Shown in pieces: positions 1 through 64,000 of a DNA stretch of 64,000 nucleotides. The DNA lies in the NCBI RefSeq assembly GCF_050920415.1, contig NZ_CP169309.1. One strand, written 5' to 3'. Below the pieces are notes generated by a model, which saw only the letters and a program-made list of their open reading frames with translations, did no database searches and was not told where the DNA came from. The stretch is from Escherichia coli. GTDB lineage: Bacteria; Pseudomonadota; Gammaproteobacteria; Enterobacterales; Enterobacteriaceae. Each line of letters starts with the position of its first letter. Position 1 is the stretch's first letter. The translations under genes and the position numbers were made by a program.

Positions 1-564
1 CAGACGGCGATGTCTATCCATGTAATGCAGGGTGAGCGTGAGCTGGTGCAGGACTGCCGCTCGCTGGCACGTTTTGCGCTGCGTGGTATTCCGGCGCTAC
101 CGGCTGGCGGCGCGCATATTCGCGTAACGTTTCAGGTCGATGCTGATGGTCTTTTGAGCGTGACGGCGATGGAGAAATCCACCGGCGTTGAGGCGTCTAT
201 TCAGGTTAAACCGTCTTATGGTCTGACCGACAGTGAAATCGCCTCGATGATCAAAGACTCAATGAGCTATGCCGAGCAGGACGTAAAAGCCCGTATGCTG
301 GCTGAACAAAAAGTAGAAGCGGCGCGTGTGCTGGAAAGTTTGCACGGCGCGCTGGCTGCTGATGCCGCGCTGTTAAGCGCCGCAGAACGTCAGGTCATTG
401 ACGATGCTGCCGCTCACCTGAGTGAAGTGGCGCAGGGCGATGATGTTGACGCCATCGAACAAGCGATTAAAAACGTAGACAAACAAACCCAGGATTTCGC
501 CGCTCGCCGCATGGACCAGTCGGTTCGTCGTGCGCTGAAGGGCCATTCCGTGGACGAGGTTTAA
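1..564 (+). CDS. hscA: Fe-S cluster chaperone HscA, C-terminal part (5' end lies before the window)
   Basis: In-frame ORF running from window start to stop at 564; translation matches the HscA C-terminal helical lid region; followed by fdx and iscX as in the isc operon. Confidence 0.85.
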
Positions 565-565
565 T

Positions 566-901
566 ATGCCAAAGATTGTTATTTTGCCTCATCAGGATCT
601 CTGTCCTGATGGCGCTGTTCTGGAAGCGAATAGCGGTGAAACCATTCTCGACGTTGCGCTGCGTAACGGCATCGAGATTGAACACGCCTGTGAAAAATCC
701 TGTGCTTGCACCACCTGCCACTGCATCGTTCGTGAAGGTTTTGATTCGCTGCCGGAAAGCTCAGAGCAGGAAGACGACATGCTGGACAAAGCCTGGGGGC
801 TGGAGCCGGAAAGCCGTTTAAGCTGCCAGGCGCGCGTTACCGACGAAGATTTAGTGGTCGAAATCCCGCGTTACACTATCAACCATGCGCGTGAGCATTA
901 A
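566..901 (+). CDS. fdx: [2Fe-2S] ferredoxin of the isc operon
   Basis: 111 aa, cysteine motifs [12 protein letters not shown], positioned between hscA and iscX. Confidence 0.9.
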
Positions 902-912
902 CAGAGGTTAGT

Positions 913-1113
913 ATGGGACTTAAGTGGACCGATAGCCGCGAAATTGGCGAAGCACTGTACGATGCATATCCCGATCTTGATCCGAAAACGGTTCGATTCA
1001 CCGATATGCATCAGTGGATTTGCGATCTGGAAGATTTCGACGACGACCCGCAGGCGTCCAACGAGAAAATCCTCGAAGCGATTTTATTAGTCTGGCTGGA
1101 CGAAGCCGAGTGA
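913..1113 (+). CDS. iscX: Fe-S assembly protein IscX (YfhJ)
   Basis: 66 aa acidic protein immediately after fdx; conserved isc operon synteny. Confidence 0.85.
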
Positions 1114-1290
1114 TTTCCGCGTCATGCTTCACGCCGCAGATGCGTTGGCTGCGCTCGTTCACCCCAGTCACATAGTTATCTATGCTCCTGGGGCTTCACT
1201 CACTTGCCGCCTTCCTGCAACGCGAATCATTTAGCGGAAAAATCCTGGGGCTGCCAACTGGCGGCCCTTTTACAAATAAGGATAACTAAA

Positions 1291-2574
1291 ATGACAGAAG
1301 CGATGAAGATTACCCTCTCGACCCAACCTGCCGACGCGCGCTGGGGAGAAAAAGCGACTTACAGCATTAATAATGATGGTATTACCCTGCATTTGAACGG
1401 GGCAGACGATCTGGGGCTGATCCAGCGTGCGGCGCGCAAGATTGACGGTCTGGGCATCAAGCATGTTCAGCTAAGCGGTGATGGCTGGGATGCGGATCGT
1501 TGCTGGGCATTCTGGCAAGGTTACAAAGCCCCGAAAGGCACGCGTAAAGTGGAGTGGCCGGATCTGAACGATGCCCAGCGTCAGGAATTGGATAACCGCC
1601 TGATGATCATCGACTGGGTGCGTGACACCATCAACGCACCGGCAGAAGAACTGGGGCCATCGCAACTGGCACAGCGTGCTGTTGATCTGATCAGCAACGT
1701 CGCAGGCGATCGTGTGACTTACCGGATCACCAAAGGTGAAGATCTTCGTGATCAAGGTTATATGGGGCTGCACACTGTCGGGCGTGGTTCAGAACGTTCC
1801 CCGGTATTGCTGGCGCTGGATTATAACCCAACTGGCGATAAAGAAGCGCCGGTGTACGCGTGCCTGGTAGGTAAAGGCATCACCTTTGATTCCGGCGGCT
1901 ACAGCATCAAACAGACCGCGTTTATGGACTCAATGAAGTCTGACATGGGCGGTGCGGCAACGGTTACCGGGGCGCTGGCATTTGCCATTACGCGCGGTCT
2001 GAACAAGCGCGTGAAGCTGTTCCTCTGCTGTGCGGATAACCTGATTAGCGGCAACGCGTTCAAACTGGGGGATATCATTACCTATCGCAACGGTAAAAAA
2101 GTCGAAGTCATGAACACCGATGCGGAAGGGCGTCTGGTTCTGGCAGATGGACTGATTGACGCCAGTGCGCAGAAACCGGAACTGATTATCGATGCCGCGA
2201 CACTCACCGGTGCGGCGAAAACCGCGCTGGGTAATGATTATCACGCGCTGTTCAGTTTTGACGATGCGCTGGCCGGTCGCCTACTGGAGAGTGCCGCCCA
2301 GGAGAACGAACCGTTCTGGCGTCTGCCGCTGGCGGAGTTCCACCGTAGCCAGCTGCCATCTAACTTTGCGGAACTGAACAATACCGGAAGTGCGGCGTAT
2401 CCGGCGGGTGCAAGTACGGCGGCGGGCTTCCTGTCGCACTTTGTTGAGAACTATAAACAAGGTTGGCTGCATATCGACTGTTCGGCGACTTACCGTAAAG
2501 CACCAGTTGAACAGTGGTCTGCGGGTGCGACCGGGCTGGGTGTGCGCACGATTGCTAATCTGTTAACGGCGTAA
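1291..2574 (+). CDS. pepB: Peptidase B (M17 leucyl aminopeptidase family)
   Basis: ORF 1204-2574; likely ATG at 1291 (MTEAMKITL...) gives 427 aa; M17 motifs NTDAEGRL and catalytic domain. Confidence 0.9.
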
Positions 2575-2582
2575 ACTAATAT

Positions 2583-2681
<99 letters not shown>

Positions 2682-2716
2682 CTTGTGCCCCGAACGTTGA
2701 ATGAATTGTGGTTCTT

Positions 2717-3493
2717 ATGTCCGAAACAAAAAACGAACTTGAAGACCTGCTGGAAAAAGCAGCAACTGAACCGGCGCACCGTCCGGCCTTTTTCCGTACT
2801 CTACTGGGATCCACCGTCTGGGTGCCTGGTACGGCGGCGCAGGGCGAGGCTGTGGTTGAAGATAGCGCGCTTGATTTACAGCACTGGGAAAAAGAAGACG
2901 GCACCAGCGTCATTCCTTTTTTCACCTCGTTAGAAGCACTTCAACAGGCGGTTGAAGACGAACAGGCATTTGTCGTAATGCCCGTTCGCACATTGTTTGA
3001 GATGACCCTTGGCGAAACGCTCTTCCTTAATGCCAAACTGCCAACCGGTAAAGAATTTATGCCGCGTGAAATCAGTTTGCTGATTGGTGAAGAAGGGAAT
3101 CCGCTGAGCAGTCAGGAAGTACTGGAAGGCGGTGAATCGCTGATATTATCGGAGGTTGCAGAGCCGCCAGCGCAAATGATTGATTCACTTACCACCTTAT
3201 TTAAAACCATTAAGCCGGTGAAGCGTGCTTTTATTTGTTCAATTAAAGAGAACGAAGAGGCACAGCCTAATTTACTTATTGGCATTGAAGCCGATGGTGA
3301 TATCGAAGAAATTATTCAGGCGGCGGGAAGTGTAGCGACCGATACATTACCTGGCGATGAACCCATCGATATTTGTCAGGTGAAAAAAGGGGAAAAAGGA
3401 ATTAGCCACTTTATTACCGAACATATTGCGCCATTCTATGAACGTCGCTGGGGGGGATTCCTGCGTGATTTTAAACAGAATCGAATAATTTAA
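2717..3493 (+). CDS. sseB: Enhanced serine sensitivity protein SseB
   Basis: ORF 2708-3493; ATG at 2717 gives 258 aa; conserved neighbour of pepB and sseA. Confidence 0.85.
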   Translation: MSETKNELEDLLEKAATEPAHRPAFFRTLLGSTVWVPGTAAQGEAVVEDSALDLQHWEKEDGTSVIPFFTSLEALQQAVEDEQAFVVMPVRTLFEMTLGETLFLNAKLPTGKEFMPREISLLIGEEGNPLSSQEVLEGGESLILSEVAEPPAQMIDSLTTLFKTIKPVKRAFICSIKENEEAQPNLLIGIEADGDIEEIIQAAGSVATDTLPGDEPIDICQVKKGEKGISHFITEHIAPFYERRWGGFLRDFKQNRII

Positions 3494-3494
3494 A

Positions 3495-3948
3495 ATATGC
3501 CGCCCCAAAGGGCGGCATTCGGGCTTACTTGCTGTTCTGAAGGTTGTTAACCATCAGTAAATTGTTGCCGGAGGGACTCCGGTTATTATTTACCTCGGTT
3601 AACAGCGCACCAGAAACAATAAGTACGATACAGAAGTACCGTATCTTCATTGTGCGGTCCATGCGAAGACCGCATCACGACAGCACCACTGGCGATATTG
3701 CCGCGATAGCAAGCGCTGTGGGGTGCCTGCATTTACGGTCATGGAACATCCTTTCCTAAAGCCAGCGCCCGTTTGCGAGACGGCGAAAAGGGCCGTCACG
3801 AATAATACCCTCATATTTGAATAATTACTCTATTTATTATCTTGACTTAGCCAGGCATAAAAGAGAGTATTTCAACACTGTGGGGTGCCTGCGTTGCTCC
3901 GGCAACACAAGTCAACCTGCTGGAAAGGCCGCGAACCAGACCAGCAAT
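3495..3948. ncRNA. ryfA: Intergenic region expected to carry the RyfA small RNA (boundaries and strand not resolved)
   Basis: Recollection that ryfA lies between sseB and sseA in E. coli K-12; region has hairpins (3499-3516, 3651-3675), a 15-nt direct repeat ctgtggggtgcctgc at 3715 and 3878, and is flanked by a bidirectional terminator. Confidence 0.3.
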
Positions 3949-3976
3949 AAAAAACCGCCAAATTCGGCGGTTTTTT
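3949..3976. terminator. Bidirectional rho-independent terminator (aaaaaaccgccaaattcggcggtttttt)
   Basis: GC stem with A-tract upstream and T-tract downstream, just past the sseA stop. Confidence 0.65.
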
Positions 3977-3992
3977 ATTGCCTGTAAAAAGC

Positions 3993-4838
3993 TTATTTCT
4001 CTGGCTCAACCGGTAAATCGGCCCGTGCGCCCCATTCACTCCATGCGCCGTCGTACAGTTTCACGTTTGGCACATCCAGCGTCGCGAGTGCTAACAAAAC
4101 CACGGCTGCCGTTACACCAGAACCGCAACTGACGATAATTGGTTTGTCGTAGCTGACACCGCGACCAAAAAATATCGCATCCAGTTCATCGGTCGTTTTT
4201 AGTTCGCCTTCACGTACCAGTTCTGTCCACGGAACGTTCAACGCGCCGGGAATGTGCCCGCGACGTAAACCTGGGCGAGGTTCATCAACTTCTGCATTAA
4301 AACGTGCAGCCGGGCGGGCATCAATAATTTGCGCCGTATTTTCATGGCTTGCCAATAACACATCGGTTACTTTCACCACAGCCTCAGGATTAAACGCAGC
4401 GTTAAACTCACCTTCTCGCAGCGCTACTGCACCTTCTTCTAATAACAGATCATCACGCTGCCAACCTGCAAGTCCACCACCCAGAATCGACACTTTCTCT
4501 ACACCAAAGGTGCGCAGCATCCACCATGCGCGTGGGGCTGAGAAAAGATTACCTTCGTCATAGACAATCAGGTGCTTATCCTGGTTAACGCCTAACTCAC
4601 GCATTGCAACGGCGAACGTTTCCGGGCGCGGCAGCATGTGCGGAAGCGGGGAATTGTGATCAGAAAGCGCTTCGATATCGAAAAACACTGCGCCGGGAAT
4701 ATGTCCATTCAGATACTCCTGGGCAACGTTACGATCTTCCTGTCCAGGCGGTGCCATGCGGGCATCGATAATCTGAATTTCCGGGTCATCAATATGTTCG
4801 GCGAGCCAGTCGGCTCCTACAAACCATGTCGTGGACAT
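3993..4838 (-). CDS. sseA: 3-mercaptopyruvate sulfurtransferase (tandem rhodanese domains)
   Basis: ORF 3993-4850; start at MSTTWFVGADWL (4838) gives 281 aa; active-site CGSGVTA motif. Confidence 0.9.
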   Translation of the reverse strand: MSTTWFVGADWLAEHIDDPEIQIIDARMAPPGQEDRNVAQEYLNGHIPGAVFFDIEALSDHNSPLPHMLPRPETFAVAMRELGVNQDKHLIVYDEGNLFSAPRAWWMLRTFGVEKVSILGGGLAGWQRDDLLLEEGAVALREGEFNAAFNPEAVVKVTDVLLASHENTAQIIDARPAARFNAEVDEPRPGLRRGHIPGALNVPWTELVREGELKTTDELDAIFFGRGVSYDKPIIVSCGSGVTAAVVLLALATLDVPNVKLYDGAWSEWGARADLPVEPEK

Positions 4839-5043
4839 AGGCATCTCCATTTTTGCCGGGTTAGGCTAAATTGTCGGATGTTTAGTGAAAAGCGACAAGC
4901 AAAAGAGGCTAATTTGGCTGTCTGAGCCACAATTCTCACTAAAATTCGGATTCCATGGGCACGATACTGAATTACATAACGTAAATTCTCACGCATAATA
5001 ATTATTCGACGTTGCTAACGGGCCATTGTGGCAGGGATGAAAA

Positions 5044-8000
5044 ATGAAAAAGTTACGCGTAGCCGCCTGCATGCTAATGCTGGCGCTGGCAGGGTGCGAC
5101 AACAACGATAACGCGCCAACAGCGGTGAAAAAAGATGCACCTTCTGAAGTTACTAAAGCGGCATCTTCAAAAAACGCGAGTTCAGCAAAACTCTCTGCAC
5201 CGGAGAGACAAAAACTGGCACAACAGAGTGCCGGTAAGGCGCTGACATTGCTGGATCTCTCTGAAGTCCAACTCGATGGCGCAGCCACGCTGGTGCTGAC
5301 CTTCTCTATCCCTCTCGACCCGGATCAGGATTTCTCGCGCGTTATTCACGTCGTCGATAAAAAAAGCGGCAAAGTGGATGGGGCCTGGGAGCTGTCAGAT
5401 AATCTTAAAGAGCTGCGTTTATGCCACCTCGAGCCGAAACGTGATTTGATCGTTACTATTGGCAAGGAGGTCAAGGCACTCAACAACGCAACCTTCAGTA
5501 AAGATTACGAAAAAACTATAACTACCCGCGATATCCAGCCCAGCGTCGGTTTTGCCAGCCGTGGTTCGCTGCTGCCTGGAAAAGTCATTGAAGGGCTGCC
5601 GGTAATGGCGCTCAATGTTAACAATGTCGATGTTAACTTCTTCCGTGTTAAGCCAGAATCTCTGCCAGCATTTATTAGCCAATGGGAATACCGAAATTCG
5701 CTGGCGAACTGGCAGTCAGACAAACTGCTGCAAATGGCGGATCTGGTTTATACCGGACGTTTTGATCTCAATCCTGCGCGTAACACCCGTGAAAAATTAT
5801 TGCTGCCGCTGGGTGATATCAAACCGCTTCAGCAGGCGGGTGTGTATCTGGCTGTGATGAATCAGGCTGGACGTTACGATTACAGTAATCCCGCGACGCT
5901 GTTTACATTAAGTGATATCGGCGTATCGGCCCACCGTTATCACAATCGTCTGGATATCTTTACCCAAAGCCTGGAAAACGGCGCGGCCCAGCAAGGAGTT
6001 GAAGTCTCATTATTAAATGAGAAAGGGCAGACTCTGACTCAGGCAACCAGTGATGCCCAGGGGCATGTGCAGCTGGAAAATGATAAAAACGCGGCATTAC
6101 TGTTGGCGCGTAAAGACGGTCAGACAACGCTACTCGATTTAAAACTTCCGGCGCTGGACTTAGCAGAATTTAACATTGCTGGCGCGCCAGGCTATAACAA
6201 ACAGTTTTTCATGTTTGGCCCGCGCGATCTTTATCGCCCGGGTGAAACAGTCATCCTTAATGGTTTATTGCGTGATGCAGACGGTAAAGCGTTGCCCGAT
6301 CAACCCATCAAGCTGGACGTAATTAAACCCGACGGGCAGGTACTCAGGAGCGTCGTTAGTCAGCCGGCGAATGGCCTCTATCACTTTACCTGGCCACTCG
6401 ATAGTAATGCGGCCACCGGCATGTGGCATATCCGAGCCAACACGGGCGATAACCAGTATCGGATGTGGGATTTCCACGTCGAAGATTTTATGCCAGAGCG
6501 CATGGCGCTGAATCTGAACGGTGAGAAAACCCCGCTAACGCCGAAAGATGAAGTGAAATTCTCCGTGGTGGGTTACTACCTGTACGGGGCGCCTGCTAAT
6601 GGTAATACTTTGCAAGGGCAACTTTTCCTGCGCCCACTGCGTGAAGCTGTGTCAGCCTTACCTGGTTTCGAATTCGGCGATATAGCTGCTGAAAACCTTT
6701 CGCGCACGCTGGATGAAGTTCAGTTGACGCTGGATGATAAAGGGCGCGGCGAAGTTTCTACAGAAAGCCAGTGGAAGGAAACGCATTCCCCATTACAGGT
6801 TATTTTCCAGGGCAGTTTGCTGGAGTCTGGCGGTCGCCCGGTGACGCGCCGTGCTGAGCAGGCTATCTGGCCTGCCGATGCATTGCCGGGGATCCGTCCG
6901 CAATTCGCCTCGAAATCGGTTTACGATTATCGCACTGACAGTACGGTAAAACAGCCCATTGTTGATGAAGGCAGTAACGCCGCTTTTGACATCGTATATA
7001 GCGATGCACAGGGCGTCAAAAAAGCTGTGTCTGGCTTACAAGTGCGCCTGATTCGCGAACGCCGCGATTACTACTGGAACTGGTCAGAAGATGAAGGCTG
7101 GCAGTCACAGTTTGATCAAAAAGATCTGATCGAAAATGAACAAACACTGGATCTTCAGGCTGATGAAACCGGTAAAGTCAGTTTCCCGGTAGAGTGGGGC
7201 GCTTATCGTCTGGAAGTCAAAGCGCCGAATGAAGCGGTCAGTAGTGTGCGTTTCTGGGCTGGCTATAGCTGGCAGGACAATAGCGACGGTAGCGGTGCTG
7301 TGCGACCAGACCGTGTCACGCTGAAACTGGATAAAGCCAGTTATCGCCCTGGTGATACCATTAAGTTGCACATTGCCGCGCCAACGGCGGGTAAAGGCTA
7401 TGCGATGGTCGAGTCCAGTGAAGGGCCGCTGTGGTGGCAGGAGATTGATGTTCCGGCACAAGGGCTGGATCTGACGATTCCGGTCGATAAAACCTGGAAT
7501 CGTCATGATCTTTATTTAAGTACACTGGTGGTACGTCCTGGCGATAAATCCCGCTCCGCGACGCCAAAACGCGCAGTTGGCGTGTTGCATTTGCCGCTTG
7601 GCGATGAAAACCGTCGTCTCGATCTGGCGCTGGAAACTCCAGCGAAAATACGCCCCAATCAGCCATTAACCGTGAAAATTAAAGCCAGCAATAAAAATGG
7701 TGAGATGCCAAAACAGGTGAATGTGCTGGTGTCTGCGGTTGATAGCGGTGTGCTGAATATTACTGATTATGTCACGCCAGATCCGTGGCAGGCATTCTTT
7801 GGTCAGAAACGCTATGGCGCAGATATTTACGATATTTACGGTCAGGTCATTGAAGGTCAGGGGCGTCTGGCAGCTCTGCGTTTTGGTGGCGATGGTGATG
7901 AACTGAAACGCGGGGGTAAACCGCCAGTAAATCACGTCAATATTGTTGCGCAACAGGCGCTACCGGTAACACTCAACGAACAGGGCGAAGGCACGGTTAC

Positions 8001-10005
8001 ATTGCCGATTGGTGATTTTAACGGTGAATTGCGCGTCATGGCACAAGCATGGACGGCAGATGATTTCGGTAGCAACGAAAGCAAAGTGGTTGTTGCCGCA
8101 CCGGTGATAGCAGAACTGAACATGCCGCGCTTTATGGCCGGCGGTGACACCTCACGTCTGACACTGGATATCACTAATCTTACCGAAAAACCGCAAAAAC
8201 TGAACGTTGCTCTGACCGCCAGTGGCTTGCTTGAACTGGTTAGCGATTCACCCGCAGCCGTTGAATTAGCGCCGGGCGTGCGAACCACGCTGTTTATCCC
8301 GGTGCGAGCATTGCCGGGTTATGGTGATGGTGAAATTCAGGCCACTATTAGCGGGTTAGCGTTACCGGGCGAAACCGCTGCCGATCAGCATAAGCAGTGG
8401 AAAATGGGTGTCCGTCCGGCATTTCCGGCACAAACCGTCAATTACGGTACGGCGTTGCAGCCTGGTGAGACATGGGCGATTCCAGCTGATGGATTGCAAA
8501 ACTTCTCGCCTGTTACGCTGGAAGGGCAATTGTTGTTGAGCGGCAAACCACCGTTGAATATTGCACGTTATATCAAAGAGTTAAAAGCGTATCCGTACGG
8601 TTGTCTGGAGCAAACCGCCAGCGGCCTGTTCCCGTCACTTTACACCAACGCAGCCCAACTGCAGGCGTTGGGAATCAAAGGCGACAGTGATGAGAAGCGC
8701 CGTGCGGCAGTCGATATCGGCATTTCTCGTTTACTGCAAATGCAACGTGATAACGGTGGCTTTGCGCTGTGGGATAAAAACGGTGATGAAGAGTACTGGC
8801 TGACGGCTTACGTGATGGATTTCCTGGTCCGCGCAGGTGAGCAGGGTTACAGCGTGCCGACAGAAGCCATTAACCGGGGGAATGAGCGTCTACTGCGCTA
8901 TTTACAAGATCCGGGCATGATGTCGATTCCGTATGCGGATAATCTCAAAGCCAGTAAATTCGCCGTACAGTCTTACGCTGCGCTGGTGCTGGCCCGTCAG
9001 CAAAAGGCACCGCTGGGTGCGCTGCGTGAAATCTGGGAGCATCGTGCCGATGCTGCGTCTGGATTACCGCTGCTGCAACTTGGCGTTGCGCTGAAAACCA
9101 TGGGCGATGCAACGCGTGGTGAAGAAGCGATTGTGCTGGCGCTGAAAACGCCGCGCAATAGTGATGAGCGGATATGGCTGGGTGATTACGGTAGTCCACT
9201 GCGCGACAACGCATTGATGCTCTCCTTGCTGGAAGAGAACAAATTGCTACCCGATGAGCAGTACCCTCTGCTGAACACACTTTCGCAGCAGGCGTTCGGT
9301 GAACGCTGGTTATCAACTCAGGAAAGTAACGCGTTGTTCCTGGCTGCCCGTACGATTCAGGATTTACCGGGCAAATGGCAGGCGCAAACGTCTTTCTCTG
9401 CTGAGCTGCTGACAGGTGAGAAAGCGCAAACCAGCAATCTGAATAGCGATCAACTTGCCACCTTACAGGTGACCAACAGTGGCGATCAGCCGTTATGGCT
9501 GCGTGTGGATGCCAGCGGTTATCCGCAATCCGCCCCTTTACCGGCGAGCAATGTGCTGCAAATCGAGCGCCATATTCTTGGCACTGACGGTAAGAGCAAA
9601 TCGCTGGATTCGTTACGTAGCGGCGATCTGGTACTGGTCTGGTTGCAGGTCAAAGCCAGTAACAGCGTGCCGGATGCTTTGGTCGTTGATTTACTGCCTG
9701 CTGGCCTGGAACTGGAAAACCAGAACCTGGCTAACGGCAGCGCCAGCCTGGAGCAAAGTGGTAGCGAAGTGCAAAACCTACTCAGTCAAATGCAACAAGC
9801 GAACATTAAGCATATTGAGTTTCGTGACGATCGCTTTGTGGCGGCGGTTGCCGTTGATGAATATCAACCAGTCACGCTGGTGTATCTGGCGCGGGCGGTA
9901 ACGCCGGGAACATACAATGTTCCGCAACCAATGGTGGAATCGATGTATGTTCCCCACTGGCGGGCGACTGGCGCGGCTGAAGATCTGTTGATTGTCAGAC
10001 CGTAA
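5044..10005 (+). CDS. yfhM: Alpha-2-macroglobulin family lipoprotein YfhM
   Basis: 1653 aa; lipoprotein signal with lipobox LALAGC; thioester-region motif CLEQ; followed directly by pbpC. Confidence 0.9.
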   Translation: MKKLRVAACMLMLALAGCDNNDNAPTAVKKDAPSEVTKAASSKNASSAKLSAPERQKLAQQSAGKALTLLDLSEVQLDGAATLVLTFSIPLDPDQDFSRVIHVVDKKSGKVDGAWELSDNLKELRLCHLEPKRDLIVTIGKEVKALNNATFSKDYEKTITTRDIQPSVGFASRGSLLPGKVIEGLPVMALNVNNVDVNFFRVKPESLPAFISQWEYRNSLANWQSDKLLQMADLVYTGRFDLNPARNTREKLLLPLGDIKPLQQAGVYLAVMNQAGRYDYSNPATLFTLSDIGVSAHRYHNRLDIFTQSLENGAAQQGVEVSLLNEKGQTLTQATSDAQGHVQLENDKNAALLLARKDGQTTLLDLKLPALDLAEFNIAGAPGYNKQFFMFGPRDLYRPGETVILNGLLRDADGKALPDQPIKLDVIKPDGQVLRSVVSQPANGLYHFTWPLDSNAATGMWHIRANTGDNQYRMWDFHVEDFMPERMALNLNGEKTPLTPKDEVKFSVVGYYLYGAPANGNTLQGQLFLRPLREAVSALPGFEFGDIAAENLSRTLDEVQLTLDDKGRGEVSTESQWKETHSPLQVIFQGSLLESGGRPVTRRAEQAIWPADALPGIRPQFASKSVYDYRTDSTVKQPIVDEGSNAAFDIVYSDAQGVKKAVSGLQVRLIRERRDYYWNWSEDEGWQSQFDQKDLIENEQTLDLQADETGKVSFPVEWGAYRLEVKAPNEAVSSVRFWAGYSWQDNSDGSGAVRPDRVTLKLDKASYRPGDTIKLHIAAPTAGKGYAMVESSEGPLWWQEIDVPAQGLDLTIPVDKTWNRHDLYLSTLVVRPGDKSRSATPKRAVGVLHLPLGDENRRLDLALETPAKIRPNQPLTVKIKASNKNGEMPKQVNVLVSAVDSGVLNITDYVTPDPWQAFFGQKRYGADIYDIYGQVIEGQGRLAALRFGGDGDELKRGGKPPVNHVNIVAQQALPVTLNEQGEGTVTLPIGDFNGELRVMAQAWTADDFGSNESKVVVAAPVIAELNMPRFMAGGDTSRLTLDITNLTEKPQKLNVALTASGLLELVSDSPAAVELAPGVRTTLFIPVRALPGYGDGEIQATISGLALPGETAADQHKQWKMGVRPAFPAQTVNYGTALQPGETWAIPADGLQNFSPVTLEGQLLLSGKPPLNIARYIKELKAYPYGCLEQTASGLFPSLYTNAAQLQALGIKGDSDEKRRAAVDIGISRLLQMQRDNGGFALWDKNGDEEYWLTAYVMDFLVRAGEQGYSVPTEAINRGNERLLRYLQDPGMMSIPYADNLKASKFAVQSYAALVLARQQKAPLGALREIWEHRADAASGLPLLQLGVALKTMGDATRGEEAIVLALKTPRNSDERIWLGDYGSPLRDNALMLSLLEENKLLPDEQYPLLNTLSQQAFGERWLSTQESNALFLAARTIQDLPGKWQAQTSFSAELLTGEKAQTSNLNSDQLATLQVTNSGDQPLWLRVDASGYPQSAPLPASNVLQIERHILGTDGKSKSLDSLRSGDLVLVWLQVKASNSVPDALVVDLLPAGLELENQNLANGSASLEQSGSEVQNLLSQMQQANIKHIEFRDDRFVAAVAVDEYQPVTLVYLARAVTPGTYNVPQPMVESMYVPHWRATGAAEDLLIVRP

Positions 10006-12318
10006 ATGCCTCGCCTGTTAACCAAACGCGGCTGCTGGATAGCGCTGGCAGCTGCGCCTTTTCTCCTTTTTTTTGCCGCGTGGGGAGCAGATAAACTCTG
10101 GCCTCTACCATTGCATGAAGTCAATCCCGCACGCGTAGTCGTGGCGCAGGATGGTACGCCACTCTGGCGTTTCGCCGATGCTGAGGGCATCTGGCGCTAT
10201 CCGGTAACCATCGAAGATGTCTCTCCGCGTTACCTTGAAGCACTGATCAATTATGAAGATCGCTGGTTCTGGAAGCATCCGGGGGTAAATCCATTCTCGG
10301 TGGCGCGCGCAGCATGGCAAGATCTCACTTCGGGACGGATTATTTCCGGCGGCAGCACACTCACCATGCAGGTTGCTCGTCTGCTTGATCCTCACCCCAA
10401 AACTTTTGGCGGCAAAATTCGCCAGCTCTGGCGCGCGTTTCAACTGGAATGGCACTTGTCTAAACGTGACATTCTGACCTTGTATCTTAATCGCGCTCCG
10501 TTTGGTGGTACGTTGCAGGGGATCGGTGCGGCAAGCTGGGCATATCTCGGAAAATCGCCTGCGAATTTAAGCTATTCCGAGGCGGCAATGTTAGCGGTGT
10601 TACCGCAAGCGCCCAGCCGACTGCGTCCGGATCGCTGGCCGGAACGTGCCGAGGCCGCACGTAATAAAGTGCTCAATCGGATGGCTGCGCAAGGTGTGTG
10701 GTCCCGTGAGCAGGTAAAAGAATCTAGTGAAGAGCCCATCTGGTTGGCACCCCGACAAATGCCGCAACTGGCACCGCTGTTTTCGCGCATGATGCTCGGT
10801 AAAAGCAAAAGCGACAAAATCGTTACTACGCTGGATGCTGGTTTACAGCGTCGTCTGGAAGAACTGGCGCAAAACTGGAAAGGACGATTGCCACCGCGCA
10901 GTTCGTTGGCAATGATCGTTGTTGATCATACTGATATGAGTGTGCGCGGCTGGGTAGGATCGGTTGATCTTAATGATGATTCCCGCTTTGGGCATGTCGA
11001 TATGGTCAATGCGATCCGATCGCCGGGGTCGGTACTCAAACCGTTTGTTTATGGTCTGGCGCTGGATGAAGGCTTGATCCACCCTGCATCGCTGTTGCAA
11101 GACGTTCCCCGGCGCACTGGTGATTATCGACCAGGCAACTTTGACAGCGGTTTTCATGGCCCGATCAGCATGAGTGAGGCGCTGGTGCGCTCGCTGAATT
11201 TACCTGCTGTGCAGGTGCTGGAAGCCTATGGACCGAAACGGTTTGCGGCAAAGTTACGCAATGTTGGATTGCCGTTATATCTGCCCAATGGCGCTGCGCC
11301 GAATCTTTCGCTCATTCTCGGCGGCGCAGGTGCAAAACTGGAGGATATGGCTGCAGCGTATACCGCATTTGCTCGCCACGGTAAGGCGGGTAAGTTGCGC
11401 TTACAGCCGGGGGACCCATTACTTGAGCGATCGTTAATGTCGCCGGGGGCCGCGTGGATTATCCGCCGTATTATGGCAGATGAAGCGCAGCCGCTTCCGG
11501 ATGGCGCTTTGCCACGCGTCGTACCACTGGCGTGGAAAACAGGAACCAGTTATGGCTATCGCGATGCATGGGCTATTGGCGTTAACGCTCGTTACGTAAT
11601 TGGGATCTGGACTGGCAGACCGGACGGTACGCCCGTTGTCGGTCAGTTTGGCTTTGCCAGCGCCGTACCGCTGTTGAATCAGGTCAATAATATCTTACTG
11701 TCGCGCAGTGCGAATCTGCCGGAAGACCCGCGTCCTGATTCTGTAAGCCGTGGCGTTATCTGCTGGCCGGGTGGGCAATCATTGCCAGAAGGTGACAGTA
11801 ATTGCCGCCGACGTCTTGCCACCTGGTTGCTCGAAGGTAGCCAGCCACCAACATTACTTTTACCGGAGCAGGAAGGAATAAGTGGGATTCGTTTCCCCAT
11901 CTGGCTTGATGAGCAAGGTAAACGTGTTGCTGCTGATTGTCCTCAGGCTCGACAAGAAATGATTAATGTCTGGCCATTACCACTTGAACCCTGGCTACCT
12001 GCTGCTGAACGACGAGTAGCGCGCTTACCTGGGGCATCAACAAATTGCCCGCCGTATGGTCGTGATGCTCAGGTACCTTTACAGTTGATTGGTGTGCGTG
12101 ATGGCGTAATTATCAAACGTCTGCCAGGAGCTACTGATGCGTCATTACCAGTACAATTAAGCGGAGGAACAGGCGAACGCTGGTGGTTTCTTAATGGTGA
12201 ACCGTTAGCTGAACGCGGGCGTAACGTGACTCTGCATTTGACAGAGAAAGGCGATTATCAATTGCTGGTAATGGACGAAATGGGGCAGGTGGCGACAGTG
12301 AGATTTGTCATGCAGTAG
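10006..12318 (+). CDS. pbpC: Penicillin-binding protein 1C (peptidoglycan glycosyltransferase)
   Basis: 770 aa; glycosyltransferase motifs (EDRWFWKH, RKG) and transpeptidase fold; ATG abuts the yfhM stop. Confidence 0.9.
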   Translation: MPRLLTKRGCWIALAAAPFLLFFAAWGADKLWPLPLHEVNPARVVVAQDGTPLWRFADAEGIWRYPVTIEDVSPRYLEALINYEDRWFWKHPGVNPFSVARAAWQDLTSGRIISGGSTLTMQVARLLDPHPKTFGGKIRQLWRAFQLEWHLSKRDILTLYLNRAPFGGTLQGIGAASWAYLGKSPANLSYSEAAMLAVLPQAPSRLRPDRWPERAEAARNKVLNRMAAQGVWSREQVKESSEEPIWLAPRQMPQLAPLFSRMMLGKSKSDKIVTTLDAGLQRRLEELAQNWKGRLPPRSSLAMIVVDHTDMSVRGWVGSVDLNDDSRFGHVDMVNAIRSPGSVLKPFVYGLALDEGLIHPASLLQDVPRRTGDYRPGNFDSGFHGPISMSEALVRSLNLPAVQVLEAYGPKRFAAKLRNVGLPLYLPNGAAPNLSLILGGAGAKLEDMAAAYTAFARHGKAGKLRLQPGDPLLERSLMSPGAAWIIRRIMADEAQPLPDGALPRVVPLAWKTGTSYGYRDAWAIGVNARYVIGIWTGRPDGTPVVGQFGFASAVPLLNQVNNILLSRSANLPEDPRPDSVSRGVICWPGGQSLPEGDSNCRRRLATWLLEGSQPPTLLLPEQEGISGIRFPIWLDEQGKRVAADCPQARQEMINVWPLPLEPWLPAAERRVARLPGASTNCPPYGRDAQVPLQLIGVRDGVIIKRLPGATDASLPVQLSGGTGERWWFLNGEPLAERGRNVTLHLTEKGDYQLLVMDEMGQVATVRFVMQ

Positions 12319-12466
12319 TCTGTTTTGCTCATATTTGTTGCTTAAACTCGTTTTATTTTAAAAAAATGTTACCTTCATCAATAGTCAACGGCCTTGTTGC
12401 TCATTATAATCCGCGCCATCTCGTACGCTGGTACAGACAACAACAGAATAATTTACAGAGGTAAAA

Positions 12467-12898
12467 ATGGCTATTGAACGTACTTTTTCCATCATCAAAC
12501 CGAACGCGGTAGCAAAAAACGTCATTGGCAATATCTTTGCGCGCTTTGAAGCTGCAGGGTTCAAAATTGTCGGCACCAAAATGCTGCACCTGACCGTTGA
12601 ACAGGCTCGTGGCTTTTATGCTGAACACGATGGAAAACCGTTCTTTGATGGTCTGGTTGAATTCATGACCTCTGGCCCGATCGTGGTTTCCGTGCTGGAA
12701 GGTGAAAACGCCGTTCAGCGTCACCGCGATCTGCTGGGCGCGACCAATCCGGCAAACGCACTGGCTGGTACTCTGCGTGCTGATTACGCTGACAGCCTGA
12801 CCGAAAACGGTACTCACGGTTCTGATTCCGTCGAATCTGCCGCTCGCGAAATCGCTTATTTCTTCGGCGAAGGTGAAGTGTGCTCGCGCACGCGTTAA
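12467..12898 (+). CDS. ndk: Nucleoside diphosphate kinase
   Basis: 143 aa; [15 protein letters not shown]... with NGTHGSDS active-site region. Confidence 0.95.
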
Positions 12899-12960
12899 TA
12901 ATTTCGTAAATGCCGCGTGCAAACGTGGCATCCATGCGCCAGAATTTGTACAATGCAGCG

Positions 12961-13000
12961 CCCCCGGACGAGCAGCCGCTCACCGGGGCGTTTCTTTTTT
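12961..13000 (+). terminator. Candidate ndk terminator (cccccgg...ccgggg stem followed by tttctttttt)
   Basis: GC-rich inverted repeat followed by a T-run downstream of ndk. Confidence 0.45.
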
Positions 13001-13047
13001 CAACCCTCCAGGGGCCATAACGTGTAATAACGAGGCCGGAATAGCAT

Positions 13048-14202
13048 ATGTCTGAACAATTAGTCACACCTGAAAATGTCACCACGAAAGATGGAAAAAT
13101 CAACCTGCTGGATCTCAACCGTCAGCAGATGCGGGAGTTTTTTAAAGATTTAGGTGAAAAACCCTTCCGCGCCGATCAGGTGATGAAGTGGATGTATCAC
13201 TATTGCTGCGACAACTTTGATGAGATGACCGACATCAACAAAGTGTTGCGCGGCAAACTAAAAGAGGTGGCGGAAATCCGCGCACCGGAAGTGGTTGAAG
13301 AACAGCGTTCATCTGACGGCACCATTAAATGGGCGATTGCCGTTGGCGATCAGCGCGTCGAAACGGTGTATATCCCGGAAGACGACCGTGCCACGCTTTG
13401 CGTTTCCTCGCAGGTGGGGTGTGCGCTGGAGTGTAAATTCTGTTCCACCGCCCAGCAGGGCTTTAACCGCAATCTGCGGGTGTCGGAAATTATCGGCCAG
13501 GTGTGGCGTGCAGCGAAAATCGTTGGCGCAGCAAAAGTCACCGGTCAGCGCCCAATCACTAACGTAGTGATGATGGGTATGGGCGAGCCGCTGCTCAACC
13601 TGAACAATGTCGTTCCGGCGATGGAAATCATGCTCGATGATTTCGGTTTTGGTCTGTCTAAACGTCGCGTTACGCTCTCTACATCAGGCGTTGTTCCGGC
13701 GCTGGATAAACTGGGCGATATGATCGACGTAGCGCTGGCAATTTCCCTGCACGCGCCGAACGACGAAATTCGTGACGAAATTGTGCCGATCAACAAAAAG
13801 TACAATATCGAAACGTTCCTTGCTGCGGTGCGCCGCTATCTGGAGAAATCTAACGCCAATCAGGGCCGAGTCACTATTGAATACGTGATGCTTGATCACG
13901 TTAACGACGGCACTGAACACGCGCACCAACTGGCGGAGCTGCTGAAAGATACGCCGTGTAAGATCAACCTGATCCCGTGGAACCCGTTCCCTGGCGCGCC
14001 GTATGGACGCAGCTCAAACAGTCGTATCGACCGTTTCTCTAAAGTGCTGATGAGCTACGGTTTTACCACTATTGTGCGTAAAACTCGTGGTGATGATATC
14101 GATGCTGCCTGTGGTCAGTTGGCGGGCGATGTTATCGACCGTACGAAACGTACCCTGCGTAAACGAATGCAGGGTGAGGCCATCGACATTAAAGCGGTCT
14201 GA
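13048..14202 (+). CDS. rlmN: Radical-SAM 23S rRNA/tRNA adenine C2 methyltransferase RlmN
   Basis: 384 aa; [11 protein letters not shown] radical-SAM cysteine motif. Confidence 0.9.
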
Positions 14203-14213
14203 TAGCCATTACG

Positions 14214-14250
14214 CCACGGTTACTTTATGTACCGTGGCGTAATCTTTTAT
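14214..14250 (+). terminator. Candidate rlmN terminator (ttacgccacggt...accgtggcgtaa hairpin then T-rich run)
   Basis: 12-bp perfect inverted repeat immediately after the rlmN stop. Confidence 0.5.
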
Positions 14251-14486
14251 GAATGAAGTATTAAGTTGCAATTGTCTGGTCAATATTAACGGTGCGTTTT
14301 TGCTGACTTTAAGGCAGTATGTAACGATGCAACAGTAAGTTAGCCTTAGTGAATGTGGGCTTTGTCACGAGCACACAGACGGTCTTATACTGTATGATAA
14401 CGGTTAACTTAACGGATGTTTCGCGGTGTGGGTGAGCATGATGGTTCACCGGCATCTCAATTCTCATTTAAACGTACCTGCAGCGA

Positions 14487-15500
14487 ATGAATACTGAAGC
14501 CACGCACGACCAAAATGAAGCACTTACTACCGGCGCTCGCCTGCGTAATGCTCGCGAACAACTAGGACTTAGTCAGCAGGCCGTTGCTGAGCGACTTTGC
14601 CTGAAGGTTTCCACGGTACGCGACATTGAAGAAGATAAGGCACCTGCCGATCTTGCTTCAACATTCCTGCGCGGATATATCCGCTCTTATGCGCGTCTGG
14701 TACATATTCCAGAAGAAGAACTGCTACCGGGGCTGGAAAAACAGGCTCCACTACGAGCTGCAAAAGTTGCGCCGATGCAGAGTTTTTCCCTCGGTAAACG
14801 CCGCAAAAAACGTGACGGCTGGCTGATGACCTTCACCTGGCTGGTGTTGTTTGTGGTTATTGGCCTGAGCGGTGCCTGGTGGTGGCGAGACCACAAAGCT
14901 CAGCAGGAAGAGATCACTACTATGGCCGATCAATCTTCTGCGGAACTGAGCAGTAATAACGAACAGGGGCAGAGTGTTCCGTTAGATACGTCGACAACCA
15001 CAGACCCGACTACCACGTCCACGCCGCCAGCGTCTGTGGATACTACCGCAACTAACACGCAAACACCTGCCATAACTTCGCCAGCACCAGCTGTTGATTC
15101 GCAACAGAATGCAGTTGTTTCACCTTCACAGGCAAATGTTGATACTGCTGCGACCCCGGCACCAACGGCAACAACAACGCCAGATGGTGCTGCGCCGCTG
15201 CCAACCGATCAGGCTGGCGTGACCACGCCGGCGGCTGATCCGAATGCGCTGGTGATGAACTTTACTGCCGATTGCTGGCTGGAAGTCACTGATGCTACCG
15301 GTAAAAAACTGTTTAGCGGTATGCAGCGTAAAGACGGTAATTTGAACTTAATCGGCCAGGCTCCGTACAAACTGAAAATTGGTGCGCCAGCCGCAGTACA
15401 GATCCAGTATCAAGGGAAACCTGTCGATCTGAGTCGTTTTATCAGAACTAACCAGGTTGCGCGTCTGACCCTAAATGCCGAACAATCACCGGCGCAGTAA
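14487..15500 (+). CDS. rodZ: Cytoskeleton protein RodZ
   Basis: 337 aa; N-terminal HTH, one transmembrane segment, Thr/Pro-rich linker. Confidence 0.9.
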
Positions 15501-15526
15501 CAGACGGGTAACGCGGGAGATTTTTC

Positions 15527-16645
15527 ATGCATAACCAGGCTCCAATTCAACGTAGAAAATCAACACGTATTTACGTTGGGAATGTGCCGATTGGCGATGG
15601 TGCCCCCATCGCCGTACAGTCCATGACCAATACGCGCACGACAGACGTCGAAGCAACGGTCAATCAAATTAAGGCGCTGGAACGTGTTGGCGCTGATATC
15701 GTCCGTGTCTCCGTACCGACGATGGACGCGGCAGAAGCGTTCAAACTCATCAAACAGCAGGTTAACGTACCGCTGGTGGCTGATATCCACTTTGACTATC
15801 GCATTGCGCTGAAAGTAGCGGAATACGGGGTCGATTGTTTGCGTATTAACCCTGGCAATATCGGTAATGAAGAGCGTATTCGCATGGTGGTTGACTGCGC
15901 GCGCGATAAAAACATTCCGATCCGTATTGGCGTTAACGCTGGATCGCTGGAAAAAGATCTGCAAGAAAAGTATGGCGAACCGACGCCGCAGGCATTGCTG
16001 GAATCTGCCATGCGCCATGTTGATCATCTTGATCGTCTGAACTTCGATCAGTTCAAAGTCAGCGTCAAAGCGTCTGATGTCTTCCTCGCTGTTGAGTCTT
16101 ATCGTCTGCTGGCAAAACAGATCGATCAACCGCTGCATCTTGGGATCACCGAAGCGGGCGGCGCACGTAGTGGGGCAGTAAAATCTGCCATTGGTTTAGG
16201 CCTGCTGCTGTCTGAAGGCATCGGCGACACGCTGCGCGTATCGCTGGCGGCCGATCCGGTCGAAGAGATCAAAGTCGGTTTCGATATTTTGAAATCGCTG
16301 CGTATCCGTTCGCGCGGGATCAACTTCATCGCCTGCCCGACCTGTTCGCGTCAGGAGTTTGACGTTATCGGTACGGTTAACGCCCTGGAGCAACGCCTGG
16401 AAGATATCATCACCCCGATGGACGTTTCGATTATCGGCTGCGTGGTGAATGGACCAGGTGAGGCGCTGGTTTCTACACTCGGCGTCACCGGCGGCAACAA
16501 GAAAAGCGGCCTCTATGAAGATGGCGTGCGCAAAGACCGTCTGGACAACAACGATATGATCGACCAGCTGGAAGCGCGCATTCGTGCGAAAGCCAGCCAA
16601 CTGGATGAAGCGCGTCGAATTGACGTTCAGCAGGTTGAAAAATAA
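15527..16645 (+). CDS. ispG: 4-hydroxy-3-methylbut-2-enyl diphosphate synthase
   Basis: 372 aa; C-terminal Cys motif CPTCSR...GCVVNGPGE. Confidence 0.9.
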
Positions 16646-16755
16646 TAACGTGATGGGAAGCGCCTCGCTTCCCGTGTATGATTGAACCCGCATGGCTCCC
16701 GAAATATTGAGGGGCGCGTTGAGGGTTCATTTTTATATTCAGAAAGAGAATAAAC

Positions 16756-18030
16756 GTGGCAAAAAACATTCAAGCCATTCGCGGCATGAACGATTACCTG
16801 CCTGGCGAAACGGCCATCTGGCAGCGCATTGAAGGCACACTGAAAAACGTGCTCGGCAGCTACGGTTACAGTGAAATCCGCTTGCCGATTGTAGAGCAGA
16901 CCCCGCTATTCAAACGTGCGATTGGTGAAGTCACCGACGTGGTTGAAAAAGAGATGTACACCTTTGAGGATCGCAATGGCGACAGCCTGACTCTGCGCCC
17001 TGAAGGGACGGCGGGCTGTGTACGCGCCGGCATCGAGCATGGTCTTCTGTACAATCAGGAACAGCGTCTATGGTATATCGGGCCGATGTTCCGTCACGAG
17101 CGTCCGCAGAAAGGGCGTTATCGTCAGTTCCACCAGTTGGGTTGCGAAGTTTTCGGTCTACAAGGTCCTGATATCGACGCTGAACTGATTATGCTCACCG
17201 CCCGCTGGTGGCGTGCGCTGGGTATCTCTGAACACGTAACTCTTGAGCTGAACTCTATCGGTTCGCTGGAAGCTCGCGCCAATTATCGCGATGCGCTGGT
17301 TGCATTCCTTGAGCAGCATAAAGAAAAGCTGGACGAAGACTGCAAACGCCGCATGTACACTAACCCGCTGCGCGTGCTGGATTCCAAAAATCCGGAAGTG
17401 CAGGCCCTTCTCAACGACGCCCCAGCATTAGGTGACTATCTTGACGAGGAATCTCGTGAGCACTTTGCTGGTCTGTGCAAACTGCTGGAGAGCGCGGGTA
17501 TCGCTTACACCGTAAACCAGCGTCTGGTGCGTGGTCTGGACTACTATAACCGTACTGTTTTTGAGTGGGTGACTAACAGCCTCGGTTCCCAGGGCACCGT
17601 GTGCGCAGGCGGTCGTTATGACGGTCTGGTGGAACAACTGGGTGGTCGTGCAACACCGGCAGTCGGTTTCGCGATGGGCCTCGAACGTCTTGTATTGTTA
17701 GTTCAGGCCGTTAATCCGGAATTTAAAGCCGATCCTGTTGTCGATATATATCTGGTGGCTTCAGGTGCTGACACACAATCTGCGGCTATGGCATTAGCAG
17801 AGCGTCTGCGTGATGAATTACCGGGCGTGAAACTGATGACCAACCACGGCGGCGGCAACTTTAAGAAGCAGTTTGCCCGTGCTGATAAATGGGGCGCCCG
17901 CGTTGCTGTGGTGCTGGGTGAGTCTGAAGTGGCTAACGGCACAGCAGTAGTGAAGGATTTGCGCTCTGGTGAGCAAACGGCAGTTGCGCAGGATAGCGTA
18001 GCCGCGCATTTGCGCACGTTACTGGGTTAA
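16756..18030 (+). CDS. hisS: Histidine--tRNA ligase
   Basis: 424 aa with GTG start ([18 protein letters not shown]); class II aaRS motifs. Confidence 0.9.
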
Positions 18031-18047
18031 GGAAGGAGAAGGACAGC

Positions 18048-18668
18048 GTGGAAATTTACGAGAACGAAAACGACCAGGTTGAAGCGGTTAAACGCTTTTT
18101 TGCTGAAAATGGCAAAGCACTGGCTGTTGGGGTGATTTTGGGCGTTGGCGCATTGATTGGCTGGCGCTACTGGAACAGCCATCAGGTTGATTCTACACGC
18201 TCCGCTTCTCTTGCCTATCAAAATGCGGTTACCGCAGTGAGCGAAGGCAAACCGGATAGCATCCCGGCGGCGGAAAAATTTGCTGCTGAAAATAAAAATA
18301 CCTATGGTGCGCTGGCTTCTTTGGAACTTGCGCAGCAATTTGTTGACAAAAATGAACTAGAGAAAGCTGCCACCCAGTTACAACAGGGATTGGCGGACAC
18401 GAGCGATGAAAATCTCAAAGCCGTGATAAATCTGCGTCTTGCCCGCGTTCAGGTACAGCTCAAGCAGGCTGATGCCGCGCTGAAAACCCTCGATACCATC
18501 AAAGGTGAAGGGTGGGCTGCCATTGTTGCCGACCTGCGTGGCGAAGCATTGCTGAGCAAAGGTGATAAGCAAGGTGCGCGTAGTGCATGGGAAGCAGGCG
18601 TGAAAAGCGATGTTACTCCGGCACTGAGCGAAATGATGCAGATGAAAATTAATAATTTGTCCATCTGA
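18048..18668 (+). CDS. yfgM: Membrane-anchored TPR-like protein YfgM
   Basis: 206 aa, GTG start, one N-terminal transmembrane segment; conserved position between hisS and bamB. Confidence 0.85.
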   Translation: MEIYENENDQVEAVKRFFAENGKALAVGVILGVGALIGWRYWNSHQVDSTRSASLAYQNAVTAVSEGKPDSIPAAEKFAAENKNTYGALASLELAQQFVDKNELEKAATQLQQGLADTSDENLKAVINLRLARVQVQLKQADAALKTLDTIKGEGWAAIVADLRGEALLSKGDKQGARSAWEAGVKSDVTPALSEMMQMKINNLSI

Positions 18669-18678
18669 GAGGGACCCG

Positions 18679-19857
18679 ATGCAATTGCGTAAATTACTGC
18701 TGCCAGGACTGCTTTCCGTTACCCTTTTAAGCGGCTGTTCGCTGTTTAACAGCGAAGAAGATGTGGTAAAGATGTCCCCATTGCCGACCGTTGAAAACCA
18801 GTTTACGCCGACCACGGCGTGGAGCACTTCCGTGGGTAGCGGCATTGGCAACTTCTATTCCAATCTTCATCCGGCACTGGCGGACAACGTTGTCTATGCA
18901 GCAGACCGCGCTGGTTTAGTAAAAGCGCTGAATGCGGATGATGGCAAAGAAATCTGGTCTGTCAGTCTGGCCGAGAAAGATGGCTGGTTCTCTAAAGAGC
19001 CTGCATTACTTTCTGGCGGCGTGACCGTGTCTGGAGGACATGTCTACATTGGTAGCGAAAAGGCGCAGGTTTACGCGCTGAATACCAGCGATGGTACTGT
19101 GGCATGGCAAACTAAAGTCGCGGGTGAAGCGCTTTCTCGCCCGGTGGTCAGCGACGGTCTGGTGTTAATCCACACCAGTAACGGTCAGTTGCAAGCCCTG
19201 AACGAAGCTGACGGCGCTGTCAAATGGACAGTTAACCTCGATATGCCTTCACTCTCTTTGCGTGGCGAGTCTGCGCCAGCAACGGCTTTTGGTGCGGCCG
19301 TCGTGGGTGGCGATAATGGTCGCGTCAGCGCAGTGCTAATGGAACAGGGCCAGATGATTTGGCAGCAGCGTATTTCCCAGGCGACCGGTTCTACCGAAAT
19401 TGACCGCCTGAGCGATGTTGACACGACTCCCGTCATTGTTAACGGCGTTGTTTTCGCGCTGGCCTATAATGGTAACCTGACGGCGCTTGATCTGCGCAGC
19501 GGTCAGATTATGTGGAAACGCGAACTGGGTTCGGTGAATGATTTCATCGTCGACGGCAACCGCATCTATCTGGTCGATCAAAATGACCGGGTGATGGCGT
19601 TGACCATTGATGGCGGCGTTACGCTGTGGACACAAAGCGATCTGCTGCATCGTCTGTTGACTTCTCCGGTGCTGTATAATGGCAACCTGGTGGTAGGTGA
19701 CAGTGAAGGTTATCTGCACTGGATCAACGTCGAAGATGGTCGTTTCGTTGCCCAGCAAAAAGTTGATAGCTCCGGTTTCCAGACTGAACCGGTTGCCGCT
19801 GACGGCAAACTGCTGATCCAGGCAAAAGACGGGACTGTGTACTCTATTACACGTTAA
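18679..19857 (+). CDS. bamB: Outer membrane protein assembly factor BamB (PQQ beta-propeller lipoprotein)
   Basis: 392 aa; lipobox LLSGCS. Confidence 0.9.
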   Translation: MQLRKLLLPGLLSVTLLSGCSLFNSEEDVVKMSPLPTVENQFTPTTAWSTSVGSGIGNFYSNLHPALADNVVYAADRAGLVKALNADDGKEIWSVSLAEKDGWFSKEPALLSGGVTVSGGHVYIGSEKAQVYALNTSDGTVAWQTKVAGEALSRPVVSDGLVLIHTSNGQLQALNEADGAVKWTVNLDMPSLSLRGESAPATAFGAAVVGGDNGRVSAVLMEQGQMIWQQRISQATGSTEIDRLSDVDTTPVIVNGVVFALAYNGNLTALDLRSGQIMWKRELGSVNDFIVDGNRIYLVDQNDRVMALTIDGGVTLWTQSDLLHRLLTSPVLYNGNLVVGDSEGYLHWINVEDGRFVAQQKVDSSGFQTEPVAADGKLLIQAKDGTVYSITR

Positions 19858-19974
19858 TCGTCTCTGTCGTTCACTTTGAAAACGGCTCCTGGACAGGGGC
19901 CGTTTTCCTGTTTTTAACAACGACACGAATATAGCGTGCGTTGTCTGATGATTTATAAAAATGAGGCTTTAAAC

Positions 19975-21447
19975 ATGGTACCTGTGGTCGCGCTTGTCGG
20001 GCGCCCTAACGTAGGAAAATCCACGTTATTTAACCGTCTAACTCGCACCCGAGATGCGCTGGTTGCGGATTTCCCGGGTCTGACTCGTGACCGTAAGTAC
20101 GGTCGTGCGGAAATTGAAGGCCGCGAGTTTATTTGTATTGATACCGGCGGGATTGACGGAACAGAAGACGGTGTAGAAACCCGCATGGCGGAACAGTCGC
20201 TGCTGGCGATTGAAGAAGCGGACGTCGTACTGTTTATGGTGGATGCGCGCGCGGGCCTGATGCCTGCGGATGAAGCGATTGCTAAACATCTGCGCTCCCG
20301 CGAAAAACCGACCTTCCTGGTGGCAAACAAAACCGATGGTCTGGATCCGGATCAGGCCGTTGTTGATTTCTATTCGCTCGGTTTAGGTGAAATCTACCCG
20401 ATCGCCGCATCTCACGGGCGTGGCGTATTAAGTCTGCTGGAGCACGTGCTGCTGCCGTGGATGGAAGATCTCGCACCACAAGAAGAAGTGGATGAAGACG
20501 CTGAGTACTGGGCGCAATTTGAAGCGGAAGAGAACGGCGAAGAAGAAGAGGAAGACGACTTTGACCCGCAAAGTCTGCCAATCAAACTGGCGATAGTGGG
20601 TCGTCCTAACGTCGGTAAGTCTACACTCACTAACCGTATCCTTGGCGAAGAACGCGTCGTAGTTTACGACATGCCGGGCACCACGCGTGACAGTATTTAC
20701 ATTCCAATGGAACGCGATGGACGTGAGTATGTACTCATCGATACTGCGGGCGTACGTAAACGCGGCAAAATCACCGATGCGGTAGAGAAATTCTCCGTAA
20801 TCAAAACATTGCAGGCGATTGAAGATGCCAACGTGGTGATGTTGGTGATTGATGCTCGCGAGGGTATTTCCGATCAGGATCTCTCCTTGCTGGGCTTTAT
20901 TCTCAATAGTGGGCGCTCACTTGTGATTGTAGTGAACAAGTGGGACGGCCTGAGCCAGGAAGTGAAAGAGCAAGTAAAAGAGACGCTGGACTTCCGTCTG
21001 GGCTTTATCGACTTCGCCCGTGTGCATTTTATCTCTGCATTACACGGCAGCGGCGTTGGTAACCTGTTTGAGTCAGTACGTGAAGCGTATGACAGTTCCA
21101 CCCGTCGTGTGGGGACATCTATGCTGACGCGTATCATGACCATGGCGGTTGAAGATCACCAGCCGCCGCTGGTTCGCGGGCGTCGTGTGAAGCTGAAATA
21201 TGCCCACGCCGGTGGTTACAATCCGCCGATTGTGGTGATTCACGGCAACCAGGTGAAAGACCTGCCTGATTCCTATAAGCGTTATCTGATGAACTACTTC
21301 CGCAAGTCTCTGGACGTGATGGGTACGCCGATTCGTATTCAGTTCAAAGAAGGGGAAAACCCATATGCGAACAAGCGTAACACCTTGACGCCGACCCAAA
21401 TGCGCAAGCGTAAGCGTTTGATGAAGCATATTAAGAAAAGTAAGTAA
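19975..21447 (+). CDS. der: Ribosome biogenesis GTPase Der (EngA), tandem GTPase domains
   Basis: ORF 19936-21447; ATG at 19975 gives 490 aa; two [10 protein letters not shown]-loops. Confidence 0.9.
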
Positions 21448-21509
21448 TCACTTATCTGGTTTCCCTTTCCAAACGGAGAGGGAAACTGAACAACAGGCGA
21501 GGAGTATTT

Positions 21510-21725
21510 ATGGAACTCAACTGCCCAACCTGCCATAACCCTCTCGAACGCAACGGTGAAACTGCCCACTGTGCAACTTGTGCCAAAGATTTCACCATTC
21601 AGGCGCTTTGTCCTGACTGCCATCAGCCATTACAGGTGTTAAAAGCTTGTGGTGCAGTAGATTATTTCTGCCAGCATGGGCACGGTTTAATATCCAAAAA
21701 GCGCGTTGAATTTATTGTTGCTTAA
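21510..21725 (+). CDS. yfgJ: Zinc-ribbon protein YfgJ
   Basis: 71 aa with CPTC...CATC...CPDC...HGH motifs; downstream of der as in K-12. Confidence 0.8.
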   Translation: MELNCPTCHNPLERNGETAHCATCAKDFTIQALCPDCHQPLQVLKACGAVDYFCQHGHGLISKKRVEFIVA

Positions 21726-21916
21726 TATTATTTAAATATATGGTGTAATCATTTGTATTCATAATATAAATGATTGCATCCTATTTTATTTGTTGAAACG
21801 CAAATGTAAGTGAGCAAAATCACTGTGTTATAAATTTAAGATTATATTTAGTTTTCCTGGCGTGCCTTTCTGAATAATCTGGAATAGAATATTAGAGCTA
21901 ATTTTAAGCATTATTA

Positions 21917-24109
21917 ATGTCACAGGGGATGTGCATGCTGCGATGGAAACGCTGTATTATGCTAACATTTATCTCTGGAGCTGCTTTTGCGGCTCCAGAG
22001 ATAAATGTTGAGCATAAAGAATCGTTACCTGATTTAGGTAGTCAGGCCGCACAACAGGAAGAACAAACCAACAAGGGTAAATCGCTAAAAGAGCGTGGTG
22101 CCGATTACGTCATTAACTCTGCCACGCAAGGGTTTGAAAACCTGACACCCGAGGCGCTGGAGTCCCAGGCCAGAAGCTATCAGCAAAGTCAAATTACCTC
22201 TACGACACAATCTTATATTGAGGATACACTCTCCCCCTACGGTAAGGTCCGAACGAATCTTTCTCTTGGTCAGGGCGGCGATCTGGATGGCAGTTCCATC
22301 GACTATTTTGTTCCCTGGTATGATAATCAAACTACTGTTTATTTCAGCCAATTTTCTGCACAACGAAAAGAAGATCGTACGATCGGGAATATTGGGCTTG
22401 GTGTAAGACATAATTTTGATAGATGGTTATTGGGTGGAAATATATTTTATGATTATGATTTTACCCGTGGGCATCGCCGTTTAGGTTTAGGCGCCGAAGC
22501 GTGGACTGATTATTTAAAATTCTCTGGCAACTATTATCACCCGCTTTCTGACTGGAAAGACTCCGAAGATTTCGATTTTTATGAGGAGCGTCCTGCGCGC
22601 GGTTGGGATATTCGCGCCGAAACCTGGCTACCCGCTTACCCGCAGATTGGCGGCAAAATCGTTTTCGAACAATATTACGGTGATGAAGTCGCGCTTTTTG
22701 GCACCGATAATCTGGAGAAAGATCCCTTCGCCGTCACGCTGGGTGTGAAATACCAGCCCGTACCACTCATTGCCGTAGGAACGGATTTCAAAGCCGGCAC
22801 TGGCGATAATACCGATCTTTCTGTTAACGCAACGCTGAACTACCAGTTTGGTGTCCCGCTCAAAGACCAGCTTGATCCTGACAAAGTGAACGCGGCTCAC
22901 TCGCTCATGGGCAGCCGCCACGACTTTGTTGAACGTAACAACTTTATTGTTCTGGAATACAAAGAGAAAGATCCGCTCGATGTCACTTTGTGGCTGAAAG
23001 CCGATGCGACGAATGAACATCCCGAGTGCGTGATTAAAGATACGCCAGAAGCAGCCATCGGGCTGGAAAAATGTAAGTGGACCATTAACGCGCTCATTAA
23101 TCATCACTACAAAATCGTTGCTGCCTCCTGGCAGGCGAAAAACAATGCTGCACGTACGCTGGTGATGCCGGTTATCAAAGAAAATACGCTTACTGAAGGT
23201 AACAACAATCACTGGAATCTGGTGCTGCCTGCCTGGCAGTACAGCTCTGATAAAGCCGACCAGGAAAAACTCAATACCTGGCGGGTACGGCTGGCGCTGG
23301 AAGATGAAAAAGGCAATCGGCAGAACTCCGGCGTGGTGGAAATCACCGTTCAGCAGGATCGTAAAATTGAGCTCATCGTTAACAACATCGCCAATGTACC
23401 GGATGAGAACAATCACAGCCACGAAGCCAGCGCGCAAGCGGATGGTGTAGATGGTGTCGTCATGGATCTCGACATTACCGATAGCTTTGGCGACAACACT
23501 GACCGTAACGGTAATGTCTTGCCGCAGGATAATCTCAGCCCGCAGCTGTTTGATGCCAACGATAAAAAAGTGACGCTGACGAATAAACCCTGCACCACTG
23601 AAGTGCCGTGCGTTTTTATCGCCAAACAAGATAAAGAAAAGGGGACCGTTACGCTCTCCAGTACGTTGCCCGGTACTTTCCGCTGGAAGGCGAAAGCCGC
23701 CCCTTATGATGACAGTAACTATGTTGACGTAACGTTCCTGGGTTCTGACATCGGCGGGCTGAATGCTTTTATCTACCGCGTTGGTGCAGCTAAGCTCGTC
23801 AATCTTATCGGCAACAAAGAACCGTTGCCTCTCAATAGCCGCTATCGCTTTGTGCTGTGGCGCGACGCTAACAAAGACGGCGTGTTCCAGCTTTCTGAGA
23901 AGCTCACTGACGACGAGATGAAACAGTATGACTATCAGTGGGAATTCACGGGGAATAGCGTAAATGGCAATACCGGTGCGCAAACCAATACCACGAACGT
24001 CGATATAGAGATTCCGGCAACCAACAAGGACGCGGCAGCAAAGTTTAGTGCCCAGGTAACCGATGGCGTGCAGGGATACGGTTTGCAGGTCAATTACAGC
24101 AAGAAATAG
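21917..24109 (+). CDS. sinH: Intimin/invasin-family inverse autotransporter (SinH-like outer-membrane adhesin)
   Basis: 730 aa; signal peptide; beta-barrel region typical of intimin/invasin (YFVPWYDNQTTVYFSQFSAQRKEDRTIGNIGLGVRHNF); preceded by AT-rich leader 21726-21916; start among ATGs at 21917/21929/21935 uncertain. Confidence 0.75.
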   Translation: MSQGMCMLRWKRCIMLTFISGAAFAAPEINVEHKESLPDLGSQAAQQEEQTNKGKSLKERGADYVINSATQGFENLTPEALESQARSYQQSQITSTTQSYIEDTLSPYGKVRTNLSLGQGGDLDGSSIDYFVPWYDNQTTVYFSQFSAQRKEDRTIGNIGLGVRHNFDRWLLGGNIFYDYDFTRGHRRLGLGAEAWTDYLKFSGNYYHPLSDWKDSEDFDFYEERPARGWDIRAETWLPAYPQIGGKIVFEQYYGDEVALFGTDNLEKDPFAVTLGVKYQPVPLIAVGTDFKAGTGDNTDLSVNATLNYQFGVPLKDQLDPDKVNAAHSLMGSRHDFVERNNFIVLEYKEKDPLDVTLWLKADATNEHPECVIKDTPEAAIGLEKCKWTINALINHHYKIVAASWQAKNNAARTLVMPVIKENTLTEGNNNHWNLVLPAWQYSSDKADQEKLNTWRVRLALEDEKGNRQNSGVVEITVQQDRKIELIVNNIANVPDENNHSHEASAQADGVDGVVMDLDITDSFGDNTDRNGNVLPQDNLSPQLFDANDKKVTLTNKPCTTEVPCVFIAKQDKEKGTVTLSSTLPGTFRWKAKAAPYDDSNYVDVTFLGSDIGGLNAFIYRVGAAKLVNLIGNKEPLPLNSRYRFVLWRDANKDGVFQLSEKLTDDEMKQYDYQWEFTGNSVNGNTGAQTNTTNVDIEIPATNKDAAAKFSAQVTDGVQGYGLQVNYSKK

Positions 24110-24164
24110 GGTCGGCGCCATGGCTGATCGGGCCACCGCTGAATATTAATCAAGGAGAGTGTTT

Positions 24165-25157
24165 ATGAAACCTGATATGAAACGTGGCCTGACAAAAGTC
24201 GCGCTCGCGTTGATGCTGGCTGGATACTGTGCCGTACCAGCCGCTATGGCGGAAGATGCCGCCTGGGTCGCCAGTGGAACGACCGCTGAATTCGAGGGGA
24301 CTATACCCTGGCTCTATCGCGAAGGGGGGAATGCCACGATTAACTCGGAAGATGCGGATCACATTAAAGTGACGTCTGATGGTAAAGGGACCCGTCCTGA
24401 AGGTAGCGAGACGGATAAACGCCTTTACTCAGGGGATACCATCACGCTGGGTTGGGATATCGGCGATACCGAAGGGGATATTGATGATGGTCCCGCAGGC
24501 ATTGATGCGAAAACGACAGCCACTATCAAATGGTACAGTTACAGCGATAATGCGGGTGGCGGTAAAACGGAGCTGACCGCAGCGGCAGGCAAGACGAGTT
24601 ATAAACTCACTGATGACGAACGTGGGCGTTATATCGGTGTTGAAATCCAGCCCATCACCCAGACCGGTAATCCTTTCCAGGGAACGTCGCTGACTCTGCT
24701 GGATATTTCAACGGCCAGCGGTGGCGGCAGCGATACGGACAATGTCGATCCCGGCCCGGTTGTGAACCAGAATCTGAAAGTTGCCATCTTCGAGAAAGGC
24801 ACCACTACCAACCTTATCGGTGGTAATACGGCCATTGCGCTTAACAAAACGTATGTGGCCAAACTGTACTCGGATGAAAACCAGAACGGTAAATACGACG
24901 CAGGTACGGATATGGACGTTACCGCTAACTATGACTTTGCATGGGTCTTTAACGGTAACAGTAAACAACTCGGTGCGGCGGGCGGTATTGCTAATGCCAG
25001 CTTCGATAACAATGACATTGTTATCCCGCAAACTAACGAAGAAGCAAGAACCAGCCTTAACGGTAGTGACCGTAATGGTAAGAGTGGTCTTGCGATCCCG
25101 GCAAACGGCGACGGCGTTCAGGGCTATACGCTGTCAATTATTTACAAACACCACTAA
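24165..25157 (+). CDS. Secreted protein, SinI-like; paralogous to the SinH C-terminal passenger region
   Basis: ORF 24159-25157; ATG at 24165 with RBS aaggagag; signal peptide; C-terminus ...GDGVQGYTLSIIYKHH parallels SinH ...DGVQGYGLQVNYSKK. Confidence 0.5.
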   Translation: MKPDMKRGLTKVALALMLAGYCAVPAAMAEDAAWVASGTTAEFEGTIPWLYREGGNATINSEDADHIKVTSDGKGTRPEGSETDKRLYSGDTITLGWDIGDTEGDIDDGPAGIDAKTTATIKWYSYSDNAGGGKTELTAAAGKTSYKLTDDERGRYIGVEIQPITQTGNPFQGTSLTLLDISTASGGGSDTDNVDPGPVVNQNLKVAIFEKGTTTNLIGGNTAIALNKTYVAKLYSDENQNGKYDAGTDMDVTANYDFAWVFNGNSKQLGAAGGIANASFDNNDIVIPQTNEEARTSLNGSDRNGKSGLAIPANGDGVQGYTLSIIYKHH

Positions 25158-25197
25158 TGCGCACAACAGCATTCCCATACGGGGATGCTGTTTTCCG

Positions 25198-25249
25198 CCT
25201 GTTTTGCTTAGCGACGCGTTAAGCAAAACAGGTTGATGTTTTGTTTATC
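25198..25249 (+). terminator. Strong hairpin (13-bp perfect arms cctgttttgctta / taagcaaaacagg) followed by T-rich tract, between sinI-like and ratA-like genes
   Basis: Inverted repeat read directly; could be a terminator or attenuator in front of ratA. Confidence 0.4.
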
Positions 25250-26209
25250 ATGCTGGAGTTTTCTACATGTCGGTATGTCTGAAACCTGGGAAAATCATTA
25301 TGCTTCTGGGCATGTTGGCAGCTTTTATGCTGTCTGACTTTGCACGGGCAGGGGCGGAATGGCAGACATATCCTGATTCTACAGGCGAGTTTAACGGAAC
25401 CGTTCCTTTTGCCGACAGCGCCAGCGTACCCGTCTATCAGGGCAGTGTTCAGCTTAATCCTGCTGAATCTCATGATGTCGGGTTTACTGCTAAACCGAAT
25501 GAATTTAGCGTTGACGATGACGCTGCTAACCTGATTGTTGCTAATCCTCAGGACAATGAAGGCGACCAGTTTTCCACACCACCTGCGCTGCGCTGGGAAA
25601 ATCAAACACCCCCTACCGTCAGCCTGATGTGGGCCGATGCCGCCACGCCCGATGTGCCCCTTAACCCACAACCCATTGCTAACCGTAGCTTTTGCGCTCA
25701 GGGGCTGGCCGGACGCTCGCTGGTGGCCTGGCCGCAGATTGATGCGCAGCAAACCCTCCCACTGCTCTACCTGCTTACCTCGACCGGGTATCCCTATGCG
25801 GGGACGGTGGCGCTGGTGGACCAGAAAGTGACCCTGAACATCGCGCCCGCGCAGGGCGATTTAATCTCGGTGAGCGCCAGTGGTTATAACGAAACGATCG
25901 CGGCGGCAAAAACCACCGTTGGCGACACCATCACGCTCACCGTCACCACTAAAGATTGTCAGGGCAACGTCGCGGGTAATATTCCGTTTATTATCAAACG
26001 TAAAGATGCTGAAAATCGCCAGGGGGCGGTGAATAATAGTGCGCCGGTGATACTGGATAGCACCGAGTTAACGACGACGGATACCGAATACCATGGCACT
26101 TCTGATGCCAACGGCACGGCCACCATCACGGTGAGCCAACCGAATGGCCCTGGCGTCAAAACGCCATTGGTGGTCAGCATCTCCGGTTTTGCGCAAACCA
26201 GCGAAACCG

Positions 26210-29200
26210 CGGTGATTTTTACGGTACTCACCAGCCCGGACGTGGCGCAGGCTACGATGTGGGGCCATATGGCGGAGACGGTAGAAGCCCACGGTTACAC
26301 CTTCAGTCGACCAAAGCTGGCGGCAGAAGTCAGCAATGAAAGCGCCACGGTCGTCGATCATAACGAAACCTGGTCCACCTTCACCTGGAGCGGCGCAGAT
26401 AGCCACTGCACCGTGCTGCCCGGCATGCGCCACTTCGGCGCGCTGGCGACCGTTATCCCCACGTCGGTGCAGACAGTCCTTGGCTGGCCGATGCAGGGGG
26501 ATTATTACTGGTCATCGCTGGCGGGCACCACCGGGCACCACCGGGCAGCACCATGCGGCGGATGTTTCAAACCGTGGTGAAATGCAAAAGCCGGATAGCA
26601 CCCCGTTTCTTGTGAGCTGCGTGGATAAACCCGCGCCTGACGTCGAACCGAAAATCGTCCTTACGCCCGAAAACTATGATGATACGGCACAGGCGATGAA
26701 AGCGAAGGTGGGTGAAGACGCCTCGATGCGTCTGACAATCACCGACAATAAAAATAACGATCAACCGCTGGCGTATTACTACTTCTCGCTGCATCTGGAT
26801 GACGGTGTTAACCGCAAAAATCAAACCGATCCTGCCTGGGAAGCCCATCCGGTGCAGATTACTGGTGGTTCGAATTTGCAACAGGTTGATGCTCACACCT
26901 ATGAAGGCATGACCGATGTCAACGGTCAGGCTTCGCTAACCCTGAGCCAGCCCGACGGCGCAGGCGTGAAAACCCATATCACGGCGAAAATGCGCAGCAA
27001 TTTTACGGCCACGGATGCCAAAGACGTGATTTTTACTGTGATCACCAGTCCGGACAGCGACAAGGCGCGGATGTGGGGCCATATGCGCGGCATTGTTGTA
27101 TCTGGCAGTCTGTTCAAACGCCCATTACTTGCGGATGAAACTGAGCATGAACTGGGATCGGTGCGGGAAAATAACGAAGACTGGGCGCTGTTCGATCAAG
27201 ACACCAGTATGCAGGCAGAATGCGGTGTGGGCCATATACCCCGGCAGAGTTCGCTGGAAGGCTTATTTACTGCCCATCCAGGCAACGCCATCGGCACGGA
27301 ATATGGCTGGCCCACCGCACAACAGAGCTACTTAAGCGCGGCGGAGCAAGCCACGCATTCATCGGTGAATTTGGCGAACGGGAGCGTCGACAGCTACTCC
27401 GGCTTTAAGCGAAATTATCTCTCCTGTTCGGGCAATGAGATGGTAGCGAACGTTGAAGTCAGCACCGATCACGATATTACTCTCGGCAGCAAAGCACAGG
27501 CCAAAGTGGGAGACACCATCGTGATGACCGTGCGTACGATTAACGCGCTCAATAATACCCCCGTTCCCTTTACAGCCTTCACCATCACTAAAGGCATGGG
27601 GTATAACCGAGCGGGGCAGGTGAGCGGGTTTGATGACCCGAGCAGCGGCGCAATCACGATGAATGGCACGCAATACGGCACATCGCAGCCCTCTATGGTC
27701 TACACGGGTACGACAGATGCACAAGGTGTAGCAACGGTCGAAATAGAGCAACCCCAAGGGGTGGGGTTAAGAACCGTGCTGAGCATTACGCCGGTCAATT
27801 CCCATCTACCAAATGCCATTAATTACAATGTTATTTTTACCACCCCAACCAGCCCGGATGTTAGTGGGGCGCAGATGTGGGGCCATATGGATGAAACGAT
27901 TACCGTTGATTCATTAACCTTTACCCGGCCTAAGCTGGCAGCAGAAATCACCAGTCCGGATGGCACATTAACGGAAAAAAACGAAGTCTGGGCGCGTGTT
28001 AGCCAGGCAAGTACGGCCATTACCAGTAAAGGCGGTTGCGGAGCCAATATGCTGCCGCGCCGCTCACAGCTCAATGCGCTCTATGACGCTAATAACGGCA
28101 ATGCGGTGCAAACCACACACGGCTGGCCGACGCAGCGTCAGCCCTACTGGAGCAGTTCCCCCGCGGATGTAACGCCGCACTATTACACCATTGCCCTGGA
28201 TAACGGCGCACAGGCTATCGGCGGCGATACGCCGGTTTACGTCAGTTGCCTGACGACGGCGAACAAACCTGCCAGCAGCATTACGTTGGATGTGGTTGAT
28301 AACGCACAGTGGGCTGCCGGAAATAACGCGGCGAAGCTGAAAAAAGGCGAAACGCTACGGGTTAAGGTAACGGTAAAAGATGCGCAGGGTAATCCGCTCA
28401 CGGATATGCCATTTAAACTCAGTCGCGGAGACGGTTATACCCGCACGGGCGAAAAACATATTGCCGGTAGTGGCGATGCGCTGGTGGCACCGGTGGTGAT
28501 TAACAGTGGGCTGGCGGATGAAACGACGTTGAACGACACCGCGGGATTTTATACTGCCATGACCAGTAGCGACGGCAGCAAAATCCTCAATATTACACGC
28601 CCGGATACTCACGGCACCAAAACGGCGCTGACGGCGACGCTTTACTCTGATGCGACGAAAAAAGACAGCCTGGATACGATCTTTACTGTGGTCACCAGCC
28701 CGGATAGTAGCAAAGCGAAAATGTGGGGCCATATGCCGGAAACCTTAACGGCGGCAGATGGTACCGTTTTTAAACGCCCATTGCTGTTAAAGGAACTGTC
28801 AAGTCAGACCGGGCGAACATCAATATTCGAAGACAATGAAAACTGGGCGCTGTTTACCCAAACCCAGGCGAACTCAACCAGTAGCGGCTGCGGCGCTAGC
28901 TATGTTCCCACTCAGGCTGGGTTGTTGTCGTTGTTTGATAATCACGCCGGCAATACCATAAAAACCGTCCAGGGCTGGCCGGTTGTAACGCGTTATTTAT
29001 CCAGCACGCCCGACAACACTGGCATGGAACAGCGTAACTACAAAGCGGTGGATCTCGGTAATGGCACCAGTGCCATGGTGTCAACGTCGACACTGGATCT
29101 ACTGACCTGTCAAACCACGCCGGTCACCACGGTGACCCAGATTCTACTGGAAGCGGCAGATCCTGCGGCTCTGGTTTATGTTGACGATACACTGAGTGTA

Positions 29201-32200
29201 GTTAAAGCCAAAAAAGGCGAAGAGTCGGTAGTGCGCGTCACCACGAAAGATGCGCAAGGTAACCCGGTTGGCAATGCGGCGTTTATTCTGAAACGTGCCA
29301 CCAGCATAAACCGGAGGTATACATCAGCGACAGCGAGTGCAGGTGCGCTGACCGTAGCCGATGCCTGGGGAAATACGCGGAGTAATTTTCAGGCAACAAC
29401 TGAAATGATCTATGGCGTGACGGGGGCTGACGGGTCGACAACCTTTACGCTGAAACAGGATAACAGTACCGGGTTAAGAACCGATCTCACGGCATCACTG
29501 GATGGCGTCAGCGGCGTTCAGGCGACCCTCCCGGTGGTCTTTACCGTGGTAACCAGCCCAGATTCTCCTAAAGCGAATTTTTGGGGGCACATGCCTGAAA
29601 CGGTAACGGCCTCTGATGGCATGACGTATAAGCGACCATTACTGTTTAAAGAACTTACCAATAACTATGCACGCTATAGCACTTTTGAGAATGGTGAAGA
29701 TTGGGCAAGATTCAGTGTGGTTCAGTCAAATAACACCGATATGGATGGATGCGGTGCAGAGTATATGCCGACACTGGATGGCCTGCAGTCTTTGTACAGT
29801 GCCAATAGTGGTAATGCGATGGGTACAGTGCAGGGATGGCCGGTAGCAACCAGTTATCTCACCAATACACCGAGTGATACGCAATTAAGTAACCGTTATT
29901 ACAATGTGGTGCAGCTGAATTCTGGCGCGGTTTCTCAAATCGTGACCACCGTGCTGGTATTACAAACCTGTCGCACAACACCTGCGGCTGTTGCCAGCCA
30001 CGTGTCTCTGGAGCCTGCGGACGCCACGCAATTCGTTAAGGTTGACGATAATCTGAGCGCCATTAAAGTGAAAAAAGGCGATGAGGTTGTTATTCGCGTC
30101 ACGACCAAAGATGCGCAAGGAAACCCGGTGGGTAATACGCCGTTTACACTGAAGCGCAGCAGTTCTTTCAATCGCCAGAATGTATTAGTGACGATGCAGA
30201 CGGTTTCGGTGACACCCGCAGCGGCCAGTACAGTTGATACCAATGCATCGGCCACCGTGTATGGCGTGACCGGGCCAGACGGAACCACCACGATAACACT
30301 CCGACAGGATGCGTCCACCGGACTTAAAACCGACTTTTATGCCCTGTTGAATGATACCGGGGTGTCGTCGAACACCTTGCCAGTGATCTTCACCGTCGTC
30401 ACCAGCCCGGATACACCGCTGGCGGCCAACTGGGGGCATATGGCGGAAACCTTTACCAGCAGCGAAGGCGTCACCTTCAAACGGCCTTTCCTCAAAGCTG
30501 AACTTTCTGGTGGTACGGCGGTTACGACTAATAATGAAGTCTGGTCGCGTCTGACAGCAACGGAGAAAATGGATGCCAGCAAGGCTGGATGTGATGAGAG
30601 TTATCAACCGCTGATGACTGACATGCAGGGGTTGTATGCGGATTACCCTAACAACCAGTTGGGCACGGTGCTCGGCTTGCCGACTTCCGCAGGGTATATG
30701 TGGGCCTACGACATGATGACGGTTTCTGGCAGCAGCTGGAGCAACCAGGCATATTCGCTCGTTAATGGTCAGATAGTTCAGGCATCGTCCAGTTATACGG
30801 CGGTAGTGATGTGCCTGGTGGAACCGCATACCGTTCCGGCGACGATAGCGATCACTTCAACAGCGCAGGATGTGGCAAAAACGGCCAGCAATGGTGGTCG
30901 ACCGAGCGCCGTGGCGAAGAAAGGTGAGACGATTCCGCTGACGGTGACCGTACGTGATAGCGCCGGGAACCCGGTGCCCTACGCCGACTTTACCCTCACG
31001 CGTGAAACGACGCTGGATCGCTCGAAAGCAACCGTTAACTCAAATGCGGACGATCTTACCGTGAAGTCATTGATACCCGTGAACAGCGACGCTGGGCTGA
31101 CGGCAAATGGGTCAAAAGTGCTCAGAACAACGGGCAGTGATGGCACAGCCACCTTTGAAGTGAGTCAGAATGCCACGACCGGTCTGGCGACACCGATAAC
31201 CGTCACGCTGGCGCGCGATACAACCAAAACCGCCACGCTGGATGTTATCTACACGGTGATAACCAGCCCGGACTCACCGAGCGCGAAATTCTGGGGGCAC
31301 ATGCCGGACACCTTTACCAGTTCGGCAGGCGTCACCTTCAGACGACCGCTGCTGAAAGCCGAAGCGACTTCAGGGTCATCGATTAGCACTAACGGCAATG
31401 GTGAAGTGTGGTCGTATATGAGCAACTTTCAAAATTTAACATCGACAGATTGTCCGCTGGAGAATCAACCGCGCAGTAATGAATTGTTGGATTTGTATAA
31501 TGATCATCCCAACGGTGCGATAAAGACTGACCTGGGGCTGCCGATATATGCAGGCAAGTGGTGGGCTTATGATATGGTCATGCCGGATTTATATACGTGG
31601 CAGTATCAAACTGTCAGCCTGAGCGCAGGAGATATCGCGAAGAGCTCGTCAACCAACGCGCTGATGCTTTGCCTGACGAAGCCGCATCCGGCAGGCGTCA
31701 GCGTAATGTTGACGTCATCCGCAATGGATAACGCCAGAACCCTCAGTAATGGCGGGCGACCCAGCGCGTCAGTGAAAAAAGGTAACCCACTGCCAATTGT
31801 GGTGACGGTCAAAGATCGTGATGGTAACCCGCTGGCGGGAGAGGCCGTGACGCTCAGGCGTGGTTCAGCGATGAGTCGTTCAGGAGCAGGAGTGAACACG
31901 ACGGCAAATGCAATTACGTTGACAGAATTGACACCTGTGTCGGCGGAGTTTTCTCTGGCCGCACACGATACGCAATGGCAAGGTTTCACCGGCAGTGATG
32001 GTACGGCCACTTTCAATGTTGAACAGCCTGAGACCATCGGCCTGGCCATTCCATTCACCGCTATACTGGCGCGAGATGTCGCAACTACCAGCGTTCTTGA
32101 TGCGATCTTTACCGTCGTCACCAGCCCGGATTCCGCAATGGCGACCTACTGGGGCCATATGCCAGATACGGTAACGGCGGAAAACGGCGTGGTCTTTGAA

Positions 32201-33000
32201 CGGCCTAAATTGTTGAAAGAGCTGCCGTCGAGCGCTGGAGTCAGTCAGGTGACGGATAACAATGAAGTGTGGCCGTTGTTTAACGCAACGCAAAGGGTAG
32301 ACGGCAACCTCAGCCCATGTGAATCGGCGCGTCGCCCATTGAGCGATGATTTATCATCGCTCTATGCGCGTTATCCGGGGAACACGCTGACGACTCAAAT
32401 CGGCTGGTCTACGAAGTATGCATGGTGGGCACTGGATAACAGGCAGGGGAATGCCCTGGTTGTCAGTCTGAGTAATGGTTTGGAGTCGTCGACGGCGAGT
32501 ACGGCGTATCAGGGATGTCTGGTCAATCCTCGCGCGACCGTCTCCAGCGTCACGCTGACATCGACCGCGATGGATGCCATTACTCAGGCGGCGAAGGTAA
32601 AAAAAGGTGAAGCCATGCCCATTGTCGTTACCGTAAAAGACAGCACCGGGAAGCCGGCACCGAATGTCGCGTTCACCTTAAAACGTGGTGATGCCGTGCC
32701 GCGTAACAGCGGGGCGACGTTGTATGGTAATGTTGCGGCGATGGATGATATGACGGTACAACCTGCCAGCGGGACGGTGGTAACGCTGGCTGACAGTGGG
32801 AATACGATTGATGGTGTGACAGGGGCGGACGGTACGGCAAGTTTTACTGTTCGTCAGGATAATACGCCAGGATATAAAACACCGTTGACGGTGACGCTGA
32901 CGGATAACGCCACAATAACGGCGACGCTGGACACAATTTTCACCGTGCCGACCAGCCCGAATGTCGCCACGGCGTATTTCTGGGGGCATATGGCGGATAC
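26210..33000 (+). repeat. Array of about nine diverged ~850-bp coding tandem modules within ratA
   Basis: Conserved DNA/protein core ttYaccgtggtcaccagcccggat...tggggccatatg recurs near 26210, 27040, 27830, 28680, 29540, 30390, 31250, 32100, 32940. Confidence 0.7.
26523..26552 (+). repeat. Three tandem copies of a 10-bp unit (gggcaccacc, gggcaccacc, gggcagcacc) at the ratA frameshift
   Basis: Read directly; removing one copy restores a continuous frame reading ...[19 protein letters not shown]... Confidence 0.8.
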
Positions 33001-33419
33001 CGCCACAGTAAGTGGCAAGACGTTACATCGCCCGCTATTGAAATCAGAGTTGCCGTCAGGGGCTACAGCGGCAGTGGCGCCAACGGTGAATAATGAAATC
33101 TGGGCGCTGGCACATGTGATCGATGCTCAAAAATGGGATGTTGCAAAGCAGTGCGGTGACTTTAGTAAAGCACCGAGCTATACCGATTTACAGTCATTAC
33201 ATAGCAGCTTTAGCGCGCTGGGATGGCCATCATCGATAAGCTTCCCCTATTTCTCTACCGATCGGGCCGGTTCGTTCTATTGTGGCATGGATGAAGGGGC
33301 GGGGACACAAAACTGCGGTATTCAGGCATCCAGTACTGCGGGGTTTGCAACCTGCTTCCAGTAGTCTTAACGGGTCTGTAAATGGGGGCCAAGATGTAAA
33401 TAAGATTCGCAATGCGTCA

Positions 33420-34817
<1,398 letters not shown>

Positions 34818-34948
34818 TTATTCAGTCGATAGTAACCCGCCCTCCGGGGATAGCAAGCATTTTTTGCAAAAAGGGGTAGATGCAATCGGTTACGCTCTGT
34901 ATAATGCCGCGGCAATATTTATTAACCACTCTGGTCGAGATATTGCCC

Positions 34949-36415
34949 ATGCTACGTATCGCTAAAGAAGCTCTGACGTTTGACGACGTTCTCCTCGTTC
35001 CTGCACATTCTACCGTTCTGCCGAATACCGCTGACCTCAGCACCCAGCTGACGAAAACTATTCGTCTGAATATCCCTATGCTCTCCGCAGCAATGGATAC
35101 CGTAACGGAAGCGCGCCTGGCTATCGCCCTGGCTCAGGAAGGCGGTATAGGCTTTATCCACAAAAACATGTCTATCGAGCGCCAGGCTGAAGAAGTTCGC
35201 CGTGTGAAAAAACACGAATCTGGCGTGGTAACCGATCCGCAGACCGTACTGCCAACCACGACGCTGCGCGAAGTGAAAGAGCTGACCGAGCGTAACGGTT
35301 TTGCAGGCTATCCGGTTGTGACCGAAGAAAACGAACTGGTCGGCATCATCACCGGTCGTGACGTGCGTTTTGTTACCGACCTGAACCAGCCGGTCAGCGT
35401 TTACATGACGCCGAAAGAGCGTCTGGTAACCGTGCGTGAAGGCGAAGCCCGTGAAGTTGTGCTGGCAAAAATGCACGAAAAACGCGTTGAAAAAGCGCTG
35501 GTGGTTGATGATGAATTCCACCTGATCGGCATGATCACTGTGAAGGACTTCCAGAAAGCGGAGCGTAAACCGAACGCCTGTAAAGACGAACAAGGCCGTC
35601 TGCGTGTAGGTGCAGCGGTTGGTGCAGGTGCGGGTAACGAAGAGCGTGTTGATGCGCTGGTTGCCGCAGGCGTTGACGTTCTGCTGATCGACTCCTCTCA
35701 CGGTCACTCTGAAGGTGTTCTGCAGCGTATCCGTGAAACTCGCGCTAAATATCCTGACCTGCAAATCATCGGCGGCAACGTGGCAACAGCAGCAGGTGCC
35801 CGCGCGCTGGCAGAAGCCGGTTGCAGTGCCGTTAAAGTGGGTATCGGCCCAGGTTCTATTTGTACTACCCGCATTGTTACTGGCGTCGGTGTACCGCAGA
35901 TCACTGCCGTTGCTGACGCAGTAGAAGCCCTGGAAGGCACCGGGATTCCGGTTATCGCTGACGGTGGTATTCGTTTCTCTGGCGATATCGCGAAAGCTAT
36001 CGCTGCTGGTGCAAGCGCGGTGATGGTAGGCTCCATGCTGGCAGGTACGGAAGAATCCCCAGGTGAAATCGAACTCTACCAGGGCCGTTCTTACAAGTCT
36101 TACCGTGGGATGGGCTCTCTGGGCGCGATGTCCAAAGGTTCTTCTGACCGTTACTTCCAGAGCGACAACGCTGCCGACAAACTGGTGCCGGAAGGTATCG
36201 AAGGTCGCGTAGCCTATAAAGGTCGCCTGAAAGAGATCATTCACCAGCAGATGGGCGGCCTGCGCTCCTGTATGGGCCTGACCGGCTGTGGTACTATCGA
36301 CGAACTGCGTACTAAAGCGGAGTTTGTACGTATCAGCGGTGCGGGCATTCAGGAAAGCCACGTTCACGACGTGACCATTACTAAAGAGTCCCCGAACTAC
36401 CGTCTGGGCTCCTGA
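34949..36415 (+). CDS. guaB: IMP dehydrogenase
   Basis: ORF 34880-36415; ATG at 34949 ([21 protein letters not shown]) gives 488 aa; CBS domains and catalytic [11 protein letters not shown] loop. Confidence 0.95.
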
Positions 36416-36483
36416 TTCTCTTCGCCCGACTTCATGTCGGGCGATTTATATTATCTGTTTCACTTGCCTCGGAATAAGCGTCA

Positions 36484-38061
36484 ATGACGGAAAACATTCA
36501 TAAGCATCGCATCCTCATTCTGGACTTCGGTTCTCAGTACACCCAACTGGTTGCGCGCCGCGTGCGTGAACTGGGTGTTTACTGCGAACTGTGGGCGTGG
36601 GATGTGACAGAAGCACAAATTCGTGACTTCAATCCAAGCGGCATTATTCTTTCCGGCGGCCCGGAAAGCACCACCGAAGAAAACAGCCCGCGTGCGCCAC
36701 AGTATGTCTTTGAAGCAGGCGTACCGGTATTCGGCGTTTGCTATGGTATGCAGACCATGGCAATGCAGTTGGGCGGTCATGTTGAAGCCTCTAACGAACG
36801 TGAATTTGGCTATGCGCAGGTTGAAGTCGTAAACGACAGCGCACTGGTTCGCGGTATCGAAGATGCGCTGACCGCAGACGGTAAACCACTTCTCGATGTC
36901 TGGATGAGCCACGGCGATAAAGTTACCGCTATCCCGTCCGACTTCATCACCGTAGCCAGCACCGAAAGCTGCCCGTTCGCCATCATGGCTAACGAAGAAA
37001 AACGCTTCTACGGCGTACAGTTCCACCCGGAAGTAACTCACACTCGCCAGGGTATGCGCATGCTGGAGCGTTTTGTGCGTGATATCTGCCAGTGTGAAGC
37101 CCTGTGGACGCCAGCGAAAATTATCGACGATGCCGTAGCCCGTATCCGCGAGCAGGTAGGCGACGATAAAGTGATCCTCGGCCTCTCTGGTGGCGTGGAT
37201 TCCTCCGTAACCGCAATGCTGCTGCACCGCGCAATCGGCAAAAACCTGACTTGCGTATTCGTCGACAACGGCCTGCTGCGTCTTAACGAAGCAGAGCAGG
37301 TTCTGGATATGTTTGGCGATCACTTCGGTCTGAACATTGTTCACGTTCCGGCAGAAGATCGCTTCTTGTCAGCGCTGGCTGGCGAAAACGATCCTGAAGC
37401 AAAACGTAAAATCATCGGTCGCGTTTTCGTCGAAGTATTCGATGAAGAAGCGCTGAAACTGGAAGATGTGAAGTGGCTGGCGCAGGGTACTATCTACCCT
37501 GATGTTATCGAATCTGCCGCGTCTGCAACCGGTAAAGCACACGTCATCAAATCTCACCACAACGTGGGCGGCCTGCCGAAAGAGATGAAGATGGGCCTGG
37601 TTGAACCGCTGAAAGAGCTGTTCAAAGACGAAGTGCGTAAGATTGGTCTGGAGCTGGGCCTGCCGTACGACATGCTCTACCGTCACCCGTTCCCGGGACC
37701 AGGCCTCGGCGTTCGTGTTCTGGGTGAAGTGAAGAAAGAGTACTGTGATCTGCTGCGCCGTGCTGACGCCATCTTTATTGAAGAACTGCGTAAAGCGGAC
37801 CTGTACGACAAAGTCAGCCAGGCGTTCACCGTCTTCCTGCCAGTACGTTCCGTTGGTGTAATGGGCGATGGCCGTAAGTATGACTGGGTTGTCTCTCTGC
37901 GTGCTGTCGAAACTATCGACTTTATGACCGCACACTGGGCGCATCTGCCGTACGATTTCCTCGGTCGCGTTTCCAACCGCATTATCAATGAAGTGAACGG
38001 TATTTCCCGCGTGGTGTATGACATCAGCGGCAAGCCGCCGGCGACTATTGAGTGGGAATGA
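36484..38061 (+). CDS. guaA: GMP synthase (glutamine-hydrolysing)
   Basis: 525 aa; GATase domain (GVCYGMQ) and PP-loop SGGVDSS. Confidence 0.95.
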
Positions 38062-38109
38062 TTAACAGCTAACTCATAGCAAATCATTCCTATTCAGATG
38101 TCAACTCAA

Positions 38110-38140
38110 CCCTCTGTTTTTGCAGAGGGTTTTTGTTTTT
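38110..38140 (+). terminator. guaA rho-independent terminator (ccctctg-tttttg-cagaggg then T-run)
   Basis: Perfect 7-bp stem followed by tttttgttttt, about 50 bp after the guaA stop. Confidence 0.7.
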
Positions 38141-38196
38141 ATGTATTCATTTCTATTCACTCTACACCATATTTTTCGGCGGTACAGGTGACGGTA

Positions 38197-38211
38197 TTAC
38201 CTTAAAGGTAT
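38197..38211. promoter_or_regulatory. Palindromic operator-like site TTACCTTAAAGGTAT upstream of integrase
   Basis: Member of the TTACCT-N3-AGGTAA family, 1 mismatch. Confidence 0.45.
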
Positions 38212-38253
38212 ACTCTCATACCGTCATGAAAATGGTTTCTATACGGGTGAATT

Positions 38254-39504
38254 GTGCTTACCGATACAAAATTAAAAAACCTCAAGCCGCAGGACAAACT
38301 GTACAAGGTCTCCGATCGTGACGGGCTGTATGTAGCTGTGCTTACGTCAGGCACGGTCTCGTTTCGCTATGACTACCGTATCAACGGTCGCCGCGAAACA
38401 CTGGTAATCGGGCAGTATGGGCGTGACGGTATCAGCCTGGCAGAAGCGCGAGAAGAACTGATTGCTGCAAAGAAGCTGCTTAAAGCAGGCCAGTCGCCGG
38501 CTGCGGCTAAACGTGACGGTATCAAAAAGATTCGTGGTGCCGAGACGTTTGCGGTACATACCGACAGTTATATGAAACACGTCATCCTGGCTGACAGTAC
38601 CCGCGCAATGAAGCAGGCGGTGATCGACCGTGACATACTTCCGGTTCTTGGCAACAAAATGATGGCTGAAATTACCACATCGATGGTTCGTGATTTGTGT
38701 GACCGGATTGTCGAACGCGGTGGTCGGGCAACAGCAGTACAGGCCAGGGAGATCATCAGCAGCGTATACCGTCACGCCAATGACCGTGGTCATGGTTTGT
38801 TTAATCCTGCGGCTGACATTAAACCTTCGTCTATCGCCATATTTAAACCACGAGAGCGAACACTGACACCAGAAGAAATTGGCCTGTTCTTCCGCACGCT
38901 GGATGCCATTGGTGCTATGGGCACTATGAAAATGGCTTTAAAGCTGGTGCTTATCACTATGGTTCGTAAAGGCGAATTCACCAATGCAACGTGGGATGAA
39001 ATAGATTTTAAAAAATGGACATGGACAATTCCTTCAGACCGCATGAAGGGAAGCCGGGCGCACGTTATTTACCTGCCTAAACAGGCACAGGATATATTGG
39101 TTGGGTTGCAGATGTGCGCTGGTGGAAGTGAATATCTGGTTCCTGGTCGTTACAATTTCCGGAAGCCATTATCTAATGCCGCGCTGAACTCTCTGATCGA
39201 CAGAACGGTGAAAATAATAAATGAAGATGGTGAGCATATTCAGGGCTTCACCGTACACGATATGCGCCGTACAGCCAGTACGTTGTTGCATGAGGCTGGT
39301 TATCCTTCAGACTGGATTGAAAAGGCTCTGGCACATGAGCAGAAAGGTGTGCGCGCCGTATATAACAAAGCGGAATACGCCAGACAGCGCGCCTACATGT
39401 TGCAGCAGTGGGCCGATATGATTGATTCCTGGATTAACGGGGAGCATACGGATCTGATTCCGTTCTCCCCGTCGAAGTTTGAGAAGTGGATGGCGGGGGA
39501 ATAA
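38254..39504 (+). CDS. int: Tyrosine integrase (P4-type, N-terminal arm-binding domain)
   Basis: 416 aa, GTG start; N-terminal DUF4102-like region and C-terminal catalytic region (HDMRRTASTLL...ALAHE...Y). Confidence 0.85.
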   Translation: MLTDTKLKNLKPQDKLYKVSDRDGLYVAVLTSGTVSFRYDYRINGRRETLVIGQYGRDGISLAEAREELIAAKKLLKAGQSPAAAKRDGIKKIRGAETFAVHTDSYMKHVILADSTRAMKQAVIDRDILPVLGNKMMAEITTSMVRDLCDRIVERGGRATAVQAREIISSVYRHANDRGHGLFNPAADIKPSSIAIFKPRERTLTPEEIGLFFRTLDAIGAMGTMKMALKLVLITMVRKGEFTNATWDEIDFKKWTWTIPSDRMKGSRAHVIYLPKQAQDILVGLQMCAGGSEYLVPGRYNFRKPLSNAALNSLIDRTVKIINEDGEHIQGFTVHDMRRTASTLLHEAGYPSDWIEKALAHEQKGVRAVYNKAEYARQRAYMLQQWADMIDSWINGEHTDLIPFSPSKFEKWMAGE

Positions 39505-39507
39505 CGT

Positions 39508-39702
39508 TTAATAGTTCTGCTGATTTTCTTCCATCTCTGCTTCTGCTGCCAGTGATTCAATTTTGTTTTCGAATATTGCTGACAGTGTTGCAAATTCAGC
39601 ATCAGTGACGGCGGGAATTGGAACAAACCTGATCCCGCTGTGTGCAAGCATGTTTGCAGTTTCAAGGCATTTTCTTAAATCTGCTGGTGATGCCCTGTTC
39701 AT
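39508..39702 (-). CDS. Small hypothetical protein (64 aa), start overlaps the methyltransferase stop (ATGA)
   Basis: Sub-frame of ORF 39508-39822 beginning MNRASPADLRK; ATGA overlap with upstream gene suggests translational coupling. Confidence 0.3.
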   Translation of the reverse strand: MNRASPADLRKCLETANMLAHSGIRFVPIPAVTDAEFATLSAIFENKIESLAAEAEMEENQQNY

Positions 39703-40349
39703 GCAGCACGCTCCCGCCCCTGGTTGTCTGTTGGTGACAGCGGAGAATTGCTGAATGCATTTGTTAATCCGCCAATATCCAACGCGTATCCAGGGTGTAG
39801 TTGCACTGCCGGGTCTTCGCACTGATTACCCCAAACATCGAAGCCATGAGACGACTGGCGGGCGAATAGTTCAATGCGAGAAACATCGCCTAACAATTGC
39901 ACAAGTTTTTCACGAACGACATCTGGTTTTCTTGAGTGCTCAAGCCGCGGTGCGGTAAATGACTGAACGATCCCTGCATTAATGCGCGGAGGTAGTTTTC
40001 CCTTTACCGCAAACAGGCAATCTTCACTATTGGCGCGAGTCATGTGTCCCATACCCATAACAAGTTTATCTGGTTGTCGACTACCACATTTTATCCACGT
40101 GAAGCCCTTCATCGTCATCAGACGGAATCCCCAGGCTTCAACAACTTTTAGTGCTTCGAGTGGTTGTGTTGGCACCCACCACATGGCCAACAGACAGTTT
40201 TCATCGGCCAAATCCCACACAGGAAGGCGGCAGATATCCAGCACACTCATAACCGGATATTTAAAACCGGCACCGCGATTACCATCTGCGGCTTTGTCCC
40301 GGTATACCCAGGGTGGATCTGCATAGATTAGTGTGTATTTCTTAGTCAT
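39699..40349 (-). CDS. MT-A70 family DNA N6-adenine methyltransferase (orphan, no cognate nuclease seen)
   Basis: ORF 39699-40361; ATG at 40349 (MTKKYTLIYADPPW); DPPW catalytic motif. Confidence 0.7.
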   Translation of the reverse strand: MTKKYTLIYADPPWVYRDKAADGNRGAGFKYPVMSVLDICRLPVWDLADENCLLAMWWVPTQPLEALKVVEAWGFRLMTMKGFTWIKCGSRQPDKLVMGMGHMTRANSEDCLFAVKGKLPPRINAGIVQSFTAPRLEHSRKPDVVREKLVQLLGDVSRIELFARQSSHGFDVWGNQCEDPAVQLHPGYALDIGGLTNAFSNSPLSPTDNQGRERAA

Positions 40350-40641
40350 AAACCACCCCACAACATCCTATGCCGCTATAGTCGCCACGGCGAAGGCCGT
40401 TACCTTTTGTGATACATTGGTCCCTGCGAACCGCGATCCTTGCACGTTCAACATCACCAGAAGCAACATCCATACACTGAAGCCAAAGGTGGGCGGCAAT
40501 GCGGAACTGCCCTTTTTTCTCTCTTTCAATCGCGCGTTTTTCGATCTCTATCGCCGCAGGAGTAACGGCGACAATCTTTGACGGACTGCGCATTGAAACC
40601 TTGTTCATGTGATATTTTTCAAGTCGGCTTAACTTTCTCAC
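40342..40641 (-). CDS. PerC-family transcriptional regulator-like protein
   Basis: 99 aa; pattern ...IEREKKGQFRIAAHLWLQCMD...ERARIAVRRDQC resembles the PerC/Pch signature as I recall it. Confidence 0.45.
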   Translation of the reverse strand: MRKLSRLEKYHMNKVSMRSPSKIVAVTPAAIEIEKRAIEREKKGQFRIAAHLWLQCMDVASGDVERARIAVRRDQCITKGNGLRRGDYSGIGCCGVVYD

Positions 40642-40750
40642 TTAATCCAACCCTCTCTGAAAATTAATGCCAGCAGATAAAGCCATGCTGAAACAGAGGC
40701 CAGGAATAAGTACCATCCTGACCATTTGCTCCAGTGCCTTAGCAGCGCAC

Positions 40751-40999
40751 TCATGCAGCGTTGCTCACGGGACGATATACACGTTGCTGAACAGGAGGTT
40801 TTTTACCCTGGAACTCTGCCGGGCTTGCTGCCTGACGTTCATCAAGCCAACGCTCAACTTCGTCACGGTTCCATGCGCAGCGTTTGTCAGTGATATACCA
40901 GCGTTTAGGAAATTCCCCTGCGCGCTCCATACGGTCGATAGTGCTCCATGACAGTGGCACCACCGCCAGGAGTTCCTTCTTACCTAATGCACCTTTCAT
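40751..40999 (-). CDS. AlpA-family phage transcriptional regulator / excisionase-like HTH protein
   Basis: 82 aa; HTH with ...LSWSTIDRMERAGEFPKR...WNRDEVERWL typical of AlpA/Xis. Confidence 0.7.
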   Translation of the reverse strand: MKGALGKKELLAVVPLSWSTIDRMERAGEFPKRWYITDKRCAWNRDEVERWLDERQAASPAEFQGKKPPVQQRVYRPVSNAA

Positions 41000-41048
41000 A
41001 AATACCTCTCTTGGTTGCAGTGCGGCGCGTGTGGCGCCGCGGTGGTGG

Positions 41049-41930
41049 TTACATAGATGTTTCGTTTAATTCTTCCCGACGAACGCTGTAAACGTCGGTG
41101 GCTTTTGCCAGCAGTTCGTCATCATCTGAAAGTTTTTGTGCAATGTATTTGTAAGCCTTATCCAGTTCGGAGACAGTGCTGTAATTCATCGCTGCGCTGG
41201 TAAAGGCCATCAGCATTTCTTCTGGATCACGGCTATCCGCTTTACGAGTTTGCTCATCAGGCTTTTTCACTGGTTTAGCGTTGATCAGACTGTTCATTCC
41301 CGCAGCAGTAGTTGTTTGCGGAGTAATGTCTCGCTCAACGCGCGGTGCCGTTTCCTGTAATTCGTCAGGGGTGTAAACACCGAGAAGCACATCAGGAGCG
41401 TGCAGGCGAGCCCATCGTTTCGTGCAAAGATAGGCAAGCTGCTGGCGCGGATCCTGTTCCCACAATGGAGAGTTACGCACTCCGGCTTGCGCCATACTGA
41501 TGGTAAGCTCACGGGGTTCTGCTTCTCCTTTAAGAACTGCTGACACAGTTACCGTCAGATTCGGTGATTTATCTGTTTTGCCGTTAACATTCGACCAGTC
41601 ACCGCTCCAGCGATAATTCAGGCGTGTCGCTAGCAGGCTGGAAGAGGATACGACCGCGTTTACCAACTGTGCTTCGTAGCCTAACGTTCCGTTTACCACA
41701 TGCGTTTTCTGCGCCACGGCGAAAGGGTTCATTCCCCACTGTGCCGCCTGCATGGTCACCGCCAGACAATCGGCAGTTTTGCCTTCAAGATGTTTCGGTA
41801 CAGTCGCTTTGCTTTGTGACATCAACTCCGCGAAACGCACCAGTTGATTCATGCCCTCCGGGCTGAAGATTGCCGCAGCAGTACCTACAGTTGCGCCTGG
41901 TTGTGATGTGATTGCGATATCATTGCTCAT
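41049..41930 (-). CDS. RecT-family single-strand annealing recombinase
   Basis: 293 aa; RecT-like core; directly downstream of and overlapping a PD-(D/E)XK exonuclease gene. Confidence 0.75.
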   Translation of the reverse strand: MSNDIAITSQPGATVGTAAAIFSPEGMNQLVRFAELMSQSKATVPKHLEGKTADCLAVTMQAAQWGMNPFAVAQKTHVVNGTLGYEAQLVNAVVSSSSLLATRLNYRWSGDWSNVNGKTDKSPNLTVTVSAVLKGEAEPRELTISMAQAGVRNSPLWEQDPRQQLAYLCTKRWARLHAPDVLLGVYTPDELQETAPRVERDITPQTTTAAGMNSLINAKPVKKPDEQTRKADSRDPEEMLMAFTSAAMNYSTVSELDKAYKYIAQKLSDDDELLAKATDVYSVRREELNETSM

Positions 41931-42748
41931 ACGTACATATCCTGTTTACGTGCCCAGTCAGGGCGTTTAATAATTTCCACGCCGCCCCATTCATCATTGA
42001 TGCGGCATTCGTGATAGGTATTCAGATCCCGGCGGAACAGAGCGTGCCCGGCATCGACATCCGGCGCATCCAGCTCGAACACGCGTACCGGATACCGACC
42101 ACAATCAATGCTTTCGCTCACGGCAAGAAAGAAAAAACCATGCGACTGACCAGTAACCCTCATTGCGCCTTCGCGGTACATTGCGTCCTGCACGTGGTAG
42201 CGGAATTCCTCGATGTGGCGTGCAAAACGATCCATATCTGCAACCTTTTTCACGTCGACGATCACGTTGTGCTCGTTCAGCCATTTGTCTGGACGAATGC
42301 GGCACAACTCACCAGTCTCTTCATCATTCCAGTACATTGATGCTTCGCAGTAACCAGGTGCTTCCAGCATCCAGCGTGCCGCCGGGTGAGCCATTGCGCT
42401 ATCACGCATCAGCTCCAGTTTCCGCCACTGCTCGGCATCAAGTACCGTAATCCCCATATCCGCTACATCACGAAGAAATGCTTCTTCGTCAGCTTTACCT
42501 TGTTTCGTCCGACGATCGAACTTCGGTGAAACAATGAAGCGTTTGTCGAATTCTCCAGGCTCCAGAAGCAGAGAGTGCAATGCGGTTCCCATATCCAGTG
42601 CAGACTTTTTCTCTTCGTCTTCTGGTGCTGCCTGAACCCATTTAAGAAGCGCCGGATTCTTGGCAACCATGTCCAGTTGCGACTTACTCACGCCGTCACC
42701 GGCGTGGTAGTCTTCGTTGCTGATGTCGAAATAAATTCCCGGTTTCAT
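41927..42748 (-). CDS. PD-(D/E)XK-type exonuclease (RecE/YqaJ-like partner of RecT)
   Basis: 273 aa; motifs D..EYH, IVDVKK consistent with PD-(D/E)XK nuclease fold; 4-bp overlap with recT. Confidence 0.65.
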   Translation of the reverse strand: MKPGIYFDISNEDYHAGDGVSKSQLDMVAKNPALLKWVQAAPEDEEKKSALDMGTALHSLLLEPGEFDKRFIVSPKFDRRTKQGKADEEAFLRDVADMGITVLDAEQWRKLELMRDSAMAHPAARWMLEAPGYCEASMYWNDEETGELCRIRPDKWLNEHNVIVDVKKVADMDRFARHIEEFRYHVQDAMYREGAMRVTGQSHGFFFLAVSESIDCGRYPVRVFELDAPDVDAGHALFRRDLNTYHECRINDEWGGVEIIKRPDWARKQDMYV

Positions 42749-43050
42749 GCCGCTTCCCTCTGCCCATCAATCCGATCCGCCAGATCCCAGCGGGCGATAA
42801 TTGCCATTGCCTCGCGACGGTAGGCATCCATAAGTTCTTCGAACTCAGGGCTGTCTTTAGCTGCCTCCAGCACTTCCTGGCGAACGCCTTTGCCTGTTAC
42901 ACCGTCAAAAGTTGAGGCCAGTTGATGAAGCCGGATGCTATCAATCAGTTCAACTTGTCGGTCATATAGCTGTTCTGACAGGCGGTAGTCCTTGTCGAAT
43001 GCCAGCATGATTTTTTGAAGATTTTTCTGCTGATTAACGTTCATACCCAC
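42745..43050 (-). CDS. Hypothetical phage protein (101 aa)
   Basis: ORF with overlapping stop/start junctions inside the leftward early operon. Confidence 0.5.
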   Translation of the reverse strand: MGMNVNQQKNLQKIMLAFDKDYRLSEQLYDRQVELIDSIRLHQLASTFDGVTGKGVRQEVLEAAKDSPEFEELMDAYRREAMAIIARWDLADRIDGQREAA

Positions 43051-43051
43051 C

Positions 43052-44086
43052 TCAATATTTGATATACGCGTCCTGCACTTTGCCGCCAGCGATAGCCAAC
43101 ATTGCTTTCTGCGCGAATTCTTCGGGAATGCCTTGGGCTATCAGATCTGCGATTACTCTGCTGTTAACGGTACGGCGATGCTCTTTATCTGCAGCTCGGC
43201 GCGATTCTTCGTCGGCGATACGCTTCTGTTCGTCAAGGCGGGCTTTTTCTGCCGCCTCTTGGCGTCGGCGTTCCTCGGCAACGGCTTCTTCTTTTTCGCG
43301 TCGTGCACGCTGCTCTGCTTCAATTCGCTGACGTTCTGCTACTTCAGCACGTGCTTTTTCTTCCGCCGCCAGGCGTTCCGCAGCCTCAATTTCAGCTTTC
43401 GCTTTTTGTTCAGCTTCGAGCCTGGCCTGTTCAGCAGCTTCCCGGCGGATATTCTCTTCTCGCTCAATGCGCGCTTTTTCCTCCGCTTCTTTGCGAAGTC
43501 GCTCCAGCTCAGCGGCTTCATGCTCGCGTTTTTGAGCTACTGCGAGTGATTCTTCCAGTTTCTGGATGGTTGAATCCTTGGCTACTCCAGCTTCTGCTGC
43601 GTACTCCTGCCAACTTTCATCAAGTGCTACTGATTTAGCCTCTTGAATTCGTTCCTGAATATCAGATGATGGCAAGTAGTTTCCGGAGAGATCGATCACG
43701 TCAGCTAGTGCTCGCAAATTTGTCAGGCGTTGTTGCAGTGCTTCAGTGCGTAATTTCTCCGCATTTTCCCACTCGGTGAGTGGGCGGCGTACTTCATCAC
43801 GAAGCCGATCGCATTCGGTTACGAAGCGTCGTAACTCTGCTTCAACTACTTTCGGCTGTTCTTTCAGGCGTTTCAGATAATCACGTCCTGGTTTTTCTAC
43901 CGCTGTTTTACTTCTTGAAACCTTCGCAGCCAGAGATGCAATGCGCTTTCTGCCTTTGTCTGTGCTAATGTCAGGCACTTCATTAACACCTTCACGGATC
44001 TGCTCGAGAAACTTTTCCAGCCCTTTTTCAACGTAAATTCTTGGTGCCATGTCTGGTGTGATTTCGATGATTGATAATTCACTCAT
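43052..44086 (-). CDS. Hypothetical coiled-coil protein with E/R/A-rich low-complexity repeat region
   Basis: 344 aa; residues ~190-300 are almost pure E/A/R/K heptad-like repeats. Confidence 0.55.
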   Translation of the reverse strand: MSELSIIEITPDMAPRIYVEKGLEKFLEQIREGVNEVPDISTDKGRKRIASLAAKVSRSKTAVEKPGRDYLKRLKEQPKVVEAELRRFVTECDRLRDEVRRPLTEWENAEKLRTEALQQRLTNLRALADVIDLSGNYLPSSDIQERIQEAKSVALDESWQEYAAEAGVAKDSTIQKLEESLAVAQKREHEAAELERLRKEAEEKARIEREENIRREAAEQARLEAEQKAKAEIEAAERLAAEEKARAEVAERQRIEAEQRARREKEEAVAEERRRQEAAEKARLDEQKRIADEESRRAADKEHRRTVNSRVIADLIAQGIPEEFAQKAMLAIAGGKVQDAYIKY

Positions 44087-44244
44087 TTGCTAACCTCCTC
44101 CCATATCTCGTTATCGTTGGCCACATCGCGAGCTTCTTTGCTGACGAAAGCCCACTTAATGCCTTCCTGTAAGGTGCGGAACTTCCAGCTCATGAATCCG
44201 CATGCAGTAACGCAGTACCAACCGTTGATGATTTTCCACTGCAT
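44083..44244 (-). CDS. Small hypothetical protein (53 aa), first gene of leftward early operon
   Basis: Not in ORF track (below 60 aa); MQWKIINGWYCVTACGFMSWKFRTLQEGIKWAFVSKEARDVANDNEIWEEVSK; stop overlaps next start. Confidence 0.3.
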   Translation of the reverse strand: MQWKIINGWYCVTACGFMSWKFRTLQEGIKWAFVSKEARDVANDNEIWEEVSK

Positions 44245-44325
44245 AACTTGTTACCTCGGTCTGTTACCGTTGAGGTAATAATTATGCGTATCTGGTTTGA
44301 TGTCAATAGATATGAGTTAAAAAAA

Positions 44326-44340
44326 TTACCCGTTAGGTAA
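44326..44340. promoter_or_regulatory. Palindromic operator-like site TTACCCGTTAGGTAA at the leftward early promoter
   Basis: TTACCT-N3-AGGTAA family, 1 mismatch; lies between the repressor terminator and the first leftward early gene. Confidence 0.45.
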
Positions 44341-44350
44341 TCGAATAGGC

Positions 44351-44377
44351 AATAAAAAAGCCGCCATAAGGCGGCTT
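44351..44377 (-). terminator. Rho-independent terminator of the repressor gene (hairpin aagccgcc-ataa-ggcggctt, T-run on minus strand)
   Basis: Read directly; U-tract present only in the minus-strand orientation. Confidence 0.6.
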
Positions 44378-44397
44378 ACTTACTGAAAAATATGATT

Positions 44398-44982
44398 TTA
44401 TTGTTTGTTTTTTTCGTTCTGGTTGATGACAAATTCAATGTAACTTTCGATCTTTGCCTTCTCTGTTTCAGGTAACAATGCGTAGCGCGAGCGGTCATAG
44501 TTGATAGTTGCAGGGTCATGCGGATGAATCAGTAGTTCATATCCGTGACGCCCGAATGCAGATGCAACATTCTCCAGGGTGGAAATGGAAACGCTGACCT
44601 CATTGTTTAACAGGCGGCTGATTGTCACCTGGGCGACGCCGGATGCGCGGTGAAGTTTTCCCTGTGTTGAAAGGTCGCGGCTTTCGCTCATCCAGCGTTC
44701 CAGGTTGTGAGCCGCCAGCTGACCAATGTCGCTTGGGCCGACAGGCTGAAAACCTTCCTGAGAAAGCGAGCGATCGATATCAAGCCAGTTACGGGGTTTA
44801 TTGGCGGCAGCTTCAATTTTTCGCGCAACCTGGTCGCCGATAACCTTCTTGCCAAGAGCCCAGCGGTTTACCAGATTTGCCTGAGTTCCAAGTTTTTCTG
44901 CCATCCGCGTCTGAACACCATTGAATTCACGGTCGATCAAGTCGTTGAGATTTTGCCTGCGGACGTCCTGGATACTTTTCAT
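44398..44982 (-). CDS. Phage CI-like repressor (HTH, Phage_CI_repr-type)
   Basis: 194 aa; N-terminal HTH (QTRMAEKLGTQANLVNRWALGKK) and second HTH-like segment; divergent from a Cro-like gene across an operator-rich spacer. Confidence 0.55.
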   Translation of the reverse strand: MKSIQDVRRQNLNDLIDREFNGVQTRMAEKLGTQANLVNRWALGKKVIGDQVARKIEAAANKPRNWLDIDRSLSQEGFQPVGPSDIGQLAAHNLERWMSESRDLSTQGKLHRASGVAQVTISRLLNNEVSVSISTLENVASAFGRHGYELLIHPHDPATINYDRSRYALLPETEKAKIESYIEFVINQNEKNKQ

Positions 44983-45037
44983 TTTCTGGAAAATCGCCTC
45001 ATATATGAATCAGTAGATGATTCAATTTAAAGCAATA

Positions 45038-45100
45038 TTACCCAACAGGTAAATGCACCTCATAGGTAACTATCCTTGATTTTTGTTACCTTATGGGTGA
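45038..45100. promoter_or_regulatory. Divergent switch region with three operator-like palindromes (45038-45052, 45055-45069, 45086-45100)
   Basis: TTACCCAACAGGTAA, GCACCTCATAGGTAA, TTACCTTATGGGTGA; arrangement reminiscent of OR1-OR3 between cI and cro. Confidence 0.5.
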
Positions 45101-45136
45101 ATATTTATTATCTGAAATAAATATCAGGCAATAGCT

Positions 45137-45367
45137 ATGAGCGATAACGGACATTTCGATTTCAAAAAGCACTGGCTTGCACTTACTCCGGATGAGCGTG
45201 AAGCCTTCGCACAGGAAGCCGGAACGACGAGTCACTATATCCAGACTCACTTAACAGGTAAGCGAAAAATGCCAGGTAAAGTATTGATGAATGGGCTTTT
45301 TAAAGCCTGTAAAACAAGACAATGGCTGCGCTCAAAAGCAGAACTGGCATACTTCTTCTACTCATGA
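45137..45367 (+). CDS. Cro-like / YdaS-type HTH regulator
   Basis: 76 aa; HTH segment FAQEAGTTSHYIQTHLTGKRKMPGKVL; divergent from the CI-like gene. Confidence 0.5.
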   Translation: MSDNGHFDFKKHWLALTPDEREAFAQEAGTTSHYIQTHLTGKRKMPGKVLMNGLFKACKTRQWLRSKAELAYFFYS

Positions 45368-45388
45368 TATCCAGCTACAACCCTCTGT

Positions 45389-45412
45389 AGACCGCCATCC
45401 GGCGGTCTTTTC
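45389..45412 (+). terminator. Hairpin agaccgcc-atcc-ggcggtct followed by tttt
   Basis: Read directly after the cro-like gene stop. Confidence 0.5.
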
Positions 45413-45422
45413 ATATCTATTC

Positions 45423-45437
45423 GTACCTTAAAGGTAA
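45423..45437. promoter_or_regulatory. Palindromic operator-like site GTACCTTAAAGGTAA
   Basis: TTACCT-N3-AGGTAA family, 1 mismatch; upstream of the 45518 gene. Confidence 0.4.
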
Positions 45438-45517
45438 TAAAAAACCAAATCTGGTTGATCTTTTTTTTGTGTCAGCACAAAATAACCGTAATCCCAATAC
45501 TAATAACAGGGCTTACC

Positions 45518-45718
45518 ATGGAAATCATTACACGTATTGATGCCGCAAAGCGCGGACTTAAACGCTACTACACCGGAAAACCATGTAAGCACGGACATGA
45601 CAGTGAACGCTGGGTTTACAACGGACACTGTGTTGAGTGCACCATGGAATCAAACCGTCGCATTAGGGCAGAGATTAAGCAGATCATGATTAATTCCTCC
45701 CCACAACATTCAAGCTGA
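45518..45718 (+). CDS. Small putative zinc-binding phage protein (66 aa)
   Basis: ATG at 45518 within ORF 45455-45718; CKHGH...CVEC motif. Confidence 0.4.
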   Translation: MEIITRIDAAKRGLKRYYTGKPCKHGHDSERWVYNGHCVECTMESNRRIRAEIKQIMINSSPQHSS

Positions 45719-45733
45719 TAGCGGAGATTAATC

Positions 45734-46549
45734 ATGAGCAGACATGCAACAGATTGGGCCTGGGAGACAGATCCAGGCAGCTCATCATTAAAGCTCATAC
45801 TGCTCTCGATGGCTGACAGAGCCGATGAATATAACCTCTGCTACCCCAGCATAGAACGCCTCGTTAAAGACACTTGCCTGAATAAAAAAACCGTGCAGGC
45901 CGGGCTTATATCGCTCATGAAAATGGGGCTTATTTCAGATACCGGAGAGAGAAAGGGAGCGACGAAAAGAGTGCGGGTTTTCTCTCTTAATATAACCAAA
46001 AACGGGAACATTAAAGGCAACCGGGAAGGGAGTAATGAACCCGAAAACGGAAATGTTACCGAAAACGGGAATATACCCAAAAACGGGATGTTGAATGATC
46101 CCAAAAACGGGATGTTGAATGATCCCAAAAACGGGATCCAGAACCAGTCATATAACCAGTCATTTAACCAAGAGAGGGGGAGCAGGACAAAAACCGGGGA
46201 TTCTGTGCCTCATGACCCCGGCGCAAACAACGCCGTGATGAATAACTTTGTTCCTCCTGGTGGGCCAGGGCAATTAGGCAAATTTGTCATGCATGAACAA
46301 TGGCAACCATCAGATGACTTTCTTCGGAAAAGCTCATTGCAGGGAATCTACCTGGACAGTCTGCCAACGGCACAGGAACTTGCAGAGTTCAGAATTTACT
46401 GGATGGCTGAGGGTAAGGCATACCATCAGGCACAGTGGGAGCAGAAGCTGGCAAGGCGGCTGCAGATTAGCAGACAGAAGCAATCAACATTACCTGATAA
46501 CAACGTTCCGCACTGGAACAGCCCTGAAGCGTGGGAGGATTTCTTGTGA
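45734..46549 (+). CDS. Replication initiator, lambda O-like (N-terminal winged-helix domain, internal repeat linker, DnaT-like C-terminus)
   Basis: 271 aa; immediately upstream of and overlapping a clear lambda P homolog; coding sequence contains iteron-like repeats. Confidence 0.65.
   Translation: MSRHATDWAWETDPGSSSLKLILLSMADRADEYNLCYPSIERLVKDTCLNKKTVQAGLISLMKMGLISDTGERKGATKRVRVFSLNITKNGNIKGNREGSNEPENGNVTENGNIPKNGMLNDPKNGMLNDPKNGIQNQSYNQSFNQERGSRTKTGDSVPHDPGANNAVMNNFVPPGGPGQLGKFVMHEQWQPSDDFLRKSSLQGIYLDSLPTAQELAEFRIYWMAEGKAYHQAQWEQKLARRLQISRQKQSTLPDNNVPHWNSPEAWEDFL
45998..46136. repeat. Iteron-like array: six copies of (c/g)aaaacggga including a perfect 24-bp tandem duplication (46078-46101 = 46102-46125); candidate origin inside the O-like gene
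   Basis: Copies at 45998, 46043, 46061, 46078, 46102, 46126, followed by aaccagtcat x2 at 46142-46165. Confidence 0.55.
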
Positions 46550-47331
46550 ACAACGTTTTTACCGCGATACAAAACCGTGACGGAGAAGCCCTTTCTCGCA
46601 TGTCAGGTTATGAGCATCAATACGTCAACAATGACAATGTGGTGAACATGTCAGCAGAGAGGCTTGTTGATGCCCTTTTCAAACAGCTGAAACAACTGTT
46701 TCCGGCGGCAGTAGTAACCAACCTGAAGACGCCAGAGCAGGAAGTTGCTGCAAAACAGCAGTGGATTGCTGCGTTTGCCGAAGGTGGGATCCGAACCCGT
46801 GAACAGGTTTCTGCTGGTATGCGCCACGCTCGCGCCAGTGAGTCTCCGTTCTGGCCGTCGCCAGGGCAATTCATCAAGTGGTGTAAAGACAGCAAGATGG
46901 TTCTTGGCGTCACCATTGACGATGTGATGGCGGAGTTTCACCGGTACAGCAAGGAAAAAAGTTTATATCCTGGTGGTCCCGAAAGATTCCCGTGGCGACA
47001 TCCGGTTATGTACTGGGTCGTATGTGATACCCGCCGTGCAATGTATCAGCGCCAGCTTAGCGAGATTGAGGTTGAGAAACACGCGCGCAGGCTGCTCGAT
47101 GATTGGGCGAAAAAGGTGGCTTCCGGACAGCAGATACCCGATCCGGTGATCAGCATACAGGCAAAGCCAGAGCCCATGAGTACGCCTCCGGACACAGGGA
47201 GAGACGTTTACCATCCACCAGGGCGAAGTTTCGGGTGTATGCCTAACGCCGCCACCCTGGGGGGAATAACACCGGCGCAGTGGCTAATGGAGGAATACAG
47301 GCGGGGAAAGGCGGCAGGATTTATCAAGTAA
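46546..47331 (+). CDS. Replication protein P (lambda P-like helicase loader)
   Basis: Matches lambda P core (QWIAAFAEGGIRTREQVSAGMRHARASESPFWPSPGQFIKWCK vs lambda QWVLAFRENGITTMEQVNAGMRVARRQNRPFLPSPGQFVAWCR); GTG at 46546 with RBS gggagga, overlapping the O-like stop. Confidence 0.8.
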   Translation: MNNVFTAIQNRDGEALSRMSGYEHQYVNNDNVVNMSAERLVDALFKQLKQLFPAAVVTNLKTPEQEVAAKQQWIAAFAEGGIRTREQVSAGMRHARASESPFWPSPGQFIKWCKDSKMVLGVTIDDVMAEFHRYSKEKSLYPGGPERFPWRHPVMYWVVCDTRRAMYQRQLSEIEVEKHARRLLDDWAKKVASGQQIPDPVISIQAKPEPMSTPPDTGRDVYHPPGRSFGCMPNAATLGGITPAQWLMEEYRRGKAAGFIK

Positions 47332-47368
47332 TACCAGCGCGATAGCGCATTTTTTTACGTCTCAATAA

Positions 47369-47445
47369 TTACCTATAAGGTAACAAAATATTCTAAACTC
47401 TATTGATTTAGTGTCTTATGTGGTTTTTAATTACCTCAGAGGTAA
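47369..47445. promoter_or_regulatory. Two perfect operator-like palindromes TTACCTATAAGGTAA (47369-47383) and TTACCTCAGAGGTAA (47431-47445) flanking a putative promoter
   Basis: Perfect matches to TTACCT-N3-AGGTAA; the second ends 3 bp before the ATG at 47449. Confidence 0.5.
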
Positions 47446-47448
47446 ATC

Positions 47449-47796
47449 ATGAGAAAACAGATACAGGCTCTTGGTCGACTCAAAACAGGCCAGATGAACA
47501 AAACAGAATCTGCGTATTGCCAGCACCTTGAGCAGCGTAAACGTGCAGGGGAAATCGCCTGGTATCGATTCGAGGGTATCAAGCTGCGGTTAGCTGACAA
47601 CACGTTCTATACGCCCGATTTCGCTGTGATGCTCGCCACCGGCGAGATGGAGCTGCACGAAGTGAAAGGGGGATTCTGGACCGATGACGCCAGAGTGAAA
47701 ACCAAAGTCGCCGCAGATCAGTATCCGTTCCGAATCATCGGGGTAACGGTTAAGCCAAAGAAAGCAGGTGGTGGCTGGAACATCGAAGAGTTCTGA
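47449..47796 (+). CDS. DUF1064-like phage protein (putative nucleic-acid-binding/nuclease-like)
   Basis: 115 aa; motifs GEIAWYRFEG...YTPDF...HEVKGG recalled for DUF1064. Confidence 0.5.
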   Translation: MRKQIQALGRLKTGQMNKTESAYCQHLEQRKRAGEIAWYRFEGIKLRLADNTFYTPDFAVMLATGEMELHEVKGGFWTDDARVKTKVAADQYPFRIIGVTVKPKKAGGGWNIEEF

Positions 47797-47857
47797 ATCG
47801 ACGATCTTTTTAGTTATCAATGTAATCAATAAGTTATGTGGATAAGCGAGGGTAAAG

Positions 47858-48697
47858 ATGGAAAGTAATATCAAAGGGTTAGTTTCCGCCGGGCATGAGA
47901 TGGCTTCGGAACTGAAAGCAGAATGTGGTGCCGTTGATATGCGCAGTGTGGCAAAGCTGATCAGCGATTTGGCAACGCAACTGGAAGTGCAACTGGTGCG
48001 TGCTAATGCGCAGGACGAAGACAACCAGAGAGCCATTGAGTCAATTAAACAGGCTGATTCGGCTGTTAAGTTGGCACACGAGAAGTTTTCGGCGCTGGCG
48101 GCGAAACGTGCAATTCCAGCAATGGAACGCCTGTTAATGTTGCCAGCTGATGATGATTTGTTAAGTGAACAGGAACTTAAAGATTACGGTGTGGATATTG
48201 ATGCGCTCAACGCCTTCAAATTTCTGGCCGGACCAGAAACCGTGCTGGCACTACTGGATGAACGGGAAAGAAACCAGCAATACATCAAACGCCGTGACCA
48301 GGAGAACGAGGATATTGCGCTAACGGTAGGGAAGCTGAGAGTTGAGCTTGAGGAAGCAAAATCAAAACTCAACGAGCAGCGTGAGTATTACGAAGGTGTT
48401 ATCTCGGATGGAAGTAAGCGCATAGCAGAACTGGAAGCGCGGGAAATAAAACCAGCCAAAGGTGAAGTTCTGGTCGTTGTATCTGGTTTTACTGGTTGCG
48501 GAAAAAGCGCCATTGCCGGGGAAATAGAAATCGCGATGAAGGCTATTGGTGTACCGGTTAAGTGGACTAATGGCGATGCAGAAAAGCGCATGACTGGCGC
48601 TGACTGGCTGACTGCGATTGAGATGTACAAACCAACTGTGCGCATCGTGGAAGTTAATGTGCCCCGCGCCGCTGGCATTCGCATCAAAGGAAAGTGA
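47858..48697 (+). CDS. Hypothetical phage protein (279 aa), coiled-coil N-terminus plus globular C-terminus; possibly Ea22-like
   Basis: ORF with good coding character; family assignment not secure. Confidence 0.5.
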   Translation: MESNIKGLVSAGHEMASELKAECGAVDMRSVAKLISDLATQLEVQLVRANAQDEDNQRAIESIKQADSAVKLAHEKFSALAAKRAIPAMERLLMLPADDDLLSEQELKDYGVDIDALNAFKFLAGPETVLALLDERERNQQYIKRRDQENEDIALTVGKLRVELEEAKSKLNEQREYYEGVISDGSKRIAELEAREIKPAKGEVLVVVSGFTGCGKSAIAGEIEIAMKAIGVPVKWTNGDAEKRMTGADWLTAIEMYKPTVRIVEVNVPRAAGIRIKGK

Positions 48698-48698
48698 T

Positions 48699-48920
48699 AT
48701 GGCTAACTCATTACTTGAAACCTGCAACAACTGGCAGATTCAGAGGGCGGAGATTTTATCTCGCAATCCAGATATGGCAATGACAATCGATAATCTGGAT
48801 ACGCTAATTGAACGTACCGTGCGTTCTGCAATTGATATAGCACGTCGAGTTGACTGGGATTTCAGAGAAGCGGAGCGGCTTGCTAAAGAGCAGGAGAAAG
48901 CAGCGGGTAAAGGAGACTGA
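48699..48920 (+). CDS. Hypothetical phage protein (73 aa)
   Basis: ATG at 48699 directly after the previous stop, within ORF 48618-48920. Confidence 0.4.
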   Translation: MANSLLETCNNWQIQRAEILSRNPDMAMTIDNLDTLIERTVRSAIDIARRVDWDFREAERLAKEQEKAAGKGD

Positions 48921-48921
48921 T

Positions 48922-49119
48922 ATGGATAAAAACACCACTGCTTACTGGAATCTGTCACTTGATACCGAATGCCCAAAATGCGGTCACAATTTCGATCTGC
49001 TTTGTGATGCTGATTTCTGGGAGTTTTCTGGAGCTAAACAGGCATGTGAAGAAATAAAAGGTTACGAAACATGCTGTCCAGAATGTAACCATGAATTTAA
49101 AACAGATTTCGTGTATTGA
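48922..49119 (+). CDS. Small zinc-ribbon protein (65 aa)
   Basis: CPKCGH...CCPECNH motif; ATG at 48922 abutting the previous stop. Confidence 0.4.
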   Translation: MDKNTTAYWNLSLDTECPKCGHNFDLLCDADFWEFSGAKQACEEIKGYETCCPECNHEFKTDFVY

Positions 49120-49129
49120 GGCATAACAA

Positions 49130-49915
49130 ATGACCACTATTACCAGAGAACAGGCACAGAAAATTATTGAAGCAGCCGATGAGGTTATTAGTGCGCTGGC
49201 CGGAACTAACGAGGATGTTCACCCTGGTAGCGATAACATGCTACGCCTGTGGGATGACCTGAATGACCGTTACGCGCCGCCGGAAGTTGTGCGTGAGCTG
49301 GCGCGTATCGTGCTGGCATCGCTGGAAGCAGAACCAGTTGCTTATATTTTCAAACATCCGGCCGGGAAATTATTCTGGGCTTTAACGGATGAAAGCAATA
49401 AAGAGCAAGCGGACGTTATTCCTGTTTATGCTGCCGCGCCTGCGTCGGTTGTGCCGGATGATGCATCAGGGTCGCTTGCTTATGCTTACAAAGAGCTTAC
49501 GCCTGAGATTATGCGCGGTCATATCGCTGTATTCGAGCGATATGGAATAGCCCCAAACGATAGCATTACCACAATTCAGGCACTGCGAATCGCGCTGGAT
49601 GGCATAGAGCGGAGCGACGCCATGCTTCATGGTGCCGAACCCGTAAGCCAAACTTACAAGTTGAACGAGCTATCTGGCAACTATCCGGCAACTCCGGATA
49701 GTTGGATAAGCTGTAGTGAGCGAATGCCGGAAAAGAACAAGAACGTGCTTATTTCGGTGAATTTCGACAGCTCTCTGGTTGAACCGCTAATATGCTCCGC
49801 ACGCTATACCGGAAGCACATTCCGGCGAGGAGAAGCAACGATTAAGCCGGGTAATGGTATTGAGCAGGCAACTCACTGGATGCCGCTACCGGAACCGCCG
49901 CAGGAGGTGAAGTAA
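49130..49915 (+). CDS. Phage protein with C-terminal DUF551-like domain
   Basis: 261 aa; C-terminal WISCSERMPE...ATHWMPLPEPP typical of DUF551. Confidence 0.5.
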   Translation: MTTITREQAQKIIEAADEVISALAGTNEDVHPGSDNMLRLWDDLNDRYAPPEVVRELARIVLASLEAEPVAYIFKHPAGKLFWALTDESNKEQADVIPVYAAAPASVVPDDASGSLAYAYKELTPEIMRGHIAVFERYGIAPNDSITTIQALRIALDGIERSDAMLHGAEPVSQTYKLNELSGNYPATPDSWISCSERMPEKNKNVLISVNFDSSLVEPLICSARYTGSTFRRGEATIKPGNGIEQATHWMPLPEPPQEVK

Positions 49916-50037
49916 TGAACAAGTGCAACGCTCTGCTTTATGCCATGGTGATTGGTTTCGGCCTGGCTGCTGGTATCCGGGTTTATATTGCCTGGGAGTC
50001 ATTAATCAATCTGGCGTGGAGTGCGATTCGTGGCTAA
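49915..50037 (+). CDS. Small hydrophobic protein (40 aa)
   Basis: MNKCNALLYAMVIGFGLAAGIRVYIAWESLINLAWSAIRG; ATG overlaps upstream stop (taATG); not in ORF track. Confidence 0.3.
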   Translation: MNKCNALLYAMVIGFGLAAGIRVYIAWESLINLAWSAIRG

Positions 50038-50368
50038 ATCCCCCGCAGAACGCAAAGCCGCGCAGCGCGCTCGGCAGTCCGCCGCCGGTGAGCGCAAAAT
50101 TGAACTGGTGCTGGATAAGCAGGAGCAGGAAATGCTGGAGCGTAACTGTGCCGCCCGTCGCCCTGGTCGTGCGCCGTATGAAATGAGCGAATACATCGCG
50201 TTACTGATCCGCCAGGATGATGCACGCGTGCGCGGGCGTATAAAATCGATCAGCAGAAAACGTTGCGGTAAGTGCGGCGAGAGAGTTCCAGTTAATTCAT
50301 GCCCGTGTAATGGTGACTCGCAATGCTGGGTGACTAAAGGCTGGCATGAAACGAAATTAATAGTGTGA
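50021..50368 (+). CDS. Hypothetical Cys-rich protein preceding terminase (start uncertain)
   Basis: 115-aa ORF with GTG start; CGKCGERVPVNSCPC motif; alternative ATG starts at 50132 or 50180. Confidence 0.35.
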   Translation: MRFVAKSPAERKAAQRARQSAAGERKIELVLDKQEQEMLERNCAARRPGRAPYEMSEYIALLIRQDDARVRGRIKSISRKRCGKCGERVPVNSCPCNGDSQCWVTKGWHETKLIV

Positions 50369-50486
50369 CATGTCACGAGTAGATTATGCATGATGAATTT
50401 GATGGATTTTGAATACTGCCGCCAACTATGGCGGCTTTATTTTGCATGGTACTATTACCACAACGGTAACTATTACCACGGTGGTT

Positions 50487-51083
50487 ATGATGCCTGCTGA
50501 ACCTAAAACCTATAAACGCAAATCAACGCAATTTAAGCCGCTCACAGCAATGCAGGAGGCTTATTGCCAGTCATACATCAAAACGCCTGAAAACCAGACT
50601 CAGGCAGCGATTAACGCAGGATTCTCCCCAAACACAGCGGCAGTTAAAGCCAGTGTCATGATGCGCGATGAACGCATTCAGAAACGGATTGCCGAGTTGA
50701 TGGAGGAGCGCAACAAACGAATGCGCGTCAGTGCTGATTACGTTCTCATGCGCCTGGTGGAGATCGACCAGATGGACGTGATCGACATCCTCAACGACGA
50801 TGGGAGCCTTAAACCAATCCGTGAGTGGCCGAAAATCTGGCGCACTACGCTTAGTGGCTTTGATCTGTCGTCGACCATCATGAACATGAACGAGGATTCG
50901 ATAGAGACAATCCTCAAAAAAATTAAATGGCCTGACAAGGTGAAGAACCTTGAGCTGATTGGTAAGCATGTTGATGTCAACGCGTTCAAAGAACGTCTGG
51001 ATGTTAATGTGAATGTGACAATTGCTGATCGCATAGCAGCAGCCAGGAAGCGACTCAAAGAACGTCAGGATGGTAATCAGTGA
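50487..51083 (+). CDS. Terminase small subunit
   Basis: ORF 50409-51083; start at MMPAEPK; position directly upstream of and overlapping terminase large subunit. Confidence 0.6.
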   Translation: MMPAEPKTYKRKSTQFKPLTAMQEAYCQSYIKTPENQTQAAINAGFSPNTAAVKASVMMRDERIQKRIAELMEERNKRMRVSADYVLMRLVEIDQMDVIDILNDDGSLKPIREWPKIWRTTLSGFDLSSTIMNMNEDSIETILKKIKWPDKVKNLELIGKHVDVNAFKERLDVNVNVTIADRIAAARKRLKERQDGNQ

Positions 51084-52555
51084 CAGATACAGCGTTATCT
51101 CCTGAAGAGCAGTTGATCGAGGATATTGCAGGGTTCACTCACGATCCGCTTGGCTATGCCCTCTATGCGTTCCCGTGGGGGGAAGAAGGGACTGAACTGG
51201 CACATGCTACCGGCCCACGTCAGTGGCAGGCTGATGCGTTCCGAGAGATACGTGATCACCTGCAGAATCCAGCGACGCGCTATCAGCCGCTTATGCTGGC
51301 ACGCGCTTCTGGTCACGGTATTGGTAAATCCGCATTCATCTCAATGCTGATCAACTGGGGCATGTCCACTTGCGAGGATTGTAAGGTCGTGGTGACCGCC
51401 AACACCGACAACCAGCTACGAACGAAGACCTGGCCGGAAATTATCAAGTGGTCGAACCTTGCTATCACGAAAGACTGGTTTACCTGTACCGCTACCGCGA
51501 TGTACAGCAATGATCCTGGGCACGACAAGCGGTGGCGAGCTGACGCAATCCCCTGGTCTGAGCACAACACTGAGGCATTCGCCGGACTACACAACGAGCG
51601 CAAACGCATCATCGTGGTATTCGATGAAGCGTCGAACATTGCGGATCTGGTGTGGGAAGTTGCTGAGGGTGCGCTTACGGACGAAGACACTGAGATTATC
51701 TGGGTGGCGTTCGGAAACCCTACACGTAACACCGGGCGTTTCCGCGAATGTTTCCGCAAATATAAACACCGCTGGAAAACTGCGCAGATTGACAGCCGGA
51801 CGGTGGAAGGCACTAACAAACAGCAGTTGCAGAAATGGGTTGATGACTACGGGGAAGACAGCGACTTCGTTAAAATCCGTGTGCGCGGCATATTCCCGGA
51901 TGCATCTGAATTGCAGTTTATCCCTACCGGACTTACTGACGAGGCAATGAAACGGGTGGTAACCGCTGCGCAGGTTGCACATGCTCCGGTGATAATCGGC
52001 GTTGACCCGGCATACTCCGGCGTTGATGACGCTGTGATATACCTGCGGCAGGGGCTGCATAGTAAGGTGCTGTGGACCGGCAACAAGACCACTGATGATC
52101 TGATTATGGCGAAGCGTATCGCTGACTTTGAAGACCAGTATCAGGCTGACGCGGTGTTCATCGACTTCGGTTACGGTACCGGGCTGAAGTCAATCGGTGA
52201 CGGTTGGGGGCGCACATGGCAACTTGTTCCGTTCGGTGGCGCGTCTACTGACCCGCAGATGCTCAACAAGCGTGGGGAGATGTTCAACTCATGCAAGACA
52301 TGGCTGAGGCTGGGCGGCATGCTGGATGACCAGGAAACAGCGGACGACCTGTCGGCGGCAGAGTACAAAGTTCGAGTGGACGGTAAAATCGTTATCGAAC
52401 CGAAGGAAGATATCAAGGAGCGGCTTGGGCGTTCGCCGGGTAAAGGCGATGCGCTACTGCTGACGTTTGCGTTCCCTGTGTCTAAGCGTCTGCGAATTCC
52501 CGGGCAGCAGAACCAGCAAGGCAAGGCCATTACAGATTACGATCCCTATGCTTAA
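51080..52555 (+). CDS. Terminase large subunit
   Basis: 491 aa; ATPase domain (Walker A-like ASGHGIGKS, Walker B VVFDEAS) and nuclease domain. Confidence 0.85.
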   Translation: MTDTALSPEEQLIEDIAGFTHDPLGYALYAFPWGEEGTELAHATGPRQWQADAFREIRDHLQNPATRYQPLMLARASGHGIGKSAFISMLINWGMSTCEDCKVVVTANTDNQLRTKTWPEIIKWSNLAITKDWFTCTATAMYSNDPGHDKRWRADAIPWSEHNTEAFAGLHNERKRIIVVFDEASNIADLVWEVAEGALTDEDTEIIWVAFGNPTRNTGRFRECFRKYKHRWKTAQIDSRTVEGTNKQQLQKWVDDYGEDSDFVKIRVRGIFPDASELQFIPTGLTDEAMKRVVTAAQVAHAPVIIGVDPAYSGVDDAVIYLRQGLHSKVLWTGNKTTDDLIMAKRIADFEDQYQADAVFIDFGYGTGLKSIGDGWGRTWQLVPFGGASTDPQMLNKRGEMFNSCKTWLRLGGMLDDQETADDLSAAEYKVRVDGKIVIEPKEDIKERLGRSPGKGDALLLTFAFPVSKRLRIPGQQNQQGKAITDYDPYA

Positions 52556-52645
52556 TCCGTTAGCGGGGATAATGACGGAGATATCCTCTGGTGAGGATAA
52601 AACAAAGCCAGCTCATCGGCTGGCTGTTTGTGACATGTCACGGTG

Positions 52646-53017
52646 TTATTGCTCGCTTAACTTCTGCTTCAGCAAGTAACCTTCAAGCATCCAGATTTTG
52701 TTTACAGCATTCTGCCGGGCAATCTTCCGACCAATTTCCGCATCAAAGTTTTCCGGGCTTGCACAGGCGCTCTCTCCGGTGACGGTGAAGCCATTGCGCA
52801 GCACCAGAACGCAGAACGTCAGCAGAGAAAGTGATTCGTGCGGCTGGTAGTTTACCTCTCCGCCAGTATGTTTCGCTTTTATGGCTACGCCAAAGATACC
52901 ATCTTCTGCTGTGAAATATGCCTCCTGAGCAATAATACTCTCGATATGGTCTGGCGTAACGCGCGGCGCGGCTAAACCTTTAGCCTGAATTTCAGATTCA
53001 ATGTCTTTGTCACTCAT
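52646..53017 (-). CDS. Hypothetical protein on opposite strand within late region (possibly Gp49/Sf6-gp66-like)
   Basis: 123 aa; antisense to surrounding late operon and adjacent to tRNA; moron-like placement. Confidence 0.5.
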   Translation of the reverse strand: MSDKDIESEIQAKGLAAPRVTPDHIESIIAQEAYFTAEDGIFGVAIKAKHTGGEVNYQPHESLSLLTFCVLVLRNGFTVTGESACASPENFDAEIGRKIARQNAVNKIWMLEGYLLKQKLSEQ

Positions 53018-53221
53018 AGTCTAATCTCACCTTAAAAAAATGCCCGGCGAACCGGGCGAACTGGAAGCAATGAGTTATGCCTTCCGTGGCTGTACTGGTT
53101 TACAGCATGAAGCCATCGCAATGGCGTCCTGCTGTAAAAAGGGCGGTGATAGTCCTTCAAGGGAAACCATCACCGCCAAGCCCCTGGAACTTCTGGCATC
53201 ACGGTCCTTAGGCGTGATTCT

Positions 53222-53298
53222 GGCGTGGCATGCAGGATTCGAACCTGCGACCGACCGCTTAGAAGGCGGTTGCTCTGTCCAACTGAGCTAATGCCACA
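53222..53298 (-). tRNA. tRNA-Arg (anticodon UCU), argU-like, prophage-encoded
   Basis: Folded by hand: acceptor GTGGCAT/ATGCCAC, D-arm GCTC..GAGC, anticodon stem ACCGC/GCGGT with loop CTTCTAA, T-arm GCAGG-TTCGAAT-CCTGC, discriminator G, CCA. Confidence 0.8.
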
Positions 53299-53619
53299 AC
53301 GCTGAGAGCACTTAGCCTGTTAAGGCGCCACACTTTGTCGCGGCTCCATAAATGCTCTCATCGTTGCACCCTCGTCTCTTCCGAGGCGTCACACCGAATC
53401 GCCGGGATGGTGAATCCCCGTGCGCGGAATAAAACCGCTCGACTTGCACATTCCGGCTACCTGGTTCGTTTGCCCGAGCAAGGGAGGGTGCCCATTAAAC
53501 GTATCCAGACCGCTATCGGCGCATGTGCCATACGCCGTACTGCTCAAAATAAAATCTCACTCCACCTGTTCAATTTAACGACAAGCCAGTCAGGTTAATA
53601 ACAGGAATGCACTCTCTGC

Positions 53620-53634
53620 TTACCTGAAAGGTAA
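53620..53634. promoter_or_regulatory. Perfect operator-like palindrome TTACCTGAAAGGTAA upstream of late structural genes
   Basis: Perfect match to TTACCT-N3-AGGTAA, about 90 bp upstream of the 53725 ORF. Confidence 0.45.
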
Positions 53635-53724
53635 TAATTCGTGCGTTAAATGTCAACTGTCTACGATAAATAAATCATATGTGGTTAAATTGGTAATAAT
53701 TTAATTGCGTACGGAGTCATTGAT

Positions 53725-53931
53725 ATGTGCATGGGTAGCTCACCATCAGTGCCTGCAACACCAGAAGTTCAGGCAGCACCACAGGAGCAGGATGCCGCCG
53801 TTGTTGATGCCCGCGACGAAGAAACACGTCGCCGTCGCGCTGCTGCTGGTCGTAGTTCTACGCTGCTTACCGGTTCTCAGGGTGACACATCAACCGCTAA
53901 TACCAGCGGTAAAACGCTGCTTGGTCAGTAA
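53725..53931 (+). CDS. Small hypothetical protein (68 aa) upstream of portal
   Basis: ATG with RBS acggag 8 nt upstream; overlapping alternative frame 53705-53944 makes call uncertain. Confidence 0.35.
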   Translation: MCMGSSPSVPATPEVQAAPQEQDAAVVDARDEETRRRRAAAGRSSTLLTGSQGDTSTANTSGKTLLGQ

Positions 53932-53945
53932 CCGGAGTCATTGAA

Positions 53946-55625
53946 ATGGCGGAAACAACTAAAGAGCGATTGAACAAACAGTTCGCACAACTTGAAAGCG
54001 AGCGTCAGTCGTTCGAGCCGCACTGGCGCGAGTTGAGTGATTACATCAACCCGCGTGGTTCCCGCTTTCTGACTTCTGAGGTCAACCGTAACGATCGACG
54101 CAATACACGCATTATTGATTCGACCGGGACTATGGCGGCGCGCACTCTCGCCAGCGGCATGATGTCAGGCATCACAAGCCCCGCGCGTCCGTGGTTTCGC
54201 CTGGCTACGCCAGATCCTGAAATGATGGATTATGGCCCTGTTAAGTTGTGGCTTGAGGCGGTGCAGAACCGCATGAACGATATGTTCAATAAGTCGAATC
54301 TCTATCAGTCGCTGCCGCAGTTATACGGAAGCCTCGGCACATACAGCACTGGTGCAATGGCGGTACTGGAGGATGACGATGACATCATTCGCACAATGCC
54401 ATTCCCGATAGGCAGTTACTACCTGGCTAACTCACCTCGTGGCAGTGTGGACACCTGTTTTCGCAAGTTCTCTATGACTGTTCGTCAGCTTGTTCAGGAG
54501 TTCGGGCTAAATAACGTCAGCGAATCCGTAAAAAGCATGTGGGAAAGCGGCACCTACGAGAAGTGGATTGAAGTGATGCATTCGGTTTACCCGAACATTG
54601 ACCGCGATACATCGAAGCTGGATAGCAAGAACAAGCCATTCAAATCGGTTTATTACGAGGTTGGCGGTGATAACGACAAGTTGTTGCGTGAGTCAGGATT
54701 CGATGAGTTTCCAATTATGGCTCCGCGCTGGGAAGTTAACGGCGAAGATGTTTATGGATCATCATGCCCGGGTATGCTGGCGCTTGGACCTGTTAAGGCA
54801 TTGCAGCTTCTCCAGAAGCGCAAGTCGCAGTTGATTGATAAAGCCACCAATCCGCCGATGATTGCTCCGACTTCCCTCAAGAATCAGCGCGCCTCCCTTC
54901 TTCCTGGCGACATCACGTATATCGATCAGATTACTGGTCAGGATGGTTTCAGGCCTGCTTATCTGGTTAACCCCAGTACAGCAGATCTGGTGGCAGACAT
55001 TCAGGACACTCGTCAAATCATTAACAGTGCCTACTTTGTCGATCTGTTCATGATGTTGCAGAACATCAATACCCGTTCGATGCCTGTTGAAGCGGTGATC
55101 GAAATGAAAGAAGAAAAACTTCTGATGTTGGGGCCGGTTCTGGAGCGTCTGAACGACGAATGTCTTAATCCTCTCATTGACCGCGCTTTCTCGATGATGG
55201 TGCGTAAAAACATGCTGCCGCCCCCGCCTGACGCGATGGAAGGTATGCCCCTGAAGGTCGAATACATTTCCGTCATGGCTCAGGCGCAGAAGTCTATCGG
55301 CCTGTCCAGTCTGGCGTCTACGGTCAACTTCATTGGTCAACTTGCGCAAGCGAAACCAGAAGCTCTCGACAAACTCAACGTTGATCAGGCAATCGATGCA
55401 TTCGCTGATATGTCCGGAGTGTCTCCAACCGTCATTGTTCCGCAGGAACAGGTTGAGCAGGCTCGCCAGCAACGGGCACAGCAACAACAGCAGCAACAAA
55501 TGATGGAGATGGGGATGGCGGCGGCACAGGGTGCCAAGACGCTAAGCGAAGCTAAAACTTCGGATCCGAGTGTTTTGTCAGCTATGGCGAATGCAGTTAG
55601 TGGTCAGGGTGGGCAATCACAATGA
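53946..55625 (+). CDS. Portal (head-to-tail connector) protein
   Basis: 559 aa; size and position after terminase; C-terminal Q-rich tail. Confidence 0.7.
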   Translation: MAETTKERLNKQFAQLESERQSFEPHWRELSDYINPRGSRFLTSEVNRNDRRNTRIIDSTGTMAARTLASGMMSGITSPARPWFRLATPDPEMMDYGPVKLWLEAVQNRMNDMFNKSNLYQSLPQLYGSLGTYSTGAMAVLEDDDDIIRTMPFPIGSYYLANSPRGSVDTCFRKFSMTVRQLVQEFGLNNVSESVKSMWESGTYEKWIEVMHSVYPNIDRDTSKLDSKNKPFKSVYYEVGGDNDKLLRESGFDEFPIMAPRWEVNGEDVYGSSCPGMLALGPVKALQLLQKRKSQLIDKATNPPMIAPTSLKNQRASLLPGDITYIDQITGQDGFRPAYLVNPSTADLVADIQDTRQIINSAYFVDLFMMLQNINTRSMPVEAVIEMKEEKLLMLGPVLERLNDECLNPLIDRAFSMMVRKNMLPPPPDAMEGMPLKVEYISVMAQAQKSIGLSSLASTVNFIGQLAQAKPEALDKLNVDQAIDAFADMSGVSPTVIVPQEQVEQARQQRAQQQQQQQMMEMGMAAAQGAKTLSEAKTSDPSVLSAMANAVSGQGGQSQ

Positions 55626-55918
55626 CAGATTACGAAGACGATCAACTGAAAGAAGAAAACGCCCGTAAGCAACGTGACATGGCACAACGTGAAATTGATG
55701 ACATTCGCTTTGTCATGAGCAGTGAACAGGGGCGTCGCGTTGTCTGGTCTGTGCTGGAGAAAGGCCGGGTGTTTTCCGCTATCTCTCCGATGGATGCTAT
55801 GGCAATGGCATTTAATGAGGGGCAACGCAATCTGGCGCTGGAACTGTTTCAGCGCGTTATGGCGCATTGCCCTGAACAGTATTTGAAGATGGCCAAAGAG
55901 GCCAGTGAACAGGAGTGA
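55622..55918 (+). CDS. Hypothetical head-assembly protein (98 aa)
   Basis: Start overlaps portal stop (ATGA). Confidence 0.45.
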   Translation: MTDYEDDQLKEENARKQRDMAQREIDDIRFVMSSEQGRRVVWSVLEKGRVFSAISPMDAMAMAFNEGQRNLALELFQRVMAHCPEQYLKMAKEASEQE

Positions 55919-55920
55919 TC

Positions 55921-56616
55921 ATGAATTTATTTGAGCGTTTGCTGTATCGCCGTCTTTGCAATGAGCAACCAGTCGATGGTGGAGCAGCTCCGGCTGCGTC
56001 AGAACCGTCAGCGCCTGCAGGTGATAACCCTGCTCCAGTTGGTGATCCATCACAATCGGAAGGTGATAAGCCACAACCTGTTGCTGATGGCGATAAACCT
56101 GCTGATGACAAAAAGCCTGAAAACGATAAGCAGGATGAAAAAAAGGACGGCGATAAACCAGAGGGTGCGCCTGAGAAGTACGAGTTTCAGGCTGCCGAAG
56201 GCGTAGAGCTGGATACAGAAGCGTTGAAGGAATTCGAGCCGGTGGCGCGAGAACTTAACCTGACCAACGAGCAAGCGCAAAAGCTGGTTGATGCTTATCC
56301 GAAGATTCTGGCAGGTGTGCAGCAGCGCCAGGCAGAAGCCTGGCAGAAAACAACCGAGCAGTGGGCTGCTGATGTAAAAGCTGACAAAGAAATCGGTGGC
56401 GACAAGTTGATTTCTAACCTTAGCGCCGCACAGCGTGCGCTTGACCAGTTCGGGACACCTGAACTCAAAGAATATCTGAACACCACCGGGCTGGGTAATC
56501 ACCCTGATCTGGTCAAAACGTTCGTGAAAATCGGAAAGGCGATGTCTGAAGATGGCATGGTCACCGGTGGTAATGAAGGCCAGCGTAGTGCGGCCGAAGT
56601 GCTCTATGGCAAATAA
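55921..56616 (+). CDS. Putative scaffolding protein (acidic, Pro/Asp/Lys-rich N-terminus)
   Basis: ATG at 55921 after RBS caggag; low-complexity acidic N-terminus and helical C-terminus; immediately precedes capsid gene. Confidence 0.5.
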   Translation: MNLFERLLYRRLCNEQPVDGGAAPAASEPSAPAGDNPAPVGDPSQSEGDKPQPVADGDKPADDKKPENDKQDEKKDGDKPEGAPEKYEFQAAEGVELDTEALKEFEPVARELNLTNEQAQKLVDAYPKILAGVQQRQAEAWQKTTEQWAADVKADKEIGGDKLISNLSAAQRALDQFGTPELKEYLNTTGLGNHPDLVKTFVKIGKAMSEDGMVTGGNEGQRSAAEVLYGK

Positions 56617-56624
56617 GAGAGGAA

Positions 56625-57617
56625 ATGACAATGGCTGTTAAAGGCTTAACTGCGCTAACGCTGGCTGACTGGGGTAAGCGCGTCGATCCAAACGGGAAAG
56701 TCGATAAGATTATCGAGCTTCTCGGTCAAACTAACCCGATCCTTCAGGATATGCCTTTTGTCGAAGGGAACCTTCCTACCGGACACCGAACCACCATTCG
56801 TTCTGGTTTACCTTCAGCTACCTGGCGTTTGCTGAACTATGGCGTACAGCCAAGCAAATCAACCACAGTGCAGGTAACCGATTCCGTTGGCATGCTGGAA
56901 ACCTATGCTGAAGTCGATAAGTCACTGGCTGATCTGAACGGCAATACCGCCGAATTCCGCCTGTCTGAAGACCGCGCATTTATTGAAGCGATGAATCAGC
57001 AGATGGCGCAGACGCTGTTTTATGGTGATTCCAGCGTTAACCCTCAGCAGTTTATGGGACTGTCCTCCCGCTATTCCAGCCTGTCTGCGGGTAATGCTCA
57101 GAACATCATTGATGCTGGTGGCACGGGTACAGATAACACCTCAATCTGGTTAGTGGTGTGGGGCGAAAACACCGTGCATGGCATCTTCCCGAAAGGGCAG
57201 AAGGCTGGCATCCAGATGGAAGATAAAGGCCAGGTGACACTGGAAGATGCTAATGGCGGCAAGTACGAAGGCTATCGCACCCATTATAAATGGGATAACG
57301 GACTTGCTCTGCGTGACTGGCGTTATGTTGTTCGCATTGCAAACATCGATGTCAGCAATCTTTCAGAACCTTCCTCTGCCGCAAATATTGCGAAGTTGAT
57401 GGTTAAAGCACTGCATCGCATTCCAAACCGTGGCATGGGCCGCCCGGTGTTCTACATGAACCGCACTGTAGGCCAGGCTCTTGATCTGCAATCTCTGGAG
57501 AAAACATCTCTGGCGATCAGCGTAAAAGAGACAGAAGGCGAGTGGTGGACTTCATTCCGTGGTGTACCAATCCGTGAAACTGATGCGCTTCTGGAAACAG
57601 AAGCCCGCGTGGTGTAA
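56625..57617 (+). CDS. Putative major capsid protein
   Basis: 330 aa; RBS agaggaa; position after scaffold. Confidence 0.6.
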   Translation: MTMAVKGLTALTLADWGKRVDPNGKVDKIIELLGQTNPILQDMPFVEGNLPTGHRTTIRSGLPSATWRLLNYGVQPSKSTTVQVTDSVGMLETYAEVDKSLADLNGNTAEFRLSEDRAFIEAMNQQMAQTLFYGDSSVNPQQFMGLSSRYSSLSAGNAQNIIDAGGTGTDNTSIWLVVWGENTVHGIFPKGQKAGIQMEDKGQVTLEDANGGKYEGYRTHYKWDNGLALRDWRYVVRIANIDVSNLSEPSSAANIAKLMVKALHRIPNRGMGRPVFYMNRTVGQALDLQSLEKTSLAISVKETEGEWWTSFRGVPIRETDALLETEARVV

Positions 57618-57668
57618 CGCCTGTTATTAACCTGTGGGTCGTAACAGACCCACTAATGGAGAAAGAAG

Positions 57669-58106
57669 ATGATCACCGACAAACTGTTGATGTTCTCCGA
57701 AGCTCAGGCGGTTACGAATACCGCGGCTTCTACTGACGTAATCGATCTCGGTCCAATTGACGGAAAACGTCGTGATATCGGCGTGGGTTACCCGCTTGAG
57801 TTTTGGGCGCTGGTTAACACAGCCGCCGCGGCAAGCGGTGATGCAACTGTAAACATCCAGTTGCAGACGAGTGAGAATAACAGCTCATGGACCACTATTT
57901 ATGATAGTGGCGCACTGGCAAAGACCGCCCTGACAGCAGGTAAACGAGTTGTTTCTGCAAAGGTGCCTGCCGGTGTTCAGCGATATCTGCGTGTTAACTA
58001 CTCCGTCGCAACTGGCCCACTAACGGCTGGCGAATTCACTGCTGGTATCAGTCTTGATGTTGATGCCAATACGCCGTATCCGATCCGCTCAAAAGTAACT
58101 GGTTAA
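57669..58106 (+). CDS. Hypothetical virion protein (145 aa)
   Basis: ORF with RBS; in structural module. Confidence 0.45.
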   Translation: MITDKLLMFSEAQAVTNTAASTDVIDLGPIDGKRRDIGVGYPLEFWALVNTAAAASGDATVNIQLQTSENNSSWTTIYDSGALAKTALTAGKRVVSAKVPAGVQRYLRVNYSVATGPLTAGEFTAGISLDVDANTPYPIRSKVTG

Positions 58107-58107
58107 G

Positions 58108-58452
58108 GTGATATCGATGTCAGGTGAGAAACCAAGATACCGCGTTATGCGCCTCTCTCATATCCATAACACTCTGTGGCCGGAGGGGGCAGAAATCGAA
58201 TACGAAGGTGAGCCTGGTAGCGCACTGGAACCTGTTAACGATGCAGCCAGACAGGCAAAAGCAAAGGTAGCAGGAAAGGTGACTATGGCAGCAACCAGCA
58301 CCAAAATCATCAACGATGTGTCAGATGATGGTGAACTGGATAAGCTCCGTGAAGAGTACGAATTGCTCTTTAACGAGGAGCCACACCATAACGCCAAAGC
58401 CGAAACGCTCCGCGAGAAGATCGCAGATAAGCGTAAAGAACTGGGCGTGTAA
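58108..58452 (+). CDS. Hypothetical virion protein (114 aa)
   Basis: ORF abutting previous stop; followed by terminator. Confidence 0.45.
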   Translation: MISMSGEKPRYRVMRLSHIHNTLWPEGAEIEYEGEPGSALEPVNDAARQAKAKVAGKVTMAATSTKIINDVSDDGELDKLREEYELLFNEEPHHNAKAETLREKIADKRKELGV

Positions 58453-58470
58453 GCCTCGCGAATCAGACAA

Positions 58471-58490
58471 GGGGCTTCGGCCCCTTTATT
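58471..58490 (+). terminator. Hairpin ggggc-ttcg-gcccc followed by tttatt
   Basis: Read directly after 58452 stop; likely attenuates transcription after the capsid genes. Confidence 0.55.
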
Positions 58491-58502
58491 GCAGGAGTGT
58501 AT

Positions 58503-58826
58503 ATGGAACTCGTAAACCTCAAAACCGGCACTGACAGCTACCAGGATGAGAGCGGAGAAACCAGAACTCGCGATGAATACCCGTGGGGGCTGTGCATCAC
58601 TCTTAATAACGACACATTGAATAAGCTGAAGGCACAACCTCAGGGCGTCGGAACAGAAGTGATGATAACTGCAAAGGCTGTTATTCGAGGCCTGTCTGCC
58701 AGAGAAACTGACGATGGTGTTAATCGCAGCGCCGATCTGCAGATCACTGATATGGCGATCGCTCCTGTTTCCAGGGATGTAGAAAAATCAGCGGCTGAAA
58801 CCCTGTACGGCAATGGGGGTGAGTAA
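58503..58826 (+). CDS. Hypothetical virion protein (107 aa)
   Basis: ATG at 58503 after RBS caggag. Confidence 0.45.
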   Translation: MELVNLKTGTDSYQDESGETRTRDEYPWGLCITLNNDTLNKLKAQPQGVGTEVMITAKAVIRGLSARETDDGVNRSADLQITDMAIAPVSRDVEKSAAETLYGNGGE

Positions 58827-59431
58827 TGGCCTCTGTAGTAGAGATCTGCAATCGTGCGCTGTCCAATATTGGCAATAGCCGCAGCATTAACAGCCTGACG
58901 GAAGCCAGTAAGGAAGCGGGGGAATGTTCGCTGCACTTTGAGGCCTGCCGTGATGCTGTGCTTTCTGATTTTGACTGGAACTTTGCTACCAAACGCGTGG
59001 CGCTTGCAGATACGAGCAATCCACCGCCTGACTGGGAATATGCGTATCAGTACCCGTCAGATTGTCTGCGCATTACTGAAATTATGCTTCCTGGTGTACG
59101 CAATCCAACAGCAGCAATGCGCGTTCAGTACGAAGTTGGTGCAGACACCGACGGAACAGGAAAGTTGATCTACACAGACCAGCCGCAGGCATGGCTCAAG
59201 TATGTCTCTCGCGTTTCAGATGTGAACATGTTTGATGCCATTTTTATGGAGGCGTTGGCCTGGCGTCTTGCGGCAGCCATTAACATGGCGCTGACTGGGA
59301 ATGCGGATCTCGGTACATTTGCTCTCAATATGTACAATCGCGTGATTCTTAGTGCTGGCTCGCATAGCCAGAATGAATCACAGGAACCACAGCCACCGGT
59401 TGACGAGTTTACCATTGCGAGGTTGTCCTGA
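58826..59431 (+). CDS. Putative tail/adaptor protein (201 aa)
   Basis: Start overlaps previous stop; position before a large tail-like protein. Confidence 0.4.
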   Translation: MASVVEICNRALSNIGNSRSINSLTEASKEAGECSLHFEACRDAVLSDFDWNFATKRVALADTSNPPPDWEYAYQYPSDCLRITEIMLPGVRNPTAAMRVQYEVGADTDGTGKLIYTDQPQAWLKYVSRVSDVNMFDAIFMEALAWRLAAAINMALTGNADLGTFALNMYNRVILSAGSHSQNESQEPQPPVDEFTIARLS

Positions 59432-61902
59432 TGGCTATCAGTTGGATCCAGCCCAGCTTTGCCGGTGGTGAGATTGGACCGTCGTTGTACGGTCGTATCG
59501 ACATGGCGAAGTACCAGGTGGCATTGCGCAAGTGCGATAACTTTATCGTGCGGCAGTATGGCGGCGTTGAGAATCGACCTGGTACGCGTTTTGTCGGTGC
59601 CGCCAAATACCCAAATCGGAAATGCCGCCTGATCCCGTTCCAGTTCTCGACGGTTCAGACCTACGCTCTGGAGTTCGGACACCAGTACATGCGCGTTATC
59701 AAAGATGGTGCGTTGGTGCTGAACAGCAGCAATGTTATTTATGAAATTGCCACGCCATATACTGAAGCCGATCTGTTCCGAATTAAATTCACGCAAAGCG
59801 CCGACGTGCTTACGCTGGTTCACCCGGCATACCCGCCGAAAGAGTTGCGCCGCTATGCGCATGATAACTGGCAACTGGTTGATGTGGTAACGAAGAACGG
59901 GCCATTTGAAGATATCAATATTGACGAGTCAGTGACGGTTTATGCCAGCGCCAGCACCGGGACAATTACGTTAACGGCAAGCGCCTCTATTTTTGGCGCG
60001 GAGCAGGTAGGCAAATTGTTCTATCTGGAACAGCCTGCAGTGGATTCTGTGCCGGTATGGGAAACCAGTAAGAGTACGTCGATTGGCGATATTCGCCGTG
60101 CAGACAGTAACTACTATCGCGCCGTTACAGCAGGCAAAACAGGCACTTTGCGCCCTTCGCATACAGAAGGCACATCATGGGATGGCTGGGGCGGATCCGG
60201 TGATGATGATACCGGCATTGAGTGGGAGTATCTGCACAGTGGTTTTGGCATTGCCCGTATCTCTGCTGCAAATGGAACTACTGCAACTGCCGAGGTGATT
60301 TCCTATATCCCTTCGCAGGTCGTTGGCGAGGATAATGCCAGCTATAAATGGGCTAAATATGCCTGGAACAGTGTTAATGGTTATCCTGGCACTGTTGTTT
60401 ATTATCAACAACGTCTTTACTTCGCCGCATCGACTGCGTTCCCTCAGACTATCTGGGCCAGCCGTACTGGGGATTATAAGGATTTTGGCAAAAGCAATCC
60501 TACGCAGGATGATGACAGAATTATCTACACCTATGCCGGGCGTCAGGTTAATGAGATCCGTCACCTGATTGATGTAGGTTCGCTGGTGGCGCTGACTTCC
60601 GGAGGTGAGTACGTCATCACCGGCGACCAGAACAAAGTGTTAACCCCATCATCATTTGCATTTAGCTCTCAGGGATCAAATGGCTCAAGCAACGTCCCAC
60701 CAATTGCTGTGGCGAATATTGCTCTGTTCGTCCAGGAGAAAGGCAGTGTTGTCCGTGATCTGGCCTACTCATTCGATGTTGACGGCTATCAGGGGAACGA
60801 CCTTACTATCCTTGCCAATCATCTTTTTCAGAAGCACAGCATTGTTGACTGGTGCTTCTCTATTGTCCCTTACTCCAGCGCCTTCTGCATTCGTGATGAC
60901 GGTAAATTACTGGTGATGACCTATTTGCGTGATCAACAGGTTTTTGCATGGGCACCACAGTCCAGTACCGGAAAATATGAAAGCACATGCAGTATCAGCG
61001 AAGGAAATGAAGATGCGGTGTATTTCGTCGTTAACCGAACCGTTAACGGGCAAACAGTGAGATACATCGAGCGGCTGTCCAGCCGTTTATTTACCAGCGA
61101 TGAAGATGCTTTCTTTGTTGATTCTGGCCTTAGCTATGATGGAAGAAATACGTCTGACAGAACGATGACCATCACTGGTGGTTCTGGTGAATGGGATTAC
61201 CGCGTGGAATATACAATCAGTATTTCTGGTGGTGCGTACTTCACCAGTAGTGATGTCGGTGCGCAACTACAATTCCCTTATACCGGAACTGATCCTGATA
61301 CTGGCGATGAAGTGTCAAAAGAATTACGTTGCGACATTATTTCTGTAACCAGCAATACCGCTGTAGTGGTTCGTGCTAACAGGAACGTCCCGCCATCCCT
61401 CAGGAATGTGGCCACCACGAACTGGCAGATGGCGCGCCGGACATTTGGAGGCCTGTCTCATCTTGAAGGCCAGACCGTAAACATTCTCTCTGATGCGAAC
61501 GTGGAACCACAGAAAGTGGTTTCCGGAGGTGCCGTCACGCTGGAATCTCCGGGGGCTGTAGTGCACATCGGCCTGCCAATAACTGCTGAATTCGAAACAC
61601 TGGATATCAACATTAACGGACAGGAAACGCTGCTGGACAAAAAACAGGTGATCCCATCCGTTACTCTGGTTGTGAATGCCAGCCGCGGCATCTGGGCGAC
61701 TACGCCCGGCGGTAAATGGTACGAATATCCACAGCGTGAATTCGAGTTCTACGATGATCCTGTTGATGATGCTACCGGAAAAGTAGAAGTGAAACTGGAC
61801 AGTAACTGGGGCAAAAACGGACGTGTAAAAATCCGTCAGCTTGATCCGTTGCCGCTGTCTGTTCTTGCCGTTATTCCTCGCCTTACTGTTGGGGGATTCT
61901 GA
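59431..61902 (+). CDS. Large structural protein, putative tail tube/nozzle protein (823 aa)
   Basis: Size and position in structural module; ATGA overlap with previous gene. Confidence 0.5.
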   Translation: MAISWIQPSFAGGEIGPSLYGRIDMAKYQVALRKCDNFIVRQYGGVENRPGTRFVGAAKYPNRKCRLIPFQFSTVQTYALEFGHQYMRVIKDGALVLNSSNVIYEIATPYTEADLFRIKFTQSADVLTLVHPAYPPKELRRYAHDNWQLVDVVTKNGPFEDINIDESVTVYASASTGTITLTASASIFGAEQVGKLFYLEQPAVDSVPVWETSKSTSIGDIRRADSNYYRAVTAGKTGTLRPSHTEGTSWDGWGGSGDDDTGIEWEYLHSGFGIARISAANGTTATAEVISYIPSQVVGEDNASYKWAKYAWNSVNGYPGTVVYYQQRLYFAASTAFPQTIWASRTGDYKDFGKSNPTQDDDRIIYTYAGRQVNEIRHLIDVGSLVALTSGGEYVITGDQNKVLTPSSFAFSSQGSNGSSNVPPIAVANIALFVQEKGSVVRDLAYSFDVDGYQGNDLTILANHLFQKHSIVDWCFSIVPYSSAFCIRDDGKLLVMTYLRDQQVFAWAPQSSTGKYESTCSISEGNEDAVYFVVNRTVNGQTVRYIERLSSRLFTSDEDAFFVDSGLSYDGRNTSDRTMTITGGSGEWDYRVEYTISISGGAYFTSSDVGAQLQFPYTGTDPDTGDEVSKELRCDIISVTSNTAVVVRANRNVPPSLRNVATTNWQMARRTFGGLSHLEGQTVNILSDANVEPQKVVSGGAVTLESPGAVVHIGLPITAEFETLDININGQETLLDKKQVIPSVTLVVNASRGIWATTPGGKWYEYPQREFEFYDDPVDDATGKVEVKLDSNWGKNGRVKIRQLDPLPLSVLAVIPRLTVGGF

Positions 61903-62366
61903 TGATTGGTGTTCAAATTATTCCCGCAACCGAAGAGCATCTTCAGATGATTTTGCCGGATGTTCGTCAGGCTGATATTGACGAACTGTATGCGGTATCG
62001 CTGATGACTACCGAAGATGCGCTGCGTGTTGGTCTGCGCACTGCGACTATGGCCTGGTCAGGGTTCGCGAACGGAGAACTGGTAACCATGTTTGGTGTAT
62101 CTCCGGCGTCAATGATCGGTGGCAATGGTACGCCCTGGCTGGTCGGGACCAGCCGTATTGAAAAATATCAGAAGACATTTCTTCGCCACTGCCACCCTGT
62201 ATTGCGGCAGATGCTGGCAGTTTATCCGCGCCTGGAAAACTACGTCGACGAGCGAAACCATGTTGCCAAAGCATGGCTCCACTGGCTTGGATTCAGGCTT
62301 GAAGAAGCCGCGCCTTATGGTGCTCTTGGTCTTAATTTCCACAGATTTCACATGGAGAGAAAATAA
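61902..62366 (+). CDS. Hypothetical virion protein (154 aa)
   Basis: ORF overlapping previous stop. Confidence 0.45.
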   Translation: MIGVQIIPATEEHLQMILPDVRQADIDELYAVSLMTTEDALRVGLRTATMAWSGFANGELVTMFGVSPASMIGGNGTPWLVGTSRIEKYQKTFLRHCHPVLRQMLAVYPRLENYVDERNHVAKAWLHWLGFRLEEAAPYGALGLNFHRFHMERK

Positions 62367-62911
62367 TGTGCGATCCGGTTATTGCTGGTGGCGCAATGCT
62401 CGCCATGAGTGGCATTCAGGCATACACCCAGTACCAACAGGGAAAGTATGCCTCGAAGGTTGCAGAAGCGAACGCAGATATAGCCACAGCTCAGGCAAAT
62501 GATGCAATAAATAGGGGTAACGCTGAAGCTGAGCAACGGCGCAGAGAGACCCGACAGCGGCTTGGTACACAGGCGGCGACAATGGGGGCGACCGGCGCCG
62601 ATTTATCTACAGGTAACGCGCTGGATATATTTGGTGACACTGCTCAGTTTGGCGCCCTTGATTCGCTGACGACGGTGAATAACGCGCAACGCGAGGCTTA
62701 CGGTTATCAGGTTCAGGCTGCTAACTATAAAGCAGAAGCCAGTTCAGCCCGTAAACAGGGGAATGTGGGAGCAGCAACAACATTGCTCACTGCGCCTCTG
62801 AAGGCATACGGTGCGTACCAGATGTTTGGTGGGACGTGGAGTCCGTTTACTCAAAGCACTCCTGCGCCAATCGGGGCAGCAGCAGGAACCAGATTACCTG
62901 GAGGATTATAA
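62366..62911 (+). CDS. Hypothetical virion protein (181 aa), Ala/Gly/Gln-rich
   Basis: ORF overlapping previous stop. Confidence 0.45.
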   Translation: MCDPVIAGGAMLAMSGIQAYTQYQQGKYASKVAEANADIATAQANDAINRGNAEAEQRRRETRQRLGTQAATMGATGADLSTGNALDIFGDTAQFGALDSLTTVNNAQREAYGYQVQAANYKAEASSARKQGNVGAATTLLTAPLKAYGAYQMFGGTWSPFTQSTPAPIGAAAGTRLPGGL

Positions 62912-64000
62912 TGCCAGTCGTACCAACAGTATCCGGACGTCAGGTTGAGAGCCGTGGAGTTCAGTCAGCAGGCTTGCAGACGTTTTCTCAGCCAGGTATT
63001 GGTGATGCTTTTGTTCGGGCAGGGGCAGAGACAATTGATGTTTTTGGTCAGGCAAAACAGCGTGCCAATATCGCTCTGGCTCAGGAGGCATCCCTTAAAC
63101 TCAGTCAGACAGGCAGCGATCTGCTGAATAACCCTGAAACAGGTTTGCTTAACCTGAAAGGGAAAAATGCTATTGGAAAAGGTCAGGAGTATACGCAGCA
63201 GTTTGATGCTCAGATCGAACAACTGGCTATGTCGCTGCCGGATGAACAGGCTCGTAATGCTTTCATGCAGCAGGCGCAGCAGCAGCGTATTCAGTTCACT
63301 ACGCAGGCCGGGCGGCACGAGATAGGGCAAATAAATGCCTACGAAGAAGGTCAGTTTCAGGCGACGCTGCTGAACAATGGTAAAAATGCCGCAGCATTGT
63401 ATGGCGACAATGCCGCATACGTATTGGCTAATAAGCAAACTTTCCAGCAAATTGAGGAGTACGGTGCTGCACATGGCTGGAGCGACGAGCAAATACAGGC
63501 CAAGAAAATCGAGTTTAAAGAGAAGGTTGCTGATGCAGCATTGTCCCAGTGGTCGGCAAACAATGCGATCTCATTTATCCAAAGTAATGGCGAGTTAAGC
63601 GATACTGCTGCTGGAGCTCGCCGTGCTGTAGCAGATAGTGACTCTTCCGAGCGTGCCCGTGGCATACGCAACAATAACCCAGGAAATCTCGAATACAGCA
63701 AAACTAATCCGTGGGTAGGCCAGACCGGTGATGATGGTCGATTTGCTAAATTCGAAACACCTGAACACGGGATTCGTGCATTAGGGCGGAACCTGATGTC
63801 GTATCAGAGGCAGGGTATTGATACCGTCAGCGAGATAATTAATCGCTGGGCACCGCCTACTGATAAAAATGACACTATGTCGTATATCAAAGCAGTGTGC
63901 GAACAACTTGGCGTTTCTGCTGATGAGCCTCTCGATGCATCTAATCCTGATACCCTGAAGGCGCTTTGTGCAGCCATTATCCATCATGAGAACGGTAGCC
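62911..64000 (+). CDS. Large virion-associated protein, N-terminal 363 aa only (continues beyond window); contains GIRNNNPGNLEY motif
   Basis: Frame-1 reading frame open from ATG 62911 (taATG overlap) to window end with no stop; not in ORF track because it is unterminated. Confidence 0.5.
   Translation, partial: MPVVPTVSGRQVESRGVQSAGLQTFSQPGIGDAFVRAGAETIDVFGQAKQRANIALAQEASLKLSQTGSDLLNNPETGLLNLKGKNAIGKGQEYTQQFDAQIEQLAMSLPDEQARNAFMQQAQQQRIQFTTQAGRHEIGQINAYEEGQFQATLLNNGKNAAALYGDNAAYVLANKQTFQQIEEYGAAHGWSDEQIQAKKIEFKEKVADAALSQWSANNAISFIQSNGELSDTAAGARRAVADSDSSERARGIRNNNPGNLEYSKTNPWVGQTGDDGRFAKFETPEHGIRALGRNLMSYQRQGIDTVSEIINRWAPPTDKNDTMSYIKAVCEQLGVSADEPLDASNPDTLKALCAAIIHHENGS

Follow-up and report, generated by a model that had tools for sequence, protein, structure and literature searches.

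Genes and features at the locus

The window, a 64,000-nucleotide stretch of Escherichia coli DNA (contig NZ_CP169309.1), ends inside a gene on the plus strand. From the ATG at 62911 to the last base at 64000 the frame is stop-free over 363 codons, as an earlier sequence-only reading of the same DNA had it, and the remaining five frames across this interval contain 4 to 36 stops each. Sequence comparison places the gene in a phiV10/epsilon15-like (Uetakevirus) prophage, which carries an integrase ORF at 38254..39504 and extends from near 38047 to beyond the window end. The prophage is 97.9% identical to phage phiv142-3, with 93% of 24 kb covered. The features discussed below are as follows.

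58826..61902, plus strand: two tail genes (201 aa and 823 aa) at the positions of the T7 gp11 adaptor and gp12 nozzle; PHROGs 394, 9239 and 376.
61902..62366, plus strand: internal virion protein of 154 aa, an epsilon15 gp13 homologue at the T7 gp13 position; PHROG 308.
62366..62911, plus strand: T7 gp14-family virion core protein of 181 aa, the upstream neighbour; Pfam PF24072, PHROG 418 and PGAP name.
62900..62904, plus strand: Shine-Dalgarno sequence GGAGG, read from the sequence, with a spacing of 6 nt to the ATG at 62911; the start/stop overlap there fits translational coupling.
62911..64000, plus strand: 5′ part of the epsilon15 gp15/phiV10 gp18 ortholog, 363 of ~837 codons, truncated by the window.
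63028..63588, plus strand: predicted N-terminal long-helix scaffold, aa 40-226; AlphaFold2 (AF2) pLDDT ~90, with matches to PHROGs 1044 and 10475.
63646..63999, plus strand: predicted Enc34-type (PHA02564/PM2 P5-like) peptidoglycan hydrolase domain, aa 246-363 in the window, with the domain end near aa 380.
63661..63696, plus strand: family signature GIRNNNPGNLEY (aa 251-262) at the start of the hydrolase domain, covering helix alpha1 and the start of the long loop.
63847..63849, plus strand: Trp313, aligned with Enc34 Trp79, a proposed substrate-positioning aromatic (PMC8943055); at least 90% conserved in 53 homologues.
63883..63885, plus strand: Tyr325, aligned with Enc34 Tyr95; invariant in both homologue alignments (n = 53 and n = 37).
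63988..63990, plus strand: Glu360, in HHENGS, aligned with the proposed catalytic Glu131 of Enc34; 10 nt short of the window end.

The two tail genes open the coupled operon leading into the gene at 62911. PHROG 9239, one of their families, is labelled ‘tail tubular protein’, and the epsilon15 gp11 record notes an HHpred match to T7 tail tubular protein A. The product of 61902..62366 matches PHROG 308, ‘internal virion protein’, with an E value of 6e-62, and the epsilon15 gp13 record notes a GNAT-like fold by HHpred. The ORF at 62366..62911 matches the Pfam T7_gp14 model (PF24072) at 31.2 bits against a cutoff of 27, and its product is a ‘virion core protein, T7 gp14 family’ in PGAP and an ‘internal virion protein’ in PHROG 418. 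In T7, gp14 is a component of the outer-membrane pore. Adjacent genes overlap by 1 nt at four junctions (59431, 61902, 62366, and 62911), the last of these being a TAATG in which ATG 62911 overlaps the TAA stop of the gp14-like ORF, and such single-base start/stop overlaps are typical of operons with translational coupling. Read from its 5′ end, the operon encodes an adaptor-like, a nozzle-like, a small internal, and a gp14-like protein, then the product of the 62911 gene and two further large proteins; the genes downstream of the phiV10-type ortholog encode proteins of 600 aa and 824 aa.

Identity of the gene and its orthologs

By sequence, the gene at 62911 is the ortholog of phiV10 gp18 and of Salmonella phage epsilon15 gp15 (837-842 aa). 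Megablast of the 1090 bases matched 18 phage records, all Uetakevirus-like, and identity over this length is 97% to phiV10 and its relatives and 76% to epsilon15. Substitutions relative to phiV10 carry a coding signal, with 21 of the 33 substituted bases at third codon positions. At the protein level, epsilon15 gp15 (AAO06078.1) shares 59% amino acid identity along its full length, and PHROG 992 is matched at E 2e-130 by the fragment and at E 0 by the full-length protein. The gene order around the ORF is identical to that of phiV10 and epsilon15. RefSeq calls the phiV10 ortholog (PhiV10p18, YP_512272.1, 837 aa) ‘head protein’, and its GenBank name is ‘hypothetical structural protein’, with the remark ‘similar to structural protein P5 from phage PM2’; it is also found as ‘internal virion protein/head protein’, and ‘virion protein’ occurs among the GenBank names of the orthologous group. 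The 842-aa epsilon15 gp15 is recorded as ‘putative lytic transglycosylase’. With an ortholog of this kind directly after a T7_gp14-family gene, the earlier suggestion of an ejection or internal virion protein is supported.

The truncation at 64000 is attributed to the window edge, not to biology, because the nearest complete genomes carry the full ORF. When the sequence is followed past 64000 in near-identical E. coli genomes, a check that the sequence-only reading had proposed, the ORF continues to 837 aa. The window thus holds the 5′ 43% of the gene (363 of ~837 codons), and what is said here of the remainder is taken from those near-identical genomes. Four complete E. coli chromosomes match the final 3 kb of the window apart from a single mismatch, at 63160, which makes residue 84 a Trp in the four genomes and a Gly in the window and phiV10. 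These four best-matching genomes have a stop in the nozzle gene that is absent from the window. In RefSeq, WP_023150293.1 (‘hypothetical protein’, 837 aa, E. coli prophages) differs by 1 residue across the 363 aa in the window.

The Enc34-type hydrolase domain

The sequence-only reading had singled out a conserved NNPGN segment but could not assign its family. In a full-length alignment of 37 sequences, Arg253, Asn254, Asn256, Pro257, Gly258, and Asn259 are invariant, and the same residues are at least 90% conserved in 53 domain homologues. Because of these six invariant residues, the segment is judged, at the level of sequence, not to be a chance string. Scans of the fragment and of full-length homologues against Pfam-A and NCBIfam returned no family even at E values up to 1, so the domain family was reached through a PDB sequence search and PHROGs. 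The PDB search gave two specific matches. One is 7Q47 (phmmer E 2.8e-17 over aa 249-367; profile search E 2.4e-40), the catalytic domain of the Hafnia phage Enc34 endolysin. The other is the 1295-aa chain ‘Gp29’ of 9VVP (E 5.5e-38; profile search E 3.3e-62). GIRNNNPGNLEY is aligned with RGIRNNNPGNIEW of Enc34 and RGIRNNNPGNIRV of 9VVP Gp29. PHROGs matching aa ~245-362 are families labelled ‘endolysin’, ‘tail injection transglycosylase’, and ‘tape measure’.

The predicted structure agrees with the sequence matches. The AlphaFold2 model of aa 243-381 has a pLDDT of 93.3, and a Foldseek search with it, the kind of structure search that had been proposed, found only 7Q47 among solved structures (E 1.4e-11, TM 0.84). 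The predicted domain is largely helical, like the alpha-lobe of lysozyme as in 7Q47. The last domain helix (aa ~368-378) lies beyond the window. Sequence and predicted fold identify the NNPGN segment as the signature with which an Enc34-type/PHA02564 peptidoglycan hydrolase domain begins. The cell-wall-acting domain that had been suggested as a possibility is thus matched by sequence, predicted fold, and triad residues, and the family, left unassigned earlier, can now be assigned. A true stop codon, or the lack of a conserved domain, had been named as findings that would speak against the reading; there is no stop codon in the frame, and a conserved domain was detected.

Characterised relatives provide insight into what this domain may do. 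The Enc34 domain (NCBI family PHA02564) has a helical fold resembling the alpha-lobe of lysozyme, with a long loop lying across the substrate groove, and it lyses outer-membrane-permeabilised E. coli, P. aeruginosa, and H. alvei (Cernooka et al., PMC8943055). Its Glu131/Tyr95/Trp79 signature superposes on the catalytic residues of GH73 and GH23, and the catalytic role proposed for this triad rests on that superposition (PMC8943055). The proposed catalytic glutamate has its counterpart in Glu360 of the window protein, which is invariant in the 37 full-length homologues and at least 90% conserved in the 53 domain homologues. M4Lys, of the same family, degrades purified peptidoglycan (PMC7143992), and muralytic activity has been demonstrated for the constructs Enc34 ORF39deltaC and M4LysdeltaTMD (PMC8943055, PMC7143992). 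P5, a virion protein of PM2, has the same triad and is assigned to this family by Yutin et al. (PMC9502842), which ties in with the older phiV10 note on similarity to P5. From these relatives we infer both the enzymatic activity of the window protein and the bond that it would cleave. With regard to that bond, database names say ‘lytic transglycosylase’, while Cernooka et al. argue for N-acetylglucosaminidase specificity in Enc34 (PMC8943055).

The family is large, with 13,229 cluster representatives at E values up to 0.001 in a library of 1.84 billion proteins, and its layouts are varied. Some members are stand-alone proteins of ~140 aa; in others the domain is N-terminal or, in proteins of 700-950 aa, lies mid-chain at ~245-380, and the largest members reach 3773 aa. 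The Gp29 chain, present in 4 copies in 9VVP, is an example of the N-terminal layout. A tblastn search with the 9VVP sequence identified Gp29 as a Kayfunavirus gp16 homologue, with the gp16 of phage CLB_P1 being exactly 1295 aa long; the unrelated adaptor ‘gp29’ of XacM4-11 was excluded as the source. The T7 core contains the same number of gp16 copies, 4 (PMC5850374). From residue 125 (T7 residue 152) to its end, CLB_P1 gp16 is 53% identical to T7 gp16, and its residues 4-130 are an Enc34-type domain, 55% identical to the domain in the window (E 2e-39). The Enc34-type domain therefore occupies, in Kayfunavirus gp16, the place of the N-terminal Pfam SLT transglycosylase of T7 gp16. In a T7-like phage, the Enc34-type module thus takes on the transglycosylase job of gp16. 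The Pfam SLT domain itself (PF01464) is absent from the window protein at E values up to 1; T7 gp16 scores 108.6 bits.

The helical scaffold around the domain

The AF2 model of the full-length protein has a pLDDT of 82.6 and a pTM of 0.53. Its head (aa 1-43) is predicted to be disordered, with pLDDT below 50, and the long-helix scaffold is followed by a low-confidence linker (aa 229-245), the enzyme domain, helices at aa 395-640, and a mixed alpha/beta tail. In the model, then, the protein is a helical scaffold (aa ~40-226 and ~395-825) with an Enc34-type cassette (aa ~246-380) inserted between its two parts. The maximum Kyte-Doolittle value is 1.02, and there is no transmembrane-grade hydrophobic segment, which would fit a periplasmic rather than a membrane role. 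A resemblance of aa 51-154 to apolipoprotein A-I was not significant (profile E ~0.2).

The scaffold is common to other podophage proteins at the same genomic position. ORF14 of Pseudomonas phage Ab31 aligns with aa 1-213 (BLASTP, 26% identity, E 1e-9) and also with aa 407-543, with only ~40 residues separating the two blocks. Neither an Enc34-type domain (hhalign probability 0.3%) nor any Pfam domain is present in it. A protein of Yersinia phage YeP5 has the C-terminal half in common with the full-length protein, and the Enc34-type domain is missing there too. When the N-terminal 242 aa were used for a word-indexed homologue search, only ortholog fragments came back. In a Foldseek search of the full-length model against BFVD, the whole chain aligns to phage proteins of 650-900 aa, A0A6J5KIS0, A0A0F7L447, and A0A8S5Q2L0 among them, and the UniProt names of the matches, which are evidence by name alone, include GH108, SLT, tail lysozyme, LT_GEWL, and NlpC/P60. 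Because of the scaffold homologues without the domain (Ab31, YeP5) and the names of the BFVD matches, the conserved helical protein seems to hold the enzyme domain as an optional cassette, and possibly as an exchangeable one.

It is conceivable, at slightly short of an even chance, that in epsilon15-like and related podophages the helical protein occupying the T7 gp15 position is a plug-in platform that comes enzyme-less, with an Enc34-type cassette, or, going by BFVD names only, with other cassettes. If this were true, one chain would unite the channel-forming and wall-cutting jobs that are split in T7 between gp15 and the N-terminal part of gp16, and the choice of cassette would tune entry to the host wall.

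Neither profile comparison nor fold search detected a relation between the helical flanks and T7 gp15 or gp16. Homology of the flanks to these T7 core proteins was rejected at this sensitivity, with nothing returned by profile comparison. Of the features of the T7 gp15 family, the window protein has the position directly downstream of a gp14-family gene, and sequence or fold homology was not found. The proposed channel role thus draws on synteny and analogy.

A proposed role at entry and its alternatives

Taken together, the evidence makes it quite probable that the window ORF encodes a virion-borne ejection protein, whose enzyme cassette would open the cell wall locally at entry. The protein would be packaged in the particle with the products of its neighbours, the T7 gp14-like protein and the 600-aa and 824-aa downstream proteins. 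Once the tailspikes bind O-antigen, these proteins would be expelled via the portal and tail and would rebuild as a periplasm-spanning channel. The cassette would then cut glycan strands locally, with Glu360 acting as the acid and Trp313 and Tyr325 positioning the sugar, allowing the channel and DNA to pass the murein layer. Ejection of the window protein and its place in the channel are proposed by analogy. Phage epsilon15 has an internal core, and a periplasm-spanning tube was seen by tomography during infection (PMC5850374, citing Jiang 2006 and Chang 2010). A function at entry and not at lysis is favoured by the gp14-adjacent operon in T7 order, by the separate lysis cassette of phiV10, and, most tellingly, by Kayfunavirus gp16 carrying the same domain.

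The main rival concerns location only. The window protein may be an external component of the tail hub or central tube, with its hydrolase pre-positioned at the tail tip, and not an ejected internal core protein. We regard this as unlikely, although older epsilon15 studies by genetics and cryo-EM, Guichard 2013 and Jiang 2006 in the form in which they are cited, place gp15 (with gp16 and gp17) in the tail injection device, hub, or central tube and give gp17 as the core, and the flanks have no fold similarity to T7 core proteins. The hub is already accounted for by the genes at the adaptor and nozzle positions, which match PHROG ‘tail tubular’ families. Moreover, the gene lies directly 3′ of the T7_gp14-family core gene, RefSeq calls phiV10 gp16 and gp17 ‘internal virion protein’, and the Kayfunavirus carrier of this domain, the gp16 homologue, is a bona fide core protein.

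Alternatively, the domain could be catalytically dead and purely structural, for example a channel ‘wing’ or spacer, with murein gaps or host enzymes permitting passage through the wall. The scaffold homologues that lack the domain, Ab31 ORF14 and the YeP5 protein, indicate that the enzyme is dispensable for some phages. Moak and Molineux are said to have reported in 2000 a need for the T7 gp16 transglycosylase under some conditions only. A review gives the same picture of a conditional need, with the domain required to bring the genome into cells whose murein is highly cross-linked (PMC8954989). A spacer, however, would not be expected to keep Glu360 and Tyr325 invariant and Trp313 and RNNNPGN nearly invariant across 37 to 53 diverse homologues, and the isolated Enc34 and M4Lys domains are active (PMC8943055, PMC7143992). 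A dead module is therefore very improbable. More improbable still is that the protein is the lysis endolysin of the phage, even though PHROGs 1044, 873, and 10475 and the Ab31 homologue all bear the name ‘endolysin’ and the characterised members of the family, Enc34 ORF39 and M4Lys, are endolysins. At 837 aa, the protein is encoded in a structural operon between core-protein genes and outside any lysis cassette, and the phiV10 genome encodes a holin, a COG3179-type endolysin, and Rz/Rz1 at a separate site. The Ab31 ‘endolysin’ has no hydrolase domain at all, which argues that its name was carried over by family label. The reading that we prefer thus remains that of an ejection protein with a wall-opening cassette.

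Annotation and significance

The gene is already known, with a nearly identical entry in RefSeq. Annotation of its phage orthologs as structural or muralytic is years old, and for the domain both a crystal structure and activity measurements exist. The significance of the locus goes little beyond correct annotation, and the practical gain is a better name. In E. coli genomes the PGAP label is ‘hypothetical protein’, and neither Pfam-A nor NCBIfam holds a model for the domain. We suggest ‘ejection protein with Enc34-type (PHA02564) peptidoglycan hydrolase domain’, which would supplant the misleading labels ‘head protein’ and ‘endolysin’. Mild novelty lies only in the cassette-on-scaffold pattern, which offers a modest lead for studies of podophage ejectosomes and for searches for muralytic modules active against Gram-negative bacteria.

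Comparison with known systems

From 58826 onward, the operon order mirrors T7 genes 11 to 16. The window protein has in common with T7 gp16 and Kayfunavirus gp16 a wall-cutting module on a packaged ejection protein. The placement differs, as the domain is mid-chain on a protein at the T7 gp15 position instead of N-terminal on a gp16 homologue. Enc34 ORF39, a lysis enzyme of 26 kDa, carries a membrane anchor at its C-terminus and has its gene in a lysis cassette, whereas in the window protein the domain is an internal insert within an 837-aa structural protein. The ejectosome of Pectobacterium phage PhiM1 is alike in that its helical ejection proteins have muralytic domains inserted at varying positions, with an octameric protein containing a lysozyme-like domain and a tetrameric protein containing an inserted endolysin-like domain (PMC11440229). 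This likeness is one of description, and the enzyme families and the phage lineage are different from those of the window protein.

The closest counterparts are phiV10 gp18 and epsilon15 gp15, which share the operon position and the three-part build of the window protein and show no difference of substance from it. Within this group, the C-terminal 438 aa of the phiV10-type protein, a portion beyond the window, are ~40% identical to epsilon15 but 88% identical to SPN1S, identities that, at the sequence level, show mosaicism.

Composition of the Full-Length Gene

Judged from its levels of identity to related phages, the full-length gene at the window's end, the ortholog of phiV10 gp18 and epsilon15 gp15, is a mosaic. 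Its 5′ 1090 nt share ~76% identity with epsilon15, while the C-terminal 438 amino acids, which lie beyond the window (15109-16422 of L004, the record holding the full-length gene), share only ~40% identity with epsilon15 gp15, 88% with Salmonella phage SPN1S, and 91% with Enterobacter phage Tyrion. Within the 5′ part, the window carries G at 63160, which encodes Gly84 as in phiV10; in the four closest E. coli genomes this single base is T, which encodes Trp84.

The Enc34-type peptidoglycan hydrolase domain of this gene (63646-63999) has ~13,000 cluster representatives, and no model for it was found in Pfam-A or NCBIfam. Some proteins contain multiple copies, as in a 762-residue library match (P0129) with four matched stretches, and another match (P0259) reaches 3773 amino acids. 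In Pseudomonas phage Ab31, the scaffold homologue ORF14 (L009, the Ab31 record, 2685-4784) is annotated as “endolysin” or “putative structural lysozyme”, and no hydrolase domain is detectable in it. The “endolysin” name seems to have been transferred from cassette-bearing members of the family, PHROG 1044.

Prophage Context

The Uetakevirus-like prophage has its left end near 38047, where similarity to phage phiv142-3 sets in, and the sequence upstream looks like host chromosome throughout. No tRNA gene was found at this left junction (near 38047). Inside the prophage, a tRNA-Arg gene lies between those for the terminase and the portal protein, oriented against them; it is annotated in related E. 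coli prophages as well.

Features of the window outside the gene under study
5044..10005, very long ORF in the host-like part upstream of the prophage
26336..33364, very long ORF in the same host-like part
38254..39504, integrase-sized ORF at the prophage left end
53221-53297, minus strand, tRNA-Arg gene, anticodon TCT
59431-61902, plus strand, nozzle-like tail gene, 823 aa, epsilon15 gp12 homologue, intact
61902-62366, plus strand, internal virion protein, 154 aa, PHROG 308

In E. coli SCU-116, MS20673 and Eco_23-2678, whose prophages are otherwise nearly identical to the window prophage, the nozzle-like gene is annotated as a pseudogene interrupted by a stop codon, which in SCU-116 falls at codon 342. 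These three prophages may be defective, while the window copy of the gene may be functional.

The 154-residue protein is a homologue of epsilon15 gp13, which is annotated by HHpred as having a GNAT acetyltransferase-like fold. The product of 61902-62366 would be a packaged protein, acetyltransferase-like by the gp13 annotation, in the position of T7 gp13.
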